Made by a program: the position numbers and the translations under genes. The notes beneath the pieces were generated by a model. The model saw only the letters and a list, made by a program, of their open reading frames with translations, was not told the DNA's origin and ran no database searches. 64,000 nt of DNA from a virus: IMG/VR virus record IMGVR_UViG_3300045972_000291, positions 377 through 64,376 of that record. The stretch is one strand, 5' to 3'. Positions 1-64,000 of the stretch are shown here, piece after piece. Within the stretch, counting starts at the first letter, position 1. Each line of letters starts with the position of its first letter.

Positions 1-820
1 ACTGGAAGGGTTCGCCCCATTCCGAAATCAGGAATGTCTTCTGGCTTTTCGGGATTTCCGCCAGCAGGGCCTTGAGTTCGGGCAAGAGGGGTAGGACCAG
101 CGTGACGGGTTTACGGTCCTTGTTCTTGGCTTGCGTGAAAATGATCTCATCGCCGACGATATGTTTCGGGCCGAATCGGGCGACGTCCGAAATGCGCTGG
201 CCGGTGAAATAGAACAACGCGAGCGCCAGGTGCGCCTTGGTCCCTGGCGGATGCCACGCGACGAATTGCGCCAGTTCGGCTTGCGTCCATGTGTGATGGC
301 CGCCGCTCGCGGTTTTGAATCGCTCGACATCGCGCACCGGGTTCGGCTTGATCTTTTTCCATTTGAAAAGCTGGCTCAGGGTTTTGAGCCTGTGGTTGGC
401 CGCCTCGGGCGCGTGCATCTTGCGGTCACGCAGGACTTCGACCGCGTCGGCATTGAAATGCTCCATGGGCATATCGCCGTAAATGTCCGGGCTGTCCGGC
501 GTGATGGGCTCAAGGCAGCAAGAGTCGAGGACACGGCGGCGCTGATCTTTGGTCGCCCGGTTTAATCTCTGAAAATCGGCGGATGCCTGGTAGGCCGCGC
601 ACAATGCACGAAACGTGTCTTTTCCCGGTTTCGCGGTTTTTTTTGCTTTAGCCGGCGCGGGCTTGACGATCAGGGCGGCGTGGTATTCAGCCCACCATTC
701 CGGGCTCGGAAATTTCGACTGGAAGCGATATTTGGGCTGGCCGGCGCGCCGGAAATAGACCCTGACATTGCCATGCCGGTCTATGTCTTCGATCACATAG
801 CGCGGGTAATCCCCCGGCAT
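1..820 (-). CDS. int: Tyrosine recombinase (phage integrase), 3' end truncated by window edge
   Basis: Translated by hand (absent from ORF track): MPGDYPRYVIEDIDRHGNVRVYFRR... open to position 1; contains ALALFYFTGQRISDV (catalytic Arg box). Confidence 0.93.
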   Translation of the reverse strand, partial: MPGDYPRYVIEDIDRHGNVRVYFRRAGQPKYRFQSKFPSPEWWAEYHAALIVKPAPAKAKKTAKPGKDTFRALCAAYQASADFQRLNRATKDQRRRVLDSCCLEPITPDSPDIYGDMPMEHFNADAVEVLRDRKMHAPEAANHRLKTLSQLFKWKKIKPNPVRDVERFKTASGGHHTWTQAELAQFVAWHPPGTKAHLALALFYFTGQRISDVARFGPKHIVGDEIIFTQAKNKDRKPVTLVLPLLPELKALLAEIPKSQKTFLISEWGEPFQ

Positions 821-832
821 AAGCGCGCCCCA

Positions 833-1141
833 TCATGCCTTTGGCCTCCACCTGTCGGGGGCGTCCACCTTTTCAACCGCCGCGCCTTTGCGGGGCAAGC
901 GGCGAAAGGCCGTAATAAGCTCCTCGGCGTCCCAGATCAGGCGCCCGGCCAACTGGCGCGGGGAGGGGAGTGAACCACTATCCACAGCGGCATGGAAGAG
1001 GGTTTCGCTCACGCCGATGAATGTGGCCGCCTCCTCCGACGAGAGGCCGATGGGGTCGCGCGGGCAGTCAATCAGCTTTCTGGCGCGCGGGCGGCTCATT
1101 GTTGGTCTTTCCGTAAATGGGCTATCCAATTCATCGGTCAC
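833..1141 (-). CDS. Excisionase / AlpA-like HTH protein
   Basis: GLSSEEAATFIGVSETLFHAAVDSGSLPSPRQLAGRLIWD motif, directly upstream of int; start may be MSRPRA at 1099. Confidence 0.8.
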   Translation of the reverse strand: MTDELDSPFTERPTMSRPRARKLIDCPRDPIGLSSEEAATFIGVSETLFHAAVDSGSLPSPRQLAGRLIWDAEELITAFRRLPRKGAAVEKVDAPDRWRPKA

Positions 1142-1410
1142 GCCCTACCTTCCGCCGGGATGACTTCGAGCGGGTCGTGACGCCCCGCGTTGATGTCACC
1201 CAGGACTTGCGTCCCGATTGCATCCATCGCCCTCATCATGGCCGGAGTGATGCCCCACGAGCGACATCCGACACGTTCAGTGTCGAATTGGATGAGGACG
1301 ACGCCGGCCAGTCCATGGCGCTTGGCCAGCTCTCCGAGCTCGCGCTGAAGGCTGTCCTTTGGGTTGATAGTCTCTCTGTAATCCGGCAGCTTATTGAGCG
1401 TTTTGGTCAT
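1138..1410 (-). CDS. Hypothetical protein
   Basis: Overlapping stop/start coupling with neighbours in the leftward operon. Confidence 0.7.
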   Translation of the reverse strand: MTKTLNKLPDYRETINPKDSLQRELGELAKRHGLAGVVLIQFDTERVGCRSWGITPAMMRAMDAIGTQVLGDINAGRHDPLEVIPAEGRA

Positions 1411-1613
1411 CAGATCAGTCCTTTATCTCGCGCGAGCCATTCCGGGAGGGTGATTTTCGCGAAGCCGGGCTTGGGCTGGTCGCGCTCGATTTCGATCTGG
1501 CTCAAGGGGAGCCAAGCCGTCTTGATCCCGTCGTTGACGCGCACGGCTTTGGGCGATTCGAATTCAAGACCCACGGTCAGGTCGATGAGGTCGGAGCGGG
1601 CGAAGGCGCTCAT
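1410..1613 (-). CDS. Small hypothetical phage protein
   Basis: Coupled ORF; ESPKAVRV...WLPLSQIEI pattern seen in small phage beta-barrel proteins. Confidence 0.7.
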   Translation of the reverse strand: MSAFARSDLIDLTVGLEFESPKAVRVNDGIKTAWLPLSQIEIERDQPKPGFAKITLPEWLARDKGLI

Positions 1614-2041
1614 CGGCCGCCTCGCACGAATTTTCCGGCCTCGGCGTCGAAGCTCCAGACTTCGTCGTGCCAGGTGTAGAAATTCAGGACGTAGCAGCCA
1701 GGATCGGGAACGAAATTCGCGACAAGATTTTCGACCGAATCGTCCATGCTATCAGGGTCATCGTCGATCATGACATGCTGCGCGCCTTCGGGCGCCGGGG
1801 GATCGCAGGTCCACGCCCCGCCTTTCGCGACAGTAAGCGTCGCGTCGGGAAATTCTTCGAGTCGAGAGAAGGGGACAGCTTCGCCGTGGGCGACCGCGAC
1901 GTCGCTTTCCTCGTCTTCATACGCCGCGCCGCTCGTGAGGAAATATTTGCCGTCGCGGTGAACGAGCCAGTCATCGGGCGTCGCGCGCGGCGGCGGGGTG
2001 ACTTCGTCGGCGAAGCATGTGGGGACGTAGTCTTTTGTCAC
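1610..2041 (-). CDS. Hypothetical acidic protein
   Basis: Coupled ORF (ATGA overlaps at both ends). Confidence 0.7.
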   Translation of the reverse strand: MTKDYVPTCFADEVTPPPRATPDDWLVHRDGKYFLTSGAAYEDEESDVAVAHGEAVPFSRLEEFPDATLTVAKGGAWTCDPPAPEGAQHVMIDDDPDSMDDSVENLVANFVPDPGCYVLNFYTWHDEVWSFDAEAGKFVRGGR

Positions 2042-2982
2042 TGCGGAAACTCCTTGTGTTGGACGCCATCGAGAAGGGAGCCGGCGCGGCGCTTGCCGAC
2101 GCGGACCACCGCTTGGCCGGGCGCCATGAAAGCCGCGACCGTTTCCCTAAATCCGTATGCGCGGAACGAAAATCCGTCCCACCTTCTCATCGTACCGAAA
2201 GCGGAAACCGGGAAGGGTGGATCGACCGCGCCGGTTTCCGACAATGTCACCGGCATCCATTCGCCCCATTGCTTGAAGAAAAACGGGACGCCCGCCGCCG
2301 CGCATTGATCGCGCAGGGATCGGAACCAGTCGGGATGTGAGGGGCGCGCGGCCGGGCCGCTTTCGCCGCCGGCGATGACCCAGTCGAGGCCGGGGCCGCA
2401 ATCCAGATCGGGCAGATAACCGCTCACGTCCATCGGCCCAAGCATCGGCTCGATAGAAAGCCCGATGCGAGAGACGACGCCGGCGCCCTTGAGCGCGAGC
2501 AGCTTCGGCACGTCGCGGTCGGCCTCGGCTTGGTTGCAGACCGTAGCGAGCAGGATGACGTTCGGGCGGAAATTGTCGCCCGGCGCCATATCCCAATGGC
2601 TTCCTTTTTTGACGTTTCCGACCCGCTTGGTGACGATGATGATTTCCAGATCAGGGCAGGCCCGCAGTTCCGACCAAAGATCGTCACGCCATTCGAGAGG
2701 CACGGCATTGTCGAAAACATCGGCCTGGCTGGCGATGAACACCCGCTGTTTACGCCCATGCTCGGCGATGAACGCGGGCGCCTTGGCGTTCCACTTCCTC
2801 AAGTTTTTCCAATAGACCGGCGTCGTGCGCTTGCGCTCGGCGCCAACGCCCCAATGCGCGCCGCCGAAACGCTTGTCCTGCGCCTCGGCATAGCAATTGT
2901 CGCAACCCGGCCCGACCTTCGTGCATCCAATCCACGGATTGAAGGTCGAGTCCGTCCATGAAATTCCAGTCGTCTCGCCCAT
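2038..2982 (-). CDS. Phage Gp37/Gp68 (DUF5131) family, radical-SAM-like
   Basis: Start MGETTGISWTDSTFNPWIGCTKVGPGCDNCYAE; LSIEPMLGP, DWVIAGGESGPAARP and FFFKQWGEW motifs. Confidence 0.9.
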   Translation of the reverse strand: MGETTGISWTDSTFNPWIGCTKVGPGCDNCYAEAQDKRFGGAHWGVGAERKRTTPVYWKNLRKWNAKAPAFIAEHGRKQRVFIASQADVFDNAVPLEWRDDLWSELRACPDLEIIIVTKRVGNVKKGSHWDMAPGDNFRPNVILLATVCNQAEADRDVPKLLALKGAGVVSRIGLSIEPMLGPMDVSGYLPDLDCGPGLDWVIAGGESGPAARPSHPDWFRSLRDQCAAAGVPFFFKQWGEWMPVTLSETGAVDPPFPVSAFGTMRRWDGFSFRAYGFRETVAAFMAPGQAVVRVGKRRAGSLLDGVQHKEFPQ

Positions 2983-3164
2983 TATTGGCCGCCTCCGGTC
3001 TCTTCGCCGACCTCGGCATCGACGCGGGATTGGAGGTCGCGTAGCGCGCGGCGCTCGCAAGCGTTCAAAACCACCTCGATGCCGCTGTAGACGACCACCA
3101 AAAGCACAAAGCCCAAGGCTATTTGCAGGCCCGGAGACAGGGAGGAAAGATAATCAGCCATCAT
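2982..3164 (-). CDS. Small membrane protein
   Basis: MMADYL start with strong SD (GGAAAAGGAG); one hydrophobic segment. Confidence 0.7.
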   Translation of the reverse strand: MMADYLSSLSPGLQIALGFVLLVVVYSGIEVVLNACERRALRDLQSRVDAEVGEETGGGQ

Positions 3165-3207
3165 TGATCTCCTTTTCCGCAATTCGGACAGCGCGCGAGC
3201 ATCGGCG

Positions 3208-5271
3208 TCATTCCGCTGCTTCGAATAGGGTTGGAAGTTCCGCCTTGGCGCGGGACTTTTTGCGCGTCGGTTTGGCGTCTTCGTCCGGTGTGTAATTCGC
3301 GGCGACAAGGGCCTTGGCCATGACGGGGCTGACGCTGTTGCCGCACATGCGGACCGAGGCCGTGCCGGTCAGTTTTGTGCCGTCCGGGCGGCGGTCGATC
3401 ACGTAGGAATCGGGGAAGCCCTGGGCGCGGAAAAGTTCGCGCGGGCGCAACATTCGCATGCCGATATCGACGATCTCATAAGGCTCGCCGTGGACCATCA
3501 CGAGGCCGAAGCGGTCGCGGGTCGGGACGGTGTGCATCGGCTCGGCCGGGCTGACGCCGTCCTTGTCGTTGCCGTAATATTTGACCAGGAAGGCGCGCAC
3601 CTCGGCGCTGTGCGTGCCCTGCGCCGTCACGGTCGGATGCGGAACTTCGATGTCGCTGGCTCGGCGATCCGAGCCCTTGAGGCTCAAGAGATGTGCCGAA
3701 ACCACGCCCTGTTGCGCGCCGGTCGCGGTGACCGTCGAGACCGGTTCGTCCGCCGGGCGCGAGCCGGGGCATTTGCCGCCATTATGCTGGGCGAGGAAGG
3801 CCGCGACGACGCCGATAGGAGCGGCGCCGCCCGGGCGCTTGATGAAACTGTTCGCGGTGATGGTATGCAGCGGCTCGTCGGCGCCGGAGCCGACCGATCC
3901 GGTGTTGAACTTGGTGATATGCGCCGCGACGACGCCGTGACGCGGCGCGCCGGCCATGACGGTATGCAGCGGCTCGTCGGGCAGATGGCCGACTGAGTTC
4001 TCGCTGAACTTGGTCAGGTGGACGGCGGCGAGGACGGAATCGGCCTTGGTGGTCACCGTCTGCAGGGGTTCGTCCGCCGAGCGCGGTCGCGATTGGCCGG
4101 CGCGACCGCCGCAACCGGCGATGACGGGCACGACGATCGCGTTCTGGTCCTTCTGCGACGCGGTGATCGTGTGCAGCGGAGCATCGGCAGGGCGGTTCGC
4201 CCCGCCGTGCTGGGCGTAGGTGACAAAAGGAGCCGGCTCAAGAACGGTCTCAACGAGGGCGTGCTTAACGCCCCCGGCGACGACGGTGCCAAGTGGCTTA
4301 TCAATGCCGGGGACACGTGGCGACTGCCCGGCGCGCTCACCATAGCCGGTCTGGATGATTGTCGGCACGACGAGACCGTGCGCGATCCCGCCGCCCGTCA
4401 CCGTGCCGAGGGGCTCTTCCATAGGATATTCGCGGCGCCCGCCTGAAAAACCGTGCGCGACGGAAATGATGAAAGGCTCGGCCGCGTCGATGACATAGCG
4501 CTGCACGCCCTTGGCGATGCGCGCCATGGTCGCCTCGGCCAGCGGGCGGTTGACGCCGACGGCGCGGCCTTCCTCGCGCGTCAGGAAAATGCTGTGGCAG
4601 GGCAGCGTCCAGTCGATGATTTCCGCCGCCGTGCGCCAGGGCTGGAGCTTGCCGCTTTGGACCTCTTCGGATTTCGGATTGCCATGCGTCGGCGTCGGCC
4701 AGACGATGGGGCGGCCATCGCAGCGGGCAGCGAGAAACAGGCGCTTACGGATGGTGGGCGCGCCATAGTCGCAGGCGCGCAGTTGGCGCCACTCGACCTT
4801 GTAGCCGAGCTTTTTGAACTCGCCGACCCATTTGCGGAAGGTCTCGCCCTTGCGGCCCTCGGCGGGCCGGTCGGTCTCGTCGAGCGGGCACCAATCCTGA
4901 AACTCTTCGACGTTTTCGAGCAGGATCACGCGCGGGCGGCGGCGTTGCGCCCAGAGGACAACAACCCACGCCAGGTCGCGGATGTTGCGCGAGAGCGGTT
5001 TGCCGCCCTTGGCCTTCGAGTGGTGTTTGCAATCCGGGCTGAACCAGGCGAGGCCGATTGGACGGCCCGGCATGACTGCATCGGGATCGATCTGCCAGAT
5101 GTTCGAATTCAGGTGCAGCGTGTGCGGGTGGTTGACCTCGTGCATGGCCAGCGCGTCGGCGTCGTGATTGATCGCGACGTCCGGCGAACGTCCGAGCGCC
5201 ATTTCGATGCCGGTCGAGGCGCCGCCGCCGCCAGCGAACGAGTCGAGAATGATTTCGCGCGGTGCGTTCAC
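3208..5271 (-). CDS. DNA cytosine-C5 methyltransferase with repeated variable region
   Basis: DSFAGGGGAS (motif I), FSPDCKHHS (catalytic Cys), ENV, RKR, QGFP and CGNSV motifs. Confidence 0.95.
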   Translation of the reverse strand: MNAPREIILDSFAGGGGASTGIEMALGRSPDVAINHDADALAMHEVNHPHTLHLNSNIWQIDPDAVMPGRPIGLAWFSPDCKHHSKAKGGKPLSRNIRDLAWVVVLWAQRRRPRVILLENVEEFQDWCPLDETDRPAEGRKGETFRKWVGEFKKLGYKVEWRQLRACDYGAPTIRKRLFLAARCDGRPIVWPTPTHGNPKSEEVQSGKLQPWRTAAEIIDWTLPCHSIFLTREEGRAVGVNRPLAEATMARIAKGVQRYVIDAAEPFIISVAHGFSGGRREYPMEEPLGTVTGGGIAHGLVVPTIIQTGYGERAGQSPRVPGIDKPLGTVVAGGVKHALVETVLEPAPFVTYAQHGGANRPADAPLHTITASQKDQNAIVVPVIAGCGGRAGQSRPRSADEPLQTVTTKADSVLAAVHLTKFSENSVGHLPDEPLHTVMAGAPRHGVVAAHITKFNTGSVGSGADEPLHTITANSFIKRPGGAAPIGVVAAFLAQHNGGKCPGSRPADEPVSTVTATGAQQGVVSAHLLSLKGSDRRASDIEVPHPTVTAQGTHSAEVRAFLVKYYGNDKDGVSPAEPMHTVPTRDRFGLVMVHGEPYEIVDIGMRMLRPRELFRAQGFPDSYVIDRRPDGTKLTGTASVRMCGNSVSPVMAKALVAANYTPDEDAKPTRKKSRAKAELPTLFEAAE

Positions 5272-5843
5272 GATGTCATCTCCCTATCCGCTTCGGCCTT
5301 GGCCTCATTCAGTTCCGCCATGGCGCCAGCAGAGCCACCCGTATCGGGGTGACGCTCTTTCGCCAGAGCGCGATACCGGGCCTCGATTTCTGTCCGGCTG
5401 CCGGCAAAGCTGGATGAAAATCCGAAGACTTCTCGCCAGGTCTTTTTTGCCGGCGCCGGCAGGGCGATAAATCCCTTCATCGTCGCGTGAACGAGCGCCA
5501 GCGTCCCGTGACGGAGCTCGACCCGGCGCGCCTCGATGATGTGGTAAATTGCCTGCAGGTTGGCCTCGACCGTCGCGTATCGGTCAACTGCGATGCAGAC
5601 CTGCAGACCGTCCCATGTGAACCACGCCGCCACGCCAGGGTCTTGCGGCCGCTCGGCGCCAAGAGACACGTTTGACGACAAAACGATGTGCTCCAGCTTC
5701 CGTCCGCTATCGCGGCCAAAGGCGACGAGCGATCCCTGAACATTCTTCAGGGCGCCGGAGAGCGATGTCTTGAACTGGCCCTTTTCCCGCGATCTCGTGC
5801 GTGGGAAGCCCTCGGGCCACTGAAGAGGATAGGCCTGCGTCAT
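5268..5843 (-). CDS. Phage J-domain (DnaJ-like) protein
   Basis: Start MTQAYPLQWPEGFPRT; C-terminal RYRALAKERHPDTGG (HPD motif). Confidence 0.85.
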   Translation of the reverse strand: MTQAYPLQWPEGFPRTRSREKGQFKTSLSGALKNVQGSLVAFGRDSGRKLEHIVLSSNVSLGAERPQDPGVAAWFTWDGLQVCIAVDRYATVEANLQAIYHIIEARRVELRHGTLALVHATMKGFIALPAPAKKTWREVFGFSSSFAGSRTEIEARYRALAKERHPDTGGSAGAMAELNEAKAEADREMTS

Positions 5844-6052
5844 ATCGCAATCCCCAGATGCGCAAACCGCTTCACCCGCGACCGATCCGGCACGCATGGT
5901 GTTTGCGGCTCGATCCGATGAAAGACCGGGATATTCGGTCGGGACCGGATTTCGACGATCTCGGAAACCGACCAAGCAAAGACTACGAACGCCAGCGCGG
6001 TCATGAAGCGCAGGGCGATGTCGGTGAGGGCGGAACGGGTGCGGTGGGTCAT
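5840..6052 (-). CDS. Small membrane protein
   Basis: Coupled ORF; hydrophobic IALRFMTALAFVVFAW. Confidence 0.6.
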   Translation of the reverse strand: MTHRTRSALTDIALRFMTALAFVVFAWSVSEIVEIRSRPNIPVFHRIEPQTPCVPDRSRVKRFAHLGIAI

Positions 6053-7119
6053 TTGCTGACAACCGAATAATGGGTGCGTCGTACTTCTCCCAACGTCGCG
6101 TCACCGCGTAAAAATGGGTTCCACCAAAACACGCCACCTTTCCGAACCTTGAAATGGCCCATAACGATATGTTGTCTAATCTCTGACGGGCTCGCATTGG
6201 CGCTCTCTGCGCGGCGCGCGTCATTCCTGGATAGATTGATTTCGACTGATGAATAAGAGAGGAATGGTTTTTTATTCCCTGCGTTACGGGCTTTATTAAA
6301 CTTAGATAACTCGACCTTTTCAGTAGATACGCAGTTACGACTGTTCATCATGCATATAATTGCAATTATCTTTTGATATTCCCCTTCCCAGTCTTGAGAA
6401 GAAGCCTTCATCATTCGGTCAAATTGGCTGTGATTTGCCTTTCGAACCGTTTCACAAAACTTTTCTGTATAAGGAGTAAAGGTAGGAATGCGATTACGAT
6501 TCAACTGGCGCATCGCTTCCATTTCTGTCTTGTTCGTGCTGAATTTTGTATATGATCCGCGCGGAATTGGCTCCGCAGGCGGGTTGATAGTTAACGGCCA
6601 ATCACGATCCCAATTGATAACATATCCAATAGACGAAATTTCGACCGGATACCCTATCTTGGCCCGCACATCTTTCGCGGTTGCCCCATTTTCTTGGCGC
6701 AATGCTTTGGCAAACAGACTAGATGATGGCGAGTGAGCCCAGACAAGTGTTAGTCCAAACCGCCGGTACGTTTCATCTAGGCATTCAGCTAGAAAACCCA
6801 TACGCACCGGGGCTTCAACGTCTAATTCTGGGTTCCAATGGTCCATTTTAAGCGTTCGGGTATCATTACCTGTTGACCACTCAAACCATGTTGTTTGAAA
6901 CGGTATGCGACAAAATTTAGTCGCTTCGAGCAGTGAAGACGGCCTCGATTTAGACAACTTTTCGCAAGCAGTTAGTGCGGTTTCGGAAAATACAAATCTT
7001 TGTGCTTCATTAATTCTTGTCGCCAACGCGCTGATGCCGCCACTCATTGCATCATCTAAAGATTTACCAACCGCCATGTGGACAAAATCTGCGAGTGTGG
7101 GCTCATGCTTTTTCATCAC
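6049..7119 (-). CDS. Hypothetical protein, AT-rich relative to neighbours
   Basis: 356-aa ORF coupled at both ends; C-terminal RQHIVMGHFKVRKGGVFWWNPFLRGD. Confidence 0.8.
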   Translation of the reverse strand: MMKKHEPTLADFVHMAVGKSLDDAMSGGISALATRINEAQRFVFSETALTACEKLSKSRPSSLLEATKFCRIPFQTTWFEWSTGNDTRTLKMDHWNPELDVEAPVRMGFLAECLDETYRRFGLTLVWAHSPSSSLFAKALRQENGATAKDVRAKIGYPVEISSIGYVINWDRDWPLTINPPAEPIPRGSYTKFSTNKTEMEAMRQLNRNRIPTFTPYTEKFCETVRKANHSQFDRMMKASSQDWEGEYQKIIAIICMMNSRNCVSTEKVELSKFNKARNAGNKKPFLSYSSVEINLSRNDARRAESANASPSEIRQHIVMGHFKVRKGGVFWWNPFLRGDATLGEVRRTHYSVVSK

Positions 7120-7400
7120 GCCGCATCCTTCAACTTGCCGGCCTCAGCCAACCCGCGCGCCGTCGCCTTGATCGTCAGCGACTCCGGGTCTTTCGGGTCG
7201 TCGATCATCTCGACCAGGCCGAAGGCGGAAAGCGTCGCGATATCGGAAATCCTGATCCGGACGCCGGACTCCTTGGTCGCGGCATTGGCGAAAAAGAACA
7301 GCTGGCGCCGCTCGCCGTTGGTCGCCCATTCGGTCGAAAGGGTCAGGGGCTCGGTGGTGAGCGCGGATAGGGCTGCGGTTTGGGTCTGGGAAAGGGCCAT
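7116..7400 (-). CDS. Hypothetical protein (possible winged helix)
   Basis: Coupled ORF; ATLSAFGLVE...IKATARG pattern. Confidence 0.65.
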   Translation of the reverse strand: MALSQTQTAALSALTTEPLTLSTEWATNGERRQLFFFANAATKESGVRIRISDIATLSAFGLVEMIDDPKDPESLTIKATARGLAEAGKLKDAA

Positions 7401-7403
7401 GGC

Positions 7404-8609
7404 TCAGGTCCTCACAGCTTCGATGTAAAACTTGGAATTGATGCCGTAGCTGGCGGCAATGACGTCGTGGGGCGTCCGGCCAGCGAGCGCGCCGAGCAGG
7501 AATTTGCGGCGCGATCCGTCCGGCTCAAGCGAGCCGTTCTGGACTTCGACGATGCGGATCACGTCGCCTTTGATATTTGCGGTCATCAGCCGGCGGGCGT
7601 GGCCGTTTCCGTCCACATCCTCGGCCACGACCTCGGCTATCGCGCGGATCGGATCGAACGCGGTGACCTCGCACATGATGCGGCGCAGTTCCGCGTTCGG
7701 CTCCGCCATGATGGATTCCGCCGTGATGCGCGCCTTGTCCGTGATGATCCACGAATGATCGTCAGGGATGCGGTAGCCGTGCCAGGAATAGAGGCCCCAT
7801 CCGGTGCCGGCATAGCGGATCGCCATGCCGTCTTCGGCGTGCAGCTGGCCGCCTTGATCGAGGTGGATTTCAGAAGGGCGTTCCGACGCGAAGCAGATGC
7901 CATCCAGCGTCCAGTAGAACCCCGCGCTCGCGGTCATTTCAAGAAAGTTGCGGTCTATGGCGACCGCGCACGCCTCGTTGAAATAATCCGCCCAGGCTGA
8001 ATATCCGGAATTCCAGAGTGAGCCGCCAAAGAAGGACCAACCCGCCGAGTCCACCGCCGAGCGCACCGCCGAGCCCACCGCCGAGCCCACCGCCGAGTCC
8101 ACCGCCGAGTACACCGCCGAGCGCACCGCCGAGCGCACCGCCGAGTCCACCGCCGAGCGCACCGCCGAGTCCACCGCCGAGTCCACCGCCGAGTCCACCG
8201 CCGAGCGCACCGCCGAGTCCACCGCCGAGTCCACCGCCGAGTCCACCGCCGAGCCCACCGCCGAGTACACCGCCGAGTACACCGCCGAGCGCACCGCCGA
8301 GCGCACCGCCGAGCCCACCGCCGAGTCCACCGCCGAGCGCACCGCGACGTTTTTATCGCCGCCCTCGACGAGTCGATGCTGGATGATCGCGGCGTAGCAA
8401 ACCGCACTCAAGGCGGCGCTGATCGGGCAAGGTAACCAGATGACACGCGGCTCTTTGAGCTTCGCCAGCGCGTAGAGGCCGCGAATGGCGCGCTCGGCGC
8501 GGTCGCGATCTGCGGATTTGGTCGAAAGCCCGATCTCCGTCCATTTTCGGACGAATTCTGGAAAACGCGCTTTCTGTTCAGGCGTCAACGACATGATTTT
8601 CTGAGACAT
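7404..8609 (-). CDS. DUF6745-like protein with central V-x-S-A tandem repeat
   Basis: Start MSQKIMSLTPEQ; ERPSEIHLDQGGQLHAEDGMAIRY...WGLYSWHG and AEPNAELRRIM motifs. Confidence 0.8.
   Translation of the reverse strand: MSQKIMSLTPEQKARFPEFVRKWTEIGLSTKSADRDRAERAIRGLYALAKLKEPRVIWLPCPISAALSAVCYAAIIQHRLVEGGDKNVAVRSAVDSAVGSAVRSAVRSAVYSAVYSAVGSAVDSAVDSAVDSAVRSAVDSAVDSAVDSAVRSAVDSAVRSAVRSAVYSAVDSAVGSAVGSAVRSAVDSAGWSFFGGSLWNSGYSAWADYFNEACAVAIDRNFLEMTASAGFYWTLDGICFASERPSEIHLDQGGQLHAEDGMAIRYAGTGWGLYSWHGYRIPDDHSWIITDKARITAESIMAEPNAELRRIMCEVTAFDPIRAIAEVVAEDVDGNGHARRLMTANIKGDVIRIVEVQNGSLEPDGSRRKFLLGALAGRTPHDVIAASYGINSKFYIEAVRT
8043..8342 (-). repeat. 25 tandem copies of a 12-bp unit GTG NNC TCG GCG (V-x-S-A)
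   Basis: Counted directly: 300 bp; variable codon is only GAC, CGC, GGC or TAC. Confidence 0.97.
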
Positions 8610-8672
8610 GATAAACCTCCAGCCAAATGCGGTTTGGAACGCCCGCCGCTCGGACGGGCGCGCAAACAGCAC

Positions 8673-9698
8673 TTAGTCGGCGACAATCCTTTCCTCGGCG
8701 CCGGCGCTCTCGATCTGGCGCCCGATCAGGTATTCGCCGGGTGGAATGCGGATCGTGTCGTGCTCTTCATGGCTGAGGCACATCGGCCCGGTTTCGACGA
8801 TCAGGACGGCGACGGCGAGATCGACACGGGTGATGATGCCGGCGGCGCGCATCGACTCGACGGCGGCAGGGTCGCGGTAAAGCCGCGCGGTCGGAACGGC
8901 GATCTTGCCCGCTTGCGCGTCGGCCATAAGGTCCTGGACGGCTTTCGACGTCTTGACCGGCGCAATGGCGTCCGCCGAGCGGTCCAGAAGCGCAATCGCG
9001 TGATGGTGACCGGTCGTCTCGCCAGCGGCCAAAATCAAATGGCGCCCAGATGCGGCGAAGGCCTGATGGTGCGTGAGTTCTGCCGCCGCATAAGCATCCC
9101 GCGCCGCGTCCAGGTCGTGGAAATATCCAAGATGCTGGCGAACATCTCCACCAAGGCAAATCCGCGCCTGCCACTTGTTCCGCTTTGAATTCCAGAAAAC
9201 GCCCTTGATCCCTGACGTGCTATTTTTCGCTGGGCCAGAATTGTGCCTGTTCTGCGCGGGCGTCGCTTCCCGAAGGTTTTCGAGGCGGTTATCAACCCGG
9301 TTCCCGTTGATATGGTCGATATAGTGTTCTGGCCATTGGCCATGAACATAAAGCCACGCAAGGCGGCTGGCTTGGTGCTTCGCGCCATCAACCTTGATGA
9401 GCGTATAGCCAGCCGAATTGACAGAACCAGCGACAGTTCCTTCCCGCGCCGTTCCACCGACCGTTTTCCGCCATTTGAATTCGCCGGTCTCGGCGTCATA
9501 GGAAAGCAGATCGCGGACGCGCACGGCGAACGGGATTTCAGGCACATACGCCGGATGGCCATGCATCTTGATCGGCGCGATTTCATCGCTGCGGTCGATC
9601 TTGATCTTTTTGGGGATCGGAATGATGGACACGTCACCCTGGAACGCCATTCCCTTGGCGGGGTCATAATCGTGGATTGTGGAAGACGGATTTTGCAT
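8673..9698 (-). CDS. QGDV...GExTGHxH...HEEH family protein with in-frame HNH-AP2 endonuclease insert
   Basis: Host motifs FQGDV, GETTGHHH, HEEHDTIRIPPGEYLIGRQIE...RIVAD; insert carries DHINGNRVDNRLENLRE (HNH) and SGIKGVFWNSKRNKWQARI...HLGYF (AP2). Confidence 0.88.
   Translation of the reverse strand: MQNPSSTIHDYDPAKGMAFQGDVSIIPIPKKIKIDRSDEIAPIKMHGHPAYVPEIPFAVRVRDLLSYDAETGEFKWRKTVGGTAREGTVAGSVNSAGYTLIKVDGAKHQASRLAWLYVHGQWPEHYIDHINGNRVDNRLENLREATPAQNRHNSGPAKNSTSGIKGVFWNSKRNKWQARICLGGDVRQHLGYFHDLDAARDAYAAAELTHHQAFAASGRHLILAAGETTGHHHAIALLDRSADAIAPVKTSKAVQDLMADAQAGKIAVPTARLYRDPAAVESMRAAGIITRVDLAVAVLIVETGPMCLSHEEHDTIRIPPGEYLIGRQIESAGAEERIVAD
9051..9566 (-). mobile_element. HNH-AP2 homing-endonuclease-like insert (approximate bounds)
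   Basis: About 172 codons between ...EIAPIK and SGRHLILAAGE; begins with its own ATG. Confidence 0.75.
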
Positions 9699-9731
9699 GT
9701 GTTGATTTTCCTTCTGGGTTGAAGCGGTTGG

Positions 9732-9938
9732 TCAGTCGTCAAATTCGCCGAAGCCCTCATCGACTTCGTCTTCGTCGTCATGATCGTCGGCCCCGGAAAA
9801 CGGGCACCGCTCCGGGCCGGGGCAGCCAAAACCGGGGATGGTTCCGCATCGGCATCGGCTGGCGTGCCTGCGCTCTGCGGCCTCGTGGCGGGCCTCGCGC
9901 AGATCTTCGTCGAAACCTTCGTCGCCGTGTTTCAGCAT
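9732..9938 (-). CDS. Small Cys-rich, acidic-tailed protein
   Basis: MLKHG...RCRCGTIPGFGCPGPERCP...DDEDEVDE; fills the operon gap. Confidence 0.6.
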   Translation of the reverse strand: MLKHGDEGFDEDLREARHEAAERRHASRCRCGTIPGFGCPGPERCPFSGADDHDDEDEVDEGFGEFDD

Positions 9939-9940
9939 GG

Positions 9941-10657
9941 TCAGGCGTCCTCTTTCCGGCGCTGCAATTCGTGTTTGACGGTGAATTTGACGTCGGGATC
10001 GGACGTGTCCTGCTTCCCGAGCCAGACCAGGTAATCGAGCGGAACTTCGGCCCATGTTTTGCCGACGTGTTTGCCGAACCGGACCTTGCGCAGGACGACG
10101 GCTTTGGTGGAAAGCTTCAGCAGTTCGTCGACGGTGTGATCCTTGAGAAGCGCGATCAGAAGATGCGCGGTCACGGTGGCGTCGGCGAGCGCCCGGTGCG
10201 CGCCTTCGCGCGGCAGGTCGATGCCGAGCCAGTAGCGCAGCGTCATGTTCGAGTGGCTGGGGGCGTCGGGCCAGACATGCAGGGCACAGCGATAGGTGTC
10301 GATCCATCGCTGGTCTCGCAGCATCGGCAGGAATTCGCGGTCGAACCTCGCATTATGCGCGGCGACGATATCGATGCCGTTGGGCCAGTCCGGACCGATC
10401 ACCAATTCGACGGCGTTCCCGAGAAGGGGCGCGCCGGAAACGTCGGCGTCGATGATGTGATGGATCGCGCTGGCCTCGGGAGGAATTGCGCGGCCGGGAT
10501 TGGCGAAGGATTGCCAGCCGCTTCGGGCGACCCATCCCGGACCCGCCGCTCCGTCCAATTCGACTTTGACGGCGGCGATCTCGACGACCCGGTCTGTTGC
10601 GGGATCAAGGCCAGTGGTTTCGACGTCGACGATATGAATGTGATCGGATGTCATCAC
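9941..10657 (-). CDS. DEDDh 3'-5' exonuclease (ExoX/epsilon-like)
   Basis: DVETTG, AHNARFD, HRALADA motifs; C-terminal FGKHVGKTWAEVPLDYLVWL. Confidence 0.92.
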   Translation of the reverse strand: MMTSDHIHIVDVETTGLDPATDRVVEIAAVKVELDGAAGPGWVARSGWQSFANPGRAIPPEASAIHHIIDADVSGAPLLGNAVELVIGPDWPNGIDIVAAHNARFDREFLPMLRDQRWIDTYRCALHVWPDAPSHSNMTLRYWLGIDLPREGAHRALADATVTAHLLIALLKDHTVDELLKLSTKAVVLRKVRFGKHVGKTWAEVPLDYLVWLGKQDTSDPDVKFTVKHELQRRKEDA

Positions 10658-10947
10658 GCCCTCGCTTTTTCAGATTTAGCGGCGCGAAATTTGCCGGCGC
10701 GAACCCAGTCCAGCACCGCATTATTGCAGCCCCAGCAGTGGTCGGGCGCCTCGTTGATGAGCCAGCGCGCGATCTCCGGCAGCGCGAGCGCGGATTTGTC
10801 GTCGGCGCGGACCACGGCTGAAACGAAGTCGTTCTCGAACGCGGCGCGCAGGAATGATCCTGGCATGATGCCTTGCTCGACATACCGCTGGGCGCCCTCG
10901 CGGAGGTGTTCGGGTAGGGATGAATAATCAATATCGGCCATGGTCAC
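10654..10947 (-). CDS. Hypothetical phage protein
   Basis: Coupled ORF; YVEQGIMPGSFLRAAFENDF. Confidence 0.75.
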   Translation of the reverse strand: MTMADIDYSSLPEHLREGAQRYVEQGIMPGSFLRAAFENDFVSAVVRADDKSALALPEIARWLINEAPDHCWGCNNAVLDWVRAGKFRAAKSEKARA

Positions 10948-11168
10948 GCAACCTTTTCGATTTCAGGAAGATCGATCGAAGCCCCGCGCTCGAACCCGAA
11001 GCACGTGTCCTCCTCGCGCCGATATTTCCCGGCATGGATCGATGTCGGGGACAGGCATTTTGCGACCACGGTCCCCTTCCGGTTGACTTTGGCGTCTTGG
11101 TCGCTCAGGAACCGGCAGGCGTCGCAGGCGCGGAAAACGCCGCGGCGATATTGCGTCTTCTCGACCAC
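10944..11168 (-). CDS. Small four-Cys protein
   Basis: CDACRF...KC...DTC; coupled ORF. Confidence 0.65.
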   Translation of the reverse strand: MVEKTQYRRGVFRACDACRFLSDQDAKVNRKGTVVAKCLSPTSIHAGKYRREEDTCFGFERGASIDLPEIEKVA

Positions 11169-11171
11169 GGC

Positions 11172-12275
11172 TCAGCCCTCCGCCTTGGTCGCAGCATCAA
11201 AGCCGGCCTGCCATTCGGCGGCGTCGGCCTCGCGTCCGGGCGCCCGCAGATCGGTGGGGAGCGCCTTGCGGCTGGACCCGGCGCGCGCGGCCTTTTGACC
11301 GGCGATGAAAAAAGGGCTCGGCTCCGGGGCCGATTCCTGGGCGTCGTTGGTGGGTTCGTCGTCTTCGGGGGCGGTGGCATGCTCCTGGGACGGTGGGGCG
11401 ACTTCGCCGGTGGTCTCGGCTGGCGGCGGCGGGGCGTCGGCTTTCTTCGGTTCCGGTTCCCTGTCCGAAAGCGGGTTCTTGACGACTTCGTGCGTCGGCC
11501 CGGCTGCGGCGAAGGCCTTCCCGGAGAACATTTCCTCGACGGTCGCCTCGCCATTTTTCAGCGCCGAGAACATGCCGCGCAAGATCGGGATATGATCGAG
11601 GCCGACGTCCTCGAGGCCGGCGACGCCGAGGGCGATGAAGATTTGCTCCGGCTTGACACCGAAATTGGCGAAGGCCTTGAGCGATTTATCGCGGGTCACC
11701 GTCAGTGTTTCGATGGTGCCGGAAACGACCTGCTGCGAGGCCTCATAAGCGCGGCGCCAGACCGGTTTCGGGACGCCGCCAAGGATGGCGTTGCGCTTCG
11801 CAATCGAGCACGCCGCGTTGCCGGTAACGATGATCATGTCGTCGGAATAGATGCGGCCGCGCGAGTCCACGATGCGGCGCCGGACGCGCGCCATCGTCGC
11901 CGAGTTCGTTTCAAGATCGTGATAGATGCCTTCCGCCTCGACGTATTTCTCGGTGCGGTCGACGTGGACGACGCGCGCGGCGACGCGGCAATTTCCCCAT
12001 GACTGCTGGATGATTTCCGCGAGGCGGATGCTCGGACCCTGGATCGGCTTCCCGCCGCGCGGCAGCGCATACATGCACTCGGCGGCGGTTTCCTCGTCCA
12101 GCGTCGCCAGCGACAGGATGTCGTCGGTCGCCCGCTTGATCGAGCGCGGCCAGGCGCGCGCCGTGGCGATCTGGGTGTCGATCTCGGCGCGGGTCAGGCC
12201 GATGGCCAAACTGACGTCGGGAAGCGGTTTCTGCTCGACGATTTCGCCGTCGGCCGTCACAAGTTCGTTGCTCAT
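11172..12275 (-). CDS. Putative ssDNA-annealing/recombination protein with disordered acidic C-terminus
   Basis: Start MSNELV; EIDTQIATARAWPR and CMYALPRGGKPIQGPSIRLAE motifs; function inferred from position downstream of the RecE-like nuclease. Confidence 0.6.
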   Translation of the reverse strand: MSNELVTADGEIVEQKPLPDVSLAIGLTRAEIDTQIATARAWPRSIKRATDDILSLATLDEETAAECMYALPRGGKPIQGPSIRLAEIIQQSWGNCRVAARVVHVDRTEKYVEAEGIYHDLETNSATMARVRRRIVDSRGRIYSDDMIIVTGNAACSIAKRNAILGGVPKPVWRRAYEASQQVVSGTIETLTVTRDKSLKAFANFGVKPEQIFIALGVAGLEDVGLDHIPILRGMFSALKNGEATVEEMFSGKAFAAAGPTHEVVKNPLSDREPEPKKADAPPPPAETTGEVAPPSQEHATAPEDDEPTNDAQESAPEPSPFFIAGQKAARAGSSRKALPTDLRAPGREADAAEWQAGFDAATKAEG

Positions 12276-12277
12276 TG

Positions 12278-13237
12278 TCAGCTCCTGAAGGCCCAAGCGG
12301 GCAGGCTATTGATGTCGATTTCCTCGAGCGGCTCCGCCAAAACCCAAGGCAGGTCGAAGCCGAAGCGCGCGACGTGGTCGCGGTAGTTCTGTTCCGCGAT
12401 GCGCAGCGTCGTCCGCGCGATGTCGCGCAGGCCATTGGCCGGAGACAGGCTGACGCCATAGGTCAGCGGGGCGCCATCGGCTTGGTAGAAAACAAAAACG
12501 AAGGCCCACTCGTTGGCGCCGGCGACGCGGCGCAGCCATTCCGGATCGTGGTCGCCCTGCACGGCGCCGTCGGCGATCAGCGTCCGAGCTGCGGCGCGGC
12601 CATGGTCGTAATGCTCGGCCTGGGCGTCATAGCGGTACTCGGCCAGCGAGCGGCGGCAGGCCTCGCGGAAGTCGATGCTCCGGCTGTTGCGAATCGATTT
12701 GAGATCGACGCTGGCGCGCGGTTTCAGGTAATCGATCCGGCATTTCTTGCGGAGGCCGTTGTCTTCCCAGAAGATCGACACTTCCGACATGCCGCCCGAA
12801 AAGGCTTCTGCCAGATAAGGGTTCGACCGGATCATGGCGCCGGACGAACAAATCTGGTTCCAATCGTCGCGCTTGATCGGCGTCTTGCCGGCGTCTTCGA
12901 TGGCTTTTCGTTCGGCCTTGCCGTCTTTGGTCGCGCCGTTGAAGTTGGTCGGCGCATAAAGCGCCTCGAACAGGTCGCGGCCCTCGAGGACGAACTTGTG
13001 AACGGCGCGGCCGAAGAGCTGCTGCGGCGTCGGGTCTTTCTGAACCCGCATCGGATTGTGGACGGACTCGAACCAGTAATCGCAGGGCGAATAGGCCAGG
13101 CGCTTCATGTCGGTGGAGCCCAGCGCTGGGTCGGCATGATAGGTCTCCTCATCGAGGCCGAAATAGACGCCAGGGGCAAAGGGCTTGGCGCCCAGGCGCT
13201 CGACAGCCTCGGATAGGGCGGTGTAGTCCAGCATCAC
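12278..13237 (-). CDS. PD-(D/E)XK nuclease, RecE/ExoVIII-like (DUF3799-like)
   Basis: YHADPALGST, GRAVHKFVLE, EVSIFW...KCRIDYL...DLKS, YDAQAEHY motifs. Confidence 0.87.
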   Translation of the reverse strand: MMLDYTALSEAVERLGAKPFAPGVYFGLDEETYHADPALGSTDMKRLAYSPCDYWFESVHNPMRVQKDPTPQQLFGRAVHKFVLEGRDLFEALYAPTNFNGATKDGKAERKAIEDAGKTPIKRDDWNQICSSGAMIRSNPYLAEAFSGGMSEVSIFWEDNGLRKKCRIDYLKPRASVDLKSIRNSRSIDFREACRRSLAEYRYDAQAEHYDHGRAAARTLIADGAVQGDHDPEWLRRVAGANEWAFVFVFYQADGAPLTYGVSLSPANGLRDIARTTLRIAEQNYRDHVARFGFDLPWVLAEPLEEIDINSLPAWAFRS

Positions 13238-13503
13238 GCCGGCTCCTTTCCATCAAAAGCGCTCAGCACTCCCGCCGTCTTCCCGAACTGATTCAGAAGC
13301 CCGTCGCAGGCGATGCCGATACGTTTGCGGAGAAACAGCGCCGGCGCGTCGTCAGGGATCGTGGTCGCGCGGATGGCGTCGACGACATCCCTCGCGGCGT
13401 CGAAATCGCCCATGTCGGCAAGGATCAAGGCGTCGTCGATTTGGGTGTTGACCCGCTCGAGCACGGCTTCCATGGCCTTGAGGCAGATGATTTGGCCGCT
13501 CAT
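13234..13503 (-). CDS. Hypothetical protein
   Basis: Start MSGQIICLK; coupled ORF. Confidence 0.65.
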   Translation of the reverse strand: MSGQIICLKAMEAVLERVNTQIDDALILADMGDFDAARDVVDAIRATTIPDDAPALFLRKRIGIACDGLLNQFGKTAGVLSAFDGKEPA

Positions 13504-13631
13504 TGGCCTGCTCCGTGGGTGGCTTGGAAAATGACCCAGGCAATCGCGATGGCGACGCCCCAACATGAGATCGCGAGGGCCAGCAGGAACGCGATGGCGG
13601 TTTCGGGGCGGAGTTGTTTTTCCGGGCGCAT
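13500..13631 (-). CDS. Small membrane protein (43 aa)
   Basis: MRPEKQ...AFLLALAISCWGVAIAIAWVIF; coupled ORF. Confidence 0.55.
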   Translation of the reverse strand: MRPEKQLRPETAIAFLLALAISCWGVAIAIAWVIFQATHGAGQ

Positions 13632-13636
13632 GGCCG

Positions 13637-13972
13637 TCACTCCGCTTCCGCAAATTTGGCGATCTGGCTTTCGACCGCTTCCATGGCGGCCTTGTCGGTC
13701 GTCAGAAGAGTCTCGATCACGGCGGCGAATTCCGGCCCGATGGCCACCGGCTCGCCGTCGCCACCGCTGTCCAGGAACAGTTCCGGCGTCCCGGCGACGG
13801 TCCAGTCCGGTCCGCCTCCGGGGTCGTACAGATCGGGCCGGTTGTACGGCGGGATGTATTCGGCCGATCCGAAATGCGTGACCTCGATGACGGCCTTGAC
13901 GTAGAAATCCGCACCGAAATGCAGGCCGGGGAGCGGGATGGTTGCGGTGATTTTGGTGGCCATCGTCGTCAC
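13637..13972 (-). CDS. Hypothetical protein
   Basis: Coupled ORF in leftward operon. Confidence 0.7.
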   Translation of the reverse strand: MTTMATKITATIPLPGLHFGADFYVKAVIEVTHFGSAEYIPPYNRPDLYDPGGGPDWTVAGTPELFLDSGGDGEPVAIGPEFAAVIETLLTTDKAAMEAVESQIAKFAEAE

Positions 13973-14295
13973 TCCGCAGCGCTGGCGAGCGTTTCAACGC
14001 CGTCCGCTTCCGGCGTCAGGCCGGCGACGACGGTGGCCGCAGCCTCCCCGAGGGGCGTGAAGGTGTCGCTGGCGATGGCTTCGACGAGCGGCGCGTCGAC
14101 GCCGTCGTCTTCGGCCATGATTTCGTTGATCGCGGCGGCGATGCGGGCGTATTTCTCGCGCTCGCCCTCGGGGTAATAGAGGACGATGCTGGGGTCGAGC
14201 GGTCTGTCGTGAGTGTGGATTTTCAAGGCATTTACACCGACATGAGCGCCGATTTTTTCGCGGATGAAAAAGGACGCTGAATAAAATTCCATCAT
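13969..14295 (-). CDS. Hypothetical protein
   Basis: Start MMEFYSASF with SD GAGGGAGGAAG. Confidence 0.65.
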   Translation of the reverse strand: MMEFYSASFFIREKIGAHVGVNALKIHTHDRPLDPSIVLYYPEGEREKYARIAAAINEIMAEDDGVDAPLVEAIASDTFTPLGEAAATVVAGLTPEADGVETLASAAE

Positions 14296-14306
14296 GACTT
14301 CCTCCC

Positions 14307-14678
14307 TCAAAACTGCTGGCGATGATTGAGCGTGTTGTGCTCGGCGAAATCGGAGCGCGCGCCGGCGCTCTCCTCGATCTCCTCGGCCGCGTGCGTCAGG
14401 CTCCAATCGAGGTTCCCGGCGACGGCGTCGGTGACGTAAGTTTCGTGGCCATCGGGGACCGCCGCCGTCGCCAGTCCGCCTTCGACCACGATTGCGAAAA
14501 ACAGCGGGTCGAGTTTGGTCGCGAGTTTGGCTGCCAGACCGGACAGGGCACGGAGATGATCGGGGTCGGTTTCGTCGACGACCGCGTGGCAGATCGTGTC
14601 CAGACGCGCGGCGACGAGGTTGGCGATGGCGTCGTCGATGGCCTGCTGCAGGCCGGTGCGGGCGAAGTGGGCGGACAT
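14307..14678 (-). CDS. Hypothetical protein
   Basis: Start MSAHFARTG with SD AAGGGAG. Confidence 0.65.
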   Translation of the reverse strand: MSAHFARTGLQQAIDDAIANLVAARLDTICHAVVDETDPDHLRALSGLAAKLATKLDPLFFAIVVEGGLATAAVPDGHETYVTDAVAGNLDWSLTHAAEEIEESAGARSDFAEHNTLNHRQQF

Positions 14679-14682
14679 CGGG

Positions 14683-15255
14683 TTAGGCTCCCTTGGTGGT
14701 GACAGGCGCCGGCTCGCGGCCGGACAGAAAGCGGGAAAACTGCACGACCGCGCGCATGTCGATGGCGAGGACGTCGACGCCCAGGTCATCGAGCGCCATG
14801 ACGGCGCGGGCGAGGTCGAGCTTGTGCCGGCGGATGAGTTCTTTGCCGCGCCATTCGCAGCGGGTCGGCTCGGCAGGGCCGCGCACTTGGGGTTGCGGGC
14901 GGGGTTGCTGGCCTTTGCGGAACGCGACGAAACACTCGATCAGGGCGCGGCGGACGGCGGGGGCCCTTGGGGCTTTCGAAAGGATCGTGACGAGAAGCGC
15001 TTGATGCTCCGTCAAGAAATAGACGCGCCCCGCCGTGGGGCGCGTGCCGCCGTGAGTGGTAACCGTCCCGGTTTGCAGCTTGCCATAGGACAAAAGCTCG
15101 TCGTGGTGGCGTTCGATAATTTCCCGGATTTTACGACCACGAGAAAAACCAAGCGCTTCCGCCAAGACGGTGTCGGCGATCATGGGCTCGCCGTTGACGA
15201 GAGCGCTGACACACGACGTCGGTAGCTGAATCTCGGGATCGGCATCGGTCGGCAT
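14683..15255 (-). CDS. Rha/antirepressor-like regulatory protein
   Basis: LAEALGFSRGRKIREIIERHHDEL...YFLTEHQALLVTILSKAPRAPAVRRALIECF; first gene after the leftward promoter, SD GGAG. Confidence 0.7.
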   Translation of the reverse strand: MPTDADPEIQLPTSCVSALVNGEPMIADTVLAEALGFSRGRKIREIIERHHDELLSYGKLQTGTVTTHGGTRPTAGRVYFLTEHQALLVTILSKAPRAPAVRRALIECFVAFRKGQQPRPQPQVRGPAEPTRCEWRGKELIRRHKLDLARAVMALDDLGVDVLAIDMRAVVQFSRFLSGREPAPVTTKGA

Positions 15256-15286
15256 GTCAGCGGCTCCATCGGGTTTCGATGGGGCT

Positions 15287-15315
15287 AATGTTGCCTAATA
15301 AGAAACAGGCGTCAA
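15287..15315 (-). promoter_or_regulatory. Leftward early promoter (PL-like)
   Basis: TTGACG (15315-15310), 17-bp spacer, AACATT; same architecture as the rightward promoter. Confidence 0.7.
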
Positions 15316-15340
15316 GCGAAATGTTGCCCATTAAGCAACC
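15289..15340. promoter_or_regulatory. Two repressor operators (OL-like)
   Basis: TGTTGC-CTAATAA-GAAACA (15289-15307) and TGTTGC-CCATTAA-GCAACC (15322-15340), matching the operator at 16578. Confidence 0.8.
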
Positions 15341-15893
15341 TTTTTCACAGGAAGGAAATTGCGGCCTGAACCAGTTTCAAAAACCGTCCCCTGCGCACGC
15401 GCGCGATATTTCCCGCGTGGCTGTGCGCACATGCGAAAATCCATTAAGAACACGCGCGGTTTTATTAGTTATCTATATTACGGCTGGATTCGGATACCGG
15501 AGAGAAGCCGGCGAGAAGTGACCTGGCAACGTGAGAGGGGGCGGCCTACGCCGCCCTCCTGATCCGCCACAGAACTGTCGCTGGCAGATTGGCGACCAAT
15601 CCCCATCGCTCTTGAGGGTCGCAAGAATCTTCATCGTGAGCTTAGTTTGCCGCGCGAGGGATGCTTTTTCCGCAAATTGCGGTATCATCCCGCGAACACT
15701 GGCGACTTGGGTGAGCAGATGTGGGCAACGGCGATAGCTGAAACTGCGGATCGCATCCGTTATTTGATTCCAACCATCCGTCAATGGCGCCAAGAGGCTC
15801 TGCTGGCGAGAATATTCGGCCAAAAGCAGTTTTTGTCTGATCGCGGTTTTCGGGAATATTTCAGATCGAGCTACAGGACAAAATTTATTGGGT

Positions 15894-16178
15894 CTAGCGC
15901 AGCGGCCTTAGGAACTGATTTTGCGCATCGGTCCCAAACTGAGAGTAATCAGGCCCAATTTCAAAAACAGAAATCTGGTGATGATCTCCCATTGCCGCGT
16001 TTATAGAAAAAGAGATTTCTTTTGCGCTTTTTTCTGTAGCAAAAATGATGGAGAGACCGATTCCCCACGCCATTACGGGGGTCGTTTGCTCTCCAAGAAG
16101 CCTTTTTATCTCTGAAAGTTGGCCTTTGGAAATCGGTATCTTTCTAAGAGATTGAACAAGCAATATATATCTTTTCAT
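15894..16178 (-). CDS. Small AT-rich protein co-transcribed with cI; possible Cas2/VapD-like ferredoxin fold
   Basis: ATG 3 nt after the cI stop; beta-alpha-beta-beta-alpha-beta residue pattern judged by eye. Confidence 0.6.
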   Translation of the reverse strand: MKRYILLVQSLRKIPISKGQLSEIKRLLGEQTTPVMAWGIGLSIIFATEKSAKEISFSINAAMGDHHQISVFEIGPDYSQFGTDAQNQFLRPLR

Positions 16179-16181
16179 CTA

Positions 16182-16511
16182 TCACCCCGATTTTCTCGGA
16201 AGAGCGTTCTCGATTACTATTTTCAACCGATCGCTATCTTCTTTCTTATGGTTGGCAAAAAGCTTCGACAGCCAATCGTCTTTGGGGTGGCGAAATAGGT
16301 CGTTCGGTTCGATTGAGAGTGCGTCGCAAATCAGCAACAGGTTTTTTTCGGATGGGAGCGATCCGCCGCACCACTTCGAAACCGTAGCCTTGTTGACGCC
16401 AACAAGCTTCTCCAGATCGGCCTGGATCATGTGACGCGTCTCCAGCCATTCAACCAGATAGTGAATGCGGATCGGGCGCTTATCTGCATGAATTTTTGCA
16501 ATCTTTGGCAT
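16182..16511 (-). CDS. CI-like repressor (XRE HTH, no S24 peptidase domain)
   Basis: QADLEKLVGVNKATVSKWCGG HTH; divergent from cro-like gene. Confidence 0.88.
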   Translation of the reverse strand: MPKIAKIHADKRPIRIHYLVEWLETRHMIQADLEKLVGVNKATVSKWCGGSLPSEKNLLLICDALSIEPNDLFRHPKDDWLSKLFANHKKEDSDRLKIVIENALPRKSG

Positions 16512-16569
16512 TTACGGATTTTAGGAAACTCGCGCCGCGCCGTCGTTAACCCAATAGGAAACTTTTCGC

Positions 16570-16598
16570 TTGACGTAAGTTGCCTGATAAGCAACTAT
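16570..16598 (+). promoter_or_regulatory. Rightward early promoter (PR-like) with embedded operator
   Basis: TTGACG (16570-16575), 17 bp, AACTAT; operator AGTTGC-CTGATAA-GCAACT at 16578-16596. Confidence 0.8.
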
Positions 16599-16827
16599 GT
16601 CCGCCATGGTTCACATTCTTCGCGCATATCGCCAAAAGACCGGCGTCACCCTTGAGCAGCTCGGACGCACCATCGGGGCGAGCAAGGGCTTTTTGAGCAA
16701 GGTCGAAAAAGGCCAACAAACGCCGTCGCTCAAGCTCGCTGTCAAAATCAGCGAGGCGACCAACGGCGAGGTTGCACCCGGTGATTTAGTCGCCCCTGCG
16801 TCGGGTGCTGGCGGAGACGCGTCATGA
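16597..16827 (+). CDS. Cro-like HTH protein (true start possibly ATG 16606)
   Basis: VTLEQLGRTIGASKGFLSKVEKGQQTPSLKLAVKI. Confidence 0.88.
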   Translation: MSAMVHILRAYRQKTGVTLEQLGRTIGASKGFLSKVEKGQQTPSLKLAVKISEATNGEVAPGDLVAPASGAGGDAS

Positions 16828-16838
16828 CCGCCCCCGAT

Positions 16839-17141
16839 CTACTGCTTCGTGGCGTGGCGGGCGCTTGCCAGAACGTGGGCGAATCCGGCCCTGGCTTGCT
16901 CGTCGCATTTGATGTTGCTCGCCCGGCAGTAGGCGAGAAGCGCATCCGGATCGATATCCACCCGCTCTATCCGGACGCCGGTCGCGGCGATCTTCAAGAC
17001 CGTTTGCTGGGCTTCTTCAAGCCACTCCTCGAACGTTTCGTGCAAGCCCCCGCCGTCGGGCTCAATCTGCCTGATGCGGTAGAAATTGTCGCGGCTGTAC
17101 CAGGCGATGATGACCAAGTCGGGTCTGGGGTTTTGGGGCAC
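16839..17141 (-). CDS. Hypothetical protein, antisense to the early-right operon
   Basis: GTG start with GGAG SD; IAWYSRDNF...TFEEWLEEA...RVDIDPDALLAYC pattern typical of a recurrent bacterial hypothetical family. Confidence 0.65.
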   Translation of the reverse strand: MPQNPRPDLVIIAWYSRDNFYRIRQIEPDGGGLHETFEEWLEEAQQTVLKIAATGVRIERVDIDPDALLAYCRASNIKCDEQARAGFAHVLASARHATKQ

Positions 17142-17703
17142 ATGTCTTCTCCATCGTGCGATTCGACCTCCGCGATGGTAGGGGCGGCGGCGGGGCGCGT
17201 CAGCACAGTTGCTGGCCCCGCCGCCACGGGTTTGAAAAAAGGCGACGCGGAATGAAAATTTCCCTTCGGCGCCGCCCGCCTGAACTCGCCTTGGGTCGTA
17301 ACCTTGGCCAAGATCGTGAGCTTGGCGAAAAAAAAGCGACCGTTGGCGCGGTCGCGATTTCCCGTTCATCCACCCGCGCCGCTCCCTCCACCAGTGCCTC
17401 CGAGGGCGGGCTGGTCAAACACGCTCCGAACCATCGAGCGACGCGGGGGCCGCAAGGCCGTTATTCATTGTGGAATTCGGAGAGGCCCTCGTCCTATTCG
17501 CGCGATCTCGCGCGTCCGCCGTTCGCGACTGACATCGCGAACATTCGCCCCTTCTGGGGCGATTCCCTCCTCGACTTGGGCGGCTTGGCTTTGGCCTCGC
17601 CGTCCATTTTTCGAGGTTTCTTTGGCCAAGGCGTTGCCGCGCCCGGATGCCGCCGTCTGATTGTCAATCCGTCCAGGAAATACCGTGCGGAGGCGTCTTC
17701 GCG

Positions 17704-18120
17704 ATGACCTTCGTCGATACCGTGCATCAGAAAACATCCCCCGTTCCAGTGCGTAAAATCTCGCACGGGGGTTTGGAATTGTCCGGTTCGATCGGCGCCC
17801 GTTTCCGGGCACATCTCATAGATTTTTCGGGCCTCGTCGCCTTCTTGCGGCAGGAGCATCCGAACAAGACGGCTGAGGCTGTCGAGGCGATTTGCGGCGT
17901 TCCCGCCGCGACCGTCCGCAAATGGCTTTCCGGGGAAACGAACCCGAATGGGACCGCGCTGGCGACGCTGCTGCTGGCCTATGGGCCGGAAGCGTTCGCG
18001 TCATGCGTCGCGTACTCGCCCGGCTGGCTCAAGGCCGCCGTGCGCGACGAGATGACGCGCAAGTTGGAACAGCAGATTTCCGAACGCGAACGGCGATTGG
18101 CCGAACTCCGCGCGAAGTAA
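17704..18120 (+). CDS. HTH protein in the CII position
   Basis: HPNKTAEAVEAICGVPAATVRKWLSGETNP plus C-terminal coiled coil. Confidence 0.8.
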   Translation: MTFVDTVHQKTSPVPVRKISHGGLELSGSIGARFRAHLIDFSGLVAFLRQEHPNKTAEAVEAICGVPAATVRKWLSGETNPNGTALATLLLAYGPEAFASCVAYSPGWLKAAVRDEMTRKLEQQISERERRLAELRAK

Positions 18121-18213
18121 AGGGCGGCGCCGGCTGTCCGCTGGCGCCTTGGACAAATTGCGATCAGCCCGGCCGCGTAACGAGCCAGGCGATCCTTGAA
18201 TGGGCGCAGGGCG

Positions 18214-18396
18214 ATGTCGGACGGTTTGGGAAGGTGGCTCGCGGGCATCGCGTGGCCCTTTGTTTACGCACTCGTTTTCATCTCGGAAAACGTCGCGCTT
18301 CTTCTGTCGCTGCCCGAAATCGGACTGCGCGCCGGTGTCGTCCGTCCGCTGCGGCGGCTGCTGGCCCGGCTGAGCGCGGCCCAGGTGCGGCGATGA
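18214..18396 (+). CDS. Small membrane protein
   Basis: MSDGLGRWLAGIAWPFVYALVF hydrophobic N-terminus. Confidence 0.5.
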   Translation: MSDGLGRWLAGIAWPFVYALVFISENVALLLSLPEIGLRAGVVRPLRRLLARLSAAQVRR

Positions 18397-18461
18397 CTGC
18401 ATAACCGCGCCGGGCCGTGTCGGTTCCGGTGTTTGAAACTTTTTTCACGGAGCAAAAGGGC

Positions 18462-18998
18462 ATGAGTGAACACGGTCAGAACAGCATCGACAAAACCGTG
18501 CTGGCGCGGTGGGCTGGGGAAATCCTCGCGATTCATTCCAAGCTTGACGATCAGAAGATGGAAAATCTTCGCATCTGCAAGGAAATCCGGGAGCCGCTAG
18601 CCGATCTCTACGACGCAGCCAAAAATGCCGGGCTGCCGTCGAAGGCGTTCAAGGCCTACGTCAAATCCGAGTTGGCGAAGCGCGCCTACGAAAAGCGGCT
18701 GGCGAACCTTGAGCCCGAGGATGAGGACGATTCGGCCATCTACGAGCTGATGCGCGAGATCGCGCAGAACGGTGACTTGTTCGATGCTGCCGTGAAGGCG
18801 CATGACGCGAAAAAGGGCGATGACGACGCCGATCTGCGCCCCGGGTTTCTCAAGGATAAGGGCGTCACGGCGACGGTCAAATTCGGCGATGGTCCCGAGG
18901 TTTCTTTCGATGCCGCCCGCGTGACGGAAAACATCAGGCGCTTGAAAACGGGCATCAAGCCGATTGGCCTTCCCGGCGCCGACGCGAACGAGGCCTGA
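18462..18998 (+). CDS. GapR/DUF2312-like DNA-binding protein
   Basis: EIREPLADLYDAAKNAGLPSKAFKAYVK resembles the GapR DIKDVYAEAKGxGFDxK core; divergent. Confidence 0.55.
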   Translation: MSEHGQNSIDKTVLARWAGEILAIHSKLDDQKMENLRICKEIREPLADLYDAAKNAGLPSKAFKAYVKSELAKRAYEKRLANLEPEDEDDSAIYELMREIAQNGDLFDAAVKAHDAKKGDDDADLRPGFLKDKGVTATVKFGDGPEVSFDAARVTENIRRLKTGIKPIGLPGADANEA

Positions 18999-19004
18999 CG
19001 CGCC

Positions 19005-19598
19005 ATGCATCTGATGGCCCTCGACATCGCCGTGAAACTGGGCTTCGCCATTGGCGAGGCCGGCACGACGCCGCGATCCGGAAGCGTCCGGCTCAAATCG
19101 CCGGAAGACGATCCATCGAGGGCCTGCCGCCGTTTCGGCATCTGGCTCCGCGACGAATTCAGCCTGCGGATTCCCGACCTCGTCATCATCGAGGCGCCGG
19201 TCAATATCGGGGCGTTCATCGATTGGAAAGATGACGGCAGAAAGCCGATGTTCCGCTCGAACCCGCAAACGATTTCGCTCCTGCATCGCCTGATCGGCGG
19301 CGTCGAGACGCTATGCGGCCCCTACGGCGTCCGGTGCGTCTCCGCCAATGTGCAGACCGTCCGCAAGCACTTTCTCGGCGCAGCGCGCCCCTCTGAGCCG
19401 AAGAAGGCCGTTGTCGCGCGATGCCATCAACTCGGACTGATGCCGCGCGACTGCAAAGACGATAATCGCGGGGACAGCCTGGCCCTCTTCGAGTACGGCG
19501 CCGCCCATTACGCCCGCGCCATCCCCTCGCAACTGATCCTGCATGGCGAAACGCCGGCGGAGACGGTGGAATCGGTGTTTGGAGGGCGTCAGGCATGA
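19005..19598 (+). CDS. RuvC-like Holliday junction resolvase
   Basis: MALDIAVKLGFA, PDLVIIEAP, NVQTVRKHFLG and DNRGDSLAL motifs. Confidence 0.8.
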   Translation: MHLMALDIAVKLGFAIGEAGTTPRSGSVRLKSPEDDPSRACRRFGIWLRDEFSLRIPDLVIIEAPVNIGAFIDWKDDGRKPMFRSNPQTISLLHRLIGGVETLCGPYGVRCVSANVQTVRKHFLGAARPSEPKKAVVARCHQLGLMPRDCKDDNRGDSLALFEYGAAHYARAIPSQLILHGETPAETVESVFGGRQA

Positions 19599-21274
19599 GC
19601 GACCGCCGCTTTACCGAAAAACCCGCGCTTGATCCCGGCTCGATCTGGGAACTTCCGCCCGATCATGCCGCCATGCGCGAGAACAGGACGCTGTTTCCGT
19701 CCACGGTCGTTCCGGTTCTGGCGACGACTCCCGACCGGATCCTGATCTCGGGTTTCAACAATCGCAAGATCGGCAAGACGGTCGAAAAAGGCGCCTTCAA
19801 GGGCTATGGCCTCTATTGCCTGTCGCTGGAAGAGCGCGCGACCTGCCCGCTGGGTTGCGACATGCGCGCCGGCTGTTACGGCAACGCGATGCAGATGGCG
19901 CGCCGCCACAGGATCGAGAACCCCGACATTTTCTTCGCCCGGCTTGAAGAAGAAATCGCCGGGCTACTGAAAACCGAGAAGGGCTTGCTGATCCGGCTCC
20001 ATGTCCTCGGCGATTTTCCCTCGGTCGAGTATGTCGCGTTCTGGCTCGACATCCTGGCGCAATACCCGAACGTCGCCTGCTACGGCTATACCCACCGCCT
20101 CGAAACGGCGCTGGAGGGCGATGAGATCGGCGACGCCATCGCGAGCGTCAAGGCGCAATATCCCGACCGCTTCCGCATCCGCTGGTCTTTCGGCGCCGCG
20201 CTGGTCGATGGCGCGATGGTGGTCGAGAACCAGGACGATATCGACGGGGCCAGCCAGGACGAAATTCAGGCGATTGTCTGCCCGGCGCAAACCGACGCTA
20301 CCGCCTGCTGCGCGACGTGCGCGCTGTGCTGGGCGACCGTCGACAATTGCGTTCTGTTCTGGAAGCACGGCAAGAAGTCCGTCGATGTTGCGCTGGAGAA
20401 AGCGGCGCGGGCTTCGGATGCCGCGACGACTGAGGGGGAGTCTGGCGCCGTTCGCCCCGTGACGCCGATCCAGTTGCCGCCGTCGCCGAAGCCGGCGCCT
20501 GTCTCCGCCGACGCGCCCGAAATCCGCATGGTCTATCCGACCGAACTGCGAATCGAGGCGAGCTATCAGCGCAATCTTTCCGGCAAATCCATTCGGATGA
20601 TTCGCAAGATCGCGACGGAATGGTCATGGGCGAAATTCAAGCCGCCGATCTGCGCCGAGACGCCGGATGGCCTGTTCATCATCGACGGCCAACACACGGC
20701 GATCGGCGCCGCCAGCCATCCCGATCCGTTCAAAATCCCGGTTCTCATCGTCAGCGCCGACAAGGTCGAGGACCGCGCCAGATCCTTTGTCTCGCATAAC
20801 CGCGAGCGGGTGAATATGAGCGCGTTCGACGTCTTCCATGCCGAGGTTGCCGCCGGCGTCGGTTCGGCCGCGCAACTGGCCAGTATCGCGCAGGAAGCAG
20901 GGTGCGCCATTCCCCGCGGAGCCGTCGCCAGGAACAAATTCGAGCCCGGCCAACTGATCGCGCTTAATGAGGCGAGGACGGTTCTTGGCGGCGCCGGCGA
21001 AAAGACAGTCGCGCGGGTCCTGTCGATTTGCGCGAAGGCGAAATTGACGCCGATCACCTCTGTTCCGCTGCGCGCGGTTCGTAGAATGCTCGAAAACGAC
21101 GCCTATGCGTGGTCGAGGGATTTCAGCGACGATCAGATCGCGGCGGCGATGGCGACGATTCCCGATCTTGACGACGCGGCACGCACCCACGCCGCGAAAA
21201 CGGGGCAGGATCGTCAGCGCGCCTGCATCATGCTGATCCGAGACGCCTTGCTCGGAAAGGCGGCAGCCGAATGA
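19595..21274 (+). CDS. Gp88-like Cys-rich (Fe-S?) domain fused to a ParB/Srx-like (DUF6551-like) domain
   Basis: N: LEERATCPLGCDMRAGCYG, IRLHVLGDF, CPAQ...CCATCALCW; C: LRIEASYQRNLS...IIDGQHT. Confidence 0.72.
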   Translation: MSDRRFTEKPALDPGSIWELPPDHAAMRENRTLFPSTVVPVLATTPDRILISGFNNRKIGKTVEKGAFKGYGLYCLSLEERATCPLGCDMRAGCYGNAMQMARRHRIENPDIFFARLEEEIAGLLKTEKGLLIRLHVLGDFPSVEYVAFWLDILAQYPNVACYGYTHRLETALEGDEIGDAIASVKAQYPDRFRIRWSFGAALVDGAMVVENQDDIDGASQDEIQAIVCPAQTDATACCATCALCWATVDNCVLFWKHGKKSVDVALEKAARASDAATTEGESGAVRPVTPIQLPPSPKPAPVSADAPEIRMVYPTELRIEASYQRNLSGKSIRMIRKIATEWSWAKFKPPICAETPDGLFIIDGQHTAIGAASHPDPFKIPVLIVSADKVEDRARSFVSHNRERVNMSAFDVFHAEVAAGVGSAAQLASIAQEAGCAIPRGAVARNKFEPGQLIALNEARTVLGGAGEKTVARVLSICAKAKLTPITSVPLRAVRRMLENDAYAWSRDFSDDQIAAAMATIPDLDDAARTHAAKTGQDRQRACIMLIRDALLGKAAAE

Positions 21275-21969
21275 CGCCGCTCCAGACCATCATCGCCTTA
21301 GGCGAAATCCTCGCGGCCAAGTCGGACAACATGGTCGAATTCGGTGTCGCGCAGCTGATCGTCAAACTGGCGCGCGAGGAAGAGGCCTCCACGCGCGAGT
21401 TGGTTTTTACACCCTCAAATGAGGGGACAAAAAAAGACATGCCGGTCGGGCCGATTGTCGAGGCGACCCCGTCCGCCGTCCGTCCGTCCATCTCGCCCAA
21501 GGTCAGGAAAGGCCCGGTCGATCCGAACAGCCTTGCCGGCCAGGTGCTGGAATTTCTGCCGACGCTGATCGATGTCTTTCCGAAGGGGCCGACAAGCAAG
21601 GTCCTCGCAGACAGAATGGACGCCGATGAGGCGCATATCCGCGCGGCCATGCGCGAATTGCACGATTCGGGGCAGGCGGCGCGTGTCCGCCGCAGCGACT
21701 CGCCGGCATGGCATCTGATCCCGGCGGGCTATGTGCCGCCGCAGGAGGAATTAACGGAAACGCAGGCGAAGGTGTTCGAGGCGATCAGGGCGGCGGCGGG
21801 CGAAGACGGTGTCTCGCAGATCAGCCGCAACGATATCTGCGATTCCGCGCACGTCTCGAAAGGCGCCATCCACGCGGTTCTCGTCGCGCTCGAGCGCAAG
21901 GGCTACATCCATCAGGTCGAGGTCGGACGAGGGACAACGCCGTCGAAGATAAAGGCGCTGGCCCCATGA
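21271..21969 (+). CDS. Protein with tandem winged-helix domains
   Basis: SKVLADRMDADEAHIRAAMRELHDSG and ISRNDICDSAHVSKGAIHAVLVALERKGYI. Confidence 0.7.
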   Translation: MTPLQTIIALGEILAAKSDNMVEFGVAQLIVKLAREEEASTRELVFTPSNEGTKKDMPVGPIVEATPSAVRPSISPKVRKGPVDPNSLAGQVLEFLPTLIDVFPKGPTSKVLADRMDADEAHIRAAMRELHDSGQAARVRRSDSPAWHLIPAGYVPPQEELTETQAKVFEAIRAAAGEDGVSQISRNDICDSAHVSKGAIHAVLVALERKGYIHQVEVGRGTTPSKIKALAP

Positions 21970-22541
21970 GCAACTGGCCCTTTGGCGCCCTGCGCCCGCT
22001 CTCCTTCGACCTCATCATGATCGACCCGCCGTGGTCGCATGAAATGCGGTCCGCGAAAGGCGTCACGGCCAAAAGCGCCGGCGGCCAATATTCCCTGATG
22101 TCGCTCGATGACATCGCGGCTCTTCCCGTGGCCATGCTCGGGCGCGGCGACGCGATCTTCTGGATATGGGCGACCCACGCCATGATCGACCAGCAGATCG
22201 CCGTTGCCCGCCGCTGGGGCCTGACGTTCTCGACAACCGGCGTCTGGGTCAAGCGCACCGCGCACGGCAAGCTCGCGTTCGGCACCGGCCAACGCCTGCG
22301 CTGCGCCTCGGAACCTTTCATCATCGCGACGCTCGGCGCGCCTTTGACGGCCAAGAGCGTTCGCACCGTCATCGAAGGCCCGGTCCGCGAACATTCCCGC
22401 AAGCCCGATGAAGCCTACGCCGCCGCCGAGTCCCTCTATCCGCGCGCGGTCAATCGCGCCGACATTTTCGCGCGGGAGACCCGCCCGGGTTGGACGACCT
22501 GGGGGAATGAGCAAACCAAATTTGACGGAGCCGCAGCATGA
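21966..22541 (+). CDS. MT-A70 family N6-adenine methyltransferase
   Basis: DPPW catalytic motif, YSLMSLDDIAALPV, HSRKPDE, DIFARE, WGNE. Confidence 0.92.
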   Translation: MSNWPFGALRPLSFDLIMIDPPWSHEMRSAKGVTAKSAGGQYSLMSLDDIAALPVAMLGRGDAIFWIWATHAMIDQQIAVARRWGLTFSTTGVWVKRTAHGKLAFGTGQRLRCASEPFIIATLGAPLTAKSVRTVIEGPVREHSRKPDEAYAAAESLYPRAVNRADIFARETRPGWTTWGNEQTKFDGAAA

Positions 22542-23146
22542 CCTGGGGATGGACAGAAGCCAACGTTGAACAACTGAAAAAGCTCTGGGCGCAAAACTGG
22601 AGCGCCGGCCAGATCGCCGCCGAATTCGGCCCCGAATGCACCCGCAATGCCGTCATCGGCAAAATCAATCGCCTCGGACTTTCAGGCCGCATCTCGGTCG
22701 CGAAAACCGAAGAACCGATCAAACTCTGCGCCATCGCCCCGCTTGCGCCGACGCCGACCATGGGTGAGGGCCGCGCCAAGATGGAAGATGCGCGCCGGGC
22801 TCAAAATCTCGCGGCCAAGAGCGTTCGGAAGCCCAACGCCTTCATCGAGCGGCTCCGCACCAACGCGGCCAGCAACGACCGCGCCGGCGACGACGCGCGG
22901 GCTTTAGCCGGCGAAGGCGTCACGATCATCGATCTGCGGCCCGATTCCTGCCGCTGGCCGATGGGAGACCCCGGCAGCGAATCCTTTCTTTATTGCGGCG
23001 ACAGACGCGACGGCGCCGGGCCCTACTGCGCCTGCCACCGTGTCAGGGCCTATCAGCCCCGTGCCCTGCGGCCCGTCGGCTATTCCGATGGCAGCGTCAG
23101 GAAGACGGACCGCGAGGATGCCGAGCCGAAGGAATTGGTGCTTTGA
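22538..23146 (+). CDS. gcrA: GcrA cell-cycle regulator homologue
   Basis: WTEANVEQLKKLW...SAGQIA...TRNAVIGKINRLGL; C-terminal CRWPMGDP...FLYCG...YCACH. Confidence 0.92.
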   Translation: MTWGWTEANVEQLKKLWAQNWSAGQIAAEFGPECTRNAVIGKINRLGLSGRISVAKTEEPIKLCAIAPLAPTPTMGEGRAKMEDARRAQNLAAKSVRKPNAFIERLRTNAASNDRAGDDARALAGEGVTIIDLRPDSCRWPMGDPGSESFLYCGDRRDGAGPYCACHRVRAYQPRALRPVGYSDGSVRKTDREDAEPKELVL

Positions 23147-23355
23147 GCGATGAGCGTGTCGCCGCAGATGCCGATGGGCCGATTCCGATGAGCCAGTTGC
23201 TCGCCACCTTGCGCGAGATCGCAAACGACGAGGAGCGGATGTTCAAGGTCTACGGCCACTGGTCCCGGAAGCATCGCGCCAGATGCCTCGATATCGCGGC
23301 GAACTTCATCTTGGGCGAGCTGATCGAGCAGAAGCAATATCGGAGGGGGAGATGA
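23143..23355 (+). CDS. Hypothetical protein
   Basis: TTG start overlapping the gcrA stop. Confidence 0.55.
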   Translation: MSDERVAADADGPIPMSQLLATLREIANDEERMFKVYGHWSRKHRARCLDIAANFILGELIEQKQYRRGR

Positions 23356-23507
23356 AAGAGGGCGATGTGATCTGGTTCAGATACGTGCGCCACGCCGAGC
23401 GCGCCGCCTATGAGGCGCGCGGCTGGGTTTTTGCCGCCGATCTCGGACTGCCGCACGGGGCCTATTCGGTCCTCATGCAGTGGCCCGGCGAAGGGAGCCC
23501 GCAATGA
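23352..23507 (+). CDS. Small hypothetical phage protein
   Basis: SD GGAGG; FRYVRHAE...GW...LGLPHGAYSVLM. Confidence 0.65.
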   Translation: MKEGDVIWFRYVRHAERAAYEARGWVFAADLGLPHGAYSVLMQWPGEGSPQ

Positions 23508-23863
23508 AATCCAAAGGCCGCCCCCGCACCTATCTTCCCGCCGAACATGCCCGCGCGATCTATCTGGCCGGTGCCGGGGAGGATGCTGGCGCCATCGCCG
23601 ACCTGATTGGCAACACGGACGCGGCCCGCATCCGGGCGATGCTGTCCGGATACGGCGTCCCGCTGCTGCGGAGAGGGCCGAACCAGACTGCGATGCTGAT
23701 CATCGTCGGCGACGTCACGGCTACGGACATCGCGCGCGAGGCTTCGCTGAAGGGGTTCGCGCCGGCGCTGCTGATCGGCGGGATGGTAGATGCGCATTTC
23801 GCGCGGCGGCGGCCGGTGGCGATTCAAGACCCGGACGCGGCTCTGGCTGCGCAGAAAGGTTGA
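23504..23863 (+). CDS. Hypothetical protein (HTH/RHH-like)
   Basis: Coupled ORF starting MKSKGRPRTY. Confidence 0.6.
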   Translation: MKSKGRPRTYLPAEHARAIYLAGAGEDAGAIADLIGNTDAARIRAMLSGYGVPLLRRGPNQTAMLIIVGDVTATDIAREASLKGFAPALLIGGMVDAHFARRRPVAIQDPDAALAAQKG

Positions 23864-23867
23864 CCCA

Positions 23868-24128
23868 ATGAGCAAGGAGCCGCTGACGCCTCGCGAGATT
23901 GAAACGCTGGCCTTCGCCAGCGCAGGGCTGATGAACAAGCAAATCGCGTTCGAACTTGGCGTGAGCGAACCAACGATCAAGGCGCATATGGGCAAGGTTT
24001 TGCACAAGCTCGGCGTGCCGTCGCGCGTGGATGCCGTGCTGAAATTTCACCAAATCGACCACGCGGCGGCACTGACCCTCGCCCGCGAGATTTTGGCCGG
24101 AGACATCCTTTTCGACGTGGAGTTTTAG
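23868..24128 (+). CDS. Stand-alone LuxR-type HTH regulator
   Basis: LTPREIETL...GLMNKQIAFELGVSEPTIKAHMGKVLHKLGVPSR. Confidence 0.9.
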   Translation: MSKEPLTPREIETLAFASAGLMNKQIAFELGVSEPTIKAHMGKVLHKLGVPSRVDAVLKFHQIDHAAALTLAREILAGDILFDVEF

Positions 24129-24130
24129 CA

Positions 24131-24478
24131 GTGACCACGGAATCCGAACAGAACCTGATCCGCTTATGCCACTACGAGGCGTTCCGCACCGGTCTGGAAT
24201 GGGCCGTCACCACGCTCCCCGCCGATCATCGCGCGATCTATCTCGAACAGGCGCTGGCCGCCGCGATGTCGGTGCTGCGCCAGCATTGTCCCGACGAAAT
24301 AACAGCGGTCTGCCGCCGCACCGGCCTCGATTTGATGCCGTCGCCGCCGCAGAAGCCGAAGCCGCGCCGCATCGTCGATTGGTTCCGGCGCCAGGATGCC
24401 GGCTCCCTTGTGGCGCTCGCCTCATATGCCGTGCTGATCGGATGGGGCGTGTTTGCGGTCGTGAAATCCATTTGGTGA
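24131..24478 (+). CDS. Hypothetical protein with C-terminal TM segment
   Basis: GTG-start ORF filling the operon. Confidence 0.6.
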   Translation: MTTESEQNLIRLCHYEAFRTGLEWAVTTLPADHRAIYLEQALAAAMSVLRQHCPDEITAVCRRTGLDLMPSPPQKPKPRRIVDWFRRQDAGSLVALASYAVLIGWGVFAVVKSIW

Positions 24479-24490
24479 AAGGTGCGGCCG

Positions 24491-25648
24491 ATGCCGGACG
24501 ATATTGCATTTCAGGACTGGGTCGCGCGCGCCAAGGAAGCCGATATCCGCTGCGTCGCCGACCGTCTCGGCGCCCAACTCAAAAAGGCCGGCGCGAAGGA
24601 ATTCCAGGGGCCATGCCCGAAGTGCGGCGGCACCGATCGGTTCAGCCTGAACATCGCCAAGCAAGTCTTCAACTGCCGCAGCGCCGAGGGCGGCGGCGTC
24701 ATCGGGATGGTGATGCACGTCCAGGGCTGCGAATTCGTTCCGGCGTGCGAATTCATTCTCAATGAAAATGCGCCCGGCCGCGACGCCGCCTATCGCCCTG
24801 ATCCCGAAATCATGCGGGAGCGGCGCCAGGAGCGCGAGGAACATAAGATCGAGCAGGCGGTCAAGGAGCGCCACGAGGTCGACGAAGCGGTGGTCGCGGC
24901 GACGGAGATGTTCGAATCCGCGGCGCCGATTCAGAACACGAGAGCCGAAGATTATCTCGAATTCCGAGGCATCCGTCTCAGACCACAATTCGCCGCCGAT
25001 CTGCGCTTCATCCCCAACCTAGAATATTGGGGCTACGCCGATGCTGGGGCCGAAGACCTGACGATGCTGGGACGCTGGCACGCGATGGTCGCCGCGATCC
25101 GCGATGTCCACGGCCGCATCATCGGGATCCACCGGACCTATATCGAGCACGACAGGCCGGTCAAACTGCGCCCGCCCGGCGACCAGAAGCGCAACAAGGC
25201 GAAGAAGGTCTTCCGCAAGATGATGGGCGGCCTGATCCGGCTCGGTCCTGTCGGCGAGACGGTGGCGATTGGTGAAGGGATCGAGACGACGCTGTCATGG
25301 TGGCAACTCGGCTACGGGCCGGAGGACGTCACCGTCGCCTGCGGCGTCAATCTCGGCAATATGTCGGGATCCTCGACGGACACGATCCCGCATCCGAAGC
25401 ACGCCAACCAGACGATCCAGAACGGGGTTCCCGACCCCGCCCATCCCGGCATGATCCTGCCATCTGAGGTCAAAAACCTGATCCTGATCGGCGACGGCGA
25501 CAGCGATCCTCACGCAACCCGCGCAAAGCTTCTGACCGGTGCCCGCCGCTTCCGGGGCCAAGGCCTTGAGGTCTCGATTTCGATGGCGCCGGCAGGCTGC
25601 GATTTCAACGACGTGCTGCGCCGCGCGGAAGAAGTGGTGGCGGCATGA
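24491..25648 (+). CDS. DNA primase (Zn-finger + Toprim)
   Basis: GPCPKCGGTDRF...FNCR; IGIHRTY; IGEGIETTLS; LIGDGD. Confidence 0.9.
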   Translation: MPDDIAFQDWVARAKEADIRCVADRLGAQLKKAGAKEFQGPCPKCGGTDRFSLNIAKQVFNCRSAEGGGVIGMVMHVQGCEFVPACEFILNENAPGRDAAYRPDPEIMRERRQEREEHKIEQAVKERHEVDEAVVAATEMFESAAPIQNTRAEDYLEFRGIRLRPQFAADLRFIPNLEYWGYADAGAEDLTMLGRWHAMVAAIRDVHGRIIGIHRTYIEHDRPVKLRPPGDQKRNKAKKVFRKMMGGLIRLGPVGETVAIGEGIETTLSWWQLGYGPEDVTVACGVNLGNMSGSSTDTIPHPKHANQTIQNGVPDPAHPGMILPSEVKNLILIGDGDSDPHATRAKLLTGARRFRGQGLEVSISMAPAGCDFNDVLRRAEEVVAA

Positions 25649-25929
25649 CGGACGATATCGACGACGAACCCGAAGAAACATCCGAAACAGCCTTTTTTGG
25701 CCGCTTCGACGATGCGCTCGACATGCTGGTTTCCGGCGCCGTCGCCTCATCCGAGCAAGAGGACATCGACCCGTCCGAGGTCGTCAAGGACGTCGTCACG
25801 GCGCTCGTCGTCCACGCCTACGATTTTGCCGCCTCCGTGATGTCGCAAGCTGATGCCGTGGCTTTGGTCGCCGCTATTCTGCAAACCGCCTCGGAATTCT
25901 ACGGCAAAAAGGCGCGCCTCGATGCGTGA
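25645..25929 (+). CDS. Small acidic hypothetical protein
   Basis: Coupled ORF. Confidence 0.65.
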   Translation: MTDDIDDEPEETSETAFFGRFDDALDMLVSGAVASSEQEDIDPSEVVKDVVTALVVHAYDFAASVMSQADAVALVAAILQTASEFYGKKARLDA

Positions 25930-26335
25930 CGAAGCCGCCACCATTGCCTGGCACCTGGATCGCATCCGCGCGCAAAGCGACAGGATCGAGGAGCTTGAGG
26001 AAGAGGTCCGGCAGCTGCGCGAGCAATTGGCGCCGCAGATCTATTGGGCGCCCGACCTCGGATTGACGAATCTCGATAAGAGGGTTCTGGAGGCGCTGCT
26101 TGGCCGGTCGCCGACGCCGCTGACCCGGGAACGGATCATGGTTGCGGCCTATCCCGATCCCGACCGGGCGCCTGACGCCAAGATCGTCGACACCGTGATC
26201 TGCAGGATGCGGAAACGTCTGGCACTCCACGGCGTCCGGATCGGAACCGGCGGCTATAACTGCGGCTGGTTCATCGATAAAGAAAACGCCGCGATTCTCG
26301 CCAAGCTGCAGGTCAGCGGGGCGTCGCCGCCATGA
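25922..26335 (+). CDS. CtrA/OmpR-type winged-helix DNA-binding protein lacking a receiver domain
   Basis: N-terminal coiled coil, then LTRERIMVAAYPDPDRAPDAKIVDTVICRMRKRL. Confidence 0.82.
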   Translation: MRDEAATIAWHLDRIRAQSDRIEELEEEVRQLREQLAPQIYWAPDLGLTNLDKRVLEALLGRSPTPLTRERIMVAAYPDPDRAPDAKIVDTVICRMRKRLALHGVRIGTGGYNCGWFIDKENAAILAKLQVSGASPP

Positions 26336-27660
26336 ACGCACATCCATCGCCCGATTCCGCCATCATTCAGGACTTCGCGGCGTTTGAAGCGGAAACGCTG
26401 CGGATGCTGGCGCCGCCGCGCGAAAGCCGGCTGGGCCGGATCTCCATCGGCGAGGTCGCCACCCGGAAGGTCAAGCCGGCGTCCTATATCATCGACGGCT
26501 GGATGCTGGCGCGCGAACAATCATTCTTGGCCGGCGAATCCCAGAGCGGCAAATCCTTCCTGGCCCTTCACGCCGGGATGTGCATCGCCACCGGGCGCGA
26601 TGTTCTGGGCCGGAAAACCAATCCTGGTCTCGTCATCTATCAGGCCGGCGAATCGGGTTTCGGCGTCACCGGCCTCCGCATTCCGGCATGGATCCAGCAC
26701 TTCGGGGAAGGTGTCGATTTCTCTGCGGTCCCTTTCGAAATCATCCCGGCGCGCGTCAATCTGTTCCGTCCCGACGGCAACGCCGAGGAATTCCACCAGG
26801 TCGTCGCTGCGATCCAGAAGGAATGGGCCGGCCGCGCCGATCTGCGCGCCGTCATCATCGACACCATGTCCAAGGTCATGTCCGGGGCCAACGAAAACGA
26901 CGGCCGCGACGTCGGCCGCGTGCTGGAGAACGGCGAACGGATCAGCCGCGATACCGGCGCCCATGTCTGCTTCGTCCACCATCTGCCCAAAAACGGAACC
27001 GGCATGCGCGGGCACGGATCGCTGAAGGGCGACACCGATTCCGTCGTCATGGTCTCCGCGGCGCCCAACGGGGTCCGCACGGTCCTGTTCGACAAGGTCA
27101 AGGACGGCGAGGCCGGCGGGAAACTTTCGTTCGAACTCAGCCAGGTCAAGATCGGTGTCCGCGATGACGGGAAACCGATCACGTCCTGCATCGTTTCCGG
27201 CGTCGGCGAAAAGGAAGCGGCGCGCAAGGCGGAAGAGGCCAAGGGCTTTTCGCTGCGGCCGCGCGAGGAGCCGATCTTCCGGGCGCTTCTTACCGCATTG
27301 GCGCGCTATGGCCGCGTTGCCGACGCCGACATGGAGGCCAAAGGCGTTCCGGCAGGCGTCGCCGCCGTCGAGCTGTCGGAATGGCGCGAGGTCTACAAAT
27401 CCATCGCGCCGCCTGACGCCAACCTGCAGGAACCGAGCGCCGACGCGATCCGGAAGCATTTCGAACGCTACGGCCAGAGCCTGGTCCGATACGAGGTCAT
27501 CGGGTTTTCCAACCCCTATTTGTGGCATACGGGCAAGGCCATTCGCGGTTTCCCGGAGACGCATCGCAATCTGGACAAAACCCGGACAAGCGCCGGACAA
27601 AACCCGGACAATACCGGGACAACGTCTGATTGGATCAACGACCTCGGGGAGACGTTCTGA
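26332..27660 (+). CDS. AAA_25/RepA-type replicative helicase
   Basis: Walker A GESQSGKS, Walker B VIIDT, ENDGRD, VHH..K..RGHGSL. Confidence 0.9.
   Translation: MNAHPSPDSAIIQDFAAFEAETLRMLAPPRESRLGRISIGEVATRKVKPASYIIDGWMLAREQSFLAGESQSGKSFLALHAGMCIATGRDVLGRKTNPGLVIYQAGESGFGVTGLRIPAWIQHFGEGVDFSAVPFEIIPARVNLFRPDGNAEEFHQVVAAIQKEWAGRADLRAVIIDTMSKVMSGANENDGRDVGRVLENGERISRDTGAHVCFVHHLPKNGTGMRGHGSLKGDTDSVVMVSAAPNGVRTVLFDKVKDGEAGGKLSFELSQVKIGVRDDGKPITSCIVSGVGEKEAARKAEEAKGFSLRPREEPIFRALLTALARYGRVADADMEAKGVPAGVAAVELSEWREVYKSIAPPDANLQEPSADAIRKHFERYGQSLVRYEVIGFSNPYLWHTGKAIRGFPETHRNLDKTRTSAGQNPDNTGTTSDWINDLGETF
27573..27622 (+). repeat. Five GGACAA repeats at exact 11-bp spacing (iteron-like)
   Basis: Copies start at 27573, 27584, 27595, 27606 and 27617. 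Confidence 0.85.
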
Positions 27661-27896
27661 TGCCGGAACCCCGCCAGCCCGACCTTTTCGCCCCGCTCTA
27701 TCTCGGCGCCCGCGTCGAGCTTTTCCATCAGGTCCGCGACGGCCAGACCGCATGGTTCGCCCAGGCTGTGGAGACGACGCCAACCGGGCGGCCGAAGATC
27801 GTCGACGGCAAGATTGCGTTGGTCGGCGGATTGGCGGGGCCGTTTCCGTCCTCCGAGGCGGCGCGGAAAGCGATCGATTTGCGGAGAAAGCCATGA
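27660..27896 (+). CDS. Hypothetical protein
   Basis: ATG overlaps the helicase stop. Confidence 0.6.
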   Translation: MPEPRQPDLFAPLYLGARVELFHQVRDGQTAWFAQAVETTPTGRPKIVDGKIALVGGLAGPFPSSEAARKAIDLRRKP

Positions 27897-28582
27897 GCAA
27901 GCGTGATCCCGCCCGCGCCGCCACCAAGGCCATGCTGCGGGAGTTTTCGAATCGCAGGCTGGTTGTGCCAGCGCGTGTCCGATTGCCGGAGTATGCCGAC
28001 GACGATGATGATGGGATTGCCCAAGCCGGCTCTCTTGCTGCGATGCTGGATGACCCCTTGGACCCGAGATCAGCCGTCTCGCCGGCCCGCGCGCGCCGGT
28101 GGCTTGAGCAGCAGGCCCAAGATAGGGACGCCGAGCAGGTCTGGACCGTCAACGAGGTTAAGTGGCGGCTGGAGGAAGCGGCGCGGATCGGCGAACGTGT
28201 CGTCAGGCGCGACGGCCCAAGCCAGGATTTAGGGTTCTGGCCGGCGCTTGGCCGCCCCACGTTCGCCGAACAAGTCGCGATGATTGAAACTGGCGAGCTT
28301 GAACGGCTGAGGCGGCAAATCAACGACGAAGGCGGCGGCGGCGCTTCCGAAATTCAGGTCTCGCGGTTCGAACAGGCGATCATGTGGCCGATCCATTACC
28401 TCGGTCCGGATCGATTCGAGCGGGAGCGGATGGTGCTGCAATCCTGGATCAAGGCGCTGGCGTTCCGGGAGCCGTGGCGCCGCTGGATGATCGAGCCGGA
28501 GCCGACGTCGCATCGGGTCCGCTGGCAGGCGCTGGTGCTGATCACGTGCGGGCTGATCCGCGATAAAGCGAGGATGGTGTGA
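27893..28582 (+). CDS. Putative late-gene regulator (Q-position, DUF6362-like)
   Basis: WTVNEVKWRLEEAARI...GFWP...SRFEQAIMWP; located after replication genes and before the late promoter. Confidence 0.5.
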   Translation: MSKRDPARAATKAMLREFSNRRLVVPARVRLPEYADDDDDGIAQAGSLAAMLDDPLDPRSAVSPARARRWLEQQAQDRDAEQVWTVNEVKWRLEEAARIGERVVRRDGPSQDLGFWPALGRPTFAEQVAMIETGELERLRRQINDEGGGGASEIQVSRFEQAIMWPIHYLGPDRFERERMVLQSWIKALAFREPWRRWMIEPEPTSHRVRWQALVLITCGLIRDKARMV

Positions 28583-28914
28583 TGCTCGATTTCATCCGCG
28601 ATTTTCTGAGGTGGAGACGTCTTGACCGGCAAGAACGCTGCGTCGCGACGGATGTATACACGACGACATTTGTTAATGAGGACTACGAGGAAACCGGCGA
28701 GATCGTAACGCATGTCGTCGAATTCTGGATCGACGGGACCGGGAAAAGATGGACTGTTGTTGAAACTTCGGACCAATACCTTGCAAAGGAACATAACGGT
28801 ATAACCGTGGCAAAATCGAATTGGCGGCACCATGCCGACCTACCGCCCGCCGCAAAAAGGGTAAGCGGCGGGGCGCCGGTCGCGCTTGTTGTTGTCGAGC
28901 GCGACGCGGGATGA
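28579..28914 (+). CDS. Hypothetical protein
   Basis: Coupled ORF, somewhat AT-richer. Confidence 0.65.
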   Translation: MMLDFIRDFLRWRRLDRQERCVATDVYTTTFVNEDYEETGEIVTHVVEFWIDGTGKRWTVVETSDQYLAKEHNGITVAKSNWRHHADLPPAAKRVSGGAPVALVVVERDAG

Positions 28915-29228
28915 CTGCCTTCCGCCAGCGCCGCCGCGCCCGCAACCCCTACCACGGCTTTGACGAGCCGCCAGCACCCCGCCGCGCCCGGCCCATCATC
29001 CCCGAAGACGATATCAGGATCCTCAAACCCGCCGTGATCACCATGATGGTGTTGGAACGGATCGACAAGCGCGCCGGCGATGCCGAACCCTGCACCTTTG
29101 CCGAACTCTGCCTGGTCGTCGGCGGCGAAAATGCGCCCGAACTGAAGCGGACGCTGTTACGGCTGGAGCGGGAAGGGCGAATCACGGGGAAGGTCGAGGG
29201 CCGGGCGATTGCGTGGCGGCCGGCGTGA
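28911..29228 (+). CDS. Winged-helix hypothetical protein
   Basis: CTFAELC...LKRTLLRLEREGRI. Confidence 0.6.
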   Translation: MTAFRQRRRARNPYHGFDEPPAPRRARPIIPEDDIRILKPAVITMMVLERIDKRAGDAEPCTFAELCLVVGGENAPELKRTLLRLEREGRITGKVEGRAIAWRPA

Positions 29229-29340
29229 ACAAACCGCGATTTTCTGGGTCCGTTCCGTGGCGCCGAAAAGGCCGAAAAATCCGGACCTTTGGCAATAACT
29301 GTAGCAATTTCAATACCATAACATCGGTGCCGGGTGATTC

Positions 29341-29379
29341 GGACAAAAACCGGACAAAATGCGGACAAAACCCGGACAG
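29341..29379 (+). repeat. Four GGACA(A/G) repeats at 11-bp spacing followed by phased A-tracts
   Basis: Copies start at 29341, 29352, 29363 and 29374; same unit as in the helicase gene. Confidence 0.85.
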
Positions 29380-29527
29380 GCCTCAAAAAGCGGGTCTGGC
29401 GCCAAAATCCGTCAAGCAAAATCAGCCTGAAAACAGGACTGAAATGAAAAATAGTTGAAGCCCTTTGAAATCATGAGTTTGAGGCCGAAAAAGCCCCGAA
29501 AATCGGTATTTGATCTACGCCCCCTTA

Positions 29528-29557
29528 TTGACGTGGAGGGATTTGTCGGTCTTTCAT
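29528..29557 (+). promoter_or_regulatory. Putative late (PR'-like) promoter
   Basis: TTGACG at 29528-29533, identical to the two early promoter -35 boxes; -10 is weak. Confidence 0.5.
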
Positions 29558-29562
29558 GCGCT

Positions 29563-29732
29563 AGTCAGCCTCGGCATAGTTAGTGACCGATCAGACAGCG
29601 CTGGATCTGAGTTGATGAGCGTGAGGCGGCCTCAAGCCGCCGCTCTCTCACACAGTGCGAGTCTCTTATATCAGCGGTAACATTGTTGATGTTGATAGAG
29701 GCGGTTCAGATTCTTAACAATGCCGAGGCCGG
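29563..29732 (+). ncRNA. Candidate structured non-coding RNA / late leader
   Basis: GCCTCGGCAT (29568-77) pairs perfectly with ATGCCGAGGC (29720-29), extended by GTTA/TAAC; internal hairpins GGCGGC-CTCAA-GCCGCC and TATCAGC/GTTGATA. Confidence 0.55.
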
Positions 29733-29850
29733 AAGATTTTTCCGAATCGGTGGCCGATAACGATCCTTCCTTCGCTGGCTTGATTCGGACCGCGCGCGCT
29801 GTCCGGTTTTTGAGGTTCTCCAGATGTCATCACCTGATCGATCACGCATC

Positions 29851-29938
29851 GGAGCGGTGGCAGAGAGGCTTATTGCGTCGGTCCCGAAAACCGAAGGACC
29901 GCAAGGTTCCGTGGGTTCAAATCCCACCCGCTCCTCCA
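29851..29938 (+). tRNA. tRNA-Ser(CGA), atypical C33 and U73
   Basis: GGAGCGG/CCGCTCC acceptor, TCGGT-CCCGAAA-ACCGA anticodon arm, long variable arm, GTGGG-TTCAAAT-CCCAC T arm, encoded CCA. Confidence 0.88.
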
Positions 29939-29959
29939 ACCGACAGCAACGCTAGACGA

Positions 29960-30034
29960 TCCCGCTTCGTCTAGTCGGTAGGACAAGGGCCTTTGAAGCC
30001 CTCAACCTTGGTTCGAGCCCAAGAGCGGGAACCA
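29960..30034 (+). tRNA. tRNA-Gln(TTG)
   Basis: TCCCGCT/AGCGGGA acceptor, AGGGC-CTTTGAA-GCCCT anticodon arm, CTTGG-TTCGAGC-CCAAG T arm, CCA. Confidence 0.92.
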
Positions 30035-30153
30035 GTTCAAAGCGCAGAACTGCGGCCAAGGCCCGTCACTGGATGGGATGCTTTCCGTAGGTGTGCGCAG
30101 ATCGGCATGCATCTGGCTCCGGGGCGCTCCGAACCTGATGCCGCCGAGAGTTT

Positions 30154-30231
<78 letters not shown>

Positions 30232-30252
30232 CATCCCCAGGGAGGAGCGCAC

Positions 30253-30459
30253 ATGACCGGCTGGCCATTCGACGGCGCGCCGAAGCGCGTCCGACTCGAC
30301 GCCGATCTCTACGACCACGCCAAAGCGGGAGAACCGCGCCCGGCCGAACCGGCGCGCGACACCGTGCTGGTGGATCAGCCTCTGCGTATGGTTGGGGCGG
30401 ATCGGGGGAGGATTGAGGACCAAAAACGACCGCAGGGGCCGGATTGTGACTGCCGTTAA
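30253..30459 (+). CDS. Hypothetical protein
   Basis: Strong SD GGAGGAG before ATG. Confidence 0.5.
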   Translation: MTGWPFDGAPKRVRLDADLYDHAKAGEPRPAEPARDTVLVDQPLRMVGADRGRIEDQKRPQGPDCDCR

Positions 30460-30754
30460 AAAAACCACGAAAAAACAGCTTCCGCCTGGGCCGGGCCGCC
30501 CCAAAGGCCAGCCCAACAAGACGACCAAGATCCTCAAGGAAGCGATCCTCGAAGCGGCAACCAGCGCGGGCGGGAAAGATGGCATCGTCGGCTATCTGAA
30601 GACCCAGGCGACGAAGAACCCCGGACCGTTCATGGCCCTGCTCGCGAAAGTGCTCCCGCTTCAATTGACCGGCCCCGGCGACGGCCCTGTACAGGTGGCG
30701 AAAGTTGAATGGGCGATTGTCGATCCTTCGTCCGACGATAGCGAGGGCGTTTAA
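30446..30754 (+). CDS. Terminase small subunit (putative)
   Basis: GPGRPKGQPNKTTKILKEAILEAA...GIVGYLK...FMALLAKVLP; immediately before TerL. Confidence 0.75.
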   Translation: MTAVKKTTKKQLPPGPGRPKGQPNKTTKILKEAILEAATSAGGKDGIVGYLKTQATKNPGPFMALLAKVLPLQLTGPGDGPVQVAKVEWAIVDPSSDDSEGV

Positions 30755-31940
30755 GCCTCTGCTTGCACCGCGCCGCTACAAGGGCGCGCGGGGAGGCCGC
30801 GGCGGGGCAAAATCGCACTTCTTCGCCACGCTCGCCGTCATGGAGGCTGTGACCGGTCATCAGCGATTTGTCTTCGCCCGCGAGGTGCAGAACTCAATCG
30901 CGGATTCATCCAAGCAGCTGGTCGAGGATAAAATCCGGCAATTCGGGCTGGCCGACCAGTTCAAGATCACGGATCAGGAAATCATTTACCCGGCGACGGA
31001 CTCGCTGTTTGTTTTCCGCGGCCTGATGAAGCACACGGTTTCATCGGTCAAATCGATGGAAGGCTTCACGCGCCTCAATCTTGAGGAGGCGCAGACGATC
31101 AGCAAGAGGTCGCTTGAGATCGCGGTCCCGACGTTCCGCGCGCCTGGCTCGCAGATATGGGCGGCGTGGAACCCGGTCAAAGACACCGATCCGATCGACA
31201 AGCTTTTCGTCGACAACAGGGACGATCCCGACTTCGCGCTGGTCGACGTCAACTATTACGACAATCCATGGTTTCCAGCCGAACTCAGGAAGGACATGGA
31301 GCGCGACAAGGCGCGCGACCCCGACAAATATGCGCACGTCTGGCTTGGCCACTACCAGCGCAATTCCGAAGCGCGGGTTTTCCGCAATTGGACGGTTCGG
31401 AAGTTCGATACGCTGGCCAATGCGCGGTTCTATTTTGGCGCCGACTGGGGATTTTCGGTCGATCCGTCCGTTCTGGTCCGATGTTTCATCGATGGGCGGA
31501 CGCTTTATGTCGACCAGGAGGCATACAAGGTCGGATGCGAAATCGACCACACACCGGAGCTTTTCGATACAATTCCTGGCTCTCGCAAATGGCCCATCAC
31601 GGCGGATAGCGCCCGACCGGAAACGATCAGCTATATGGTCCGCAAGGGATTCAGGATCAAACCTGCGGTCAAGGGCGCGGGCTCGATAGAAGAAGGCATC
31701 GAATTCCTGAAAAATTACGATATCGTCGTGCATCCGAGATGCACCCACACAGCCGATGAACTGGCGCTTTACTCGTTCAAGACCGACAAGCTGACGGGAG
31801 ACGTTCTGCCTGTCCTTGAGGACAAAGAAAATCACGTCATCGACGCTTTGCGTTATGCGGTTGAAGGGCTGAGGCGAGGCGGCATGATGGTTATTTCGGA
31901 CAATGCCGTGCGCGCCGCAATGACAGGCGGCCGTCGATGA
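30705..31940 (+). CDS. Terminase large subunit, PBSX family
   Basis: GGRGGAKS Walker A, AREVQNSIADS, EEAQ, WNP, GADWGF, ADSARPE, NHVIDALRYA. Confidence 0.95.
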   Translation: MNGRLSILRPTIARAFKPLLAPRRYKGARGGRGGAKSHFFATLAVMEAVTGHQRFVFAREVQNSIADSSKQLVEDKIRQFGLADQFKITDQEIIYPATDSLFVFRGLMKHTVSSVKSMEGFTRLNLEEAQTISKRSLEIAVPTFRAPGSQIWAAWNPVKDTDPIDKLFVDNRDDPDFALVDVNYYDNPWFPAELRKDMERDKARDPDKYAHVWLGHYQRNSEARVFRNWTVRKFDTLANARFYFGADWGFSVDPSVLVRCFIDGRTLYVDQEAYKVGCEIDHTPELFDTIPGSRKWPITADSARPETISYMVRKGFRIKPAVKGAGSIEEGIEFLKNYDIVVHPRCTHTADELALYSFKTDKLTGDVLPVLEDKENHVIDALRYAVEGLRRGGMMVISDNAVRAAMTGGRR

Positions 31941-33556
31941 GCAAGCGTGGGGCCCGTCGCCAGCGCGCGCGAGCGCCGGCTGCGCCATCCATCCCGCCGC
32001 GGCTGTCGATGAAGATTTCGCCGGAAGCGCTCGCCAGGGCGCGGGTCGGGACAGCGGAGCATGCCGCCCCGGTCAGGAACGGCGACGCGTTCGCGCCCTA
32101 TCAACCGGCGCCGGGCGTGCTGCCTGCCGGACAAAAGATCGCGATGGATAGCGCCTTTGCGGGCGCCGGAGATTGGCTCGGCGCCATCGGCGCCAGCCTC
32201 TACGCCGAGGGGCAAATCTTCCTCGGCTATCCCGAGCTCGCCGCGATGGCGCAGCGCCCCGAATATCGCGTCATCTCCGAAACCATCGCGCAGGAAATGA
32301 CGCGCGAGTGGATCGAGTTCACCACGGCCGGCGACGACAACAAGGCGGACCGGATCAAGGAAATTGAGGACGAGTTGACGCGTCTCGGCGTCCAGGACCT
32401 GCTTCGGGTAACGGCGGAAAAGGATGGATTTTTCGGCCGCCACCACATCTTCGTCGACTACGGCGACAAGTTCGAAGACCCCGAACTGCAACTCGATATC
32501 GGCGACGGCGAGGACGCGATCAGTCTCGCCAAGGTCAGGAACAAGCCGATCAAGGCGCTGAAATCCGTTGAAGCGTCATGGACCTATCCGGCCAATTACA
32601 ACGCCTCGAACCCACTTGCCGACGACTGGTACAAGCCCAAATCCTGGTATGTGATGGGCCGGGAAATCCACGCCTCGCGCCTGCTGACGTTCGTCGGCCG
32701 CGAAGTGCCGGATATGCTGAAGCCGGCCTATTGCTTCGGCGGCCTGCCGATGTCGCAGATGGCCAAGCCTTATGTGGACAACTGGCTCCAGACCCGGCAG
32801 GGCGTGAACGACATCATTCAGGCCTTCTCGGTCTTCGTGCTCGCCACGGACATGTCGAGCGTCATGGATGGCGGCGCAGGCGAGACCTTCTACAATCGCC
32901 TCGATATTTTCAGCGCCACCCGCAACAATCGCGGCGTCATGGCGCTGAACAAGGACACGGAAGATTTCAAGAACGTCTCGGCGCCGCTCGGCACGCTCGA
33001 CGCCCTGCAGGCGCAGAGCCAGGAGCACATGGCGTCGGTCTCGAAGCTGCCGCTGGTCAAGATGACCGGCATTTCTCCGTCCGGGCTCAACGCGTCGTCC
33101 GATGGGGAACTGCGCTGCCACGGCGACAACATCAAGGCCAATCAGGAGACTTTGTTCCGGCCCAACCTGACTAAGATCATCAACCTGATCCAGCTTTCGC
33201 TTTGGGGCGAGGTCGATCCCGCCATCGGATTCAAGTTCAGGTCGATCTATCAGCTTTCGGAGAAGGAAGCGGCGGAGGTCCGCAAGATCGAGGCCGAAAC
33301 AGGGGCAATCCTGATCGACGACGGCGCGCTGGCGCCGCATGAGGAGCGCGAACGCGTCGCGAAAGACCCGACGACACCCTATCAGGGGCTCGATCTGAAT
33401 GATGACCCGGAGATTCCAGGGGACGGCCTTGATCCCGAAGCCGATGCGGGTGAAGATGGCGGGCTGAACAGCCTGTTCGACGCATCAAAAAAGGCCGACC
33501 TTGATCGACATCAATCTCGCGGAAATGATGTCCGCGCTGGCGGCGGAAGAGGCTGA
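31937..33556 (+). CDS. Portal protein (DUF1073-like)
   Basis: Follows TerL; IHASRLL, YCFGG.P, LVKMTGISPSGLNASSDG. Confidence 0.88.
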   Translation: MSKRGARRQRARAPAAPSIPPRLSMKISPEALARARVGTAEHAAPVRNGDAFAPYQPAPGVLPAGQKIAMDSAFAGAGDWLGAIGASLYAEGQIFLGYPELAAMAQRPEYRVISETIAQEMTREWIEFTTAGDDNKADRIKEIEDELTRLGVQDLLRVTAEKDGFFGRHHIFVDYGDKFEDPELQLDIGDGEDAISLAKVRNKPIKALKSVEASWTYPANYNASNPLADDWYKPKSWYVMGREIHASRLLTFVGREVPDMLKPAYCFGGLPMSQMAKPYVDNWLQTRQGVNDIIQAFSVFVLATDMSSVMDGGAGETFYNRLDIFSATRNNRGVMALNKDTEDFKNVSAPLGTLDALQAQSQEHMASVSKLPLVKMTGISPSGLNASSDGELRCHGDNIKANQETLFRPNLTKIINLIQLSLWGEVDPAIGFKFRSIYQLSEKEAAEVRKIEAETGAILIDDGALAPHEERERVAKDPTTPYQGLDLNDDPEIPGDGLDPEADAGEDGGLNSLFDASKKADLDRHQSRGNDVRAGGGRG

Positions 33557-33558
33557 AC

Positions 33559-34386
33559 GTGGCCTCGAAGCAGCGCGCGCGCCGGGACCGGAACGAAAAG
33601 GTTCTCCGCGCGGTCCAGCCCAACGCCGGGATCGAAGCGGCGCTGCGCCAGAAACTGACGGTGCTGATCGACGAAATGGCGAACTCGGTCCAGTATTGGA
33701 CGACGGCGGCATATCGCCAGAATGAGCTGGAAGTCGTCGCGCTTGCCGAGGACGAAACGCCGGCCTCCGCGCTGCTGAAGACCGTTCGGGCGCTTCGGCG
33801 CCGCTGGCTCAAGCGGTTCGATGTCGCCGCCGAAAAGCTTGCGGACTATTTCTCGACCGCGATCAAGGACAGGTCCGACGCGGTCCTGAAGAAGATCCTC
33901 AAGGACGGTGGGTTCGTAATCGAATGGAAGATGACGCCAGCCATGCGCGACGTCATGCAGGCCAGCATCGGCGAGCAGGTCGGGCTGATCAAATCCATCC
34001 CGGAGAAGTATTTCACTCAAGTCGAAGGCGCCGTGATGCGATCGGTCCAGACCGGGCGCGATCTGAAGCAACTGACCGACGATCTGCAAAATATCGGGGG
34101 CGTCACCCGACGCCGCGCGGCGTTCATCGCCCGCGATCAGAACAACAAGGCGACCGCAACGATGAAGCGGACGCGCGAGCTCGAGGCCGGGATCGACGAA
34201 AACGAGTGGCGGCACAGCGGCGGCGGCAATCACCCGCGCCCGACGCATCTGAAGGCCGGACAGGACCGGGTTCGGTTCAAGGTTTCGGACGGCTGGGAAG
34301 ACCCCGCGCTCAAGAAGAAGATTTGGCCGGGAACAGAACCGAACTGCCGCTGCTTCGGGCGCCCGGTGCTCAAGGGATTTAGCTGA
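33559..34386 (+). CDS. Head morphogenesis protein (SPP1 gp7/Mu F-like)
   Basis: RAAFIARDQNNK, WRHSGG...PRPTH, PGTEPNCRC. Confidence 0.9.
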   Translation: MASKQRARRDRNEKVLRAVQPNAGIEAALRQKLTVLIDEMANSVQYWTTAAYRQNELEVVALAEDETPASALLKTVRALRRRWLKRFDVAAEKLADYFSTAIKDRSDAVLKKILKDGGFVIEWKMTPAMRDVMQASIGEQVGLIKSIPEKYFTQVEGAVMRSVQTGRDLKQLTDDLQNIGGVTRRRAAFIARDQNNKATATMKRTRELEAGIDENEWRHSGGGNHPRPTHLKAGQDRVRFKVSDGWEDPALKKKIWPGTEPNCRCFGRPVLKGFS

Positions 34387-34389
34387 TCC

Positions 34390-35850
34390 ATGACGCAATA
34401 TCGCCTGCCGACCGGCGCCGCCGACGCGGTGGCGATGGACCGCGCCTCCGTGCGCACGACCGACCGCGACGGCCATCTCCACGTCGAAATCGCGAACATC
34501 TCCAAGGCTGCGGTCAATCCCTACATCGGGCGCGAGATCGTCGGATGGGAAGGACTTGGGCTCGATCCCGACAAGGTCTACAAGCTCTTCCGCGATCCCG
34601 ATGAACTGGAGCAAGCGGCGCCGTCGCTGTCCGGCAAGCCGCTGCTTCTGGTTCACCGCCCCGTCAAGGCCGATGATCACCCGCGCACGATCACCGTCGG
34701 GGCGATGGGGACCGAACCCAGTTTCGAGGCGCCATTCCTGCGGGATGCGCTGACGATCTGGGACAAAGAGGCCTTGGACCTCATCAATTCCGACCGGCAG
34801 AAAGAGCTTTCCGCCGGCTACCACTACACGCCCGACATGACGCCCGGAACCTATGAGGGCGAGTCCTACGACGGCGTGATGCGCGACATCGCCTTCAATC
34901 ATGTCGCATTGGTCGAACGCGGCCGCGCCGGGTCGGAATGTTTTGTCGGCGATTCAGCAGGAGAAGTAGAAATGGCTCAAAAACCGCTGTCCCGTAAGGC
35001 GGCTTTGTTGCAGGGGGCGGCGCTGGCCTTTCTGCATCCGAAGATCGCTCAGGATTCCAAGATCGACCTCGCGCCGCTCTTTGCCGGCGTCACGGCCAAG
35101 AATTTCGGCGACAAGAAAAAGGGCATCGCCGAGGGCCTGGTCAAGGCTGTTTCGGGCAAGCTCGCCCAGGACGCTAGTCTCGACCTCGAAGCCGCCGAAA
35201 AGCTGCTCGACGCCCTGTCGGACATCAACCCTGTCGAGGCGCAGGACGAACCGCCGGCGCCGCTCGTCCCCGGCAAGGTCCCGGGCCGCGAGAAGGAGGC
35301 CTGCGACGCCGACATCGGCAGCAAGGTCAAGGAATTGCTCGGGGGCAAGATCGACGACGCGACCATGGCTACGCTCGACAAGCTGCTCGAAGGCATCGGC
35401 GCGGCCGGGGCCGAACATGAGAATTCCGAAATCGCCGGCGACGGCGACGATGACGAGGAGGCCAAGCGCAAGGCCGAAGAGGAAGAGCGCGCCAAGCGCG
35501 AGAAGGAAAAGGACATGGTGACGAAACCCGCAATGGACGCGGCGCTCGCCGCCAATGAGAAGAAGATCATCGCCCGCATGCAGGACGCGGCCCGCGCACG
35601 TGAAGCCGTCCGCGCCGATGTCGGCGTCCTGGACATCGCGCTCGACAGCGCTGAGTCGATCTACCGGGCTGCGCTCGGAGCCCTCGGCTGCAAGACCGCC
35701 GCGACGCTGCCGGCCGAAGGCCTCGCCGATCTCTACGCGGCATGGCCGAAACCCAGCGCGCAGCGCCGCACCCCCGCCATTGCCCAGGACAGCGCCGCTG
35801 ACGCGGACTATCTGGCGCAGTTCCCCAACGCGCGCCGCCTCAAGGCCTAA
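34390..35850 (+). CDS. DUF2213 prohead protease/scaffold
   Basis: ELSAGYHY...GVMRDIAFNHVALVERGRAG, followed by acidic scaffold region. Confidence 0.9.
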   Translation: MTQYRLPTGAADAVAMDRASVRTTDRDGHLHVEIANISKAAVNPYIGREIVGWEGLGLDPDKVYKLFRDPDELEQAAPSLSGKPLLLVHRPVKADDHPRTITVGAMGTEPSFEAPFLRDALTIWDKEALDLINSDRQKELSAGYHYTPDMTPGTYEGESYDGVMRDIAFNHVALVERGRAGSECFVGDSAGEVEMAQKPLSRKAALLQGAALAFLHPKIAQDSKIDLAPLFAGVTAKNFGDKKKGIAEGLVKAVSGKLAQDASLDLEAAEKLLDALSDINPVEAQDEPPAPLVPGKVPGREKEACDADIGSKVKELLGGKIDDATMATLDKLLEGIGAAGAEHENSEIAGDGDDDEEAKRKAEEEERAKREKEKDMVTKPAMDAALAANEKKIIARMQDAARAREAVRADVGVLDIALDSAESIYRAALGALGCKTAATLPAEGLADLYAAWPKPSAQRRTPAIAQDSAADADYLAQFPNARRLKA

Positions 35851-35865
35851 CCGGAGTTTCCTGCC

Positions 35866-36372
35866 ATGTCTTTCCAAACTCAGGTCAACCTGACCCAGGC
35901 GCCCGCCGTTGAAGGCGACATCGCGTCCACCAACCCGCGCCATTCCCTGCTCGGCGCCGCCGGCTCCTGGACTGCCGGCGCCGGCGGCATCACCATCGGC
36001 CGTTTTGCCTGGGGCGATCTCGCCTCCACCGATTCGGTTCTCGTCAACTCCGGGTCCGGCGTCCCGACGTGCTTCGTCTGCCGCGAATTCGGCGAGGCGA
36101 TGATCACGAGCTATCTCGCGGAATCCGGCCAGGTCATTCCCCAGGGTTTCCAGGTCGGATCGGCGTTCGTCTCCGGCGATTACTGGGTCAAGAACACGGG
36201 CGCCGGCGCCGTCACCGTGAACATGAAGGCGTTCGCCTCCAACACCACGGGCCAGGTCCAGTTCGCCGCCGCCGGCGCGACCGTGGCCGGCTACACCGAG
36301 ACCAAATGGTACGCCGCGACCGCTGGGGCCGCGGGCGAACTGATCAAGATGACCAGCGTGTCGCTGGATTGA
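35866..36372 (+). CDS. Capsid decoration/cement protein
   Basis: MSFQTQVNLTQAPAVEGDIASTNP...GDYWVK; located between protease and capsid. Confidence 0.8.
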   Translation: MSFQTQVNLTQAPAVEGDIASTNPRHSLLGAAGSWTAGAGGITIGRFAWGDLASTDSVLVNSGSGVPTCFVCREFGEAMITSYLAESGQVIPQGFQVGSAFVSGDYWVKNTGAGAVTVNMKAFASNTTGQVQFAAAGATVAGYTETKWYAATAGAAGELIKMTSVSLD

Positions 36373-36394
36373 TAACCGCTTAAGGAGCGCAATT

Positions 36395-37435
36395 ATGAAA
36401 CTCAGCCAGCACCGCGCGCGCCTTGAGCGCGATTGGGGCATCGTGTCCCTTGCCCAGGACTATTTGCCCCCCGAATTCGCCAGCAGCTTCACGATGGCTT
36501 GCGACGCTCAACCGGCGCTCGTCACGACATCGAACTCCGGCATTCCGGCTTATTTCACCAACTGGATCGACCCGGAAGTGATCCGCGTCCTCCAGTCCCC
36601 GAACGAGGGCGCCAATATCCTCGGCGAGCGCAAGACCGGCACATGGACCACACGCACGGCGATCTTCCCGGTGACGGAAAACGTCGGCGAAGTGGCCGCT
36701 TATGGCGACCGCAGCTCGAGCGGGAAATCGAACGCGAACGCGACGTTCCCCCAGCGCCAGAGCTTCCATTTCCAGACCAATATCGAGTACGGAGACCGCG
36801 AAGTCGAGGAGGCCGGCGAAGCAAAACTGAACTGGGTTTCGGAGCAGAAGTATTCCGCAGCCCAGACCTTGGACAAGTTCGCCGACTATACGTATCACTA
36901 CGGCGTCGCGAACCTCCAGAACTACGGCCTGTTGAACGACCCGGCGCTGTCGGCCGCGCTCACCCCGATCACGAAGACGGCGACGTCGACGACCTCGTGG
37001 GGCACGACCGGCAACTACGCCGCTCCGAACGAAATCTTCGTCGATTTCCAGATCCTGTTCAACAAGCTCATCGCGCAGACCGGTGGCCGGGTAAAGTCCA
37101 AGGATGCCCTGACCCTGGCGCTGTCGCCGTCCCGCGAGGCGGCGCTGCTTTCGGTCAACATCTACGGCCTGTCGGCGACGAAGCTGGTCAAGGACGCGTT
37201 CCCGAACCTCACCATCAAGTCGTCGCCGCGCTATTCGACGGCCGGCGGCGAAGTGCTGCAACTGATCGCCGACAAATTCGGCGGCAAGGACACCGGCTAT
37301 TGCGCCTTCACCGAAAAGCTGCGCGAGCACGCCCTGATCCGCCACTCGTCCTATATCGAGCAGAAGGTCTCCGGCGGCACCTGGGGCGCGATCATTCGCT
37401 TCCCCGTGGCCATTGCGCAGATGCTGGGGGTTTGA
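36395..37435 (+). CDS. Major capsid protein (DUF2184-like)
   Basis: MACDAQPALVT..NSGIPA, FPQRQSFHFQT, YGLLNDP, KVSGGTWGAIIRFP. Confidence 0.9.
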   Translation: MKLSQHRARLERDWGIVSLAQDYLPPEFASSFTMACDAQPALVTTSNSGIPAYFTNWIDPEVIRVLQSPNEGANILGERKTGTWTTRTAIFPVTENVGEVAAYGDRSSSGKSNANATFPQRQSFHFQTNIEYGDREVEEAGEAKLNWVSEQKYSAAQTLDKFADYTYHYGVANLQNYGLLNDPALSAALTPITKTATSTTSWGTTGNYAAPNEIFVDFQILFNKLIAQTGGRVKSKDALTLALSPSREAALLSVNIYGLSATKLVKDAFPNLTIKSSPRYSTAGGEVLQLIADKFGGKDTGYCAFTEKLREHALIRHSSYIEQKVSGGTWGAIIRFPVAIAQMLGV

Positions 37436-37438
37436 GCC

Positions 37439-37846
37439 ATGGGAACGACCGTTACCGTTGCATCCAAACTTCCGCATGGGCTCATCCTGCAGAACAGCCG
37501 CCCCATCATGGACGGCGAAAAGGTCCTGACGTGGGTCAAGGAAGGCCCTGAGGTCGTCATCAAAGGCGCGGCGACCCGCGTCGGCGAGGTGATCGGCAAG
37601 GAGATCGCCGGCGGGTTCGCGCTGACGCATGGCGTCGACGCCGAATTCTTCGCGGCATGGATCGCCCATCATGCGGAATTTCCCGCCGTGAAGGAGGGTC
37701 TGATCTTCGCTTACGAGAAGCCCAACGCGGCTGCGTCGCAGGCGAAGGAGTTCGCGGAACTGAAATCGGGGTTCGAGCCTGTCGACCCGGAAAACCTGCC
37801 CGACGAATTCAAAGCGCCCGGGGCGTCCATCGAGAAGTCGGCCTGA
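37439..37846 (+). CDS. Head-associated structural protein
   Basis: TVTVASKLPHGL...FALTHGVDAEFF; follows the capsid gene. Confidence 0.7.
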   Translation: MGTTVTVASKLPHGLILQNSRPIMDGEKVLTWVKEGPEVVIKGAATRVGEVIGKEIAGGFALTHGVDAEFFAAWIAHHAEFPAVKEGLIFAYEKPNAAASQAKEFAELKSGFEPVDPENLPDEFKAPGASIEKSA

Positions 37847-37849
37847 TCG

Positions 37850-38275
37850 ATGGGCGCCGTCGCCAGCTTCAACGGCTCAGCCTGGATGGCCCGCTATCCG
37901 GAATTCAGGCATGTGCCGCTGACGCTGGTCGAATCCTACTTTGCCGAGGCCGGGCTCTATCATTCCAATGATGGGTCCGGCCCGGTTCGCGATGCCGGCC
38001 AACAGCTGCTGCTGATGGGCATGGTGACGGCGCACATCGCGGCGCTCTATGCCAGAAATGAGGACGGTGAGGCGGCGTCGCCGCTCGTCGGCCGCATCAC
38101 GAACGCGTCCGAGGGCAGCGTCTCGGTTCAGACCCAAAGCGATTATCCGCCCGGCTCGGCGCAGTGGTGGCAGCAGTCCAAATACGGCGCATCCTATTGG
38201 GCCGCGACATCGGGCTACCGCACCATGCATTACCGGCCCGGCCGCGGGCGCTTTCTTGGGTCAGTCCCGCGCTGA
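37850..38275 (+). CDS. Head-tail adaptor (DUF4054-like)
   Basis: RYPEF...AHIAAL...VGRITNASEGSVSV...WWQQSKYGASYW. Confidence 0.85.
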   Translation: MGAVASFNGSAWMARYPEFRHVPLTLVESYFAEAGLYHSNDGSGPVRDAGQQLLLMGMVTAHIAALYARNEDGEAASPLVGRITNASEGSVSVQTQSDYPPGSAQWWQQSKYGASYWAATSGYRTMHYRPGRGRFLGSVPR

Positions 38276-38811
38276 TGGCGACGATCAGAGGCGGCGACAA
38301 GCTCACCGAGCGCCTGCAGGAGATTGCCAAGGGGTTATCTTCGGCGAAAACGGTTCAGGTCGGGTTTTTGCCAGATGCGGTTTACGATAACGGGACATTT
38401 GTCGCGACGATCGCCGCAATTCAAGAATTTGGCGCGCCAAAGGCCGGAATCCCACCGCGCCCCTTCTTCCGTGCCATGATCAATGATCACAGCGGCGAAT
38501 GGCCCGGCGCGGTCAAGGATCAGCTCAAGGAAACCGATTACGATGCCGCCAAGACGCTGACGCATGTCGGCGCCGGCATTGCCGGGCAGTTGCAGCAATC
38601 GATCGCCGACACCAGCAGCCCGCCATTGAGCCAGACCACGCTGATGCTCCGCAAGATGAAAGCCGACGATCCCGACCTGGTTGTGACCGGAAAGACCGTT
38701 GGTGAGGCCGCAGCAAAGGTCGCGGCCGGCGAAAGCGCCGCGGGCGTCTCGACAAAGCCGCTGGTCGAAAGCGGTCATCTCTTGGCGTCCGTCGACTATG
38801 TCGTGAAGTGA
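38275..38811 (+). CDS. Neck protein (HK97 gp10-like)
   Basis: IAAIQEFGAPKAGIPPRPFFR...KPLVESGHLLASV. Confidence 0.8.
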   Translation: MATIRGGDKLTERLQEIAKGLSSAKTVQVGFLPDAVYDNGTFVATIAAIQEFGAPKAGIPPRPFFRAMINDHSGEWPGAVKDQLKETDYDAAKTLTHVGAGIAGQLQQSIADTSSPPLSQTTLMLRKMKADDPDLVVTGKTVGEAAAKVAAGESAAGVSTKPLVESGHLLASVDYVVK

Positions 38812-38818
38812 GGGGACG

Positions 38819-39187
38819 ATGAACCTGCATCGCATCGTTTCGAAGTCCGTCGGCGTGGTCAACCCGATGCAGCCGATCACCATAAGCCCGTCCATCGGTT
38901 CCACGACGGGCGCCGACGGCAAGCGGACGCCGTCCTATGGACCCGCGGTGCAGGCGAGGGCGCAAATCCAGCCGCTGCAATACACCGACATCGTCCAACT
39001 CGATGGGCTCAACATCCAGGGCAAGCGCCGGGCGCTCTACATCGACGGCAACTGGGAAGGCATCGTCCGCGCCGACAAAAAGGGCGGCGATCTGATCACC
39101 TTCAGCGACGGCTCGAGCTGGCATGTGGTTCTTGTCCTCGAGTCGTGGCCGGATTGGTGCAAGGTCGCCGTGACGGAACAGGTCTGA
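38819..39187 (+). CDS. Head-closure/neck protein
   Basis: MNLHRIV...VNP...GGDLI...W.V..VLESWPDWCKV. Confidence 0.75.
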   Translation: MNLHRIVSKSVGVVNPMQPITISPSIGSTTGADGKRTPSYGPAVQARAQIQPLQYTDIVQLDGLNIQGKRRALYIDGNWEGIVRADKKGGDLITFSDGSSWHVVLVLESWPDWCKVAVTEQV

Positions 39188-39188
39188 A

Positions 39189-39905
39189 ATGCCGGTTTCG
39201 ATTTCGCCGACGCAATCTGAGGTTCAGACGGCGCTTCGATCTTTTTTGCTCAGCATCCTGCCTGACGGGACCGAGGTCATCGAGGGCCAGGACAACGACG
39301 TCGCCGAACCGATCGGCCCCGATTTCGTCGTCATGACCCCGATCCTGCGCAACAGGCTTTCGACCAACATCGACGATTATGTCGACGCCACGTTCACGGG
39401 ATCGATAGCGGGAACGACGCTCACGGTCTCAGATGTCCACGCCGGCGCGCTGGTTGTCGGCGGCCCGGTCTATGGGGCCGCTATCGCGCCAGGAACCGTC
39501 ATTTCATCCTTCGGGACAGGAACGGGCGGAGTCGGGACCTATGCCGTCAACAATGCGCAGACCGTCGCGCCGGGGCTGATTGCCTCAGGCTCCGCGCGGA
39601 TGACGCAGCCGACGCAGCTGACGGTCCAGATCGACATCCATGGGCCGAACAGCCCGGAACATGCGCAAATCGTTTCGACGCTGCTCCGCGATGACTACGC
39701 GACGCAAAGATTCAAGGAACTGAACCCTGACGTCTGCCCGCTTTTTGCCGGCGACCCGAGAGAAATCCCGTTCAGCAACGCGGAACAGCAGCTTGAATTC
39801 CGGTGGATCGTTGACGCGGTCCTTCAGGTCAACGCCACCGTCATCGTGCCGGGGCAGCAATTCTTCACCACCGCCGAAATCACGCCAGGCCACGCCGGCG
39901 TCTAA
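39189..39905 (+). CDS. Tail terminator/neck protein with inserted beta-rich module
   Basis: Precedes sheath; VQIDIHGP, EQQLEFRW motifs. Confidence 0.7.
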   Translation: MPVSISPTQSEVQTALRSFLLSILPDGTEVIEGQDNDVAEPIGPDFVVMTPILRNRLSTNIDDYVDATFTGSIAGTTLTVSDVHAGALVVGGPVYGAAIAPGTVISSFGTGTGGVGTYAVNNAQTVAPGLIASGSARMTQPTQLTVQIDIHGPNSPEHAQIVSTLLRDDYATQRFKELNPDVCPLFAGDPREIPFSNAEQQLEFRWIVDAVLQVNATVIVPGQQFFTTAEITPGHAGV

Positions 39906-39920
39906 AGAAGGATCACTCCC

Positions 39921-41648
39921 TTGACGATTCCTGCTTCATATGACGTCCAAATCCTTCCCGGCGTCATCAACGGCGGAGGTTCCGCGCTCGACCTCAACGG
40001 GTTGATGCTGACCAAGAATTCGCGCGTGCCGATTGGAACCGTGCGGTCATTTTCTTCGGCAGCGGCCGTCTCGGCGTTCTTCGGCCCGACGTCGACCGAA
40101 TTCGCGGACGCGACGGTTTATTTTTCCGGCTATGAGAACGCCACGGCGACGCCGGGAGCGCTGCTGGTCGCGCAATACCCCGCCACGCCCGTCGCGGCAT
40201 GGCTGCGCGGCGGTAGCGTCGCCGGGCTCACCATCGCGCAGCTGGACGCCTTGAGCGGGTCCCTGTCCATCGTCATGGACGGCTATCCCCATTCTGCCGC
40301 GACCGTGAACCTTTCCGGCGCGACATCCTTCTCCGCCGCCGCTGCGCTGATCCAGGCCGCTATTGACGCCATCGCGCCGGTCGAGGCCACGTTCACCGGT
40401 TCGATTTCCGGGACGACGCTGACCGTCTCGTCCGTGGCGTCGGGCACGCTCTCCATTGGCCAGACCATCCCGAGCGCGGGCGTCGCAGCCAATACCATCA
40501 TCACCGGGCTCGGGACCGGGACGGGGCTGGCGGGCACCTATACGGTCTCGGTGTCGCAGGCCGTCTCGTCCGAAAGCATGACCGCCGTCGCCACAGCCCC
40601 GACCGTGACCTACGACAGCCTGTCGGGCGGGTTCGTCGTGACATCAGGCATCACTGGCGCGCCGTCGATGGCGGCGTTCGCCACCGGCACGCTCGCGGAC
40701 GCTTTGATGCTGACGCAGGCCACCGGCGCGACCCTCTCGCAGGGCGCGGCCGCGACGACGCCCGGCGCCTTCATGAATGCGCTCACGCTGCTGACCCAGA
40801 ACTGGGCCACGTTCTGGACTGCGTTCGATCCGGACAGCGGGACCGGCAACGCGCAAAAGCTCCAGTTCGCGCAGTGGGTGAATTCGACCAACAACCGCTA
40901 CGCCTATGTCGCATGGGACACCGACATCACGCCGTCGCTCAGCACGACCGCGTCGACGTCGGTGGGCGCCCTCATCGCGGCCGCCGGCCTTTCCGGGACG
41001 GTTCCGATCTGGGTTCCCGTCGGCTCGAACCTCCACCACGCCGCGTTCTTCTGCGGCATGGTCGCCGCGACCGATGTTGAGCGGCTGAACGGCAATATCA
41101 CCCACAAATTCCGGACCCAGAGCGGCCTTGTCGCCTCCGTCGCCGATCAGCAGACCGCGACGAACCTCAAGGCGAACGGTTACAACTGCGTCGGCGCCAT
41201 CGCCACCGCGAACCAGCCCTTCGTCTATTATCGTGAGGGCACGATTTCCGGCCCGTTCCAGTGGTCGAATACTTACGTCAACGAAATCTGGCTCAACAAC
41301 GCGCTGCAGCTCTCCGTACTGGAGTTCATGACGCAGGTCGGCTCCGTTCCGTACAATCACACCGGCGCCGGCCTGATCGAGGCGGCGTGCCTCGATCCGA
41401 TCGCGCAGGCCCTGAATTTCGGCGCCATCGTGACCGGTGTGGCGCTGTCGAACGCACAGATCGCGGAAATCACCAACCGCGTCGGGTTCGACGTCTCGGC
41501 GACGCTGTTCGACCGCGGCTGGTACATGCAGGTTCAGGTCGCGACATCGCAGGTCCGCCAGGCGCGCACGTCGCCGCCGATCCTGTTTTTCTATACCGAC
41601 GGCGGCAGCGTCCACAACATCGTCATTCCGTCCATCGACGTCCAGTAA
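39921..41648 (+). CDS. Tail sheath protein (DUF3383-like)
   Basis: MTIPAS...PGVINGGG, QNWATF, NGYNC.G, GSVPYN..G, YTDGGSVH. Confidence 0.9.
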   Translation: MTIPASYDVQILPGVINGGGSALDLNGLMLTKNSRVPIGTVRSFSSAAAVSAFFGPTSTEFADATVYFSGYENATATPGALLVAQYPATPVAAWLRGGSVAGLTIAQLDALSGSLSIVMDGYPHSAATVNLSGATSFSAAAALIQAAIDAIAPVEATFTGSISGTTLTVSSVASGTLSIGQTIPSAGVAANTIITGLGTGTGLAGTYTVSVSQAVSSESMTAVATAPTVTYDSLSGGFVVTSGITGAPSMAAFATGTLADALMLTQATGATLSQGAAATTPGAFMNALTLLTQNWATFWTAFDPDSGTGNAQKLQFAQWVNSTNNRYAYVAWDTDITPSLSTTASTSVGALIAAAGLSGTVPIWVPVGSNLHHAAFFCGMVAATDVERLNGNITHKFRTQSGLVASVADQQTATNLKANGYNCVGAIATANQPFVYYREGTISGPFQWSNTYVNEIWLNNALQLSVLEFMTQVGSVPYNHTGAGLIEAACLDPIAQALNFGAIVTGVALSNAQIAEITNRVGFDVSATLFDRGWYMQVQVATSQVRQARTSPPILFFYTDGGSVHNIVIPSIDVQ

Positions 41649-41681
41649 TCGGGCGTTTCTCGCCAATCCAGGAGCGCCGTC

Positions 41682-42116
41682 ATGGCCGATATCACTTCCG
41701 CCAATTCCGTCCTGATCTTGACCGCAGTCGGCGTCTGGAACGGGCCGCAGCAGATCCAGGGCTACGCAACCGACGACGTCTATTCGGCCGATCCACTGGA
41801 CATCGCAGAGACGATGATGGGCGTCGACGGCGGCCTGTCCGCCGGGTTCGTCTACAACGCGCTTCCCGTCGCCTACAATCTCATGGCCGGGTCGCCATCG
41901 ATCGCGCTGTTCGACGCTCTCTACACCCAGAGCCGGCAGACGCGGTCGATCTATTGGCTCAATGGCTCGATCACGCTGCCGTCGCTCGGGATGAAATACG
42001 CGCTGGTCAATGGCGTGCTGAAAACTTACCCGGCGATTCCCGACGGCGGCAAGGTGCTGAAGCCGCGCAAATTCTCCATCGTCTGGGAATCGATCAGCCC
42101 GGCAAGGTCGAATTGA
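41682..42116 (+). CDS. Tail tube protein
   Basis: ITSANS...IQGYATDD...MGVDG.LSAG; follows sheath. Confidence 0.85.
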   Translation: MADITSANSVLILTAVGVWNGPQQIQGYATDDVYSADPLDIAETMMGVDGGLSAGFVYNALPVAYNLMAGSPSIALFDALYTQSRQTRSIYWLNGSITLPSLGMKYALVNGVLKTYPAIPDGGKVLKPRKFSIVWESISPARSN

Positions 42117-42130
42117 CGGAGTGAGGCCAG

Positions 42131-42574
42131 ATGGCGCGCAAGGAAATCGATATCACGATCACGGACGAGGGGCGGGATAAGGGAAAGATTTTCCATATCC
42201 GGGAAATGGACGCGGATCGCGCGGAAAGGTGGGCGGCTCGCGTGTTGCTGGCCATGGCCAAGGGTGGCGTCGAAATCCCAGAAGGGTTTGAGGACCAGGG
42301 CCTTTTGGGTGTTTTCGTCACCGGGTTGAATTCCCTCAAAAACCTGACGTTCCCGGACGCCGCCGAACTGATGGACGAAATGTTCACATGCATATCAATC
42401 CGGCCTGATCCCAGAAACGCGCCGGACTTTCTTCGTCACGAGTTGCTTTCCGACGACATCGAGGAGGTCGCTACACGGGTTAAGTTGCGCGCGGAGGTGC
42501 TGAATCTCCACACGGGTTTTTCGCTCGCCGCGCTCAAGTCGAGGTTCGTCTCGATGAAACGTGCGGCGGCCTGA
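42131..42574 (+). CDS. Tail assembly chaperone (G-like)
   Basis: EGRDKGKIFHIREM..RAERWA...DIEEVAT...LR; position before tape measure. Confidence 0.85.
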   Translation: MARKEIDITITDEGRDKGKIFHIREMDADRAERWAARVLLAMAKGGVEIPEGFEDQGLLGVFVTGLNSLKNLTFPDAAELMDEMFTCISIRPDPRNAPDFLRHELLSDDIEEVATRVKLRAEVLNLHTGFSLAALKSRFVSMKRAAA

Positions 42575-42747
42575 TCAATTATGCAAATGTCCCGCGCATC
42601 ATCGGCGCCGTGATATCGAACGACAAAGCTAGTCTTCGGGATTGCCAGGAGTTTTATTCGGCGCAAGACATCTATGATCTTTACGAACTGATCCTGGTCG
42701 ACGCCCATAATTCAAAATTACTGCACGAAAATGCGATGAAGGACTGA
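42514..42747 (+). CDS. -1 frameshift extension of tail chaperone (GT-like)
   Basis: Slippery G GGT TTT at 42514-42520; -1 frame open to TGA 42745-47, encoding ...NYANVPRIIGAVIS...YSAQDIYDLYELILVDAHN. Confidence 0.8.
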   Translation, partial: GFFARRAQVEVRLDETCGGLINYANVPRIIGAVISNDKASLRDCQEFYSAQDIYDLYELILVDAHNSKLLHENAMKD

Positions 42748-42751
42748 TCCC

Positions 42752-44833
42752 TTGGCGGCAACGGTGATCGACAGCCTCATTCTCGAGCTTGGGATTGACG
42801 CAAAAGAATTTCAGAAGGGCGAGAAAGCAGCTTCGGAGTCGCTCAAGAAAACGCGCGAGGAAGCGGAAAAGCACGGCAAGGGCATTGAGGAGGCGGGAGC
42901 CAAGGCCGCCGCGGCAATCAACAAAATCGCCACCGAGGCGCTGGGTCTCTTCGCAGTCCTGATCGGGGCGAACAGCATCAAGCAGTTCGTCGCCGACCTT
43001 ACGGAAAGCAATGCTGCGCTTGGCCGCCTGGCCTACAGCCTAAATGCATCGCCCCAAACGCTGGCCGCGTGGGGGATGGCCGTCGAGCGCATCGGCGGCA
43101 ATGCCGCGACCACGATGACAAGCATCCAAGGGCTTTCTGACAAGCTCTACGACCTGCACGTCAAGGGAAAGACGTTACCGGAAATGGCTCTGCGACTGCA
43201 GGCCGAAGGTCACGTCAATATCGACACCGAACACGGGCCGATGAAGGCAATCGAGGGCATCGCCGCCAACCTGAAAGCCGTCGCCGCCATCGACCCGGCG
43301 CGGGCGTCCTACCTTGGCCGCCAGATCGGGCTTGATCAAGACACCGTCACGCTGATGATCAAACACGGCGATCAGATCGGCGCTGTGATTGAAAAGCTGA
43401 AGAGGCTCGGCCCAACGCAGGCCGATATCGATGCAGCGCAAAAGCTGCAATCGTCCTGGGCGGAGTTGAAGCAGGAAGCGGTCAATCTTGGCCGTGAGGT
43501 GATGAGGGAGCTTGATCCGGGGCTGCAGGCCGCCGCTGACGCCATGATCAAATGGAACGCGGCGAACGGGGCGTGGATTGCCAGCGGCATTTCAGGGGCG
43601 ATCAAGGCCGAGGTGGCGTGGATCGAATTCGTGATCACGGAATTTGACAATCTGACGAAAGCCATCGGCGACGCCCAGTATGCGTATATCCACTTTTTCC
43701 ATCTCGACACGATCCTGGGCGTCACGCCGGCTCACGATGGCCAGCCTGCGACGGAAAACCCGGATTCGTGGGGCGGCCGGGCTCGGAAGTGGTTTGGCGA
43801 GAAGATCGGCGCTCCGGTCAAGAAATGGTATCATGACCAAGTTGATGGCGCGGCTCCCGCTGACACCGGAGGCCCGCGCACGGGCGGCTCGCGCTCCTAC
43901 AACAACAACAACCCCGGCAACATCAAATTCGGTGCCTGGGCGAAAGAGCACGGCGCGACCGGGGCGGATGAAAAAGGGTTTGCGATCTTCCCCGATGAGG
44001 CGACGGGCCGAAAGGCGCAGCGCGGTCTCTGGGAACGGGGCGATTATGCCGGCCTGACGGTCGAGGAGGCCGCGCGCAAATGGTCGGAAGGCGGCTATGG
44101 CGCCGGGGGGCTCGGGGTCGATCCGGGCAAAAAGTTTTCCGACTTGGACGAGTTCGAAAAACAGAAGGTCTTGGCGCGGCAGAGGAAGCGCGAGGGGTGG
44201 TTCGGCCCCGGGTCCGCGGTCGGTCGCGGCGGCCGATCCGACGCGATGGCGCCGGCAGGGACATCACCGCAGGAAGAAGGAACGGTCGTTGTCACGTCGA
44301 AGGGCGGAGCAAGATTTCGCGTCGCCTCCGAATTTGCCGAAAACTTCAAGGGCTTCATCGACGATTACGAGGCGGCCGGCGGCGTGATCGGCCCTAACCA
44401 TGGCGGACTGGGGGAGCGCAAAGGGAACGCGAGTTACCATCCCATCGGCCGCGCAATCGATGTCAACCAAATCGGGCGGAACGTCCGCGCGGGCGGCGTC
44501 ACTTTGCCGCAAGATGTCGAAGATGCGTTGGCCAAAAAATGGGGGCTACGCTCCGGCGCTAGCTTCAGCAGCCCGGATGGCGGTCACTTCGAGGTTAACG
44601 ACGCGACCAGGGCACGGGGAGCCTTGGGCGGCCTGCGCCCGCACACCGGCGCGCATCTCCGCGACCATATCCATCACCACAAGAGCGTGAAAAGCACGAC
44701 CTCCAGCGAGACGCACGTCGGGACCGTGATCGTTCATACGGCGGCGACAGACGCCAACGGCATCGCGCAGGAAATCGGCCCGGCGATCAAGCGCAATTCC
44801 TTCGCGTCGCTGGCGAACGCGGGGCCCTCGTGA
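42752..44833 (+). CDS. Tape measure protein with C-terminal lysozyme-like and M15 peptidase-like domains
   Basis: TVIDSLILELGID start, helical repeats; NNNPGNIK...FAIFP; SYHPIGRAIDV...DGGHFE. Confidence 0.85.
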   Translation: MAATVIDSLILELGIDAKEFQKGEKAASESLKKTREEAEKHGKGIEEAGAKAAAAINKIATEALGLFAVLIGANSIKQFVADLTESNAALGRLAYSLNASPQTLAAWGMAVERIGGNAATTMTSIQGLSDKLYDLHVKGKTLPEMALRLQAEGHVNIDTEHGPMKAIEGIAANLKAVAAIDPARASYLGRQIGLDQDTVTLMIKHGDQIGAVIEKLKRLGPTQADIDAAQKLQSSWAELKQEAVNLGREVMRELDPGLQAAADAMIKWNAANGAWIASGISGAIKAEVAWIEFVITEFDNLTKAIGDAQYAYIHFFHLDTILGVTPAHDGQPATENPDSWGGRARKWFGEKIGAPVKKWYHDQVDGAAPADTGGPRTGGSRSYNNNNPGNIKFGAWAKEHGATGADEKGFAIFPDEATGRKAQRGLWERGDYAGLTVEEAARKWSEGGYGAGGLGVDPGKKFSDLDEFEKQKVLARQRKREGWFGPGSAVGRGGRSDAMAPAGTSPQEEGTVVVTSKGGARFRVASEFAENFKGFIDDYEAAGGVIGPNHGGLGERKGNASYHPIGRAIDVNQIGRNVRAGGVTLPQDVEDALAKKWGLRSGASFSSPDGGHFEVNDATRARGALGGLRPHTGAHLRDHIHHHKSVKSTTSSETHVGTVIVHTAATDANGIAQEIGPAIKRNSFASLANAGPS

Positions 44834-44881
44834 TGGCAGATCCCGTGTAAAATGATAGCCTCCGAAAAATTGGAGGCAGAT

Positions 44882-45259
44882 ATGAAATACAGAACCGCGC
44901 CGACCCTCGTTATCGCTGGAATTTTATCGGCGACTTCCGCAGCCTCGGCCGGCCAATTGAGCGAGGATCAGGCGCGCAGGGCCGCTGCTCTTTTTGTAAG
45001 AGATTTCGGATTTGGGTCCGAGGGCGGTCAAGTCATACGCGTCCCAGACGGTCCCCTTGCCGAGAAATCTTTGGATGAAATCGCAAGTCATTTTGAGCAA
45101 ATACTGCTCGTTGTGCGGGGAAGCACAGGATACTGCGGCATAATCAAGGATCCCACCTGGGTTCTTATATGGGATTCGTCCGCGCCCAAATCATGGTTTG
45201 GCGGAAATCCGGTTATGATCAATGCGAGAACGGGCAAGCCCCTGGATTGCCGATCATAA
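44882..45259 (+). CDS. Secreted/periplasmic moron protein, PepSY-like
   Basis: SD GGAGG; signal peptide ending ASA; LSEDQARRAA...VMINARTGK; AT-richer than flanks. Confidence 0.65.
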   Translation: MKYRTAPTLVIAGILSATSAASAGQLSEDQARRAAALFVRDFGFGSEGGQVIRVPDGPLAEKSLDEIASHFEQILLVVRGSTGYCGIIKDPTWVLIWDSSAPKSWFGGNPVMINARTGKPLDCRS

Positions 45260-45286
45260 AGCTGACGTTCGCGGATTGGAGCAACA

Positions 45287-45892
45287 ATGGCAGACGTTCC
45301 AAATGTTGCCGGCGTCCCCGCTCTGCTGACCGGGTTTGCGCCCGGCGCCATCGGCGCGGCGCTCATGGTTGCTGACGTGGTAGGGCTTGTGTTTGGCTCC
45401 GTCGGGCCGCAATGGGGCATCTTCTCGGGCGGATCATCCGTCATTGCGGCCGATTCCGTGGCCAGCCTTGAATATAAACAGGACTGGGCCATCTGCGACT
45501 ATCCGGTGGAGCGGGGCGCGTTCGAGACTTACAATAAAGTTCAGGTTCCCTTCATGTCGCGCGTTCGGTTCATGGCCGGGGGCGCGGAGGGAAATCGCGC
45601 CGCGCTGCTTTCATCGATTGCTGCGATCGCGGGAGACTTCAATCTTTACGATGTCGCGACGCCGGAGACGACGTACATCAACGTGAACGTCAGCCACTAT
45701 GATTATCACCGCACAGCCACAAACGGCGTCGGTCTCCTTGTGGTCGATGTCTGGTTACAGGAGGTTCGCGTCGCTATCCAATCGGGGGCCAGTGTTGCGA
45801 GCGTCAGCGGAGCGCCGCAAGTCAACGGCGGCAGCCTCCAGCCCACGAAGCCAGAAGCGGGCGTTGCGGGACAATCCAGGAATATCGGTTGA
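45287..45892 (+). CDS. Baseplate/tail-initiator protein (Dit-like)
   Basis: ICDYPVERGAFETYNKVQVP; follows tape measure. Confidence 0.75.
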   Translation: MADVPNVAGVPALLTGFAPGAIGAALMVADVVGLVFGSVGPQWGIFSGGSSVIAADSVASLEYKQDWAICDYPVERGAFETYNKVQVPFMSRVRFMAGGAEGNRAALLSSIAAIAGDFNLYDVATPETTYINVNVSHYDYHRTATNGVGLLVVDVWLQEVRVAIQSGASVASVSGAPQVNGGSLQPTKPEAGVAGQSRNIG

Positions 45893-46194
45893 TGCTCACC
45901 GTCCCTTTGAAGGCAGTCCCATCGCAAGCGGTGACCGTGACGCTCGCAGGCCAAAACTGCCAGATCAACGTCTATCAGAGGTTTTATGGCCTTTTCGTCG
46001 ATCTCTACGTCGACAATGCACTCGTCATCGCCGGGGTTCTGGCGCTGAACCTCAACAAGATCGTGCGCAGCGCCTATTTCGGATTCTCCGGCGACCTCGC
46101 CTTTGTGGATACCCAAGGCGCTGACGACCCGTCATATTCCGGGCTCGGGTCGCGCTTCGTGCTGGCCTATTGGGATGCGGGTGAGATGGGGTAG
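45889..46194 (+). CDS. Small baseplate protein
   Basis: PLKAVPSQ...GFSGDLAFVDTQGADDPSYSGLGSRF. Confidence 0.75.
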   Translation: MMLTVPLKAVPSQAVTVTLAGQNCQINVYQRFYGLFVDLYVDNALVIAGVLALNLNKIVRSAYFGFSGDLAFVDTQGADDPSYSGLGSRFVLAYWDAGEMG

Positions 46195-46213
46195 TAGTAT
46201 AGAGTTTCTGTGT

Positions 46214-46528
46214 TTAATTGCCGTGCGTACTGTCAATTGCCTTGCTCATAAAAACAAGCACACCCCAAGCGCACGCATCAGCGTTTAGCCCGCTTATACG
46301 GCAATTCAGCATCGATTTTCTTAATTCTGGCTCGCATTGTTTTTGATAAAAATGCAATTCTTGCTCGTCATCACCTATGCGGTCTTTCCGGATGCGGTCA
46401 GAATTGGACCAAATGCACGCGATTATAGCCTTATCCGTATCATCGTTTTGCGCAGATACGACGCCAGCATGGGCGACGGATGGAAAAATCTGAGCAAAAC
46501 ACAGAAGGGCAACGGTCGAAAGTTTCAT
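46214..46528 (-). CDS. Secreted Cys-containing moron protein
   Basis: Signal peptide MKLSTVALLCFAQIFPSVAHA; four Cys in the mature part; antisense to late operon; AT-rich. Confidence 0.7.
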   Translation of the reverse strand: MKLSTVALLCFAQIFPSVAHAGVVSAQNDDTDKAIIACIWSNSDRIRKDRIGDDEQELHFYQKQCEPELRKSMLNCRISGLNADACAWGVLVFMSKAIDSTHGN

Positions 46529-46555
46529 GGGTTTCCCCCCAAAAAGGAGGCCAGC

Positions 46556-46732
46556 CTATTTCGCCAGTGCGATCTCGACAAGACGGCGGATAGCCTCAGG
46601 GTGGGAAGGTTTGGGGTCGGGCTGCTCTTCAATGAAGGAATCGAGCGCGGCAAGCTCGGGCGGGTGAAGACGTACGCCAATCATGCTGATCCGCGACCTG
46701 CTCGCGCTCTGACCTTCTGAAAAACTGACCAT
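46556..46732 (-). CDS. Ribbon-helix-helix (Arc/CopG-like) regulator, 58 aa
   Basis: Hand-translated (below track cutoff): MVSFSEGQSASRSRISMIGVRLHPPELAALDSFIEEQPDPKPSHPEAIRRLVEIALAK. Confidence 0.75.
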   Translation of the reverse strand: MVSFSEGQSASRSRISMIGVRLHPPELAALDSFIEEQPDPKPSHPEAIRRLVEIALAK

Positions 46733-46785
46733 CCAAGAACTTCACCCCCATGGCTGGGGATGATGAGCGCGACCGGATTCCCGAG

Positions 46786-46858
46786 CTTCTTTGCCGGGGT
46801 CGGTCGCTTTGCGACTGCCCGCCGCGTTCCGGGTCCAGCCAGGACCCCGGCAAAGGAG
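46786..46858 (+). promoter_or_regulatory. Hairpin sequestering the antirepressor SD
   Basis: CTTTGCCGGGGTC (46789-801) / GACCCCGGCAAAG (46843-855), 13-bp perfect stem overlapping AAGGAG (46853-58). Confidence 0.65.
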
Positions 46859-46867
46859 AACCTGAAC

Positions 46868-47692
46868 ATGGAAAATAGAGAACTTCGCACCGTCCCGTTT
46901 CACGGCGACGAAATCGTGACCTTCGAAGCCGAGGGCGTGCGCTATGTCGCAATGCGCCGGATCGTCGAGAACATGGGTCTGAGCTGGGGAAGCCAGCACG
47001 ACAAGCTTATGGATCAAAAGACGAAATTCAGTTGTACCGATATCGCCACAACTGGCGCTGACGGCAAAATCTATGAAATGCTCGCCATGCCAGTCGAAAA
47101 GCTTCCCCTTTGGCTGGCGTCAATCAACCCGAACAAGATCAAGTCCGAGCCGACGCGCGCCAAGGTCGAGCGCTACCAGGCCGAATCCGCCATCGCTCTG
47201 CATGACTATTGGACCAAGGGCGTCGCGGTGCGCGGCGACATGGATGGCGTCGTGACCGATATCGGCGCCGAGGTCAGGCGGGCCATCGGCGGGATCGTCA
47301 AGGGCATCGTCCACAAAGAACTTGTTTCCGTGCTGCCGCAGATGGTTGAAAGCGCCATCGTTGCGGATTCCCGGCGCGCGGCGCTCAATGTCGTGTCGGT
47401 GCGCCAACTTACGGCGGACGCCATCGAGAAGGGCCGCAACAGCGTCAATCGCAAGATCGGCTACGGTCTGCGCAATCGCGCCGCCGCCGATCCCGATGGC
47501 GGCAAAGCATTCCGATGCCCACATACCGGCGTTTGGCTCTTTGATCGCGCCTTTGCCGAGAGGTTCATGCGCGAGGCTGGAGACACGATGGTGCGCGCAC
47601 ATAACGACCGGATACGGGGCCAGGGCGTATTGAAGCTCGTGCCGCCCAAGCCGGAGAAAGACGAAAGCGATCTTCCAGGACGTCCGGCCTGA
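46868..47692 (+). CDS. P22 Ant-like antirepressor
   Basis: VPFHGDEI...YVAMRRIVENMGLSWGSQ...LPLWLASINPNKIK...YQAES..ALHDYWTKG. Confidence 0.88.
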   Translation: MENRELRTVPFHGDEIVTFEAEGVRYVAMRRIVENMGLSWGSQHDKLMDQKTKFSCTDIATTGADGKIYEMLAMPVEKLPLWLASINPNKIKSEPTRAKVERYQAESAIALHDYWTKGVAVRGDMDGVVTDIGAEVRRAIGGIVKGIVHKELVSVLPQMVESAIVADSRRAALNVVSVRQLTADAIEKGRNSVNRKIGYGLRNRAAADPDGGKAFRCPHTGVWLFDRAFAERFMREAGDTMVRAHNDRIRGQGVLKLVPPKPEKDESDLPGRPA

Positions 47693-47718
47693 TTTTTCGC
47701 CCGATTCGCATCAATCAG

Positions 47719-47743
47719 GCCGCCTTCGGGCGGCTTTTTCTTT
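47719..47743 (+). terminator. Rho-independent terminator after antirepressor
   Basis: GCCGCC-TTCG-GGCGGC followed by TTTTTCTTT. Confidence 0.88.
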
Positions 47744-47757
47744 GAAGGCGTCGCAGA

Positions 47758-48627
47758 ATGACTTTCGTCAAGCGAGAAATCTCCGTTTCCTTCAATCTGG
47801 CAAAAGGTAATTTCGAGGGCGGCGGCAACAAGGCGACTGTGACCGGCTTGCGCATTTCGGCTCACATCCTCAACGCCGGGGGCGGCCATGCTGGCACGCT
47901 CGCGATGACGATCTACGGCCTCCCTTTATCGATGATGAACCAGCTTACAACGCTGGGAACGCGAACAAATTACATCTACCAGAACACCGTTTCCGTCATG
48001 GCGGGAGACGCCATCGCTGGCATGAATTTGGTTTTCAAAGGGAACATCACTTACGCGTGGACCGACGCGGCGTCGCAGCCGAAGGTCTGCTTCCGCCTTG
48101 AGGCCGTCGCCAGCGGAGATCAGATGGTGAAATCGGCGCCGCCGACGAGTTATCAAGGCGCCGCCGATGTTGCGACGATCATGGGGAAGTTGGCGAAGGC
48201 CATGGGCCTTTCGTTCGAAAACAATGGCGTCAACGTCAAAATAGCGAACCCCTATCTTGCCGGGTCCCCGTGGCATCAAGTGCTCGCACTGGCTCAGCAT
48301 GCGGGCATCGAGCACATCATCGACAAGGGGACGCTGGCGATCTGGAACAGCGGCCAGTCCCGAAAAAAGGGGCCGGTCCTGATCTCCCCGTCGACAGGCA
48401 TGGTCGGCTACCCGGCATTCAACGAGAGCGCGATCGTCGTCAAATCGATCTTCAATCCATCGCTCGACCCCGGCGCCGAGATCACCGTCAAAAGCGACCT
48501 GACGCCGGCATGCGGCACTTGGAATGTTACCGGCGTCGAGCACGATCTTGAAAGCGAAGTCTATCAGGGGCGGTGGTTTACGTCCGTCGTCGCCACGACG
48601 CCGCACCAACCGGGACTGACGCCATGA
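47758..48627 (+). CDS. Baseplate hub protein
   Basis: KREISVSF, IYGLPLSMMNQL, ISPSTGMVGYP. Confidence 0.82.
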   Translation: MTFVKREISVSFNLAKGNFEGGGNKATVTGLRISAHILNAGGGHAGTLAMTIYGLPLSMMNQLTTLGTRTNYIYQNTVSVMAGDAIAGMNLVFKGNITYAWTDAASQPKVCFRLEAVASGDQMVKSAPPTSYQGAADVATIMGKLAKAMGLSFENNGVNVKIANPYLAGSPWHQVLALAQHAGIEHIIDKGTLAIWNSGQSRKKGPVLISPSTGMVGYPAFNESAIVVKSIFNPSLDPGAEITVKSDLTPACGTWNVTGVEHDLESEVYQGRWFTSVVATTPHQPGLTP

Positions 48628-49232
48628 GCGATGATGGAAGCGCCGGATGGGTCGGCCTCACCGACTCCAATTCGGAGTTCAATCGGCATTCGTTTCATGT
48701 GCGCCAGCATCTCGCCAAAGTCCGCACCGCCACCCCCGTCAAAATCATCGCCGTCACCGGCACAAGCCCGAATTTCATCGTCTCCGTCCAGCCGCTCGTC
48801 AACCAGGTCGACGGCGCCGGCAACGCGACGCCGCACGGCGTGATCCATGGAATCCCGGTCACGTCGATGTCGGGCGGAAACGGCCACGTCACCGTCAAAC
48901 CGAAAGTCGGCGACCAGGGCCTGATGGCGATCTGCGACCGCGACATATCGGCGGTCAAGGCCAATGCCGGGCAGGCCAATCCGGGATCGAGACGGCGGCA
49001 TGACCTCGCCGACGGCGTCTATCTCGGCGGGTTCGGCAACATGAACGGCGCGCCGCCCCAAAGCGTCACCTTCGATGAGGCCGGCGTCCATATCGTCGGC
49101 GCGCCGGCGGTCAATATCACCGGCAACCTGACCGTGACAGGCACGATCACGGCGGGGTTCGGCACCGGCGATGCGGTGACGCTGCAGCAGCACAAGCACG
49201 CCGGCGGCCCGGTTCCAGATGCGGGGACATGA
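48624..49232 (+). CDS. Baseplate spike (Gp138/gpV-like)
   Basis: VQPLVNQVDG, PKVGDQG...CDRDIS, RRHDLADG; C-terminal HxH (QHKH) tip motif. Confidence 0.87.
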   Translation: MSDDGSAGWVGLTDSNSEFNRHSFHVRQHLAKVRTATPVKIIAVTGTSPNFIVSVQPLVNQVDGAGNATPHGVIHGIPVTSMSGGNGHVTVKPKVGDQGLMAICDRDISAVKANAGQANPGSRRRHDLADGVYLGGFGNMNGAPPQSVTFDEAGVHIVGAPAVNITGNLTVTGTITAGFGTGDAVTLQQHKHAGGPVPDAGT

Positions 49233-49235
49233 TCG

Positions 49236-49586
49236 TTGAAAACCATTCTTCTTGATCGCTCGACCTGGGACCTTGTCCTCGATGCCCAACGCAATCTAGC
49301 CGTCGCGACGGAGCCCTATCGGCTGGCGCAGGATGCAGCCTCCGCCTGCCGGGCTTTCCTTGGCGAGGTCTGGTACGACACCAAGAAGGGTATCCCCTAT
49401 TGGGGTCAAATCCTTGGTCACAGACCGCCACTTTCCCTGATCAAGGCGAAAATGGTTGCGGTCGCCATGACGGTTCCGGGCGTCGTCGCGGCGCAGTGCT
49501 TCATCTCTTCCGTCGCCGACCGCACCGTTCGCGGTCAAATTCAGGTCACGGACGCCAACGGCGTCATCACAGCGGCGGCGTTCTGA
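49236..49586 (+). CDS. Baseplate wedge / sheath initiator (gp25/gpW-like)
   Basis: WDLVLDA..NLA...[13 protein letters not shown]. Confidence 0.8.
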
Positions 49587-49588
49587 CC

Positions 49589-51022
49589 ATGACGGCAACG
49601 ACCAACGTTCCGGCGCCGATCTGGACGCCCACTGGATTTCAGGCGCCCGCCGAGCTCGATATCCTCACCGCGCGGCAGGCCGACATCAACACCGCGCTTG
49701 GCGGCGACGTCAATCCAGACTTGACCACACCGCAGGGGCAGTTGGCCTCCAGCGAAACCGCGATCATCGGGAATGTGAACGACGCCTTCCTGTTCATGGC
49801 GTCGCAGTTCGATCCCAAATACGCCGTGGGGCGCAATCAGGACGCCCTGGCCCGCATCTATTTCATCGAGCGCAATCCCGCGCAGCCCACCGTTCTTCAG
49901 ATCGCATGCACCGGCCTGGCTGGCGTCGTCATCCCCGTCAATGCGCTGATCCAGGACGCATCGGGCAGCACTTATGCCTGCACCGAAGCCGGGGTCATCC
50001 CCGAGGGCGGCTCGATCTCGCTGCCTTTCGCCAACACCGTCACCGGCGCCATCGCCGTCCCCTCATCGACGGCCGTCTCGATTTACCAGTCGATCCCTGG
50101 CTGGGACAATGTGACGTGCGAAGGCGGAACCATCGGGCGGCCGGTCGAAAGCCGGAGCGATTTCGAGGCCCGGCGCGCGCTCTCGGTTGCCCTGAATTCG
50201 AACGGCTCCCTGCCGTCCATCATCGGATCGGTGCTTTCCGTCGCCGATGTCATCGACGCCATCGCCGTCGAAAACGATACCGGATCGGCCGCGACCACTG
50301 GCGGCGTTTCGCTGGTCCCGCACTCGATCTATGTCGCGGTCGTCGGCGGCGACGCTCAGGCGGTTGCTGAGGCGATCTGGAAAAAGAAGGGGCCTGGCTG
50401 CTCCTATAACGGCAACACGACCATGACTGTGCTGGATACCGGAAACGGCTACGCTCTGCCCTATCCGGCATATTCGGTTTCTTTCCAAATTCCGGCGGCG
50501 CTCCCGATCCTATTCTCGGTCGTCATCGTCAATTCGTCGCTCGTCCCATCCAATGCCGCAGCCCTGATCCAGAACGCCATTATTTCCGCCTTTGCCGGAG
50601 GCGACGGCGGCCCGCGCGCGCGGATCGGGTCCGAGGTGCTGGCGAGCCGTTACTACGCGCCTATCGCCGCCATTGGCCCTTGGATGCAGATCGTCTCCAT
50701 CGAAATTGGGTCGATCAATTCCGCCGCGGCAACGTTTGGCGGCTCGATTTCGGGCAACACGCTGACGGTCTCTTCCATCGCATCGGGCGCGCTCGCTGTC
50801 GGGCAGACGATCATGGACGCAAGTGGCAGAATCGCCACCGGAACGCAGATCACGGCGCTTGGGACCGGAACAGGCGGAACCGGAACCTATACCGTCAACG
50901 CGCCTCAGACCGTCGCGCTGGAGCCCATGCGGGCGGTTGTGCCGGGCCTGTTCAAAATCCAGACCAACATCAACCAGGTCCCCTCGATCACGGCCCAAAA
51001 CATCGCGGTTTCATTCGGATGA
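49589..51022 (+). CDS. Baseplate J-like protein with inserted beta-rich module
   Basis: [49 protein letters not shown]. Confidence 0.87.
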
Positions 51023-51753
51023 GCGGCGGAATTATCGAGACCGGCCCTGACTATCCGCCCGCGCCGTCGCAGCGGGTCCCAACCAATGGCGAAATCGTCC
51101 CCTTCAATTATTGGCAGACCGTCATCGCGCAATACGCGAACAGTCCTGGCCTGATCGGGATCATTGGAAGTTTCGCAGCCGCCGTCGATCAGTCCGCCAA
51201 TATCGATGCGTTCTACCGGTTGGTCATGAACATCGACTCTGCCGTCGAATACGGGCTCGATTGCTGGGGCCGCATCGTCGGTGTCACGCGCACGCTTTAC
51301 GTGCCTGACGTCAAATGGTTCGGTTTCTCTCAAGGCGCGCCGAATTCGGTCGGGTTCGGCCAAGGGCCGTTCTACGCCGGCGAGTCGCTCAACAACAATT
51401 ATCGGCTGGCGGACAATTCCTACCGGACGCTGATTTTCGCAAAGGCGATGGCAAATATTTCGGATGGGTCGATCCCGAGCATCAATAAAATCCTGATGGC
51501 GCTCTTCCCGGGTCGGGGCAATTGCTATTGCACCGACGCGCCCATGGCCGTCCCTTATTTCGGCTTTTCTCAAGGCGCTCCAGGATCGGTCGGGTTCGGA
51601 CAGGGCCCGTTCTACATGGGTGAAGGTTTTGGCGGGATGACCATGACTTACACCTTCGAGTTTCCGCTTTCGAACATCGAACTCGCCATCGTGCAGCAAT
51701 CCGGCGTGCTCCCGAAGCCGACCGGCGTCGCCGCCCGCGTCGTCATCATCTGA
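51019..51753 (+). CDS. DUF2612-like baseplate protein (gpI-like)
   Basis: [32 protein letters not shown]; internal duplication of [18 protein letters not shown]. Confidence 0.85.
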
Positions 51754-51763
51754 GGATCTGTCA

Positions 51764-53077
51764 ATGCTGATTTCCTCCATCCCGGCGAAATTCACCATTC
51801 CTTGGGCGAATTCGGCCGGGGGCGCCTATATCCGATCGATCCCGACGCCATCGCAGATCGGCGTTGCCGACGGCGCGGCGTCGCTCACCGATGGTTTCCC
51901 GCCGTGGTGTTTTGCGGCCGGGGGAGCGCCGGATGGCCGCGATTTCCAGGGCATCCTGAGGTGGGTCACGCAATGGCAGCAGTGGCAGCAGGCCGGCGGT
52001 CCGGTTGCTTACGATTCGGCGTTTCAGACGGCGATTGGCGGATATCCCAAGGGCGCCGTTGTCGCGTCAGCGACGGCGTTCGCGGTTTCCTGGCTCAGCA
52101 CGGTCGACAATAACGGGACCAACCCGGACGCAGGTGGGGCAGGCTGGATCAAGGTTGTCGGGAACGGTCCTTTTTATGCCGCCGACACCGGGTCGGCCAA
52201 TGCACTGGCGATCTCTGTCCCCAACATCTCCGCGCTCGCGGCTGGGCAATCGTTCATTGTCAAAAAATCGTCTTCTGCGAATACCAGCGCAGCGACGATT
52301 ATCGTTACCGGAAGCTCTGGCGCGCTCGCGTCAACAGCGGTTGTCTGGGCCGACGGAACCGCGCTCGCGTCTGGTGACTGGCCCGCGAATGTGACCGGTC
52401 TTGTCGAATATGACGGGGCGCAGTTCAACCTTCTTTCCGTCATGGGGCCGAGCGTGTTCGCGCGGGCGGGGCGCGGGGCGGCGACAAATATTATTCCCTT
52501 CCCCTCATCGACCGCATGGACGGTCCCTGCGGGCGTGACATCGATCAAACGCGCTCGCTGCTGGGGCGCCGGTGGCGGCGGCGGCGGGTCATTTGGCGCG
52601 GGGTCGGGCGGTTCTGGCGGCGGCGGCGGCGCCTACGCGGAAGCCATCAATATCCCCGTCACGCCCGGCGCAAGCATCACAGTGACGGTCGGGGCGGCCG
52701 GCGCGGCCGGCGCGGGAACGCCAACCAATGGCGGCGCGGGCGGGACAACGTCGTTCGGCTCCTATTGTTCGGCGGGCGGCGGTGGCGGCGGTTATTCAGG
52801 AACGGGCGCGCTCCAATCCACGTTTCAAGGCGCAGGCGGCACCGCAACTATAGGCTCCGTTTTGCTGTCAGGTGCGGGCGGGGGCAATGCTTATACCACC
52901 GGCGCCAATTACGGCGGCGGAATTGGCGGCCAATCCCCGTTCGGAGCCGGAAGCCCATCGCTCAATCTCAACACGGCAGGGGCCAATGGCAGCTTTCCGG
53001 GCGGCGGCGCCAACGCTGGAGCCATCGGCAACGGGGGCGGCGCAGGCGGCGCCGGTTTCATCATCATCGAATATTGA
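51764..53077 (+). CDS. Tail fibre protein with glycine-rich C-terminus
   Basis: IPWANSAG...ASLTDGFPP...DFQGIL...AIGGYPKGAV; GGGGG-rich C-terminal region. Confidence 0.85.
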   Translation: MLISSIPAKFTIPWANSAGGAYIRSIPTPSQIGVADGAASLTDGFPPWCFAAGGAPDGRDFQGILRWVTQWQQWQQAGGPVAYDSAFQTAIGGYPKGAVVASATAFAVSWLSTVDNNGTNPDAGGAGWIKVVGNGPFYAADTGSANALAISVPNISALAAGQSFIVKKSSSANTSAATIIVTGSSGALASTAVVWADGTALASGDWPANVTGLVEYDGAQFNLLSVMGPSVFARAGRGAATNIIPFPSSTAWTVPAGVTSIKRARCWGAGGGGGGSFGAGSGGSGGGGGAYAEAINIPVTPGASITVTVGAAGAAGAGTPTNGGAGGTTSFGSYCSAGGGGGGYSGTGALQSTFQGAGGTATIGSVLLSGAGGGNAYTTGANYGGGIGGQSPFGAGSPSLNLNTAGANGSFPGGGANAGAIGNGGGAGGAGFIIIEY

Positions 53078-53086
53078 GGGCGGCTT

Positions 53087-53668
53087 ATGTCCATCGCGCA
53101 AATCATCGAAGCCGGCGTGGTCGCCAATGCCATCGCCGTCGACCCGTCTGCTGTTGTCTCGGCGGATGGAAAAAACCTGACATGGGACGGCGGGGAATAT
53201 GAAGCGCCGGAAGGCCTCATGCTCATGATGCAAGAGGGCGCAGGCATCGGCTGGACGCTGTCGGACGGCGTTCTGGTCGCGCCCGCCGCGCCTTCAGCGC
53301 CCGCGCCGACAAAAGCCGATCTCCTCGCCTACGCCGCGCAGAAGCGGTTCGAGATCGAAACCGGCGGGATCGTGGTTGACGGCACGCGCATCGACACCTC
53401 GCGCGCGTCGCAGAACATGATTTCCAATGCGGACCGTTATGCGCAGGCGAGCGGCGTAGCATCCGTCAGGTATAAGGCGGCGTCCGGGTGGATCACGCCC
53501 GCGGCGGCGCCGCTCCATGCGGTCGCGCTTGCTGTCGGCGCGCATGTGCAGGCCTGCTTCGATATCGAATACGACCTCGACGCCGCCATCGAGGCCGGGA
53601 GCATCACGACCATGGCGGAGATCGACACGCCGCCGGCGCCGATCCCGGCCTGGCCCGCCAATTCGTAA
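53087..53668 (+). CDS. Tail fibre assembly protein (DUF4376-like)
   Basis: YAAQKRFEIETGGI...IDTSRASQ...AVGAHVQACF. Confidence 0.78.
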   Translation: MSIAQIIEAGVVANAIAVDPSAVVSADGKNLTWDGGEYEAPEGLMLMMQEGAGIGWTLSDGVLVAPAAPSAPAPTKADLLAYAAQKRFEIETGGIVVDGTRIDTSRASQNMISNADRYAQASGVASVRYKAASGWITPAAAPLHAVALAVGAHVQACFDIEYDLDAAIEAGSITTMAEIDTPPAPIPAWPANS

Positions 53669-53765
53669 AGCCGCGGCCCCGCGCAAGCTTCTCTGATCCC
53701 CTGACCTCGCAGCCTCTACGCACCGCCTCGCGCGGCGCTTTGGCGCGCGCCTGCAAGGATGCCCG

Positions 53766-54383
53766 ATGACCCAGCTCAGCCTGCGCGCGTCGAACAACGC
53801 GACCTTTCGCTGGACGCGCGACCTGTCGCAATTCGCGTCAGTCTATGACCTGGCCTCGGCGACGATCCGCATGCAGGCGCGGACCTTCCCGGGGGCGCCG
53901 GACCCGCCGACCTATCAATGGGTGACAGGCGCGACCTCGGGCGGACGGGTCAGTTTCAACCCGACCACGAATCTCGCCGTCTTCACCGCGCCGCTCGCCG
54001 ACATGGGCGCACTGTCCGGCGACCTCGACTATGACGTCCGGCTCGAATTTCCGACCGGCGTCGTCCCGCTGGTCCGCGGTAACCTGGCGTTCCATCCTGG
54101 CGTCACGCGGACGTCCGGCGATTCCTCGGCAACCGGCGTCTCCGGCATCGGCGACACGGTCACGGTGGATGGCGAGCGCGCGTCATCGCCTGTTCCGCTG
54201 CCCCTGGCGCTGACCGCCGCCATCGCCGCTGTTGAGGCGTCGGGCGGCGCGGGCGCGGGCTTCAATGTGTCCCTGACGGACGCCTTCGGCGCGTCGCTGG
54301 GTCGTCTCGCCTCCACGTCCGGCGCCGGGGCTTCCGTTCAAATCACCGATTCCTTCGGGACAGTCTTGGGGTACGCGGCATGA
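53766..54383 (+). CDS. Tail/baseplate accessory protein (BppU N-terminal-like Ig fold)
   Basis: YDLASATIRMQAR...YDVRL...GNLAFHPGVTR. Confidence 0.6.
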   Translation: MTQLSLRASNNATFRWTRDLSQFASVYDLASATIRMQARTFPGAPDPPTYQWVTGATSGGRVSFNPTTNLAVFTAPLADMGALSGDLDYDVRLEFPTGVVPLVRGNLAFHPGVTRTSGDSSATGVSGIGDTVTVDGERASSPVPLPLALTAAIAAVEASGGAGAGFNVSLTDAFGASLGRLASTSGAGASVQITDSFGTVLGYAA

Positions 54384-55942
54384 GCGTTTCCGTCGTCACG
54401 CTTGGCAATTTGGGCGCCGATTTCGATACAGCGGGCGCGCAGGAGGCGAGCAAAGTCAACGTTTCCGCCGCGCTAAAAGCCAGCCTCGCGCCCAGGGATA
54501 ACAGCAACAAAAAAACGATTGTCGTTTTCTGTTCCTCGGGCGGCTTGGCAGGCAGCGGGGCGACGCCATCCGCCGAGAACAACTGGGCGTCGCCCGCCGG
54601 CAATTGGAGCGGGCTGCTCGCCGCCGCGCTCGCGCCGTCCGGCTGGACGGTGTTCAATCGCTCGATTTCGGGGACCGGCGTCGACACCAGCATCGCACGG
54701 TTTTGGACCGACGTAGCGCCCCACAAGCCCTCGCATGTGATCTTGGCAACGGGCATCGCAAATGATGGCTACAATATTCAACACTATCTGAGCGGAGTTC
54801 TGGAGATCATCCGGCTGTGCAAGCTGATTGGCGCGGTCCCGGTACTTCGCAGCATCTACCCGCACAACGCCATGACGGCGGCGCAATATGCCGCTGTGCT
54901 TGGGCTCAACAGGCAACTGTCGAATCTCGGCTATCCGTTCATCGACCAGATGAGCATGTTCGACGACGGAAGCGGTCATTTCATCGGCGGATCGACGTAT
55001 ACCAGCGACGGGCAGCACCTGGGCGATCCGGGCAACGCCGGCCTGTTCAGCGCAATTGACCTTGGCGCGTTCACGGCCTTTACGGGTGGCCAGTGGGTTT
55101 CGCCAAGACAGGCCGGCGCCTGGCAGATGTCGATTGCCGACACGAACGAGATCGGGATCTGGGGCAGATCGACGGAGGGGCTTGGCGGCAATGTCAAGTC
55201 ATTCTCGATGCGCGCAAAGGTCAAGTCACAGTCGGGAATTCCCACGTATCGCGGCGTCATGGGCGCTACGAATGCGACGGGAGACGTTATCCGGTTGCGC
55301 CATCAGGGAACTTACAATCTGGGCAGCACGCCGGGCATTGTCGGCTCAGCATCCTCGATCTCGCCGGAAACGGATTTTACCACGCACGAATTCGTCATCA
55401 CTTACAATCACATGACGGATTTCGCCGCCCTCTACATAGACGGCGCGCTGGTTGCGTCCGGGGCTGCGGGAACCACGCAAGCCGCGATCGCGCAATTTTC
55501 ATTCGGATCGCCAGTCGGAGCCGCCATCTGTGCGGCGGGAATGACATTTTCCGAAATGGGCGTGTGGCAGGTACCGCTCTCCGCGCTCGATGTTGCGGCC
55601 ATGAACCTGACCGGCGCTGTCCCTCGGGGCAGCATGATTTTCGACGCCGATCTCAGCGCCAGCCCGAACGGTGTGTCAGGCGCCCAATCTGGCGTCTGCC
55701 CTAATGCAATCGGGAACGGACTGCTTCCGGTTATTGGCGGGTCGTGGCTTCCGGTGGACGCGGGCAGTCCCGCGCTGGCTCCGTCGCCGCTCTATGCCGC
55801 GTTCATCGCAATGCTTGGCGCGGCCTCGCAGGCTGAACGTGACGCTATCGCGGCCCTCCTCGGCACGAGTTCGGGCGGCGGCTCAACATCATCCTTCCAA
55901 CTCGACCCGATTGACGCGCTCGCCACCGCCATCATGCACTGA
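54380..55942 (+). CDS. SGNH/GDSL esterase fused to LamG/ConA-like domain
   Basis: Blocks VFCSSG, NRSISG, TGIAND, SDGQHL, followed by lectin-like HEFVITYN...ALYIDG. Confidence 0.75.
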   Translation: MSVSVVTLGNLGADFDTAGAQEASKVNVSAALKASLAPRDNSNKKTIVVFCSSGGLAGSGATPSAENNWASPAGNWSGLLAAALAPSGWTVFNRSISGTGVDTSIARFWTDVAPHKPSHVILATGIANDGYNIQHYLSGVLEIIRLCKLIGAVPVLRSIYPHNAMTAAQYAAVLGLNRQLSNLGYPFIDQMSMFDDGSGHFIGGSTYTSDGQHLGDPGNAGLFSAIDLGAFTAFTGGQWVSPRQAGAWQMSIADTNEIGIWGRSTEGLGGNVKSFSMRAKVKSQSGIPTYRGVMGATNATGDVIRLRHQGTYNLGSTPGIVGSASSISPETDFTTHEFVITYNHMTDFAALYIDGALVASGAAGTTQAAIAQFSFGSPVGAAICAAGMTFSEMGVWQVPLSALDVAAMNLTGAVPRGSMIFDADLSASPNGVSGAQSGVCPNAIGNGLLPVIGGSWLPVDAGSPALAPSPLYAAFIAMLGAASQAERDAIAALLGTSSGGGSTSSFQLDPIDALATAIMH

Positions 55943-55953
55943 GGATACTTCCA

Positions 55954-56790
55954 ATGTCTAATGCACCCGTAGCTTATACTTTCAACGCGGTCGTTGGGGG
56001 AGCCCTCACCGGATACACGCGTCCGCTTGGCGTCCAGCTCAGCGCCAACGCCACGACCGTCACCTTCGCCAGCGACATTGCGGCGTTGCCACTGTCAGCC
56101 AATGCGGCGCAAGAGGCGGGAGGCAATCTCGCGGCCATCGCCACCAGCGTCGCTGCCGGCGCGACGGCGGCCAATCAGGCCACCGCAAACACGACGCTTT
56201 CCAGCATCCTGACCAAACTCGGCTCCGCCGTTCTCGGCGCGGGCTCCGCGATCATCGGCAAATTTGGCATCGATCAGACGACACCCGGAACGACCAACGG
56301 CGTCGTGGTCAATGCTTCTGCGCTGCCGGCCGGCGCGGCGACCGCGACCAATCAGGTGGCGGCGCAGAGTGCGCCGGGCACGCCGCAGACGACGGCCCTT
56401 ACGGTGCAAGGCAATGCCAACGGCATCCCGCAGCCGGTGGCGCTCTCGGCTACATCGGGTGGAGGTTGGACCCCCGGATGTTACGCCGCGATGAGCACCA
56501 CCCAGCAGATCAAGAGCGGGGCGGGAAATCTCAGCATGATCGACGGGTTCAACCCCGGCGCGTCGGCGATCTTCCTTCAAATCTTTGACGCCCTCGCGGT
56601 GAACGTCACGCTCGGCACGACACCACCCATTCATGTCGTGGTTTGCCCTCCCGGTCTTAACGGCGGCTTCGTCCTGTCGGGCGGCCTGCAATTCTCCGCA
56701 GGCATCACTGTCGCGGCAACCACGACCGCCAACGGATCGACGCTGGTTTCGGGCGGAAACGCGCCGACCGTCTCCTACGCCTTCAAATAA
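55954..56790 (+). CDS. Tail-region structural protein, Ala/Thr-rich
   Basis: Low-complexity N-terminal half; C-terminal IKSGAG...FLQIFD...TTPP...FSAGITVAATT. Confidence 0.6.
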   Translation: MSNAPVAYTFNAVVGGALTGYTRPLGVQLSANATTVTFASDIAALPLSANAAQEAGGNLAAIATSVAAGATAANQATANTTLSSILTKLGSAVLGAGSAIIGKFGIDQTTPGTTNGVVVNASALPAGAATATNQVAAQSAPGTPQTTALTVQGNANGIPQPVALSATSGGGWTPGCYAAMSTTQQIKSGAGNLSMIDGFNPGASAIFLQIFDALAVNVTLGTTPPIHVVVCPPGLNGGFVLSGGLQFSAGITVAATTTANGSTLVSGGNAPTVSYAFK

Positions 56791-56802
56791 GGGCCATCCC
56801 CC

Positions 56803-59800
56803 ATGAAATTCATTCGTAACGCCGGCTTCGCGCTGGCTGTCGCCGCTTGCCTGTTCGCCACCGCGGCGCCGGCCCAGCTCATGGGCATCTTCGGCGACAT
56901 CCGGGCGCGGATCATCTCGATCTTCACGGCCATTGCGCCGCAGGTCTTCCCCTCCGCGTTGTTCGGCGCAGCCGTTGCGCCCGGCGCGGGCGCGGCCAAT
57001 CAGGGCCTCGTCGTCCCGGCGGGGGCCACCTACGTCCCACCAACAACAACGAGCATTTCCTCGTGGGTGTTCGTCTTCGAGGGCGTCGTCAATTCCAACA
57101 TGCTGACCGGGTCTTATGGTGGTGAAGCCATCGGAGCCAACTGCACGAACTCGACATGTGGGAATAGTGGCTCTCACCAAATCGTTCTCTCCAACATCGG
57201 TTCGCCGGTTGCGCTCGACCTACAAGTGTTTTTCAAGGGGCCAATCTCTGGCTATCCGTTCTGGGTGCCCTACCAAGCAACATCTTCGGCATCTACGGCA
57301 GGCGCTGGATATACGCCGGGCTATTACCTATGGGCTCTGTCGGCGACACAGATCACGGCGGGTAGCTGCACAGTTTACCCCTCGGGCTCCTATACCGTCA
57401 CTGGGTCCACAGTCACCGCCCCACGCATCACGCAGCCCGGAATGTGCGCGCCAGGCACGACGTTCAGCGGCCTGTCGCTCACCTCTGGCGCGCCCACCAC
57501 GCCCGGATCCCTCACTGTGACAATGGGGCAGTTGGGTTACACTGGCGTTTCCGCCAAGCCGGGCCAACATTTCTGCGCCGCAATCGGCCAGTGGGGTTCT
57601 GACGCCAGTGTGCCGGTGGGCATCCGAGGCCAGCAATTTGTCATCGCCGTATACGATCAAGGCAACCATCTGACTGGCTCTCCCGCGATTTCCACCACGA
57701 GCAACATCGGCGTAGGCTTAACCTACAGCTTCTATACTTACAACACCGGAGCAGCGATCCCGAACACCGCCATCGGCAATCTCATTACTACGATTGGCAC
57801 CAACTATAACGCCAACGGCCAATATGCCAACTGGGGCGGCCAACTGTCCAATGTTGGCATGATCTGGTGGCAATGGCCGCAGGTCGGTTCCGCGCCCGAC
57901 ACCGCGCCGCTGGCCTCCATGTGCAAAAAGCAGGTCGATCCGCTGGCCTATTTCCAGGCGCAGAGCGGCGCGACCGTGCGCAGTTTCTACAAGCTCGACC
58001 CATCAACGAACATCCTGACAGACTCGGGGCCCAACGGCTATACGCTGACGCCCATCACTTCGGCGCCCACGTCAGGCTCGCCCACGGCGCAAGGCGCGGC
58101 GTTGACGATCACCGACACCGGCCCGTCGACGGTCTACCCGGTATCGTCATTCTTTGTTGGCACAGTTGCGGTGGGTTCCGGGCCAGTCGCGATTTCGGGA
58201 ACCTACAACCCGACCGCGCTTGGCGGGACGCCGACCGCAATCGAGGCGCAGGTATCCGCGACTCCGGGCGGCTCCCCGCTTGCCGGCTGCTTGTCTTGCG
58301 CATGGGGCTCGATCGCTACGCCTTCGGGTGGGACGTGGAGCGGGTCGGTCCCGAACGTCCCGGCCGGCGGCCCCTATTACGTGTCCGTGCGGGCCTCGAA
58401 CGCACCCAACTTCGTTCAGACGTCCGGCCCGGTTTCGGTCGGTGAAGTGGTCGCGTTGCAGGGCCAGAGCCAGATGGCCTATTTGTGCACGGGCCAGACC
58501 GGCAACACGCTTTCTCCCACGAGCAATTTGGGTTGGGCGCTCGGCGGTGAGACAAACAACGTCTCGCAGACCGTCGCCGGCGTGCCGATAGGGTCGCTGG
58601 CGTTTCAGCCGGTCACGCCGACAACGGTTCCCGGTCAGAACATCACCACCCAAGTCAATTTGGGCGACGGCTGCACGGCCTATCTGCAATCGTTGGCTAC
58701 GCTGACCGCCAATGTTACCGGCAATTCCTGGCCGATCCAGATGCTGAACCTCACCTATTCCGGTCGCTATGCGGAAGTGTGGCTCAACGGCTATCTCCAG
58801 ATCAAAAACTGGTTGGCGGGATCGGGAACCGGCCCCTACACCGCGAACGTGCTGGCGTCTGCGTCGAACATCAACGGCAACACGACCTCCGGATCGAACA
58901 TCATTAACGTCACCGGCATCGGGTCGGGGACGCTGCAAGCGGGCATGTCAATCGGGTCTGCCACCAACTTGGCCGTCGGGATCATTCAGCCCTTCGGAAC
59001 CAGTGGAACCACGGGCGCGGGTGGCGCCGGCACGTATGCGGTGTCGACGACGCAGCCGGGCGGCACGTTTGTGGCCGCCAGCGCCAACGCCGTCAACTAT
59101 GGGCTGTATCCCGCCATGGCGGGCGCGAACAATGACATGACCTCGGTCAATATGGTGCTCGCCGGGACCATGATATTCAAGGACGCTACCGGCGCTGTGC
59201 TCGGACAGGACACGGCCCCGCTGGTCATGAACACCTCAACGAGTACGACGTGCTCCGGTGCCACCATTGCGTCGTGCTCCATCGACTATGTCAACGGCGG
59301 CGTCTCGATCACGTTCACCACGCCCCCGGCAGGGCCGATCACGGCGACATGGACCAACATCGTGGATGTCGCGCCTACGGGCTACGGCGGCATTTACGAC
59401 GGCATCGACTATGTCGGAAATGGCGACCCGGCGACGGGCACGCTGTCCGCGATGATGGCGCATGTGCCCGCCGGCATTAACCTCATGCTGTTCAGCCAGT
59501 GCACGATGAACAGCAACGAGGTCGCGGCCTATGGCGTCGGCAAACTGTCGATGTCGCAGAAGTATGACTATCTGTTCAACGTCAAATATCCGAGCGTCTT
59601 CAAAGGCTATTCGTCCACGACGCCGATCCTGTCTCTGGAGCATTTCAGGGACTCGCAAAATGTGTCGACCGGAACTGCGGGCCAAATCCTCGGCTGCATG
59701 GCATGGTTGCGCGACTATGGCCTGTCGGGCGGGAATCATGTCTACGGCGGATCGTATCCCGACCCGACGTCACAGGGCGCCGGCCCGCACGAGTCCAATG

Positions 59801-61260
59801 GCTTCTACGGCGGCCAGCGTTTTGGGCGTCGCATGGCGATCAATTCTGCGGCTCAATGGTGGCCTTTGGCGGTGCCCAATCAGGAACCGACGATTGCTTC
59901 GGCTGTGCTCGGATATTCGGGCTCGGGTAACGCTTACGACGCCGGGTGCACGGCGCCGGGCGGCGGCGCGTCGAGCTGCATCAACATTCAGTTCACCATG
60001 AACAATCCTTTGGCGACGTCGCTGGCGACGTGCGGACCCAACCTCAACGGGACCGGAGGCGCGGGAGAATGGGCCGCGACATCCGTCGCAGGCTTGGCCG
60101 GAACCACCACATCCGGCTCCAACATCATCAATATCACGACCAATCCGGGGACCATTGCTCCGGGGATGTGGCTCTATGGCTCGACGGCGCTGGTCTCCGG
60201 CAATGTTCAGCCGTTTGGGACCGGGGGTTCTACCGGCTCAGGCGGGACCGGCACCTATGCCCTGTCATCAACCCAGACTGGCGCATCGTTTACGGGCGTC
60301 TCGGCGCAGTTCAACGCCGCGAACGGGACATGCGCCGACGCTGGCATTGGGCAGCATGTATCCGGCTTCCGCATCGGGCCGCATCCTGTTCCGTCAGGCA
60401 ACGCGGGCAACGTGTTCGAAGATGGCGCCGACCCGATTGCCGCGTCGGGGTCAGCGGGAATGACGATCACGCCGTCGCTGGCGTTCTCGTGCACGCAGGT
60501 TGCCGCGACGACCGTCCAATGCCGGAGAACAACCGGGACGTGGACGGGAGGCTCGACCTACCTGACTTATGGTGAACCGTGGTCGTCGTCTCGTGACATC
60601 ACGCTTCAAGGCACGCCGGGCGCGGTCAACGGGCTCCCCATTCCAACACCGGGCACTTGTACGACGTCAGGTTCCGCCACAGTCGCATTGACGGGGACGG
60701 GCGCTGGCTCACTCAAGGTGGATTACACCACGGCGGGCATCCAGCGGGCCTACCCGGCGACGACGGGCTATTTGATCCACACCAACCCGACCACACTCGC
60801 TTCCGCCGTGCCGAATTGCTCCGGTTATTCGATCACGCTTCCCGCCGCGTGCGTGGGGCCGGGAACGCCGACGATTCCGTGTTTCGGCAACCTGATCTCA
60901 TCGGCCAATGTCACCGGGCAACTGCTGTACGACAATTCGGGCAGCGCGGCGGCCTCGGGCATTTCCGGGACCGCGACGGCGGGTTCGAACGTCATCAGCG
61001 TATCTGGCGTCACGACGGGATCGTTGGTGCGGGGCATGATCCTGAGCGGGACCGGGCTGACCTCGGGCGTCGTGCAGGCCGTGAGCGGCAGCTTGCCAAC
61101 GCTCTCGGTTACGCTGACCACAAAGCAGGCTGGCGGCTCGTTTTCGGGCGCTTCGGCCAGCAGTGTAATCGGGTCTGTGTTGGGCGGCTACGAGCCCGGA
61201 CTGCCGGTCACGCCGGTCATCGGCGCGGCAGCCGGCTATGCGATCACGGTGACGCCGTGA
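56803..61260 (+). CDS. 1485-aa signal-peptide protein with sialate-O-acetylesterase/SGNH-like domain and repeated beta modules
   Basis: MKFIRNAGFALAVAACLFATAAPA; LQGQSQMAY (cf. GQSNM); GPH...GQRFGRRMA. Confidence 0.7.
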   Translation: MKFIRNAGFALAVAACLFATAAPAQLMGIFGDIRARIISIFTAIAPQVFPSALFGAAVAPGAGAANQGLVVPAGATYVPPTTTSISSWVFVFEGVVNSNMLTGSYGGEAIGANCTNSTCGNSGSHQIVLSNIGSPVALDLQVFFKGPISGYPFWVPYQATSSASTAGAGYTPGYYLWALSATQITAGSCTVYPSGSYTVTGSTVTAPRITQPGMCAPGTTFSGLSLTSGAPTTPGSLTVTMGQLGYTGVSAKPGQHFCAAIGQWGSDASVPVGIRGQQFVIAVYDQGNHLTGSPAISTTSNIGVGLTYSFYTYNTGAAIPNTAIGNLITTIGTNYNANGQYANWGGQLSNVGMIWWQWPQVGSAPDTAPLASMCKKQVDPLAYFQAQSGATVRSFYKLDPSTNILTDSGPNGYTLTPITSAPTSGSPTAQGAALTITDTGPSTVYPVSSFFVGTVAVGSGPVAISGTYNPTALGGTPTAIEAQVSATPGGSPLAGCLSCAWGSIATPSGGTWSGSVPNVPAGGPYYVSVRASNAPNFVQTSGPVSVGEVVALQGQSQMAYLCTGQTGNTLSPTSNLGWALGGETNNVSQTVAGVPIGSLAFQPVTPTTVPGQNITTQVNLGDGCTAYLQSLATLTANVTGNSWPIQMLNLTYSGRYAEVWLNGYLQIKNWLAGSGTGPYTANVLASASNINGNTTSGSNIINVTGIGSGTLQAGMSIGSATNLAVGIIQPFGTSGTTGAGGAGTYAVSTTQPGGTFVAASANAVNYGLYPAMAGANNDMTSVNMVLAGTMIFKDATGAVLGQDTAPLVMNTSTSTTCSGATIASCSIDYVNGGVSITFTTPPAGPITATWTNIVDVAPTGYGGIYDGIDYVGNGDPATGTLSAMMAHVPAGINLMLFSQCTMNSNEVAAYGVGKLSMSQKYDYLFNVKYPSVFKGYSSTTPILSLEHFRDSQNVSTGTAGQILGCMAWLRDYGLSGGNHVYGGSYPDPTSQGAGPHESNGFYGGQRFGRRMAINSAAQWWPLAVPNQEPTIASAVLGYSGSGNAYDAGCTAPGGGASSCINIQFTMNNPLATSLATCGPNLNGTGGAGEWAATSVAGLAGTTTSGSNIINITTNPGTIAPGMWLYGSTALVSGNVQPFGTGGSTGSGGTGTYALSSTQTGASFTGVSAQFNAANGTCADAGIGQHVSGFRIGPHPVPSGNAGNVFEDGADPIAASGSAGMTITPSLAFSCTQVAATTVQCRRTTGTWTGGSTYLTYGEPWSSSRDITLQGTPGAVNGLPIPTPGTCTTSGSATVALTGTGAGSLKVDYTTAGIQRAYPATTGYLIHTNPTTLASAVPNCSGYSITLPAACVGPGTPTIPCFGNLISSANVTGQLLYDNSGSAAASGISGTATAGSNVISVSGVTTGSLVRGMILSGTGLTSGVVQAVSGSLPTLSVTLTTKQAGGSFSGASASSVIGSVLGGYEPGLPVTPVIGAAAGYAITVTP

Positions 61261-61553
61261 GGCGCGCCGCCCTCATCCTCGCCGCGTGCGTGGCCGCAAC
61301 TCTGGCCCATGCCGCTCCCTGCAACGGCGTCTATGGCTGCAAGGTGCGCGCGGAGTTCTGCACGATCGAACAGCCCACGCGCTGCCACTACGAACGCCTG
61401 CTCCCCGAACAGGGCGTCGGGCTCTGCACCATGGTGATGATGCAGGCCGCCGTCCAATGGATCACCGGAGACGCAGCGGCCGGCAAGCCCGCGCATCCGG
61501 GCTTTCGGCTGGTGACGGCAAGTTGTGTCAGCCCTGACGATTCAGACATTTAA
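61257..61553 (+). CDS. Small secreted Cys-rich protein
   Basis: GTG start overlapping previous stop; RRAALILAACVAATLAHA signal; six Cys in mature part. Confidence 0.65.
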   Translation: MRRAALILAACVAATLAHAAPCNGVYGCKVRAEFCTIEQPTRCHYERLLPEQGVGLCTMVMMQAAVQWITGDAAAGKPAHPGFRLVTASCVSPDDSDI

Positions 61554-61562
61554 GGGTTCCCG

Positions 61563-61781
61563 ATGAGCAAGAAACAGACTTGGGCGCCGAACCAGGTCTC
61601 GGCGGCAATCGATGCTTATTACGAGCACCGTTGCGGCAACATCGATGAGTGGATGGTGAAGGTCTTGGACGCCGCACGCGACACAAAGCCGGAATTTCCT
61701 TCGCTTGAACCCACCGCAGCGACAAGGGCAAGCGATTACATCGACCGCTTTTTTCCGCGCGGTGGTCGCGCATACCGATAA
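61563..61781 (+). CDS. Hypothetical protein
   Basis: ORF filling the gap before the endolysin. Confidence 0.55.
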   Translation: MSKKQTWAPNQVSAAIDAYYEHRCGNIDEWMVKVLDAARDTKPEFPSLEPTAATRASDYIDRFFPRGGRAYR

Positions 61782-61798
61782 TACTGAAAGGCCCTGAT

Positions 61799-62599
61799 AT
61801 GGCTGACTGGGACAAAATCCTGCTGGCCGTCGCGCCGCATGGGAAACCGGCTGTTCGCGATGGTTTCGCGGCCTCGCTGGATGCCTGCGTTGCGCGCGCG
61901 GACCTATCCTCAAAACTGAGGCTGGCGCATTTCATCGCACAGACCGCGCACGAAAGCGCCGGGCTGGCGACCACGACCGAATACGCCAGTGGTCGCGCCT
62001 ATGAGGGTCGCAAAGACCTCGGCAACGTCTTTCCGGGCGACGGCGCGCGCTTCAAAGGGCGCGGCCTGATCCAGCTTACCGGGCGCGCGAACTATGAGAA
62101 ATTCGGCAAAGCCCTCGGGCTCGACCTTGTCGGCGCTCCCGCAAGCGCGGCGACGTTCCCTACCGCGGCTCTGACCGGGGCCGAATATTGGCGCGAGCGC
62201 GGGTTGAACGCCCCCGCTGATCGCGATGACATCGAGGGCGTGACGCATCGCGTCAACGGCGGCCTGAACGGGCTGGCCTCGCGCAAGGCGTTCCTCGCCA
62301 AGGCCAAACACGCGCTGTCCGACCTCAAGGGCGCGCTGACCGCGCGCGCGGCAGAAGAAACCCACAAGGCGACCGCAAAAGCCGCATCCGCCACGGCGGC
62401 AGCCACGACCGGAGCCGCTTCGGTCGCGCCGGTCATTGTTCCGAACGCCGCGACGCACGCCGCCCTCGGCAGCGGTGGCGAATGGGCCCTGATCGCCCTT
62501 GGCCTAGCGCTCGCTGCTGGCGCGGCCTTTCTTTTCTTCTCGATCCGCAAGCACCAGGACGCAGCCGCCGCGCTGACGTCTGCCTCTCAAGGAGTCTGA
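61799..62599 (+). CDS. Endolysin, glycoside hydrolase family 19, with C-terminal TM helix
   Basis: RLAHFIAQTAHES, KGRGLIQLTGRANY, VNGGLNGLASR; WALIALGLALAAGAAFLFF. Confidence 0.92.
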   Translation: MADWDKILLAVAPHGKPAVRDGFAASLDACVARADLSSKLRLAHFIAQTAHESAGLATTTEYASGRAYEGRKDLGNVFPGDGARFKGRGLIQLTGRANYEKFGKALGLDLVGAPASAATFPTAALTGAEYWRERGLNAPADRDDIEGVTHRVNGGLNGLASRKAFLAKAKHALSDLKGALTARAAEETHKATAKAASATAAATTGAASVAPVIVPNAATHAALGSGGEWALIALGLALAAGAAFLFFSIRKHQDAAAALTSASQGV

Positions 62600-62601
62600 C
62601 C

Positions 62602-63147
62602 ATGGCTGATCTCAAAGACCTCGAAGCCCTCGGCGCGACGCTGCTGCAAAAGGGCCTCCCCATCCTCGGCGGCATCATCGGCGGCCCTGTCGGCGGCATC
62701 ATCGGCAATGTCGCCGGATCCGTCATTGGACAACTTGCGACGACGCTGGGCCTGCCTGCTGATGCGCCTCCGGCTGTGATCCAAGCGGCGGTGCAGGCCG
62801 ATCCGCAGGCGAGCGAAAAGCTGTCGGCGCTGGAGGATGCGCAGAAGACCGCGCTCGCTTTCGCACAGTTGCAGGTCGATCAGAACAACGCCGAACTGGC
62901 GACGAAGACAGGCTCCACCGGGCTTGATTTTTTCTACGGCGGCTGGCGCCCGGCGATGGGTTGGGTCTCCGGGCCCGGCATCCTCGCCTATCAGATCGCA
63001 GCCTTCGCGGTTGGCTTCCCGCCGCTGCCTGACGCACTCGTGAACAGCTTCCTGCTGGTCTGGACGAGCATCGCCGGCCTGCGCACCTATGAGCGGTTTA
63101 CCGGCGTCGCGCTCGACACGCTGCCCATTGCAAAGCCGCGCAAATGA
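62602..63147 (+). CDS. 3TM-type holin
   Basis: Follows endolysin; GWRPAMGWV motif, hydrophobic segments, GLRTYER. Confidence 0.75.
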   Translation: MADLKDLEALGATLLQKGLPILGGIIGGPVGGIIGNVAGSVIGQLATTLGLPADAPPAVIQAAVQADPQASEKLSALEDAQKTALAFAQLQVDQNNAELATKTGSTGLDFFYGGWRPAMGWVSGPGILAYQIAAFAVGFPPLPDALVNSFLLVWTSIAGLRTYERFTGVALDTLPIAKPRK

Positions 63148-63193
63148 TGGGTCTTTCCGGCGCCCATGCCGGGAAAATGAAGGGACAGAAACC

Positions 63194-63481
63194 ATGTCAC
63201 TGGCCCTGATCTGGCCGGCAGTCGTCGGCTGCTGGCTCATTATCCTCACCATAAGGTCAATCACCATGTCCAAAGAACTTGACGCCCTCATCGCCAATGA
63301 AGCCGCCCTCGAAGCCGTCGTGGGCCAGGTTGTGACCGACAACGCGGAAATCCACGCCGAACTGACCGCGGCGCTGGCCAATGCCGATGTCGGCGCCATC
63401 CAAGGCGTCGCCGACAAGCTCGCCGCGCAGACCGCGAAGCTGTCCGCGCTCGTCACCCCGCCGGCCGCCCCGAGCGCCTGA
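63194..63481 (+). CDS. i-spanin-like protein (TM + coiled coil)
   Basis: MSLALIWPAVVGCWLIIL followed by heptad-rich helix. Confidence 0.45.
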   Translation: MSLALIWPAVVGCWLIILTIRSITMSKELDALIANEAALEAVVGQVVTDNAEIHAELTAALANADVGAIQGVADKLAAQTAKLSALVTPPAAPSA

Positions 63482-63570
63482 CGCGCCAACACCCGCGCGC
63501 CAATCGCGGCGCGCGGGAATCACCTTGCGGCATCAGAGCGCCAATAACTGGCGGTGGAAAGGATCGGTCC

Positions 63571-63687
63571 ATGGGACGCATCGGATCTTGGCTCATCACC
63601 GCCTTTTGTGTCGCCGGGCTGCTGCTCGCGCTCGCGTTCGGTGCCTTGCGAGGGCTTTACGAGGCCCTTGACGAGCGACGCTCATGA
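63571..63687 (+). CDS. Small membrane protein (38 aa)
   Basis: Hand-translated MGRIGSWLITAFCVAGLLLALAFGALRGLYEALDERRS; SD AAAGGA; stop overlaps next ATG. Confidence 0.5.
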   Translation: MGRIGSWLITAFCVAGLLLALAFGALRGLYEALDERRS

Positions 63688-63911
63688 CCGCCCGCGCGGA
63701 ACCCTGCGCGCGCGGCCTTTTCTACATCCAGGACCGCCACACCGGCGCGTTCCGCGAGCACACGCTGGCGCCGGGCGAACCCGTCGTCTTTTCGTGCGCC
63801 GCCATGGCCCAAAATTTCGTCGACCTCATCGGCGGCGACTGGCGCGTCGTGGAGACGCTGCCGATCGAACAAGAGCGGGCGCTGGTCCCGCCGGAAAGGA
63901 ATTGCAGATGA
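63684..63911 (+). CDS. Hypothetical protein
   Basis: Coupled ORF. Confidence 0.5.
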   Translation: MTARAEPCARGLFYIQDRHTGAFREHTLAPGEPVVFSCAAMAQNFVDLIGGDWRVVETLPIEQERALVPPERNCR

Positions 63912-64000
63912 GCGACGGCGGCTGGCAATGGTCGGATGCGAGCGGGATGGCGGCGGTGGGCGTCTTGTTCACGACGATCTCCGGATGGTTTTACAAAAAT
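63908..64000 (+). CDS. Membrane protein, truncated by window edge
   Basis: MSDGGWQWSDASGMAAVGVLFTTISGWFYKN; ATG overlaps previous stop. Confidence 0.5.
   Translation, partial: MSDGGWQWSDASGMAAVGVLFTTISGWFYKN

Follow-up and report, generated by a model that had tools for sequence, protein, structure and literature searches.

We observe that a gene in the genome of an uncultured phage carries the coding sequence of an HNH-AP2 endonuclease in its interior, in the gene's own reading frame and free of stop codons, and we consider it probable from the sequence that this is a mobile homing endonuclease which persists, read through and not spliced, as a domain inserted at permissive sites beside its likely target. 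The window, by which we mean the whole 64,000-nucleotide stretch analyzed here, makes up nearly the entire 66.9-kb IMG/VR phage record, which is rated as complete by CheckV. The interrupted gene, called the host gene below, is a small conserved early gene of this phage, whose gene content suggests a host among the Alphaproteobacteria. The chimeric ORF lies on the minus strand at 8673..9698 (341 codons, stop at 8673-8675), and its translation is a single open frame of 341 aa starting from the host gene ATG at 9698. Alignments place the host N-terminal part at 9567..9698 (minus strand, codons 1-44), comprising the QGDVSIIPIP strands and ending in DEIAPIK, and the host C-terminal part, with its HEEHD and GRQIESAGAEER motifs, at 8676..9050 (minus strand, codons 217-341), the latter being 89% identical to uninterrupted homologues. 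Between them, at 9051..9566 (minus strand, codons 45-216), lies the coding sequence of a homing endonuclease of the HNN-AP2 type, which translates into 172 residues from MHGHP to QAFAA with zero stops and is followed by SGRHLILAAGETTGHHH. An earlier note on this DNA had described a host protein split by about 172 in-frame codons that begin with ATG and contain no stop, and the translation of 9051..9566 confirms this description.

With respect to the identity of the insert, the catalytic core at 9246..9374 (minus strand, residues 109-151) matches the Pfam family HNH_3 (PF13392) with an E value of 2e-14 and 53 bits against a cut-off of 24.8, and it contains the boxes SRLAWLY, WP, DH, DNR, NLRE, and QN, in agreement with the RLAW, WP, DH, DNR, NLRE, and QN boxes of the HNN-AP2 endonucleases of Xanthomonas phages (PMC2248197). 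The HNH boxes (D-H, DNR, NLRE, and the final Asn) are present in the window insert and invariant across all three inserts that we describe below. The AP2-like DNA-binding domain is predicted at 9081..9215 (minus strand, residues 162-206), where the Pfam AP2 match (PF00847; E value of 0.003, 18 bits) falls below the curated cut-off of 33.3; matches to PHROG_99, PHROG_4578, and PHROG_24751 cover the region, which aligns over its full length with the PHROG HNH-AP2 families and with free-standing relatives. PHROG_99, annotated as HNH endonuclease, spans residues 60-220 with an E value of 4e-63, and an exhaustive search places the insert in a very large HNH-AP2 family with 120,000 representatives at an E value of ≤0.001. 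No solved structure matching the insert by sequence was found, and the 66.9-kb phage record contains no further HNH_3 gene besides the chimeric ORF.

The relatives of the insert live differently. We examined 22 of them from IMG/VR, and every one that could be checked is a free-standing ORF of about 165 to 185 aa, with its own start 5 to 24 aa before the homologous core and its stop 0 to 15 aa past a tail resembling HGEFA; L085 was considered as a second in-frame fusion and rejected, being a normal free-standing ORF with a stop. The tail of the window insert, HHQAFAA, continues directly into host sequence where these relatives stop, and the stop codon is absent from the inserts of all three carriers. 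Residues 58-216 are wholly homologous to free-standing endonucleases, and the part of the insert not covered by this homology amounts to only 36 nt, in a Pro-rich leader of 12 codons (MHGHPAYVPEIP; 9531..9566, minus strand) on the 5' side of the HNH-AP2-homologous region. The ATG at the beginning of the insert (M45) is probably incidental, since P0122, the relative with an insert at the same site, has no start codon at the insert's beginning. In addition, no Shine-Dalgarno-like sequence is found upstream of M45, which together with the missing start in P0122 suggests that the nuclease would be translated from the start of the host gene.

The host gene itself belongs to a family that is almost always uninterrupted. 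Querying with the host C-terminal part returned more than 140 proteins of 152 to 175 aa, the best of them 89 to 90% identical, and a profile search extended the family to at least 425 clusters with the same typical size range. More than 400 of the homologues are free of the insert, the nearest being 89% identical, so that the case that would have spoken against an insertion, in which all homologues carry the domain at this site, does not apply. Furthermore, all of the family loci fetched are empty (52/52 from IMG/VR and 10/10 from metagenomes). In the alignment, empty alleles read DEIAPV|NGRLILQEGEVTGHHH where the window reads DEIAPIK, the 172 residues, and SGRHLILAAGETTGHHH, and this confirms the junctions proposed from the sequence at the outset to within one extra codon per side (K44 and H220), K44 being an additional codon relative to the empty alleles. 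Among 50,697 GenBank phage records, a tblastn search with the host C-terminal part detected no cultured relatives. Codons 1-44 and 217-341 match no Pfam family, no convincing PDB fold was obtained for the host protein with Foldseek and VIA-align (best Z of 3.0), and its matches in the AlphaFold DB are only small uncharacterized beta-barrel proteins.

The nuclease is carried by 3 of the at least 425 family clusters, namely the window allele (P0001) and two others (P0122 and P0124), two of the three known carriers being on short contigs. P0122, on contig L004, has a related endonuclease at the same site as the window, in frame and stop-free, and also has a DUF6745-type neighbor. In P0124, on contig L005, the insert follows GEVTNHHHAVVLDRPPPET in a variable linker, some 25 codons beyond that site, and is again in frame and stop-free. 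No more carriers were found in contig scans of metagenomes (one), genomes (one), and viruses (two), from which the records of the window's own genome were possibly excluded. An AF2 model of the empty homologue P0002 (pLDDT 81) locates site 1 at the PV|NGR turn, immediately ahead of strand 48-53, and site 2 in a low-confidence linker at residues 65-79, so that the insertions would fall in a predicted beta-hairpin turn and a predicted disordered linker, respectively. The two sites border opposite edges of the family's most conserved block, GRLILQEGEVTGHHH.

The existence of these carriers also bears on whether the chimeric ORF is real. The window is a metagenome-assembled viral contig, and a chimeric contig or a gene-calling error could in principle have united a free-standing HNH gene with two halves of a host gene, the more so as the best-matching DNA run may come from the same sample. 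We regard this as having next to no probability: in a separate Logan assembly, probably of the source sample, a 21.9-kb contig covers the entire gene with zero differences, and a second study contains a 151-nt piece that is internal to the insert. In addition, two unrelated metagenomic contigs from unrelated samples show the same architecture, with the same in-frame layout at 60 to 68% identity, and it is therefore not an assembly artifact.

We find almost nothing in the insert that resembles a splicing element. Searching the chimeric ORF against Pfam with hmmscan gave no Hint or intein family at an E value of ≤1, the matches being HNH_3, AP2, and a chance match to PQQ_2. Where an intein would have Cys, Ser, or Thr (or Ala), the insert starts with Met in the window allele and with Gly or His in P0122; at their other end, the inserts of the three carriers finish in Ala-Ala, Ala-Val, and Tyr-Ala, with no terminal His-Asn or Asn. 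The +1 residue is Ser in the window allele (Ser217) and in P0122 and is Ala in P0124; this intein-like nucleophile, which is insufficient alone, is the sole intein-like feature of the window insert. The junction residues of the window allele (K|M and AA|S) differ in P0122 and are not conserved across the three carriers. At the RNA level, no Rfam intron family is matched at an E value of ≤1, with two chance matches only, and the RNA is predicted to fold no better than shuffled sequences (z of −1.27). Since only 36 nt lie outside the endonuclease homology, there is no room for a ribozyme. Both of the earlier note's statements on this point, that the insert lacks intein ends and that it lacks a non-coding flank for a group I/II core, are borne out by these results. 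No RNA run was found to contain this stretch, and the assemblies of two DNA runs show no joint that skips the insert, with the proviso that contigs cannot reveal rare variants.

Taken at face value, these features argue that splicing is absent, and the host protein would probably contain, as an internal domain, an insert that is in frame, has no stop, and has no intein or intron machinery. The contrary view, that an unrecognized protein splicing, proteolysis, or RNA-level event removes the insert to yield an insert-free mature host protein, draws on the +1 Ser of the window allele and P0122, a residue found at many intein junctions, and on the fact that non-canonical inteins and hidden endonuclease layouts keep emerging in phages. 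We give such cryptic removal little credence, because there is no Hint domain and the endonuclease fold accounts for the whole insert, there is neither an N-terminal nucleophile nor a terminal Asn, the junction residues are unconserved among the three carriers, and the RNA lacks an intron family and folds unremarkably.

With respect to the history of the insert, we observe that the three inserts are mutually 59 to 68% identical, that no other sequence among 1.8 billion representatives exceeds 50% identity to them, and that they form one clade in a quick tree (SH-aLRT of 98). The carrier host alleles, in contrast to this single insert clade, are polyphyletic and scattered among empty ones; the host-gene tree requires three changes of insert state, even when only well-supported branches are respected, and the window allele lies in a clade with 99 support together with seven empty alleles. 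The inserts are under purifying selection (dN/dS of 0.13 to 0.30), with dS saturated (dS of >1), and at least some of the carriers must therefore be old.

The positions at which the window allele departs from its relatives are concentrated at the insertion. The junction-proximal block GRHLILAAGETTGHHH (9000..9047, minus strand), for which empty alleles read GR-LILQEGEVTGHHH, differs from them by the extra codon H220, QE>AA, and V>T. Compared with its seven closest empty relatives, the window allele has eight private states, six of which fall no more than 12 residues from the junction (binomial P = 5e-5), with five of these six on its 3' side, and the private changes are clustered inside the family's most conserved block. 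Among the 46 columns that are ≥95% conserved in 162 empty alleles, 45 are kept in the window allele, 44 in P0122, and 43 in P0124. The one column lost in the window allele is a near-invariant Glu adjoining the junction (E>A in LILQEGE), with P0122 showing E>S at the same column and P0124 showing G>N in the same conserved block; for comparison, 16/162 empty alleles deviate in the nine conserved columns of the block, and 4/162 deviate at that Glu, LILAAGE or LILQAGE being found in the empty alleles P0121 and P0073. These flank changes may represent either a short co-conversion tract or target-site changes that protect the carrier, and their clustering at the junction points to the conserved block GRLILQEGEVTGHHH as the putative target of the nuclease.

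The same observations bear on a second idea raised at the outset, that of a domesticated fusion that gives a DUF6745 module a nuclease. DUF6745 (PF20530) matches a separate downstream gene (7404..8672, minus strand; E value of 3e-27) and is absent from the chimeric ORF, matching neither the whole ORF nor the host parts, so that it is not a module of the chimeric protein as had been supposed. The nearest empty allele, on contigs L001 and L002, has the same neighbors as the window allele, the shared gene order being an RNase_T-type exonuclease gene, an ORF of about 67 aa, the host gene, and the DUF6745 gene; the latter is thus equally present beside empty alleles. A broader form of the idea is that a nuclease and DNA-binding module was recruited for a new DNA-targeting function of the host protein or of a host-plus-DUF6745 pair, with which the purifying selection on the insert and its intact catalytic boxes would agree. 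There are functional proteins with a nested HNH domain, such as Cas9 and IscB, where it lies inside RuvC. Recruitment of this kind is nevertheless very improbable here, given that the nuclease occurs in only three clusters scattered among empty alleles, that it occupies two different sites, that the flank changes are those expected from co-conversion or target immunity, and that the DUF6745 gene is a separate one. The other reading offered in the earlier note, a tolerated, non-spliced, in-frame loop insertion, fits the data well: insert-free homologues are the rule, intein and intron features are lacking, the sites are a turn and a linker, one insert clade sits on polyphyletic hosts, and the changes are confined to the junction.

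Whether the host protein would still work with the nuclease inside it is a separate question, on which a third alternative turns. The insertion could be recent and essentially destructive, with only the upstream frame needed, the host protein inactivated or dispensable, and the open downstream frame owed to luck and little time. Compatible with this, the window allele has only two private changes outside the junction tract, the near-invariant Glu by the junction is lost, the hairpin that follows the insert is modeled at low confidence, and the GC3 of the insert in the window allele (0.62, versus 0.73 and 0.80 in its flanks) suggests that no amelioration has taken place; the insert on L004, for its part, is not distinct in composition from its flanks. 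Because there are almost no private changes away from the junction, the window insertion may indeed be recent, and for a recent insertion the intact host moiety is weak evidence for retained function. Despite these points, we consider a destructive insertion unlikely: in all three carriers, at two independent sites, the downstream frame is open and the stop codon of the relatives is missing, and the inserts have diverged by a dS of >1 while the host moieties keep 43 to 45 of the 46 conserved columns. Retained host function would further agree with the conserved motifs being intact in all three carriers, with the branch lengths of the host moieties in the tree not being elevated, and with the lack of a spare copy, as no second host-gene copy occurs in the 66.9-kb phage record.

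Structure models speak to this question only in part. The host N-terminal part is predicted with a pLDDT of 92 to 95 in both AF2 models, and the full-length model is confident at residues 10-43 and 250-330. Over most of the insert, for which the alignment is only three sequences deep, the pLDDT is <50, and the model is therefore uninformative on the distance between the ends of the domain; three alignments with added free-standing HNH-AP2 pieces (A5-A7) were discarded, as MAFFT shifted the ends of these pieces onto host columns. The hairpin just after the insert (residues 212-245) has a pLDDT of about 40, from which it follows that the host fold may be disturbed. Moreover, HNH-AP2 endonucleases may be elongated and hence awkward in a tight turn. 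In ESMFold2, residues 1-44 dock on residues 217-341 with a score of 0.46 against 0.01 for the best control, in a range (≤0.60) where only 5/78 solved complexes passed and where all 4 passing mismatches (of 180) scored; the pass mark itself was reached by 51/78 solved complexes and by 2/108 mismatched pairs. The docking runs have ≥76% of contacts in common, with a partner pLDDT of ≥59. This lends weak support to the notion that the two host parts still dock on each other in the predicted chimera.

Under the read-through insertion that we favor, a normally free-standing phage HNH-AP2 gene would have been left without its stop codon and without a conserved start. Ribosomes initiating at the host ATG (9698) would read through the insert and go on to translate the downstream 125 host codons, giving one 341-aa protein with the endonuclease as an internal domain at the turn before a host beta-hairpin, and the insert would be removed at neither the RNA nor the protein level. 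In this way the endonuclease would borrow the expression signals of the host gene, as an intein-borne endonuclease does. An active nuclease could then spread by homing: during co-infection it would cut insert-free alleles in or next to the block GRLILQEGEVTGHHH, and repair would copy the insert along with some 13 altered codons of the flank; these altered codons may also render the carrier allele uncuttable.

In textbook accounts, a homing endonuclease resides in a coding gene only within a self-splicing intron or intein, unless it splits that gene. The closest parallels to the window locus are the ShiLan domain and Pacc40 "hidden HNH" elements in mycobacteriophage DNA methylase genes, described by Arsenault, Gosselin, and Gogarten in 2025 (PMC11855218) as non-spliced endonuclease insertions across which the host frame is open. 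As in those elements, we observe an HNH element inside a phage coding gene, with no intein or intron features, a stop-free host frame, and a sporadic, homing-like distribution, and in both cases the predicted host protein would accommodate the insertion as a loop (PMC11855218). The ShiLan HNH, however, is encoded out of the host frame, between a GTG start and a TAA stop of its own, and translation in the host frame yields a meaningless hairpin or loop (PMC11855218). Unlike in ShiLan, the window endonuclease is in the host's own frame, stop-free, and with an ATG that is unconserved in the same-site relative. It would follow that the nuclease fold itself forms an internal domain of the host protein, with no need of separate initiation.

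Inteins that contain HNH or LAGLIDADG endonucleases share with the window insert an in-frame position at a conserved host block, translation from the host start, and mobility by homing, the last of which is proposed here. They differ in that the window insert has no Hint domain, no Cys, Ser, or Thr at position 1, and no terminal His-Asn, leaving nothing to ligate the flanks. The free-standing HNN-AP2/HNH-AP2 enzymes, such as those of the Xanthomonas phages Xp10, OP1, and Xop411 (PMC2248197) and gp59 and gp209 of ICP1 (PMC10448857, and Magnani et al. 2004 cited there), have the same pair of domains, the same boxes (RLAW, WP, DH, DNR, NLRE, and QN/EN), and a similar size of about 160 to 185 aa; unlike these intergenic genes with their own start and stop, the window insert is embedded and has neither a stop nor a conserved start. 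Endonucleases also lie in or against coding genes without a self-splicing vehicle in Aeromonas phage Aeh1, where nrdA is split by mobE into two separate polypeptides that reassemble (PMC3045599), and in mitochondria, where endonuclease ORFs are fused in frame to the 3' ends of host genes, e.g., in Ophiostomatales mitogenomes (PMC7902536). A host product is still obtained in those cases, as is predicted here, whereas in the window the nuclease has in-frame host sequence before and after it, unlike the two polypeptides of Aeh1 and the terminal fusions of mitochondria.

An in-frame, non-spliced, internal-domain lifestyle of homing endonucleases is only beginning to be described. The 2025 ShiLan report concerned read-through insertions with the nuclease hidden in another frame, and the window locus would be the plainest version of such an arrangement, with the nuclease in the host's own frame. 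We are close to evenly divided, leaning slightly against, on the wider proposition that endonucleases can persist permanently as folded domains within a protein and in its own frame, much like inteins that do not splice, which sit at permissive turns or linkers beside the block that they target, are expressed from the host start, and spread with a short, immunizing converted flank. If general, this would constitute a third vehicle for endonuclease genes beside introns and inteins, as well as a plausible natural route to HNH domains nested in other proteins. If the chimera is made and both of its moieties work, a selfish nuclease can persist in a gene without splicing, and the host protein offers defined permissive sites for a domain of 170 residues. 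Such a locus would also offer a natural system of small size, a gene of 1 kb for which many empty alleles exist, that permits target recognition, flank co-conversion, and the cost of the retained domain to be measured.

As to the relation between the two insertion sites, the insert tree makes it more likely that site 1 is ancestral over site 2. We also considered whether the 12-residue leader might have decayed from a copy of the host sequence lying ahead of the site-2 insert; this candidate was rejected, the similarity being marginal for L004 (P = 0.006, uncorrected, eight tests) and not significant in the window allele. The chimeric ORF is overlapped on the same strand by an alternative-frame ORF of 264 codons (9035..9829), which is Arg/Ser-rich and resembles compositional noise.

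The short leader that precedes the endonuclease core of the site-1 insert in contig L004 reads GGHTTVPLDSP (L004:357-389) and resembles HHAVVLDRP, the host stretch ahead of the site-2 insert in contig L005 (L005:3094-3156), with a shuffle P of 0.006, uncorrected for eight tests. This likeness may be a trace of movement of the endonuclease from one site to the other with carried-over flanking sequence, or it may be due to chance. The similarity of the window leader (9531-9566) to the same L005 host stretch was not significant in the shuffle test.

In the window allele, positions 33 to 39 of the family profile find a match on either side of the insert, at 9051-9068 and 9567-9590, a double match that may represent junction microhomology or, alternatively, weakly aligned residues where the HMM ends. 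We also observe a loose mimicry between the endonuclease tail (...QAFAASGR) and the host sequence (...EIAPVNGR).

With respect to the conserved block next to the site-1 junction, the Glu of LILQEGE (97.5% conserved) is replaced by Ala in 4 of the 162 empty alleles (P0121, P0103, P0073, and P0120), and the LILAAGE of the insert-free P0121 is identical to that of the window carrier allele. These four could be endonuclease-resistant alleles, or they could be footprints of precise insert loss.

The host N-terminus (IHDYDPAKGMAF, window 9647-9680) and the N-terminal hairpin of the endonuclease (LLSYDAETGEFKW, 9483-9515) have a YD-x-x-x-G-x-F pattern in common, a resemblance that misled MAFFT and that is probably due to chance.

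Across the family, a contig end lies within approximately 0.5 to 4 kb of the host gene in many IMG/VR contigs (L007, L010 to L016, and L019 to L021, among others), which suggests that the gene has a conserved location near one genome terminus. One overlong family member, P0310 (247 amino acids), has a precomputed match to PF00145 (C-5 DNA methylase), which may reflect a further fusion or an error in gene calling.

A DUF6745 gene adjoins the host gene in all loci inspected; that of the window (7404-8672, minus strand), downstream of the host gene, contains approximately 25 tandem four-residue units of the form V-x-S-A (x being R, D, G, or Y) at about 8043-8342; its relatives show different short repeats at the equivalent place, such as QQVxQQV in contig L062. 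Also on the minus strand, a 356-codon open reading frame (window 6049-7119) without a Pfam match has a GC content of 0.46, versus 0.62 for the window, and a GC3 of 0.44, versus approximately 0.8 in its neighbors, and it has the appearance of a foreign gene of recent acquisition.

Follow-up and report, generated by a model that had tools for sequence, protein, structure and literature searches.

Diverged relatives of alphaproteobacterial cell-cycle regulators in the early replication operon of a temperate phage

The early replication operon of a temperate phage infecting alphaproteobacteria carries diverged, phage-lineage versions of the families that control the alphaproteobacterial cell cycle. 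CtrA, GcrA, CcrM-type m6A methylation and GapR run this cycle in Caulobacter and rhizobia, and a first-pass annotation of the same DNA had read the gene cluster as a parallel set of such regulators, with which the phage would rewire or stall the cycle of its host. The gene content that it described was right, but nothing shows a coordinated set, and the regulators swap among three related phages. We give an even chance to the reading in which the operon is mainly a phage-directed replication and late-transcription kit, effects on the host being possible in addition.

The window, i.e., the whole stretch of 64,000 nucleotides analysed here, comes from the IMG/VR record of a 66.9-kb temperate phage, and holds the portal, protease, major head and tape measure genes of a tailed phage, with an integrase at its left end. 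A divergent CI-type HTH_26 gene (16182-16511, minus strand) lies opposite the gene of a Cro/antirepressor-type HTH_3 protein (17647-18120, plus strand; Pfam HTH_3 8.2e-5), the first of the rightward early operon. Codon-position GC traces from there a plus-strand gene chain without a break, running from 17647 to about 29228 and rich in 4-bp start/stop overlaps, and all genes listed by the first-pass annotation fall within 18462-27660 of this strand, where they form a single, densely packed operon. It is the operon for early functions and replication of the phage, whose host probably belongs to the Hyphomicrobiales. All genes and repeat arrays described below lie on the plus strand.

The gene at 18462-18998, the first of the conserved replication module, codes for a protein of 178 aa that we assign, by transitive homology to PF10073, as a divergent homologue of GapR. 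The protein has no direct match in Pfam (E<=10), in NCBIfam or in a phmmer search of the PDB, and the PF10073 model did not match it in a single-genome search. Its family profile recovers 350 representatives (50% identity clusters) of a mostly viral family, of which 149 were scanned; 57 of these match PF10073 (GapR_DNA-bd; best E-value 6.7e-11), no other family being found in more than two of them, and hhalign of A5 against cellular GapR gives 96.9% probability (E 1.8e-10, 50 columns), so the GapR-like gene announced by the first-pass annotation stands. The ESM Atlas clusters nearest to the protein also carry PF10073. With regard to structure, cellular GapR is built of three-helix monomers, which assemble into a dimer-of-dimers clamp on DNA. 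The AF2 model of the phage protein has helices at residues 11-55, 60-83 and 88-102; GapR (6jyk) takes rank 1 of 48,161 chains in VIA, tied with unrelated coiled coils (Z 5.4, rmsd 3.3, 69 of 77 residues), and Foldseek found no match for the model. The GapR-type helical domain covers about residues 12-85 and is followed by a C-terminal extension with the conserved motifs PEDEDD, GDLFD and GLPGADAxEA. Searched by tblastn (E<=1e-3), the protein is without match in 50,697 GenBank phage records. A large, mostly viral branch of GapR homologues has thus been missed by standard annotation, and the transitive result allows this phage family of 350 clusters at 50% identity to be annotated as GapR-like. 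Like cellular GapR, the protein would handle overtwisted DNA ahead of forks, and thereby aid phage replication.

Several further genes belong to the operon. A RuvC-like Holliday junction resolvase (19005-19598; phrog_159 7.8e-6), syntenic in all three relatives, precedes a protein that combines GP88/DUF7227 with a ParB-like domain (19595-21274; Pfam GP88 4e-13 and DUF7227 2.7e-6; phrog_1033 ParB-like 1.1e-15). The following protein (21271-21969), which has a homologue of 41% identity in the relative G007, ends in a LexA/MarR-type winged helix (LexA_DNA_bind 1.6e-5, residues 159-215), and corresponds to the further winged-helix protein noticed at first pass. Three small ORFs of no assigned function, read from the sequence at 23189-23356, 23353-23507 and 23504-23863, have no match in Pfam or PHROG; the last has a homologue in the relative G008. 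They are followed by the solo LuxR helix-turn-helix protein, also correctly recognised beforehand (23868-24128; Pfam GerE 6.7e-18), an ORF of 86-112 aa, 86 from its likely, inferred start, with neither receiver, autoinducer-binding nor any other domain. These LuxR and LexA-type proteins are real but ordinary, generic phage regulators, and nothing ties them specifically to cell-cycle control. A protein of 115 aa (24131-24478) and an acidic one of 94 aa (25645-25929), both coding by codon-position GC, have no assigned function and no match in family searches; they flank the DNA primase (24482-25648), composed of a CHC2 zinc ribbon (Zn_ribbon_DnaG 8.1e-5), DUF7146 (6.2e-21) and Toprim (Toprim_3 7.3e-7). 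The replicative helicase (26332-27660; RepA/DnaB-like, Pfam AAA_25 1.2e-32) lies further downstream; primase and helicase are interleaved with regulators in a single operon.

The m6A methylase is encoded at 21966-22541, by a gene sharing ATGA overlaps with its neighbours at both ends. It matches the full MT-A70 model of Pfam (PF05063; 3e-28) and harbours a DPPW motif, which aligns to the Tetrahymena MT-A70 protein 7f4r (1.6e-16); the best PDB matches are subunits of the MT-A70 DNA methylase of Tetrahymena (1.6e-16), together with METTL3. By family the enzyme does not belong to the CcrM type, given the PF05063 match and the lack of any PF01555 (CcrM family) match in the 66.9-kb record. The MT-A70 family counts 447 phage records, spread over many groups of hosts, and the window shows no avoidance of GATC (ratio 0.99). 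The enzyme may keep the fast-replicating phage DNA adenine-methylated, for protection or signalling. Among five other GcrA-encoding viral contigs, MT-A70 is found in none and a CcrM-type methylase in one, which speaks against the phage-directed reading, as phages can in general do without a writer of their own.

The start of the GcrA gene (22538-23146) is overlapped by the methylase gene by four bases (ATGA). The encoded protein, whose presence the first-pass annotation rightly reported, is a full-length homologue with an N-terminal DNA-binding domain and a C-terminal CCCH zinc domain of the sigma70-interacting type (Pfam GcrA 3.5e-31); it matches PDB 7ye1 across both domains (6e-25), as well as 5yix and 5yiu. 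In Caulobacter, the functional residues of GcrA have been listed (PMC5887438), and HMMER alignment to 7ye1/5yiu shows that the five base contacts R33, N34, I37, G38 and R42 (Caulobacter numbering) are all identical in the phage protein. The zinc ligands C118, C133, C143 and H146 and the interface residues W120, D124, F130, Y142 and Y151 are kept too, with conservative substitutions at K119R, G129S and F132Y. The protein scores 109 bits in Pfam (gathering score 26.9) and 115 bits with NCBIfam NF050816, under the equivalog cut-off of 280, and is best classified from these scores as a member of the family (PF07750) and not as an orthologue-grade match. In the tree, phage GcrA sits on a long branch outside a clade of 80 cellular GcrAs, and therefore represents an old phage lineage rather than a host gene acquired recently.

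Since the residues for methylated GANTC and sigma70 are kept, the homologue could act at host GcrA promoters, and this host-type specificity makes a spill-over onto the host GcrA regulon likely. The phage-directed reading works without such a spill-over. The same host-type DNA-reading and sigma70-binding residues speak for a possible, if doubtful, explanation in which the host chromosome is the main site of action, and the genes together stall or re-time the cell cycle for phage replication. An S-phase-like transcription state would then be forced by the GcrA homologue together with a methylase that writes GANTC, a receiver-less CtrA-type domain would compete with CtrA at its boxes and at the origin, and the GapR-like protein would perturb nucleoid topology. 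Host cell-cycle manipulation was indeed proposed in 2012 for the GcrA homologue of phiCbK (PMC3556154; also PMC9437464). Against an action mainly on the host, the methylase belongs to a generic phage family, and the phage DNA itself offers plausible targets, namely, a cluster of GANTC sites and repeat arrays.

The cluster in question comprises six GcrA-type methylation sites (YGAKTCK) at 29178-30298, including three of the four TGATTCG sites of the window; TGATTCG/YGAKTCK is the GcrA consensus in Caulobacter (PMC4647560). At the late leader, five of these sites fall within 1 kb as against a lambda of 0.5 (uncorrected P 1.7e-4), which after correction for about 64 windows becomes a P of roughly 0.01, of moderate significance. 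GANTC as a whole is depleted in the window, with an observed/expected ratio of 0.66, the lowest among 16 xxNxx palindromes and level with TGNCA; the three relatives have ratios of 0.71-0.74, lowest or second lowest. Clear equivalents of the YGAKTCK cluster were not seen in these relatives, whose late regions are unrelated. Under the phage-directed reading, the GcrA homologue would ride the host sigma70 RNA polymerase and boost promoters with methylated GANTC, and its best candidate on the phage would be this leader of the tRNA/late operon, where sites of the high-affinity type cluster. The leader might serve as an origin, as a promoter or as both at once.

The protein encoded between primase and helicase (25922-26335, 137 aa) is an effector domain of the OmpR type, with a predicted coiled coil in place of the receiver. 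Its winged helix is of the OmpR/PhoB type (Trans_reg_C 8.3e-7), and its family profile matches OmpR-family PDB entries down to 5e-11. Residues 1-45 are predicted to form the coiled coil; Response_reg has no match in the protein, which hence differs from CtrA by its missing receiver. The comparison with CtrA made at first pass is half borne out. The domain is receiver-less and of the OmpR type, with CtrA as its best cellular match: it is the best match in all five Hyphomicrobiales genomes searched and, at E<=0.001, the sole one in NCBIfam (NF045991; 24 bits for a cut-off of 350), and BLASTP gives 41% identity over 54 aa. These matches favour an action on the host, as does the lack of the CtrA box TTAA-N7-TTAA from the phage (with one mismatch, 1 match is found vs 2.3 expected), since a protein binding that box could act on the host only. 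However, the 24 bits for CtrA compare with 16 for the next models, and the likeness does not extend beyond this member of the family, the other four of five matching TctD or PhoB models better. In the recognition helix, the positions that may contact bases, as judged from PhoB, also differ from CtrA.

Two arrays of an 11-bp direct repeat may offer the protein targets on the phage itself. Array 1 consists of 4.5 phased copies of GGACAAAACCC in the 3'-terminal part of the helicase gene (27573-27622; TRF score 65), and array 2 of 3.5 copies of the same repeat (29340-29378; TRF score 57) in the leader of the tRNA/late operon, an intergenic region that is A-rich and low in GC (0.45-0.52 vs 0.62 overall). 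The window holds five exact copies of CGGACAAAA, four of them inside the two arrays. The association of winged helix and array is based on four genomes: G008, the sole relative with a homologue of the winged-helix protein, has a different 11-bp array (3.5 copies), which lies downstream of its helicase gene at a distance of about 2 kb, and neither homologue nor 11-bp array was found in G006 and G007. At five other loci with homologues, repeats reach two copies only. Both arrays fit an OmpR-type protein, which makes them plausible candidate targets; the coiled-coil protein would bind the phased repeats as tandem OmpR-type dimers would, and could be an origin-binding initiator, in keeping with the place of its gene next to primase and helicase, or else regulate the late leader.

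Comparison with related phages indicates which parts of the operon belong together. All three relatives share the GapR-like gene, MT-A70, primase and helicase, which form, with RuvC, a syntenic backbone, whereas the regulators vary: two of the three have GcrA, one has the winged-helix protein, encoded elsewhere in the operon order, and none has LuxR. The regulator slots hold instead Dam-like, C5 and DUF4942 methylases, or a protein made of DnaA domain IV. Such separate inheritance of the parts argues against a concerted take-over of the host, and would be expected if the operon had no concerted function at all, being a mosaic of independently acquired accessory genes, for assorted small DNA-binding proteins and several methylases, used mostly for regulation of the phage's own genes and anti-restriction. 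The appearance of a cell-cycle kit would in that case merely reflect the gene pool open to alphaproteobacterial phages. The occurrence of winged-helix homologues in unrelated contexts points in the same direction, yet we hold such a mosaic to be unlikely. GcrA directly follows MT-A70 in the window and in two relatives (the ATGA overlap is shown in the window), and the pairing of GcrA with a solo GerE protein recurs in a distant cultured Rhizobium phage, RHph_Y1_10, where methylase, resolvase, replication protein, GcrA-like protein and solo GerE HTH succeed one another about 3.6 kb upstream of the terminase. The clustering of GcrA-type sites at the late leader also argues against a mosaic. GcrA homologues are found in 23 of the 50,697 GenBank phage records, and the winged-helix protein, like the GapR-like one, in none of them (tblastn, E<=1e-3), so the joint presence in one operon of three families linked to alphaproteobacteria is not a random draw.

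In G006, the slot between primase and helicase is occupied by the stand-alone DnaA domain IV protein, and the phage has no DnaA-box cluster, which again lends some weight to an action on the host. We can imagine, as a frankly improbable variant, that this slot receives, in this phage lineage, interchangeable stand-alone DNA-binding domains derived from the two master regulators that bind the host origin, of the CtrA type here and DnaA domain IV in G006. These would compete at the host origin independently of phosphorylation or ATP, and shut off or release host replication, while MT-A70 and GcrA would form a private writer-reader switch of late genes. Were this true, the phage would carry a compact counterpart of the whole DnaA-GcrA-CtrA-CcrM loop.

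The operon represents a compact and testable system, in which a GcrA keeping every known functional residue follows a candidate writer from a different enzyme family, and candidate operator arrays are close to the gene of a receiver-less OmpR-type domain. To our knowledge, none of the phage GcrA copies, cited since 2012 as possible tools for acting on the host cell cycle, has been tested. If the phage-directed reading is true, methylation-reading sigma70 cofactors serve alphaproteobacterial phages as activators of late genes; if the host-directed one is, the phage is a source of natural, dominant tools with which the circuits of CtrA, GcrA and GapR can be probed.

Phage analogues of GcrA, GapR and CcrM have already been published. 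Full-length GcrA (PF07750) is likewise present in other alphaproteobacterial phages, as gp222 of the phiCbK-like Caulobacter phages (PMC3556154) and in RHph_Y1_10; in the latter its gene is again part of the replication module, with a solo GerE HTH gene next in line. The protein described here shares just 26-32% identity with them and differs in its surroundings, with MT-A70 preceding and overlapping its start (ATGA), and GapR-like and OmpR-type winged-helix genes in the same operon. With regard to GapR (UPF0335/DUF2312; PDB 6cg8, 6jyk and 6ozz), the helical DNA-binding core is homologous, but the phage protein of 178 aa is twice as long as cellular GapR and adds an acidic patch, GDLFD and the GLPGADAxEA tail. 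A phage-borne GapR gene was reported earlier in Erythrobacter phage R34L1 and proposed to be a recent host copy (PMC12185513), whereas the present protein, which belongs to a large, mostly viral family, is not.

In temperate phages of enterobacteria and in Tn1549, the MT-A70 methylases belong to the same family of small phage-borne (beta-class) m6A DNA methylases, and those of the phages copy the GATC specificity of host Dam (PMC7556043), which sets a precedent for mimicry of this kind; here the host is an alphaproteobacterium, and the regulatory mark is GANTC and not GATC. As for CtrA, the phage winged helix shares the OmpR-type fold, with 41% identity over helices 1-3 and the stretch KI(I/V)D..IC+(L/M)RK+L, but has neither receiver nor phospho-acceptor, and its candidate targets are 11-bp GGACAAAA repeats instead of TTAA-N7-TTAA. 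Compared with the GcrA/CcrM module of Caulobacter (PMC3667746, PMC4647560, PMC5887438), the phage departs by its methylase, an MT-A70 enzyme (PF05063) instead of one from the CcrM family (PF01555), and by a GcrA that scores well below the orthologue cut-off and branches outside the cellular clade. It nevertheless resembles that module in the DNA-reading and zinc/sigma-contact residues of its putative sigma70 cofactor, in the adjacency of the cofactor gene to an N6-adenine methyltransferase gene, and in a genome-wide depletion of GANTC with YGAKTCK concentrated in a regulatory region.

The window covers bases 377-64376 of a virus record that is 66.9 kb long and 100% complete according to CheckV. 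The window encodes a portal, a head protease, a major head protein and a tape measure, an integrase lies at the left end, and a divergent CI/Cro-type switch is present at 16182-16511 (minus strand) and 17647-18120 (plus strand); the phage is therefore temperate and tailed. Codon-position GC, by which real genes were told from the many spurious ORFs in this 62% GC DNA, delineates a leftward arm (833-15255) and a rightward gene chain unbroken from 17647 to about 29228. The regulator and replication cluster occupies the first 9 kb of this chain, and its genes abut or share 4-bp overlaps. The first-pass annotation had described regulators interleaved with primase and helicase; both enzymes (24482-25648 and 26332-27660, plus strand) indeed belong to this module, which also holds a RuvC-like resolvase and a GP88-ParB fusion. 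Megablast of the cluster region against GenBank phages gave no match. The metagenomic homologues include P0024, from a Methylosinus MAG, and P0033; we infer a host that is probably a member of the Hyphomicrobiales, solely on the basis of the closest GcrA and CtrA relatives and the one Methylosinus MAG homologue.

With regard to the first gene of the module (18462-18998), which had been called GapR-like, direct searches with its product returned no match in Pfam (E ≤ 10), NCBIfam, PHROGs or, using phmmer, the PDB. Neither a PF10073 search of the phage nor a Foldseek search against the PDB gave a match, and a profile search of the genome contigs found no relatives. With a narrow profile of 26 sequences, three of the five best PDB matches were GapR structures, at weak E-values (0.2-0.4), and an hhalign comparison with seven cellular GapRs was also weak (37%). 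In an exhaustive structural search, free GapR (6jyk) ranked first of 48,161 chains with a Z of 5.4, tied with coiled coils, the match spanning 69 of its 77 residues. The neighbours of the protein in a language-model atlas are viral clusters, of whose members 14-46% carry PF10073. The homology was borne out by a transitive profile test. From a library of 1.84 billion proteins, the profile recovered 350 representatives; among the best 149 of these 350, 57 match GapR_DNA-bd (best 6.7e-11) and no other family is matched by more than two, and the broadened profile aligns residues 12-72 of the window protein with cellular GapR (hhalign 96.9%, E 1.8e-10). As judged from these profiles, the product is a diverged phage-type GapR homologue. 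The protein is twice as long as cellular GapR, and the alignment of the phage family reveals conserved elements absent from the cellular proteins, namely, a PEDEDD acidic patch, GDLFD, D.RP and a C-terminal GLPGADAxEA tail. These extra motifs may be partner-binding sites; that GDLF loosely resembles sliding-clamp-binding peptides is a guess.

The MT-A70 methylase proposed at 21966-22541 was confirmed by its Pfam match (3e-28) and its DPPW motif, and among solved structures it comes closest to the Tetrahymena MT-A70 DNA methylase subunits and METTL3. The gene overlaps its neighbours on both sides: at its start, the stop of the gene before it, and at its stop, through ATGA, the start of the GcrA gene. 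The "CcrM-type" label fails at the family level, because the phage has no CcrM-family (PF01555) gene and the large left-arm methylase (687 aa), considered as a CcrM analogue, is a C5 (Dcm-type) enzyme. Among five other GcrA-bearing viral contigs, none carries MT-A70 and one carries PF01555, which rules out that every GcrA phage needs an adenine methylase of its own.

The GcrA homologue (22538-23146; Pfam GcrA 3.5e-31) aligns end to end with Caulobacter GcrA (PDB 7ye1, 6e-25), and separately matches the DNA-binding domain (5yiu) and the sigma70-interacting domain (5yix) in solved structures, which confirms the initial assignment. Of the residues described as important in Caulobacter GcrA by Wu et al. 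(PMC5887438), each of the five base contacts, each of the four zinc ligands and five at the interface are identical in the phage protein, and three more interface positions carry conservative changes. Its NCBIfam score, 115 bits against a cut-off of 280, is below orthologue grade. In a tree with 80 cellular GcrAs, viral GcrAs form long branches outside the cellular clade, the terminal branch of the window protein measuring 2.0 compared with a median of 0.097. The protein thus belongs to an old phage lineage and is no recent host capture; from a quick tree with long branches, only this coarse conclusion can safely be drawn.

In the protein of 137 aa encoded between primase and helicase (25922-26335), a Trans_reg_C domain follows a heptad-rich N-terminus. 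A profile built from its few homologues matched dozens of OmpR/PhoB-family structures, down to 5e-11. CtrA is its only NCBIfam match at E ≤ 0.001, and the CtrA gene is its best match in all five Hyphomicrobiales genomes searched, one of them verified as CtrA (423 bits); BLASTP gave 41% identity to CtrA over 54 residues, including the recognition helix. The description of a receiver-less CtrA-like protein thus holds for the OmpR-type domain and the best match, but the margin is narrow (24 bits for CtrA versus 16 for RpaB and TctD), and CtrA is the best match of only one of five family members, the window protein itself. On sequence grounds, it is a CtrA-resembling OmpR-type effector domain and not a CtrA. 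The Methylocystis parvus chromosome (L102, G001:C1:1883817-1884050), a host-like genome, encodes a 177-aa receiver-less winged-helix protein akin to it (E 1e-3), which may be prophage-borne. The solo LuxR and further winged-helix proteins noted at first reading are also present, as a bare GerE HTH (23868-24128) and a protein ending in a LexA/MarR-type winged helix (21271-21969); neither has a particular cell-cycle link.

Comparison with three related phages (G006, G007 and G008) bears on whether these genes constitute a unit. The early module is common to all three, and the structural genes are unrelated to those of the window. The genes for the GapR-like protein, RuvC, MT-A70, primase and helicase are found in the same order in every relative. 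GcrA directly follows MT-A70 in G006 and G007, and in G008 this position is taken by an OmpR-type winged-helix protein (Trans_reg_C 3e-12). In the primase-helicase slot, the window has the winged-helix gene, G006 a DnaA domain IV protein and G007 a methylase. A search of the three relatives for a LuxR homologue found none. A replication module thus forms the backbone, and the regulators are accessories that can be exchanged. Two local pairings are recurrent, MT-A70 immediately upstream of GcrA and GcrA with a solo GerE HTH, the latter recurring in the cultured Rhizobium phage RHph_Y1_10. That the genes lack any concerted function seems to us improbable.

In RHph_Y1_10 (MN988487, L126:5980-6701), the end of the GcrA-like gene overlaps a 72-aa solo GerE/LuxR HTH gene (GerE 2.1e-13), and genes for a methylase, a RusA resolvase and a replication protein precede the pair, which is followed by terminase at a distance of about 3.6 kb. 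The replication module of the relatives is also a hotspot for DNA-modification genes, with a Dam-like PF05869 enzyme, C5-type enzymes and a DUF4942 protein with a methyltransferase domain (L014:15463-15960, L014:17446-18126, L015:15703-17613 and L015:17864-18553).

The slot protein of G006 (L013:15041-15316; 91 aa) is DnaA domain IV alone (Bac_DnaA_C 3.1e-12); together with the window protein, it indicates that the slot holds stand-alone DNA-binding domains of either type of host origin-binding regulator. Because this one slot can hold a CtrA-type or a DnaA-type domain, an action at the host origin stays conceivable. A host take-over, in which the set would act on the host cell cycle as first proposed, seems to us rather doubtful. 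Neither the window nor the relatives, G006 included, has a cluster of DnaA boxes, and no CtrA box was found in the phage. Effects on the host GcrA regulon are likely, since the GcrA homologue appears to keep host-type specificity.

Candidate targets on the phage itself were found in several places. Measured against a third-order Markov model, GANTC (124 observed versus 187 expected, ratio 0.66) ranks lowest among the 16 xxNxx palindromes in the window, level with TGNCA, and it is lowest or second lowest in all three relatives. Depletion of GANTC is commonly seen in DNA exposed to CcrM-type methylation. Over the whole window, CTAG (14 observed versus 48 expected, 0.29) and GTAC (0.56) are far below GANTC, and GATC is not depleted (0.99). 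Six of the 32 YGAKTCK sites lie in the low-GC leader (29178-30298) ahead of packaging genes and three tRNAs (29851-30231), five of them within 1 kb where 0.5 were expected (uncorrected P 1.7e-4). TGATTCG, the top Caulobacter GcrA site (PMC4647560), is present four times in the window, and three of these copies are in the leader. The relatives have only weak GANTC clusters; the window portal has no match in them and their late regions are thus unrelated, so that this is not a like-for-like comparison. The top GANTC cluster of the window, eleven GAGTC in about 330 bp (8047-8374), reflects a tandem repeat within a coding sequence and has nothing to do with regulation. When the leader was scanned for the sigma70 consensus, a single weak match emerged, which does not exceed chance.

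Tandem OmpR/PhoB-type domains bind direct repeats one helical turn apart. The helicase gene carries, at its 3' end, 4.5 copies of the 11-bp phased direct repeat GGACAAAACCC (27573-27622), and a second array, of 3.5 copies, lies in the late leader (29340-29378), where the first copy overlaps a TGATTCG site. The 10-mer TGATTCGGAC, in which the best GcrA-type GANTC site runs into the opening bases of the repeat unit (CGGAC), has exactly two copies, both in this leader (29335-29344 and 29781-29790). Among the four genomes compared, G008, the sole relative with a winged-helix homologue, carries an 11-bp array of another sequence (3.5 copies), which lies about 2 kb beyond the downstream end of its helicase gene, and G006 and G007 have neither the homologue nor such an array. 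Five other loci with homologues show only two-copy 11-bp repeats, which are uninformative.

The best fit, to which we give about an even chance, is that the phage runs its own replication and late transcription with host-type protein families. We infer four functional steps: the GapR homologue would head the replication genes, the methylase would keep phage DNA marked, the GcrA homologue, as a sigma70 cofactor, would read GANTC marks at the late leader, and a constitutively dimeric OmpR-type protein would bind the phased repeats as origin binder or leader regulator.

With regard to known systems, the GapR-like and winged-helix proteins have no homologue in GenBank phages (tblastn, E ≤ 1e-3, 50,697 records), and our literature searches found no relevant paper on MT-A70 together with GcrA, or on receiver-less CtrA-type proteins in phages. 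The other components have published counterparts: phage GcrA homologues, with a cell-cycle hypothesis (PMC3556154, PMC13459779, PMC9437464), phage GapR (PMC12185513), CcrM analogues in Sinorhizobium phages (as cited in PMC9437464), and MT-A70 phage methylases copying host Dam specificity (PMC7556043).

Follow-up and report, generated by a model that had tools for sequence, protein, structure and literature searches.

In an uncultivated phage, a strongly folding, conserved non-coding element separates the replication genes from the packaging genes

Leaders and structured RNAs of described phages

In phage lambda, the leader transcribed from PR' (the "6S" transcript) ends at tR' and is read through with Q; no requirement of this leader for a conserved fold is known. 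Phage T4 makes two small stable RNAs, "species 1 and 2" (rnaC and rnaD), which are co-transcribed with tRNAs and cut from a common precursor. The loading of Q has been described (bioRxiv 10.1101/2022.03.25.485794). In phage HK022, putL and putR are folded RNAs that stand right after a phage promoter, head a long operon containing terminators and require no dedicated protein, a put RNA being about 70 nt long with two adjacent stem-loops (PMC9378689). They are RNA-only processive antiterminators, which suppress terminators by acting in cis on RNA polymerase, at the beta' zinc-binding domain. GOLLD and ROOL are structured phage RNAs that are often found beside tRNA islands, one GOLLD lying downstream of a Met-tRNA (PMC12286853).

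The element reported here is uncatalogued, probably an RNA, and belongs to a known kind, that of the phage structured RNAs which occur at the early/late boundary beside tRNA genes, with a fold and size of its own. A sequence-only reading of the locus had suggested a lambda PR'-tR'-type leader controlled by the protein in the Q position, and the layout partly resembles PR': a candidate promoter at the early/late boundary, a putative untranslated leader of the order of 200 nt (about 245 nt up to the U-run), a U-run hairpin and then the late genes. The likeness stops at the regulator. The upstream protein has no Q-family signature, no Pfam or PHROGs match to the Q family was found for 28821-29228 or its two upstream neighbours, and tRNAs stand here between the leader and the late genes.

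By analogy, put is the favoured working model, as a folded RNA that follows a promoter at the head of a long operon. The put RNAs have no long-range closing stem and belong to the early operons of lambdoid coliphages, whereas the element is a junction of 162-165 nt that is closed by two long-range helices and would serve a late operon, so that neither the size nor the fold of put is matched. GOLLD and ROOL, at 500-800 nt, with many pseudoknots and multimeric cages, are far from an element of about 165 nt; neither of their Rfam models matched, and the element stands ahead of the tRNAs, immediately after a promoter box. With the T4 species it has no sequence relation, and those RNAs come from a virulent coliphage and do not head a late operon. 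A 6S-like polymerase decoy, also proposed from the sequence, is not supported. The 6S RNA binds the sigma70 holoenzyme, templates product RNAs and folds into a rod that opens in a large central bubble; the length is similar and the 5' and 3' ends are paired as in 6S RNA, but the fold shared by the relatives branches at a junction, and a search at E 10 gave no match to a 6S model. A retron msr-msd RNA was rejected, as no match to RVT_1 (reverse transcriptase) was found anywhere in the 66.9-kb phage record. A Y RNA or YrlA was dropped as well, with no match to a TROVE (Ro) gene in the phage and none to a Y-RNA model; an Ro protein encoded by the host is possible.

The locus and its non-coding element

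The window, by which is meant the whole 64,000-nucleotide stretch of DNA that was analysed, covers the greater part of a phage record of 66.9 kb in IMG/VR, which comes from a pond metagenome. The genes examined from replication through packaging and head functions (19.6-41.6 kb of the window) are all on the plus strand. The element sits between the replication and packaging genes of this uncultivated phage, within about 1.1 kb that is devoid of credible coding sequence and holds three tRNA genes besides. The parts are, in order:

24482-25648, plus strand: primase
25853-26335, plus strand: CtrA-like winged-helix protein
26332-27660, plus strand: AAA_25 helicase, RepA-like
28911-29228, plus strand: upstream neighbour gene, encoding a protein of 105 aa
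29337-29378, plus strand: CGGACA(AAA) array, four repeats spaced by 11 bp that precede the promoter box by about 190-230 bp
29528-29533, plus strand: -35-like box TTGACG
29551-29556, plus strand: weak -10 candidate CTTTCA, 17-nt spacer
29568-29729, plus strand: the structured element
29785-29811, plus strand: hairpin of 6+2 bp with UUUUU after it, a candidate for a leaky terminator or an attenuator
29851-29938, plus strand: tRNA-Ser(CGA), absent in the second lineage described below
29960-30034, plus strand: tRNA-Gln(UUG), absent in the second lineage
30154-30231, plus strand: tRNA-Met(CAU), initiator-like, conserved in the second lineage
30253-30459, plus strand: first ORF after the RNA genes, 68 aa, Shine-Dalgarno sequence GGGAGGAG
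from 30392, plus strand: small-terminase-like gene
from 30705, plus strand: TerL (Terminase_3)
from 31937, plus strand: portal

Three small ORFs without known families come after the AAA_25 helicase. The Atlas structure neighbours of the 105-aa upstream protein are winged helices of the MarR/Rrf2/BlaI type (TM 0.52-0.56), and on these structural comparisons it looks like a small winged-helix DNA binder.

The plus-strand stretch 29568-29729 (about 162-165 nt) is a strongly folding, selectively conserved non-coding element. The RNA minimum free energy of the 183 nt around it is -73.7 kcal/mol, against -55.6 +/- 4.3 for shuffled sequences (z -4.24), and 0 of 200 shuffles fold as well. In a GC-corrected fold scan of the whole window, the position of the element has the fifth-lowest score among 1600 plus-strand segments; three of the four that score lower are distinct places, and a few coding segments of the same phage fold as well as the element after GC correction.

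The Rfam 15 covariance models, run over 28500-31000 at E <= 10, returned only the three tRNAs and nothing overlapping 29560-29750, and over the whole window at the gathering score they again matched only the three tRNAs. The Infernal search called for by the sequence-only reading thus gave no family for the element even at E 10, and a hammerhead or other known ribozyme and a 5S or tmRNA remnant were dropped for want of any signal at that threshold. The absence of a credible ORF was likewise upheld. The sole ORF, 29510-29680 (56 aa), is not conserved: it extends over the promoter region, which itself is not conserved, and in the relatives it is interrupted by insertions of 1 nt at two separate places. 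Because of these two indels, together with changes in runs of three, the element is not coding.

Conservation in a second lineage and the shared fold

The relatives of TerL share at most 75% identity with that of the window, and 207 TerL-related loci were collected from IMG/VR, GTDB genomes and JGI metagenomes. No element was found at these loci by blastn, nhmmer or covariance model R1, and therefore the RNA cassette is not part of the packaging module; a tRNA scan of the 20 closest loci also found none. The upstream 105-aa protein has one cluster of relatives among 5.8 billion proteins. Positions 28922-29744 of the window can be aligned at about 74% identity to its contigs L229/L231/L245, L234/L242 and L232 (partial), and these metagenomic phage contigs make up one second lineage with minor variants, called lineage B. 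Their terminases are Terminase_2 or Terminase_6N. Since the terminases differ between the two lineages, the element is associated with the gene of the winged-helix protein and with the repeats, and not with one terminase type.

No homologue of the element was found by blastn against GenBank phages and plasmids, by pattern scans of IMG/VR with two conserved blocks, by blastn over about 800 genomes from the order and class to which the host of the nearest TerL belongs, or in 151 genomes with covariance model R2. Where the upstream protein has a 116-aa form, its gene is followed by other genes and the element is missing, and the relatives of the first late ORF (the P0011 lineage) are without it too. 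Several further contigs in ENA probably carry the element as well. The two DNA sequencing runs yielded the source contig and, beyond it, unrelated tRNA matches only. Eight IMG/VR matches to the arms of the closing stem P1 were unrelated sequences. Two candidates were rejected: in L235 (23 bits) P1 and the second long helix, P2, are largely unpaired, and the match in L236 (24.6 bits) consists of a terminator hairpin and the 3' end of the protein-coding gene to which it belongs.

The identity between the window and L229 rises and falls sharply along the locus:

upstream gene: 81% (80.8%)
spacer after the gene: 60%
29337-29380, CGGACA array: 89% (88.6%)
spacer before the promoter box: 51%
promoter spacer, from the -35 box to P1: 49%
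29568-29729, element: 85% (85.4%)
29730-29850, downstream: 45%

The edges of the conservation island coincide with the two arms of P1. With no Rfam match and a sharp island in a second phage lineage, the earlier description of the element as an undescribed phage ncRNA is supported.

The shared fold is the RNAalifold consensus of three full sequences from two independent lineages. It consists of P1 and P2, with P2 enclosing a junction that carries three hairpins:

29568-77/29720-29 and 29579-82/29715-18, plus strand: P1, closing stem of 14 bp, pairing probability 0.8-0.99 in all three sequences
29584-86/29591-93, plus strand: mini-hairpin of 3 bp (29584-29593), weak, carrying the only compensatory change
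29604-14/29702-12, plus strand: P2, 11 bp, all pairs kept in both lineages
29625-30/29636-41, plus strand: P4, hairpin with an invariant 6-bp G+C stem and a 5-nt loop in which four of five bases differ in lineage B
29645-51/29655-61, plus strand: P5, hairpin of 3+3 bp with loop ACA, far more probable in lineage B (0.95) than in the window (0.006)
29668-74/29686-92, plus strand: P6, hairpin with an invariant 7-bp stem, two G.U pairs and a variable 12-nt top
29702-29729, plus strand: 3' strands of P2 (29702-12) and P1 (29715-18 and 29720-29)

All 47 pairs of this fold are formed in every sequence (100%), whereas the minimum-energy fold of the window leaves 12 of its 62 pairs unpaired in lineage B, with 87% of cells paired. 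The shared fold differs from the single-sequence minimum-energy fold and costs 2-7 kcal/mol above the minimum of each sequence; it is the only fold that both lineages can adopt. The alignment fold energy has a z of -3.9 against column shuffles, none of 300 being as good, and the structure conservation index of 0.87 is no better than that of column shuffles (0.82 +/- 0.05). Each of the 24 variable columns is either unpaired or keeps its pair: 6 of 94 paired columns vary, all with the pair kept, versus 18 of 70 unpaired columns, with a Fisher p of 7e-4 that is partly circular because the shared fold was chosen on the same alignment. Among the pair changes, one is compensatory (U-A to C-G) and four are one-sided; three of these four turn G.U pairs of P2 in the window into Watson-Crick pairs in lineage B, and the count of retained pairs is to be read with the caveat that transitions at G.U pairs always keep a pair. 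One pair of P1 changes from A-U to G.U between the lineages. The covariation that had been looked for across related phages thus comes down to homologues in one further lineage and one compensatory change, a thin yield, and the backing that the two aligned lineages give to the fold is suggestive.

Several helices had been foreseen from the window alone. The closing stem was correctly placed, with a perfect 10 bp between 29568-77 and 29720-29, a bulged A, and then 29579-82/83 with 29714/15-18; as DNA, the P1 arms are an inverted repeat of 15 nt with 93% complementarity. The hairpin GGCGGC-CTCAA-GCCGCC was found at 29625-30 and 29636-41, with its loop at 29631-35. A longer hairpin at 29663-29700 is present in the window, and the relatives keep only its inner 7 bp, which are P6. 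The motif TCTGA at 29606-10 can indeed pair with 29591-95 or, as part of a longer helix, with 29702-12; this longer helix comprises 11 bp (12 at the most), four of them G.U. These two helices are mutually exclusive and the long one is paired in both lineages; for two conformers that exchange, as had been proposed, the comparison offers no evidence of switching, and both pairings are nearly absent from the thermodynamic ensemble of the window (probabilities 0.001 and 0.005). The probability of P2 is low in every single-sequence ensemble (0.005-0.13), P1 being the sole helix that all three ensembles predict with high probability. Position 29593 of the mini-hairpin has two other possible partners, and an equally conserved 8-bp pairing, 29593-601 with 29655-64, excludes P5 and would form a pseudoknot with P2. 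P1, P4 and the P6 stem are the firm parts of the structure, and the interior architecture is provisional.

Three single-stranded stretches, 29594-601, 29615-24 and 29662-67, are invariant. A boxA-like CUCUUA at 29663-68, also an invariant 6-mer, was considered and dropped; the E. coli boxA pattern is rarer than its control in a Rhizobiales genome.

Proposed role and its alternatives

The -35-like box TTGACG, which reads TTGACA in lineage B, stands exactly 34 nt before P1 in both lineages. The sequence-only reading was right that the box is there, and the position that it implied needs a correction of one base to the left, which puts it 34 nt ahead of the stem. The -10 candidate was read from the sequence and falls below the threshold of the consensus scan; its counterpart in lineage B is TAACTC or GTACTC, and the -10 box is not conserved. 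Lambda-type late leaders have a Q-binding element and, near the promoter, a sigma-dependent pause; a -10-like CATAGT at 29575-80 is invariant, yet it is also part of P1. Ahead of the tRNAs, a promoter scan found no other promoter-like site except a 9/12 match inside the element (29692-29721). Judged from the position of these boxes, transcription would start at about 29563-29565. A sigma54 promoter was dropped, its GG-N10-GC being present, as read by eye, in lineage B only.

The CGGACA(AAA) motif of the upstream array recurs in a second array of five repeats in the 3' end of the helicase gene (about 27573-27630) and as an inverted copy at 29800-29810. The repeats are also found in L229 at about 1251-1295, and lineage B has one repeat inside the element and two inverted after it. 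Their role may be that of activator sites for the promoter or that of origin iterons.

In the stretch from the element to the tRNAs, the hairpin at 29785-29811 is the only terminator-like feature. A smaller hairpin at 29731-45, previously described as having a U-run, does exist; its U-run lies in the loop, it is not a terminator and it is not conserved in relatives. The hairpin of 29785-29806 with its U5 has an energy of -10.7 kcal/mol, no better than shuffles; in lineage B, TGTCCGGTTTTT persists as a conserved block of the hairpin in a flank that is otherwise 45% identical. The 3' half of this hairpin doubles as the inverted CGGACA repeat, the U-run being the A-tract of the repeat. The stretch 29594-601 has 8 nt of complementarity to the 3' arm of the hairpin, which is most simply a by-product of the inverted CGGACA repeats.

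Behind the conserved U-run hairpin the tRNA set differs, with three genes in the window and tRNA-Met alone in lineage B, where it starts about 17 nt after the U-run and about 110 nt after the element. Because lineage B has no room for a promoter after the U-run, the RNA and the tRNA are probably one transcript. In the window, the first late ORF follows tRNA-Met by 22 nt and has a strong Shine-Dalgarno sequence. The anatomy of the locus, namely the fixed distance of the -35 box, the lack of another promoter and the spacing of tRNA-Met and the ORF, agrees with the earlier placing of the element at the head of the tRNA and late transcript, and the element is most likely the 5' end, or leader, of a transcript that carries the phage tRNAs and the late genes.

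The best explanation as a whole, which we regard as evenly poised between right and wrong, is a plus-strand RNA domain that heads this transcript and acts as an operon leader. We infer transcription, its strand and start point, read-through control and processing from the arrangement of the parts. The transcript would start at the TTGAC(G/A) promoter and run into the tRNA gene or genes and the packaging and late genes, with the phased CGGACA sites upstream setting the time at which the promoter fires. P1 would join the very beginning of the transcript to a site 150 nt further on, and P2 would come next, around the junction with its three hairpins and three invariant single-stranded stretches. 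The leader would stand ahead of the hairpin and U-run, beyond which RNA polymerase has to travel to transcribe the tRNAs and late genes, and the domain would either make the polymerase resistant to this stop, in cis and in the manner of put, or be a landing site for a factor. Processing of the tRNA 5' end would free the domain as a stable RNA with closed ends. A long plus-strand operon behind a stop signal suggests read-through control; that the element has this specific cis-acting role is a possibility that we hold only tentatively. Quite unlikely is the more far-reaching proposal that the element represents a new class of processive antiterminators which consist of RNA only or are nucleated by RNA, here a junction RNA of 165 nt that is transcribed first at the late promoter of alphaproteobacterial-type phages. 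If that were true, the RNA would remain on the polymerase and carry it through the U-run hairpin, the tRNA genes and a late operon of which at least 12 kb were read here, and a put-like function would be served by an unrelated fold with an exchangeable tRNA slot behind it.

The main rival to an operon leader is a stand-alone, trans-acting stable small RNA to which the tRNAs are mere neighbours, as for GOLLD and ROOL. Such an RNA would end at the U-run or be trimmed to the core closed by P1, and would act on a host or phage protein or RNA as a polymerase decoy, a sponge or an anti-defence RNA. Stable RNAs typically have their 5' and 3' ends paired, as P1 does here, the invariant single-stranded stretches look like binding surfaces, and the element comes with its own promoter box and a hairpin with a U-run, is independent of the terminase type and has the precedent of phage RNAs beside tRNA islands (PMC12286853). 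A separate tRNA promoter would have no room after the U-run in lineage B, however, the terminator is weak, and no match was found to a known protein-binding RNA family or, in the phage, to a Ro/TROVE gene. We consider a trans-acting RNA unlikely, though a serious competitor.

The sequence could also work as DNA, in a replication origin (as a single-strand priming signal or a cruciform between iterons) or as a segment flipped by an invertase. In IncQ plasmids, the single-strand initiation signals ssiA and ssiB adjoin iterons. At this locus the CGGACA iterons with their 11-bp phasing come before the element, an inverted copy comes after it and one lies inside it in lineage B; the genes of a primase and of the RepA-like AAA_25 helicase lie a short way upstream, the element is delimited by an inverted repeat with 10 perfect bp, and the promoter-like site at 29692-29721 lies within it. 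Both strands, moreover, fold equally well as DNA (z -3.9 for plus, -4.6 for minus). The shared fold argues against a DNA element, as it relies on 4-6 G.U pairs, each of which becomes an A.C mismatch in the complementary strand, and P6 keeps two such pairs invariant. A DNA element would also leave the -35 box at its fixed distance unexplained. As for inversion, five independent assemblies have one orientation, the contig of the source run shows no joint (contigs hide rare variants), and no recombinase gene was found among the genes neighbouring the element. A role as DNA is accordingly rated as distinctly improbable.

A functional RNA on the minus strand, antisense to the late operon, is highly improbable. 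Its best argument comes from the energies: in lineage B the minus strand folds at -73 kcal/mol and the plus strand at -63 or -65, and the alignment fold is -61 for minus versus -57 for plus. In the window the relation is reversed by 9 kcal/mol, with -73.7 for plus and -64.2 for minus, and the minus consensus has nine pairs that are unpaired in the window, whereas the plus consensus, with its G.U pairs, has none. No promoter box is conserved on the minus side, where the flank is 45% identical, and the surrounding genes and the three tRNAs are all on the plus strand. The plus strand is favoured because of the promoter box, the orientation of the genes and tRNAs, and the lack of a conserved block on the other side; that the element is a functional plus-strand RNA we regard as fairly probable, with the strand favoured rather than settled. 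The least credible reading is a functionless island, a piece of DNA that was exchanged not long ago or that diverges slowly, and that folds well by chance: it would fit a record of two lineages only, an unexceptional structure conservation index and the few coding segments that fold equally well after GC correction, and it is opposed by the sharp identity edges at the P1 ends (49%, 85% and 45%), by changes that avoid paired columns, and by the failure of all 200 sequence shuffles and all 300 column shuffles to fold as well.

Structured phage RNAs beside tRNA genes, among them GOLLD, ROOL and the stable RNAs of T4, have been known for decades without an assigned function, and how polymerase passes through long late operons without an N or Q of the lambda type is an open question in most phage groups. 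With its fixed order of parts, from repeats, promoter and folded RNA to U-run hairpin, tRNA slot and late genes, the locus is a small and tractable case. If the element does not control read-through, it is one more orphan family of phage RNA, at present with two metagenomic lineages; if it does, it would provide a second fold for RNA-based antitermination.

tRNA-Met and the first late ORF of the phage

The only tRNA common to both phage lineages, that of the window and lineage B (represented by the metagenomic phage contig L229), is a tRNA-Met(CAU), and the first late ORF lies directly after it in the window.

tRNA-Met(CAU) and the first late ORF
Window 30154-30231: tRNA-Met(CAU)
L229 1774-1852: tRNA-Met(CAU)
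Window 30253-30459: small ORF of 68 aa, preceded by a strong Shine-Dalgarno site

This phage tRNA is initiator-like. The top of its acceptor stem is mismatched, its 3' end reads CCCCGCAACCA with the CCA encoded, and its anticodon stem lacks one of the three G-C pairs (A29:U41). The 68-aa product belongs to no known family, and homologues of 65-97 aa are found in several metagenomic phages, where they are located ahead of differing terminase small-subunit genes. In L229, tRNA-Met is separated from the first late ORF by an insertion at 2124-2710 that carries, on the opposite strand, a HigB-like toxin gene and a partner ORF; the corresponding slot in the window holds nothing.

CGGACA(AAA) repeats

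Repeats of CGGACA(AAA), with an exact 11-bp phasing that is kept in both phage lineages, were found on either side of the structured RNA candidate (the element) and its promoter box, as well as further upstream.

Positions of the CGGACA(AAA) repeats
Window 27573-27630: repeats within the helicase 3' end
Window 29337-29378: repeats upstream of the promoter box
Window 29800-29810: inverted copy just 3' of the element
L229 1251-1295 and 1744-1762: repeats

The repeats may act either as iterons of an origin or as activator sites.

Other folded stretches

After GC correction, window 27161-27330 (+) and 37801-38090 (+) are folding outliers equal in strength to the element, and both sit within long ORFs. 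A very well-defined multi-hairpin fold spans window 17400-17700 (+), with an MFE of -143.9 kcal/mol, a z of -3.58 and an MFE frequency of 0.012. The GC content is lower there, the ORFs are only weak and overlapping, and the stretch includes a CCUCC-rich, anti-SD-like loop. At window 17541-17617, Rfam gave a sub-threshold match to mmgR/suhB, an sRNA family of alphaproteobacteria (24.6 bits vs. a gathering score of 41; E 0.017). This stretch may be a second small-RNA locus of the phage.
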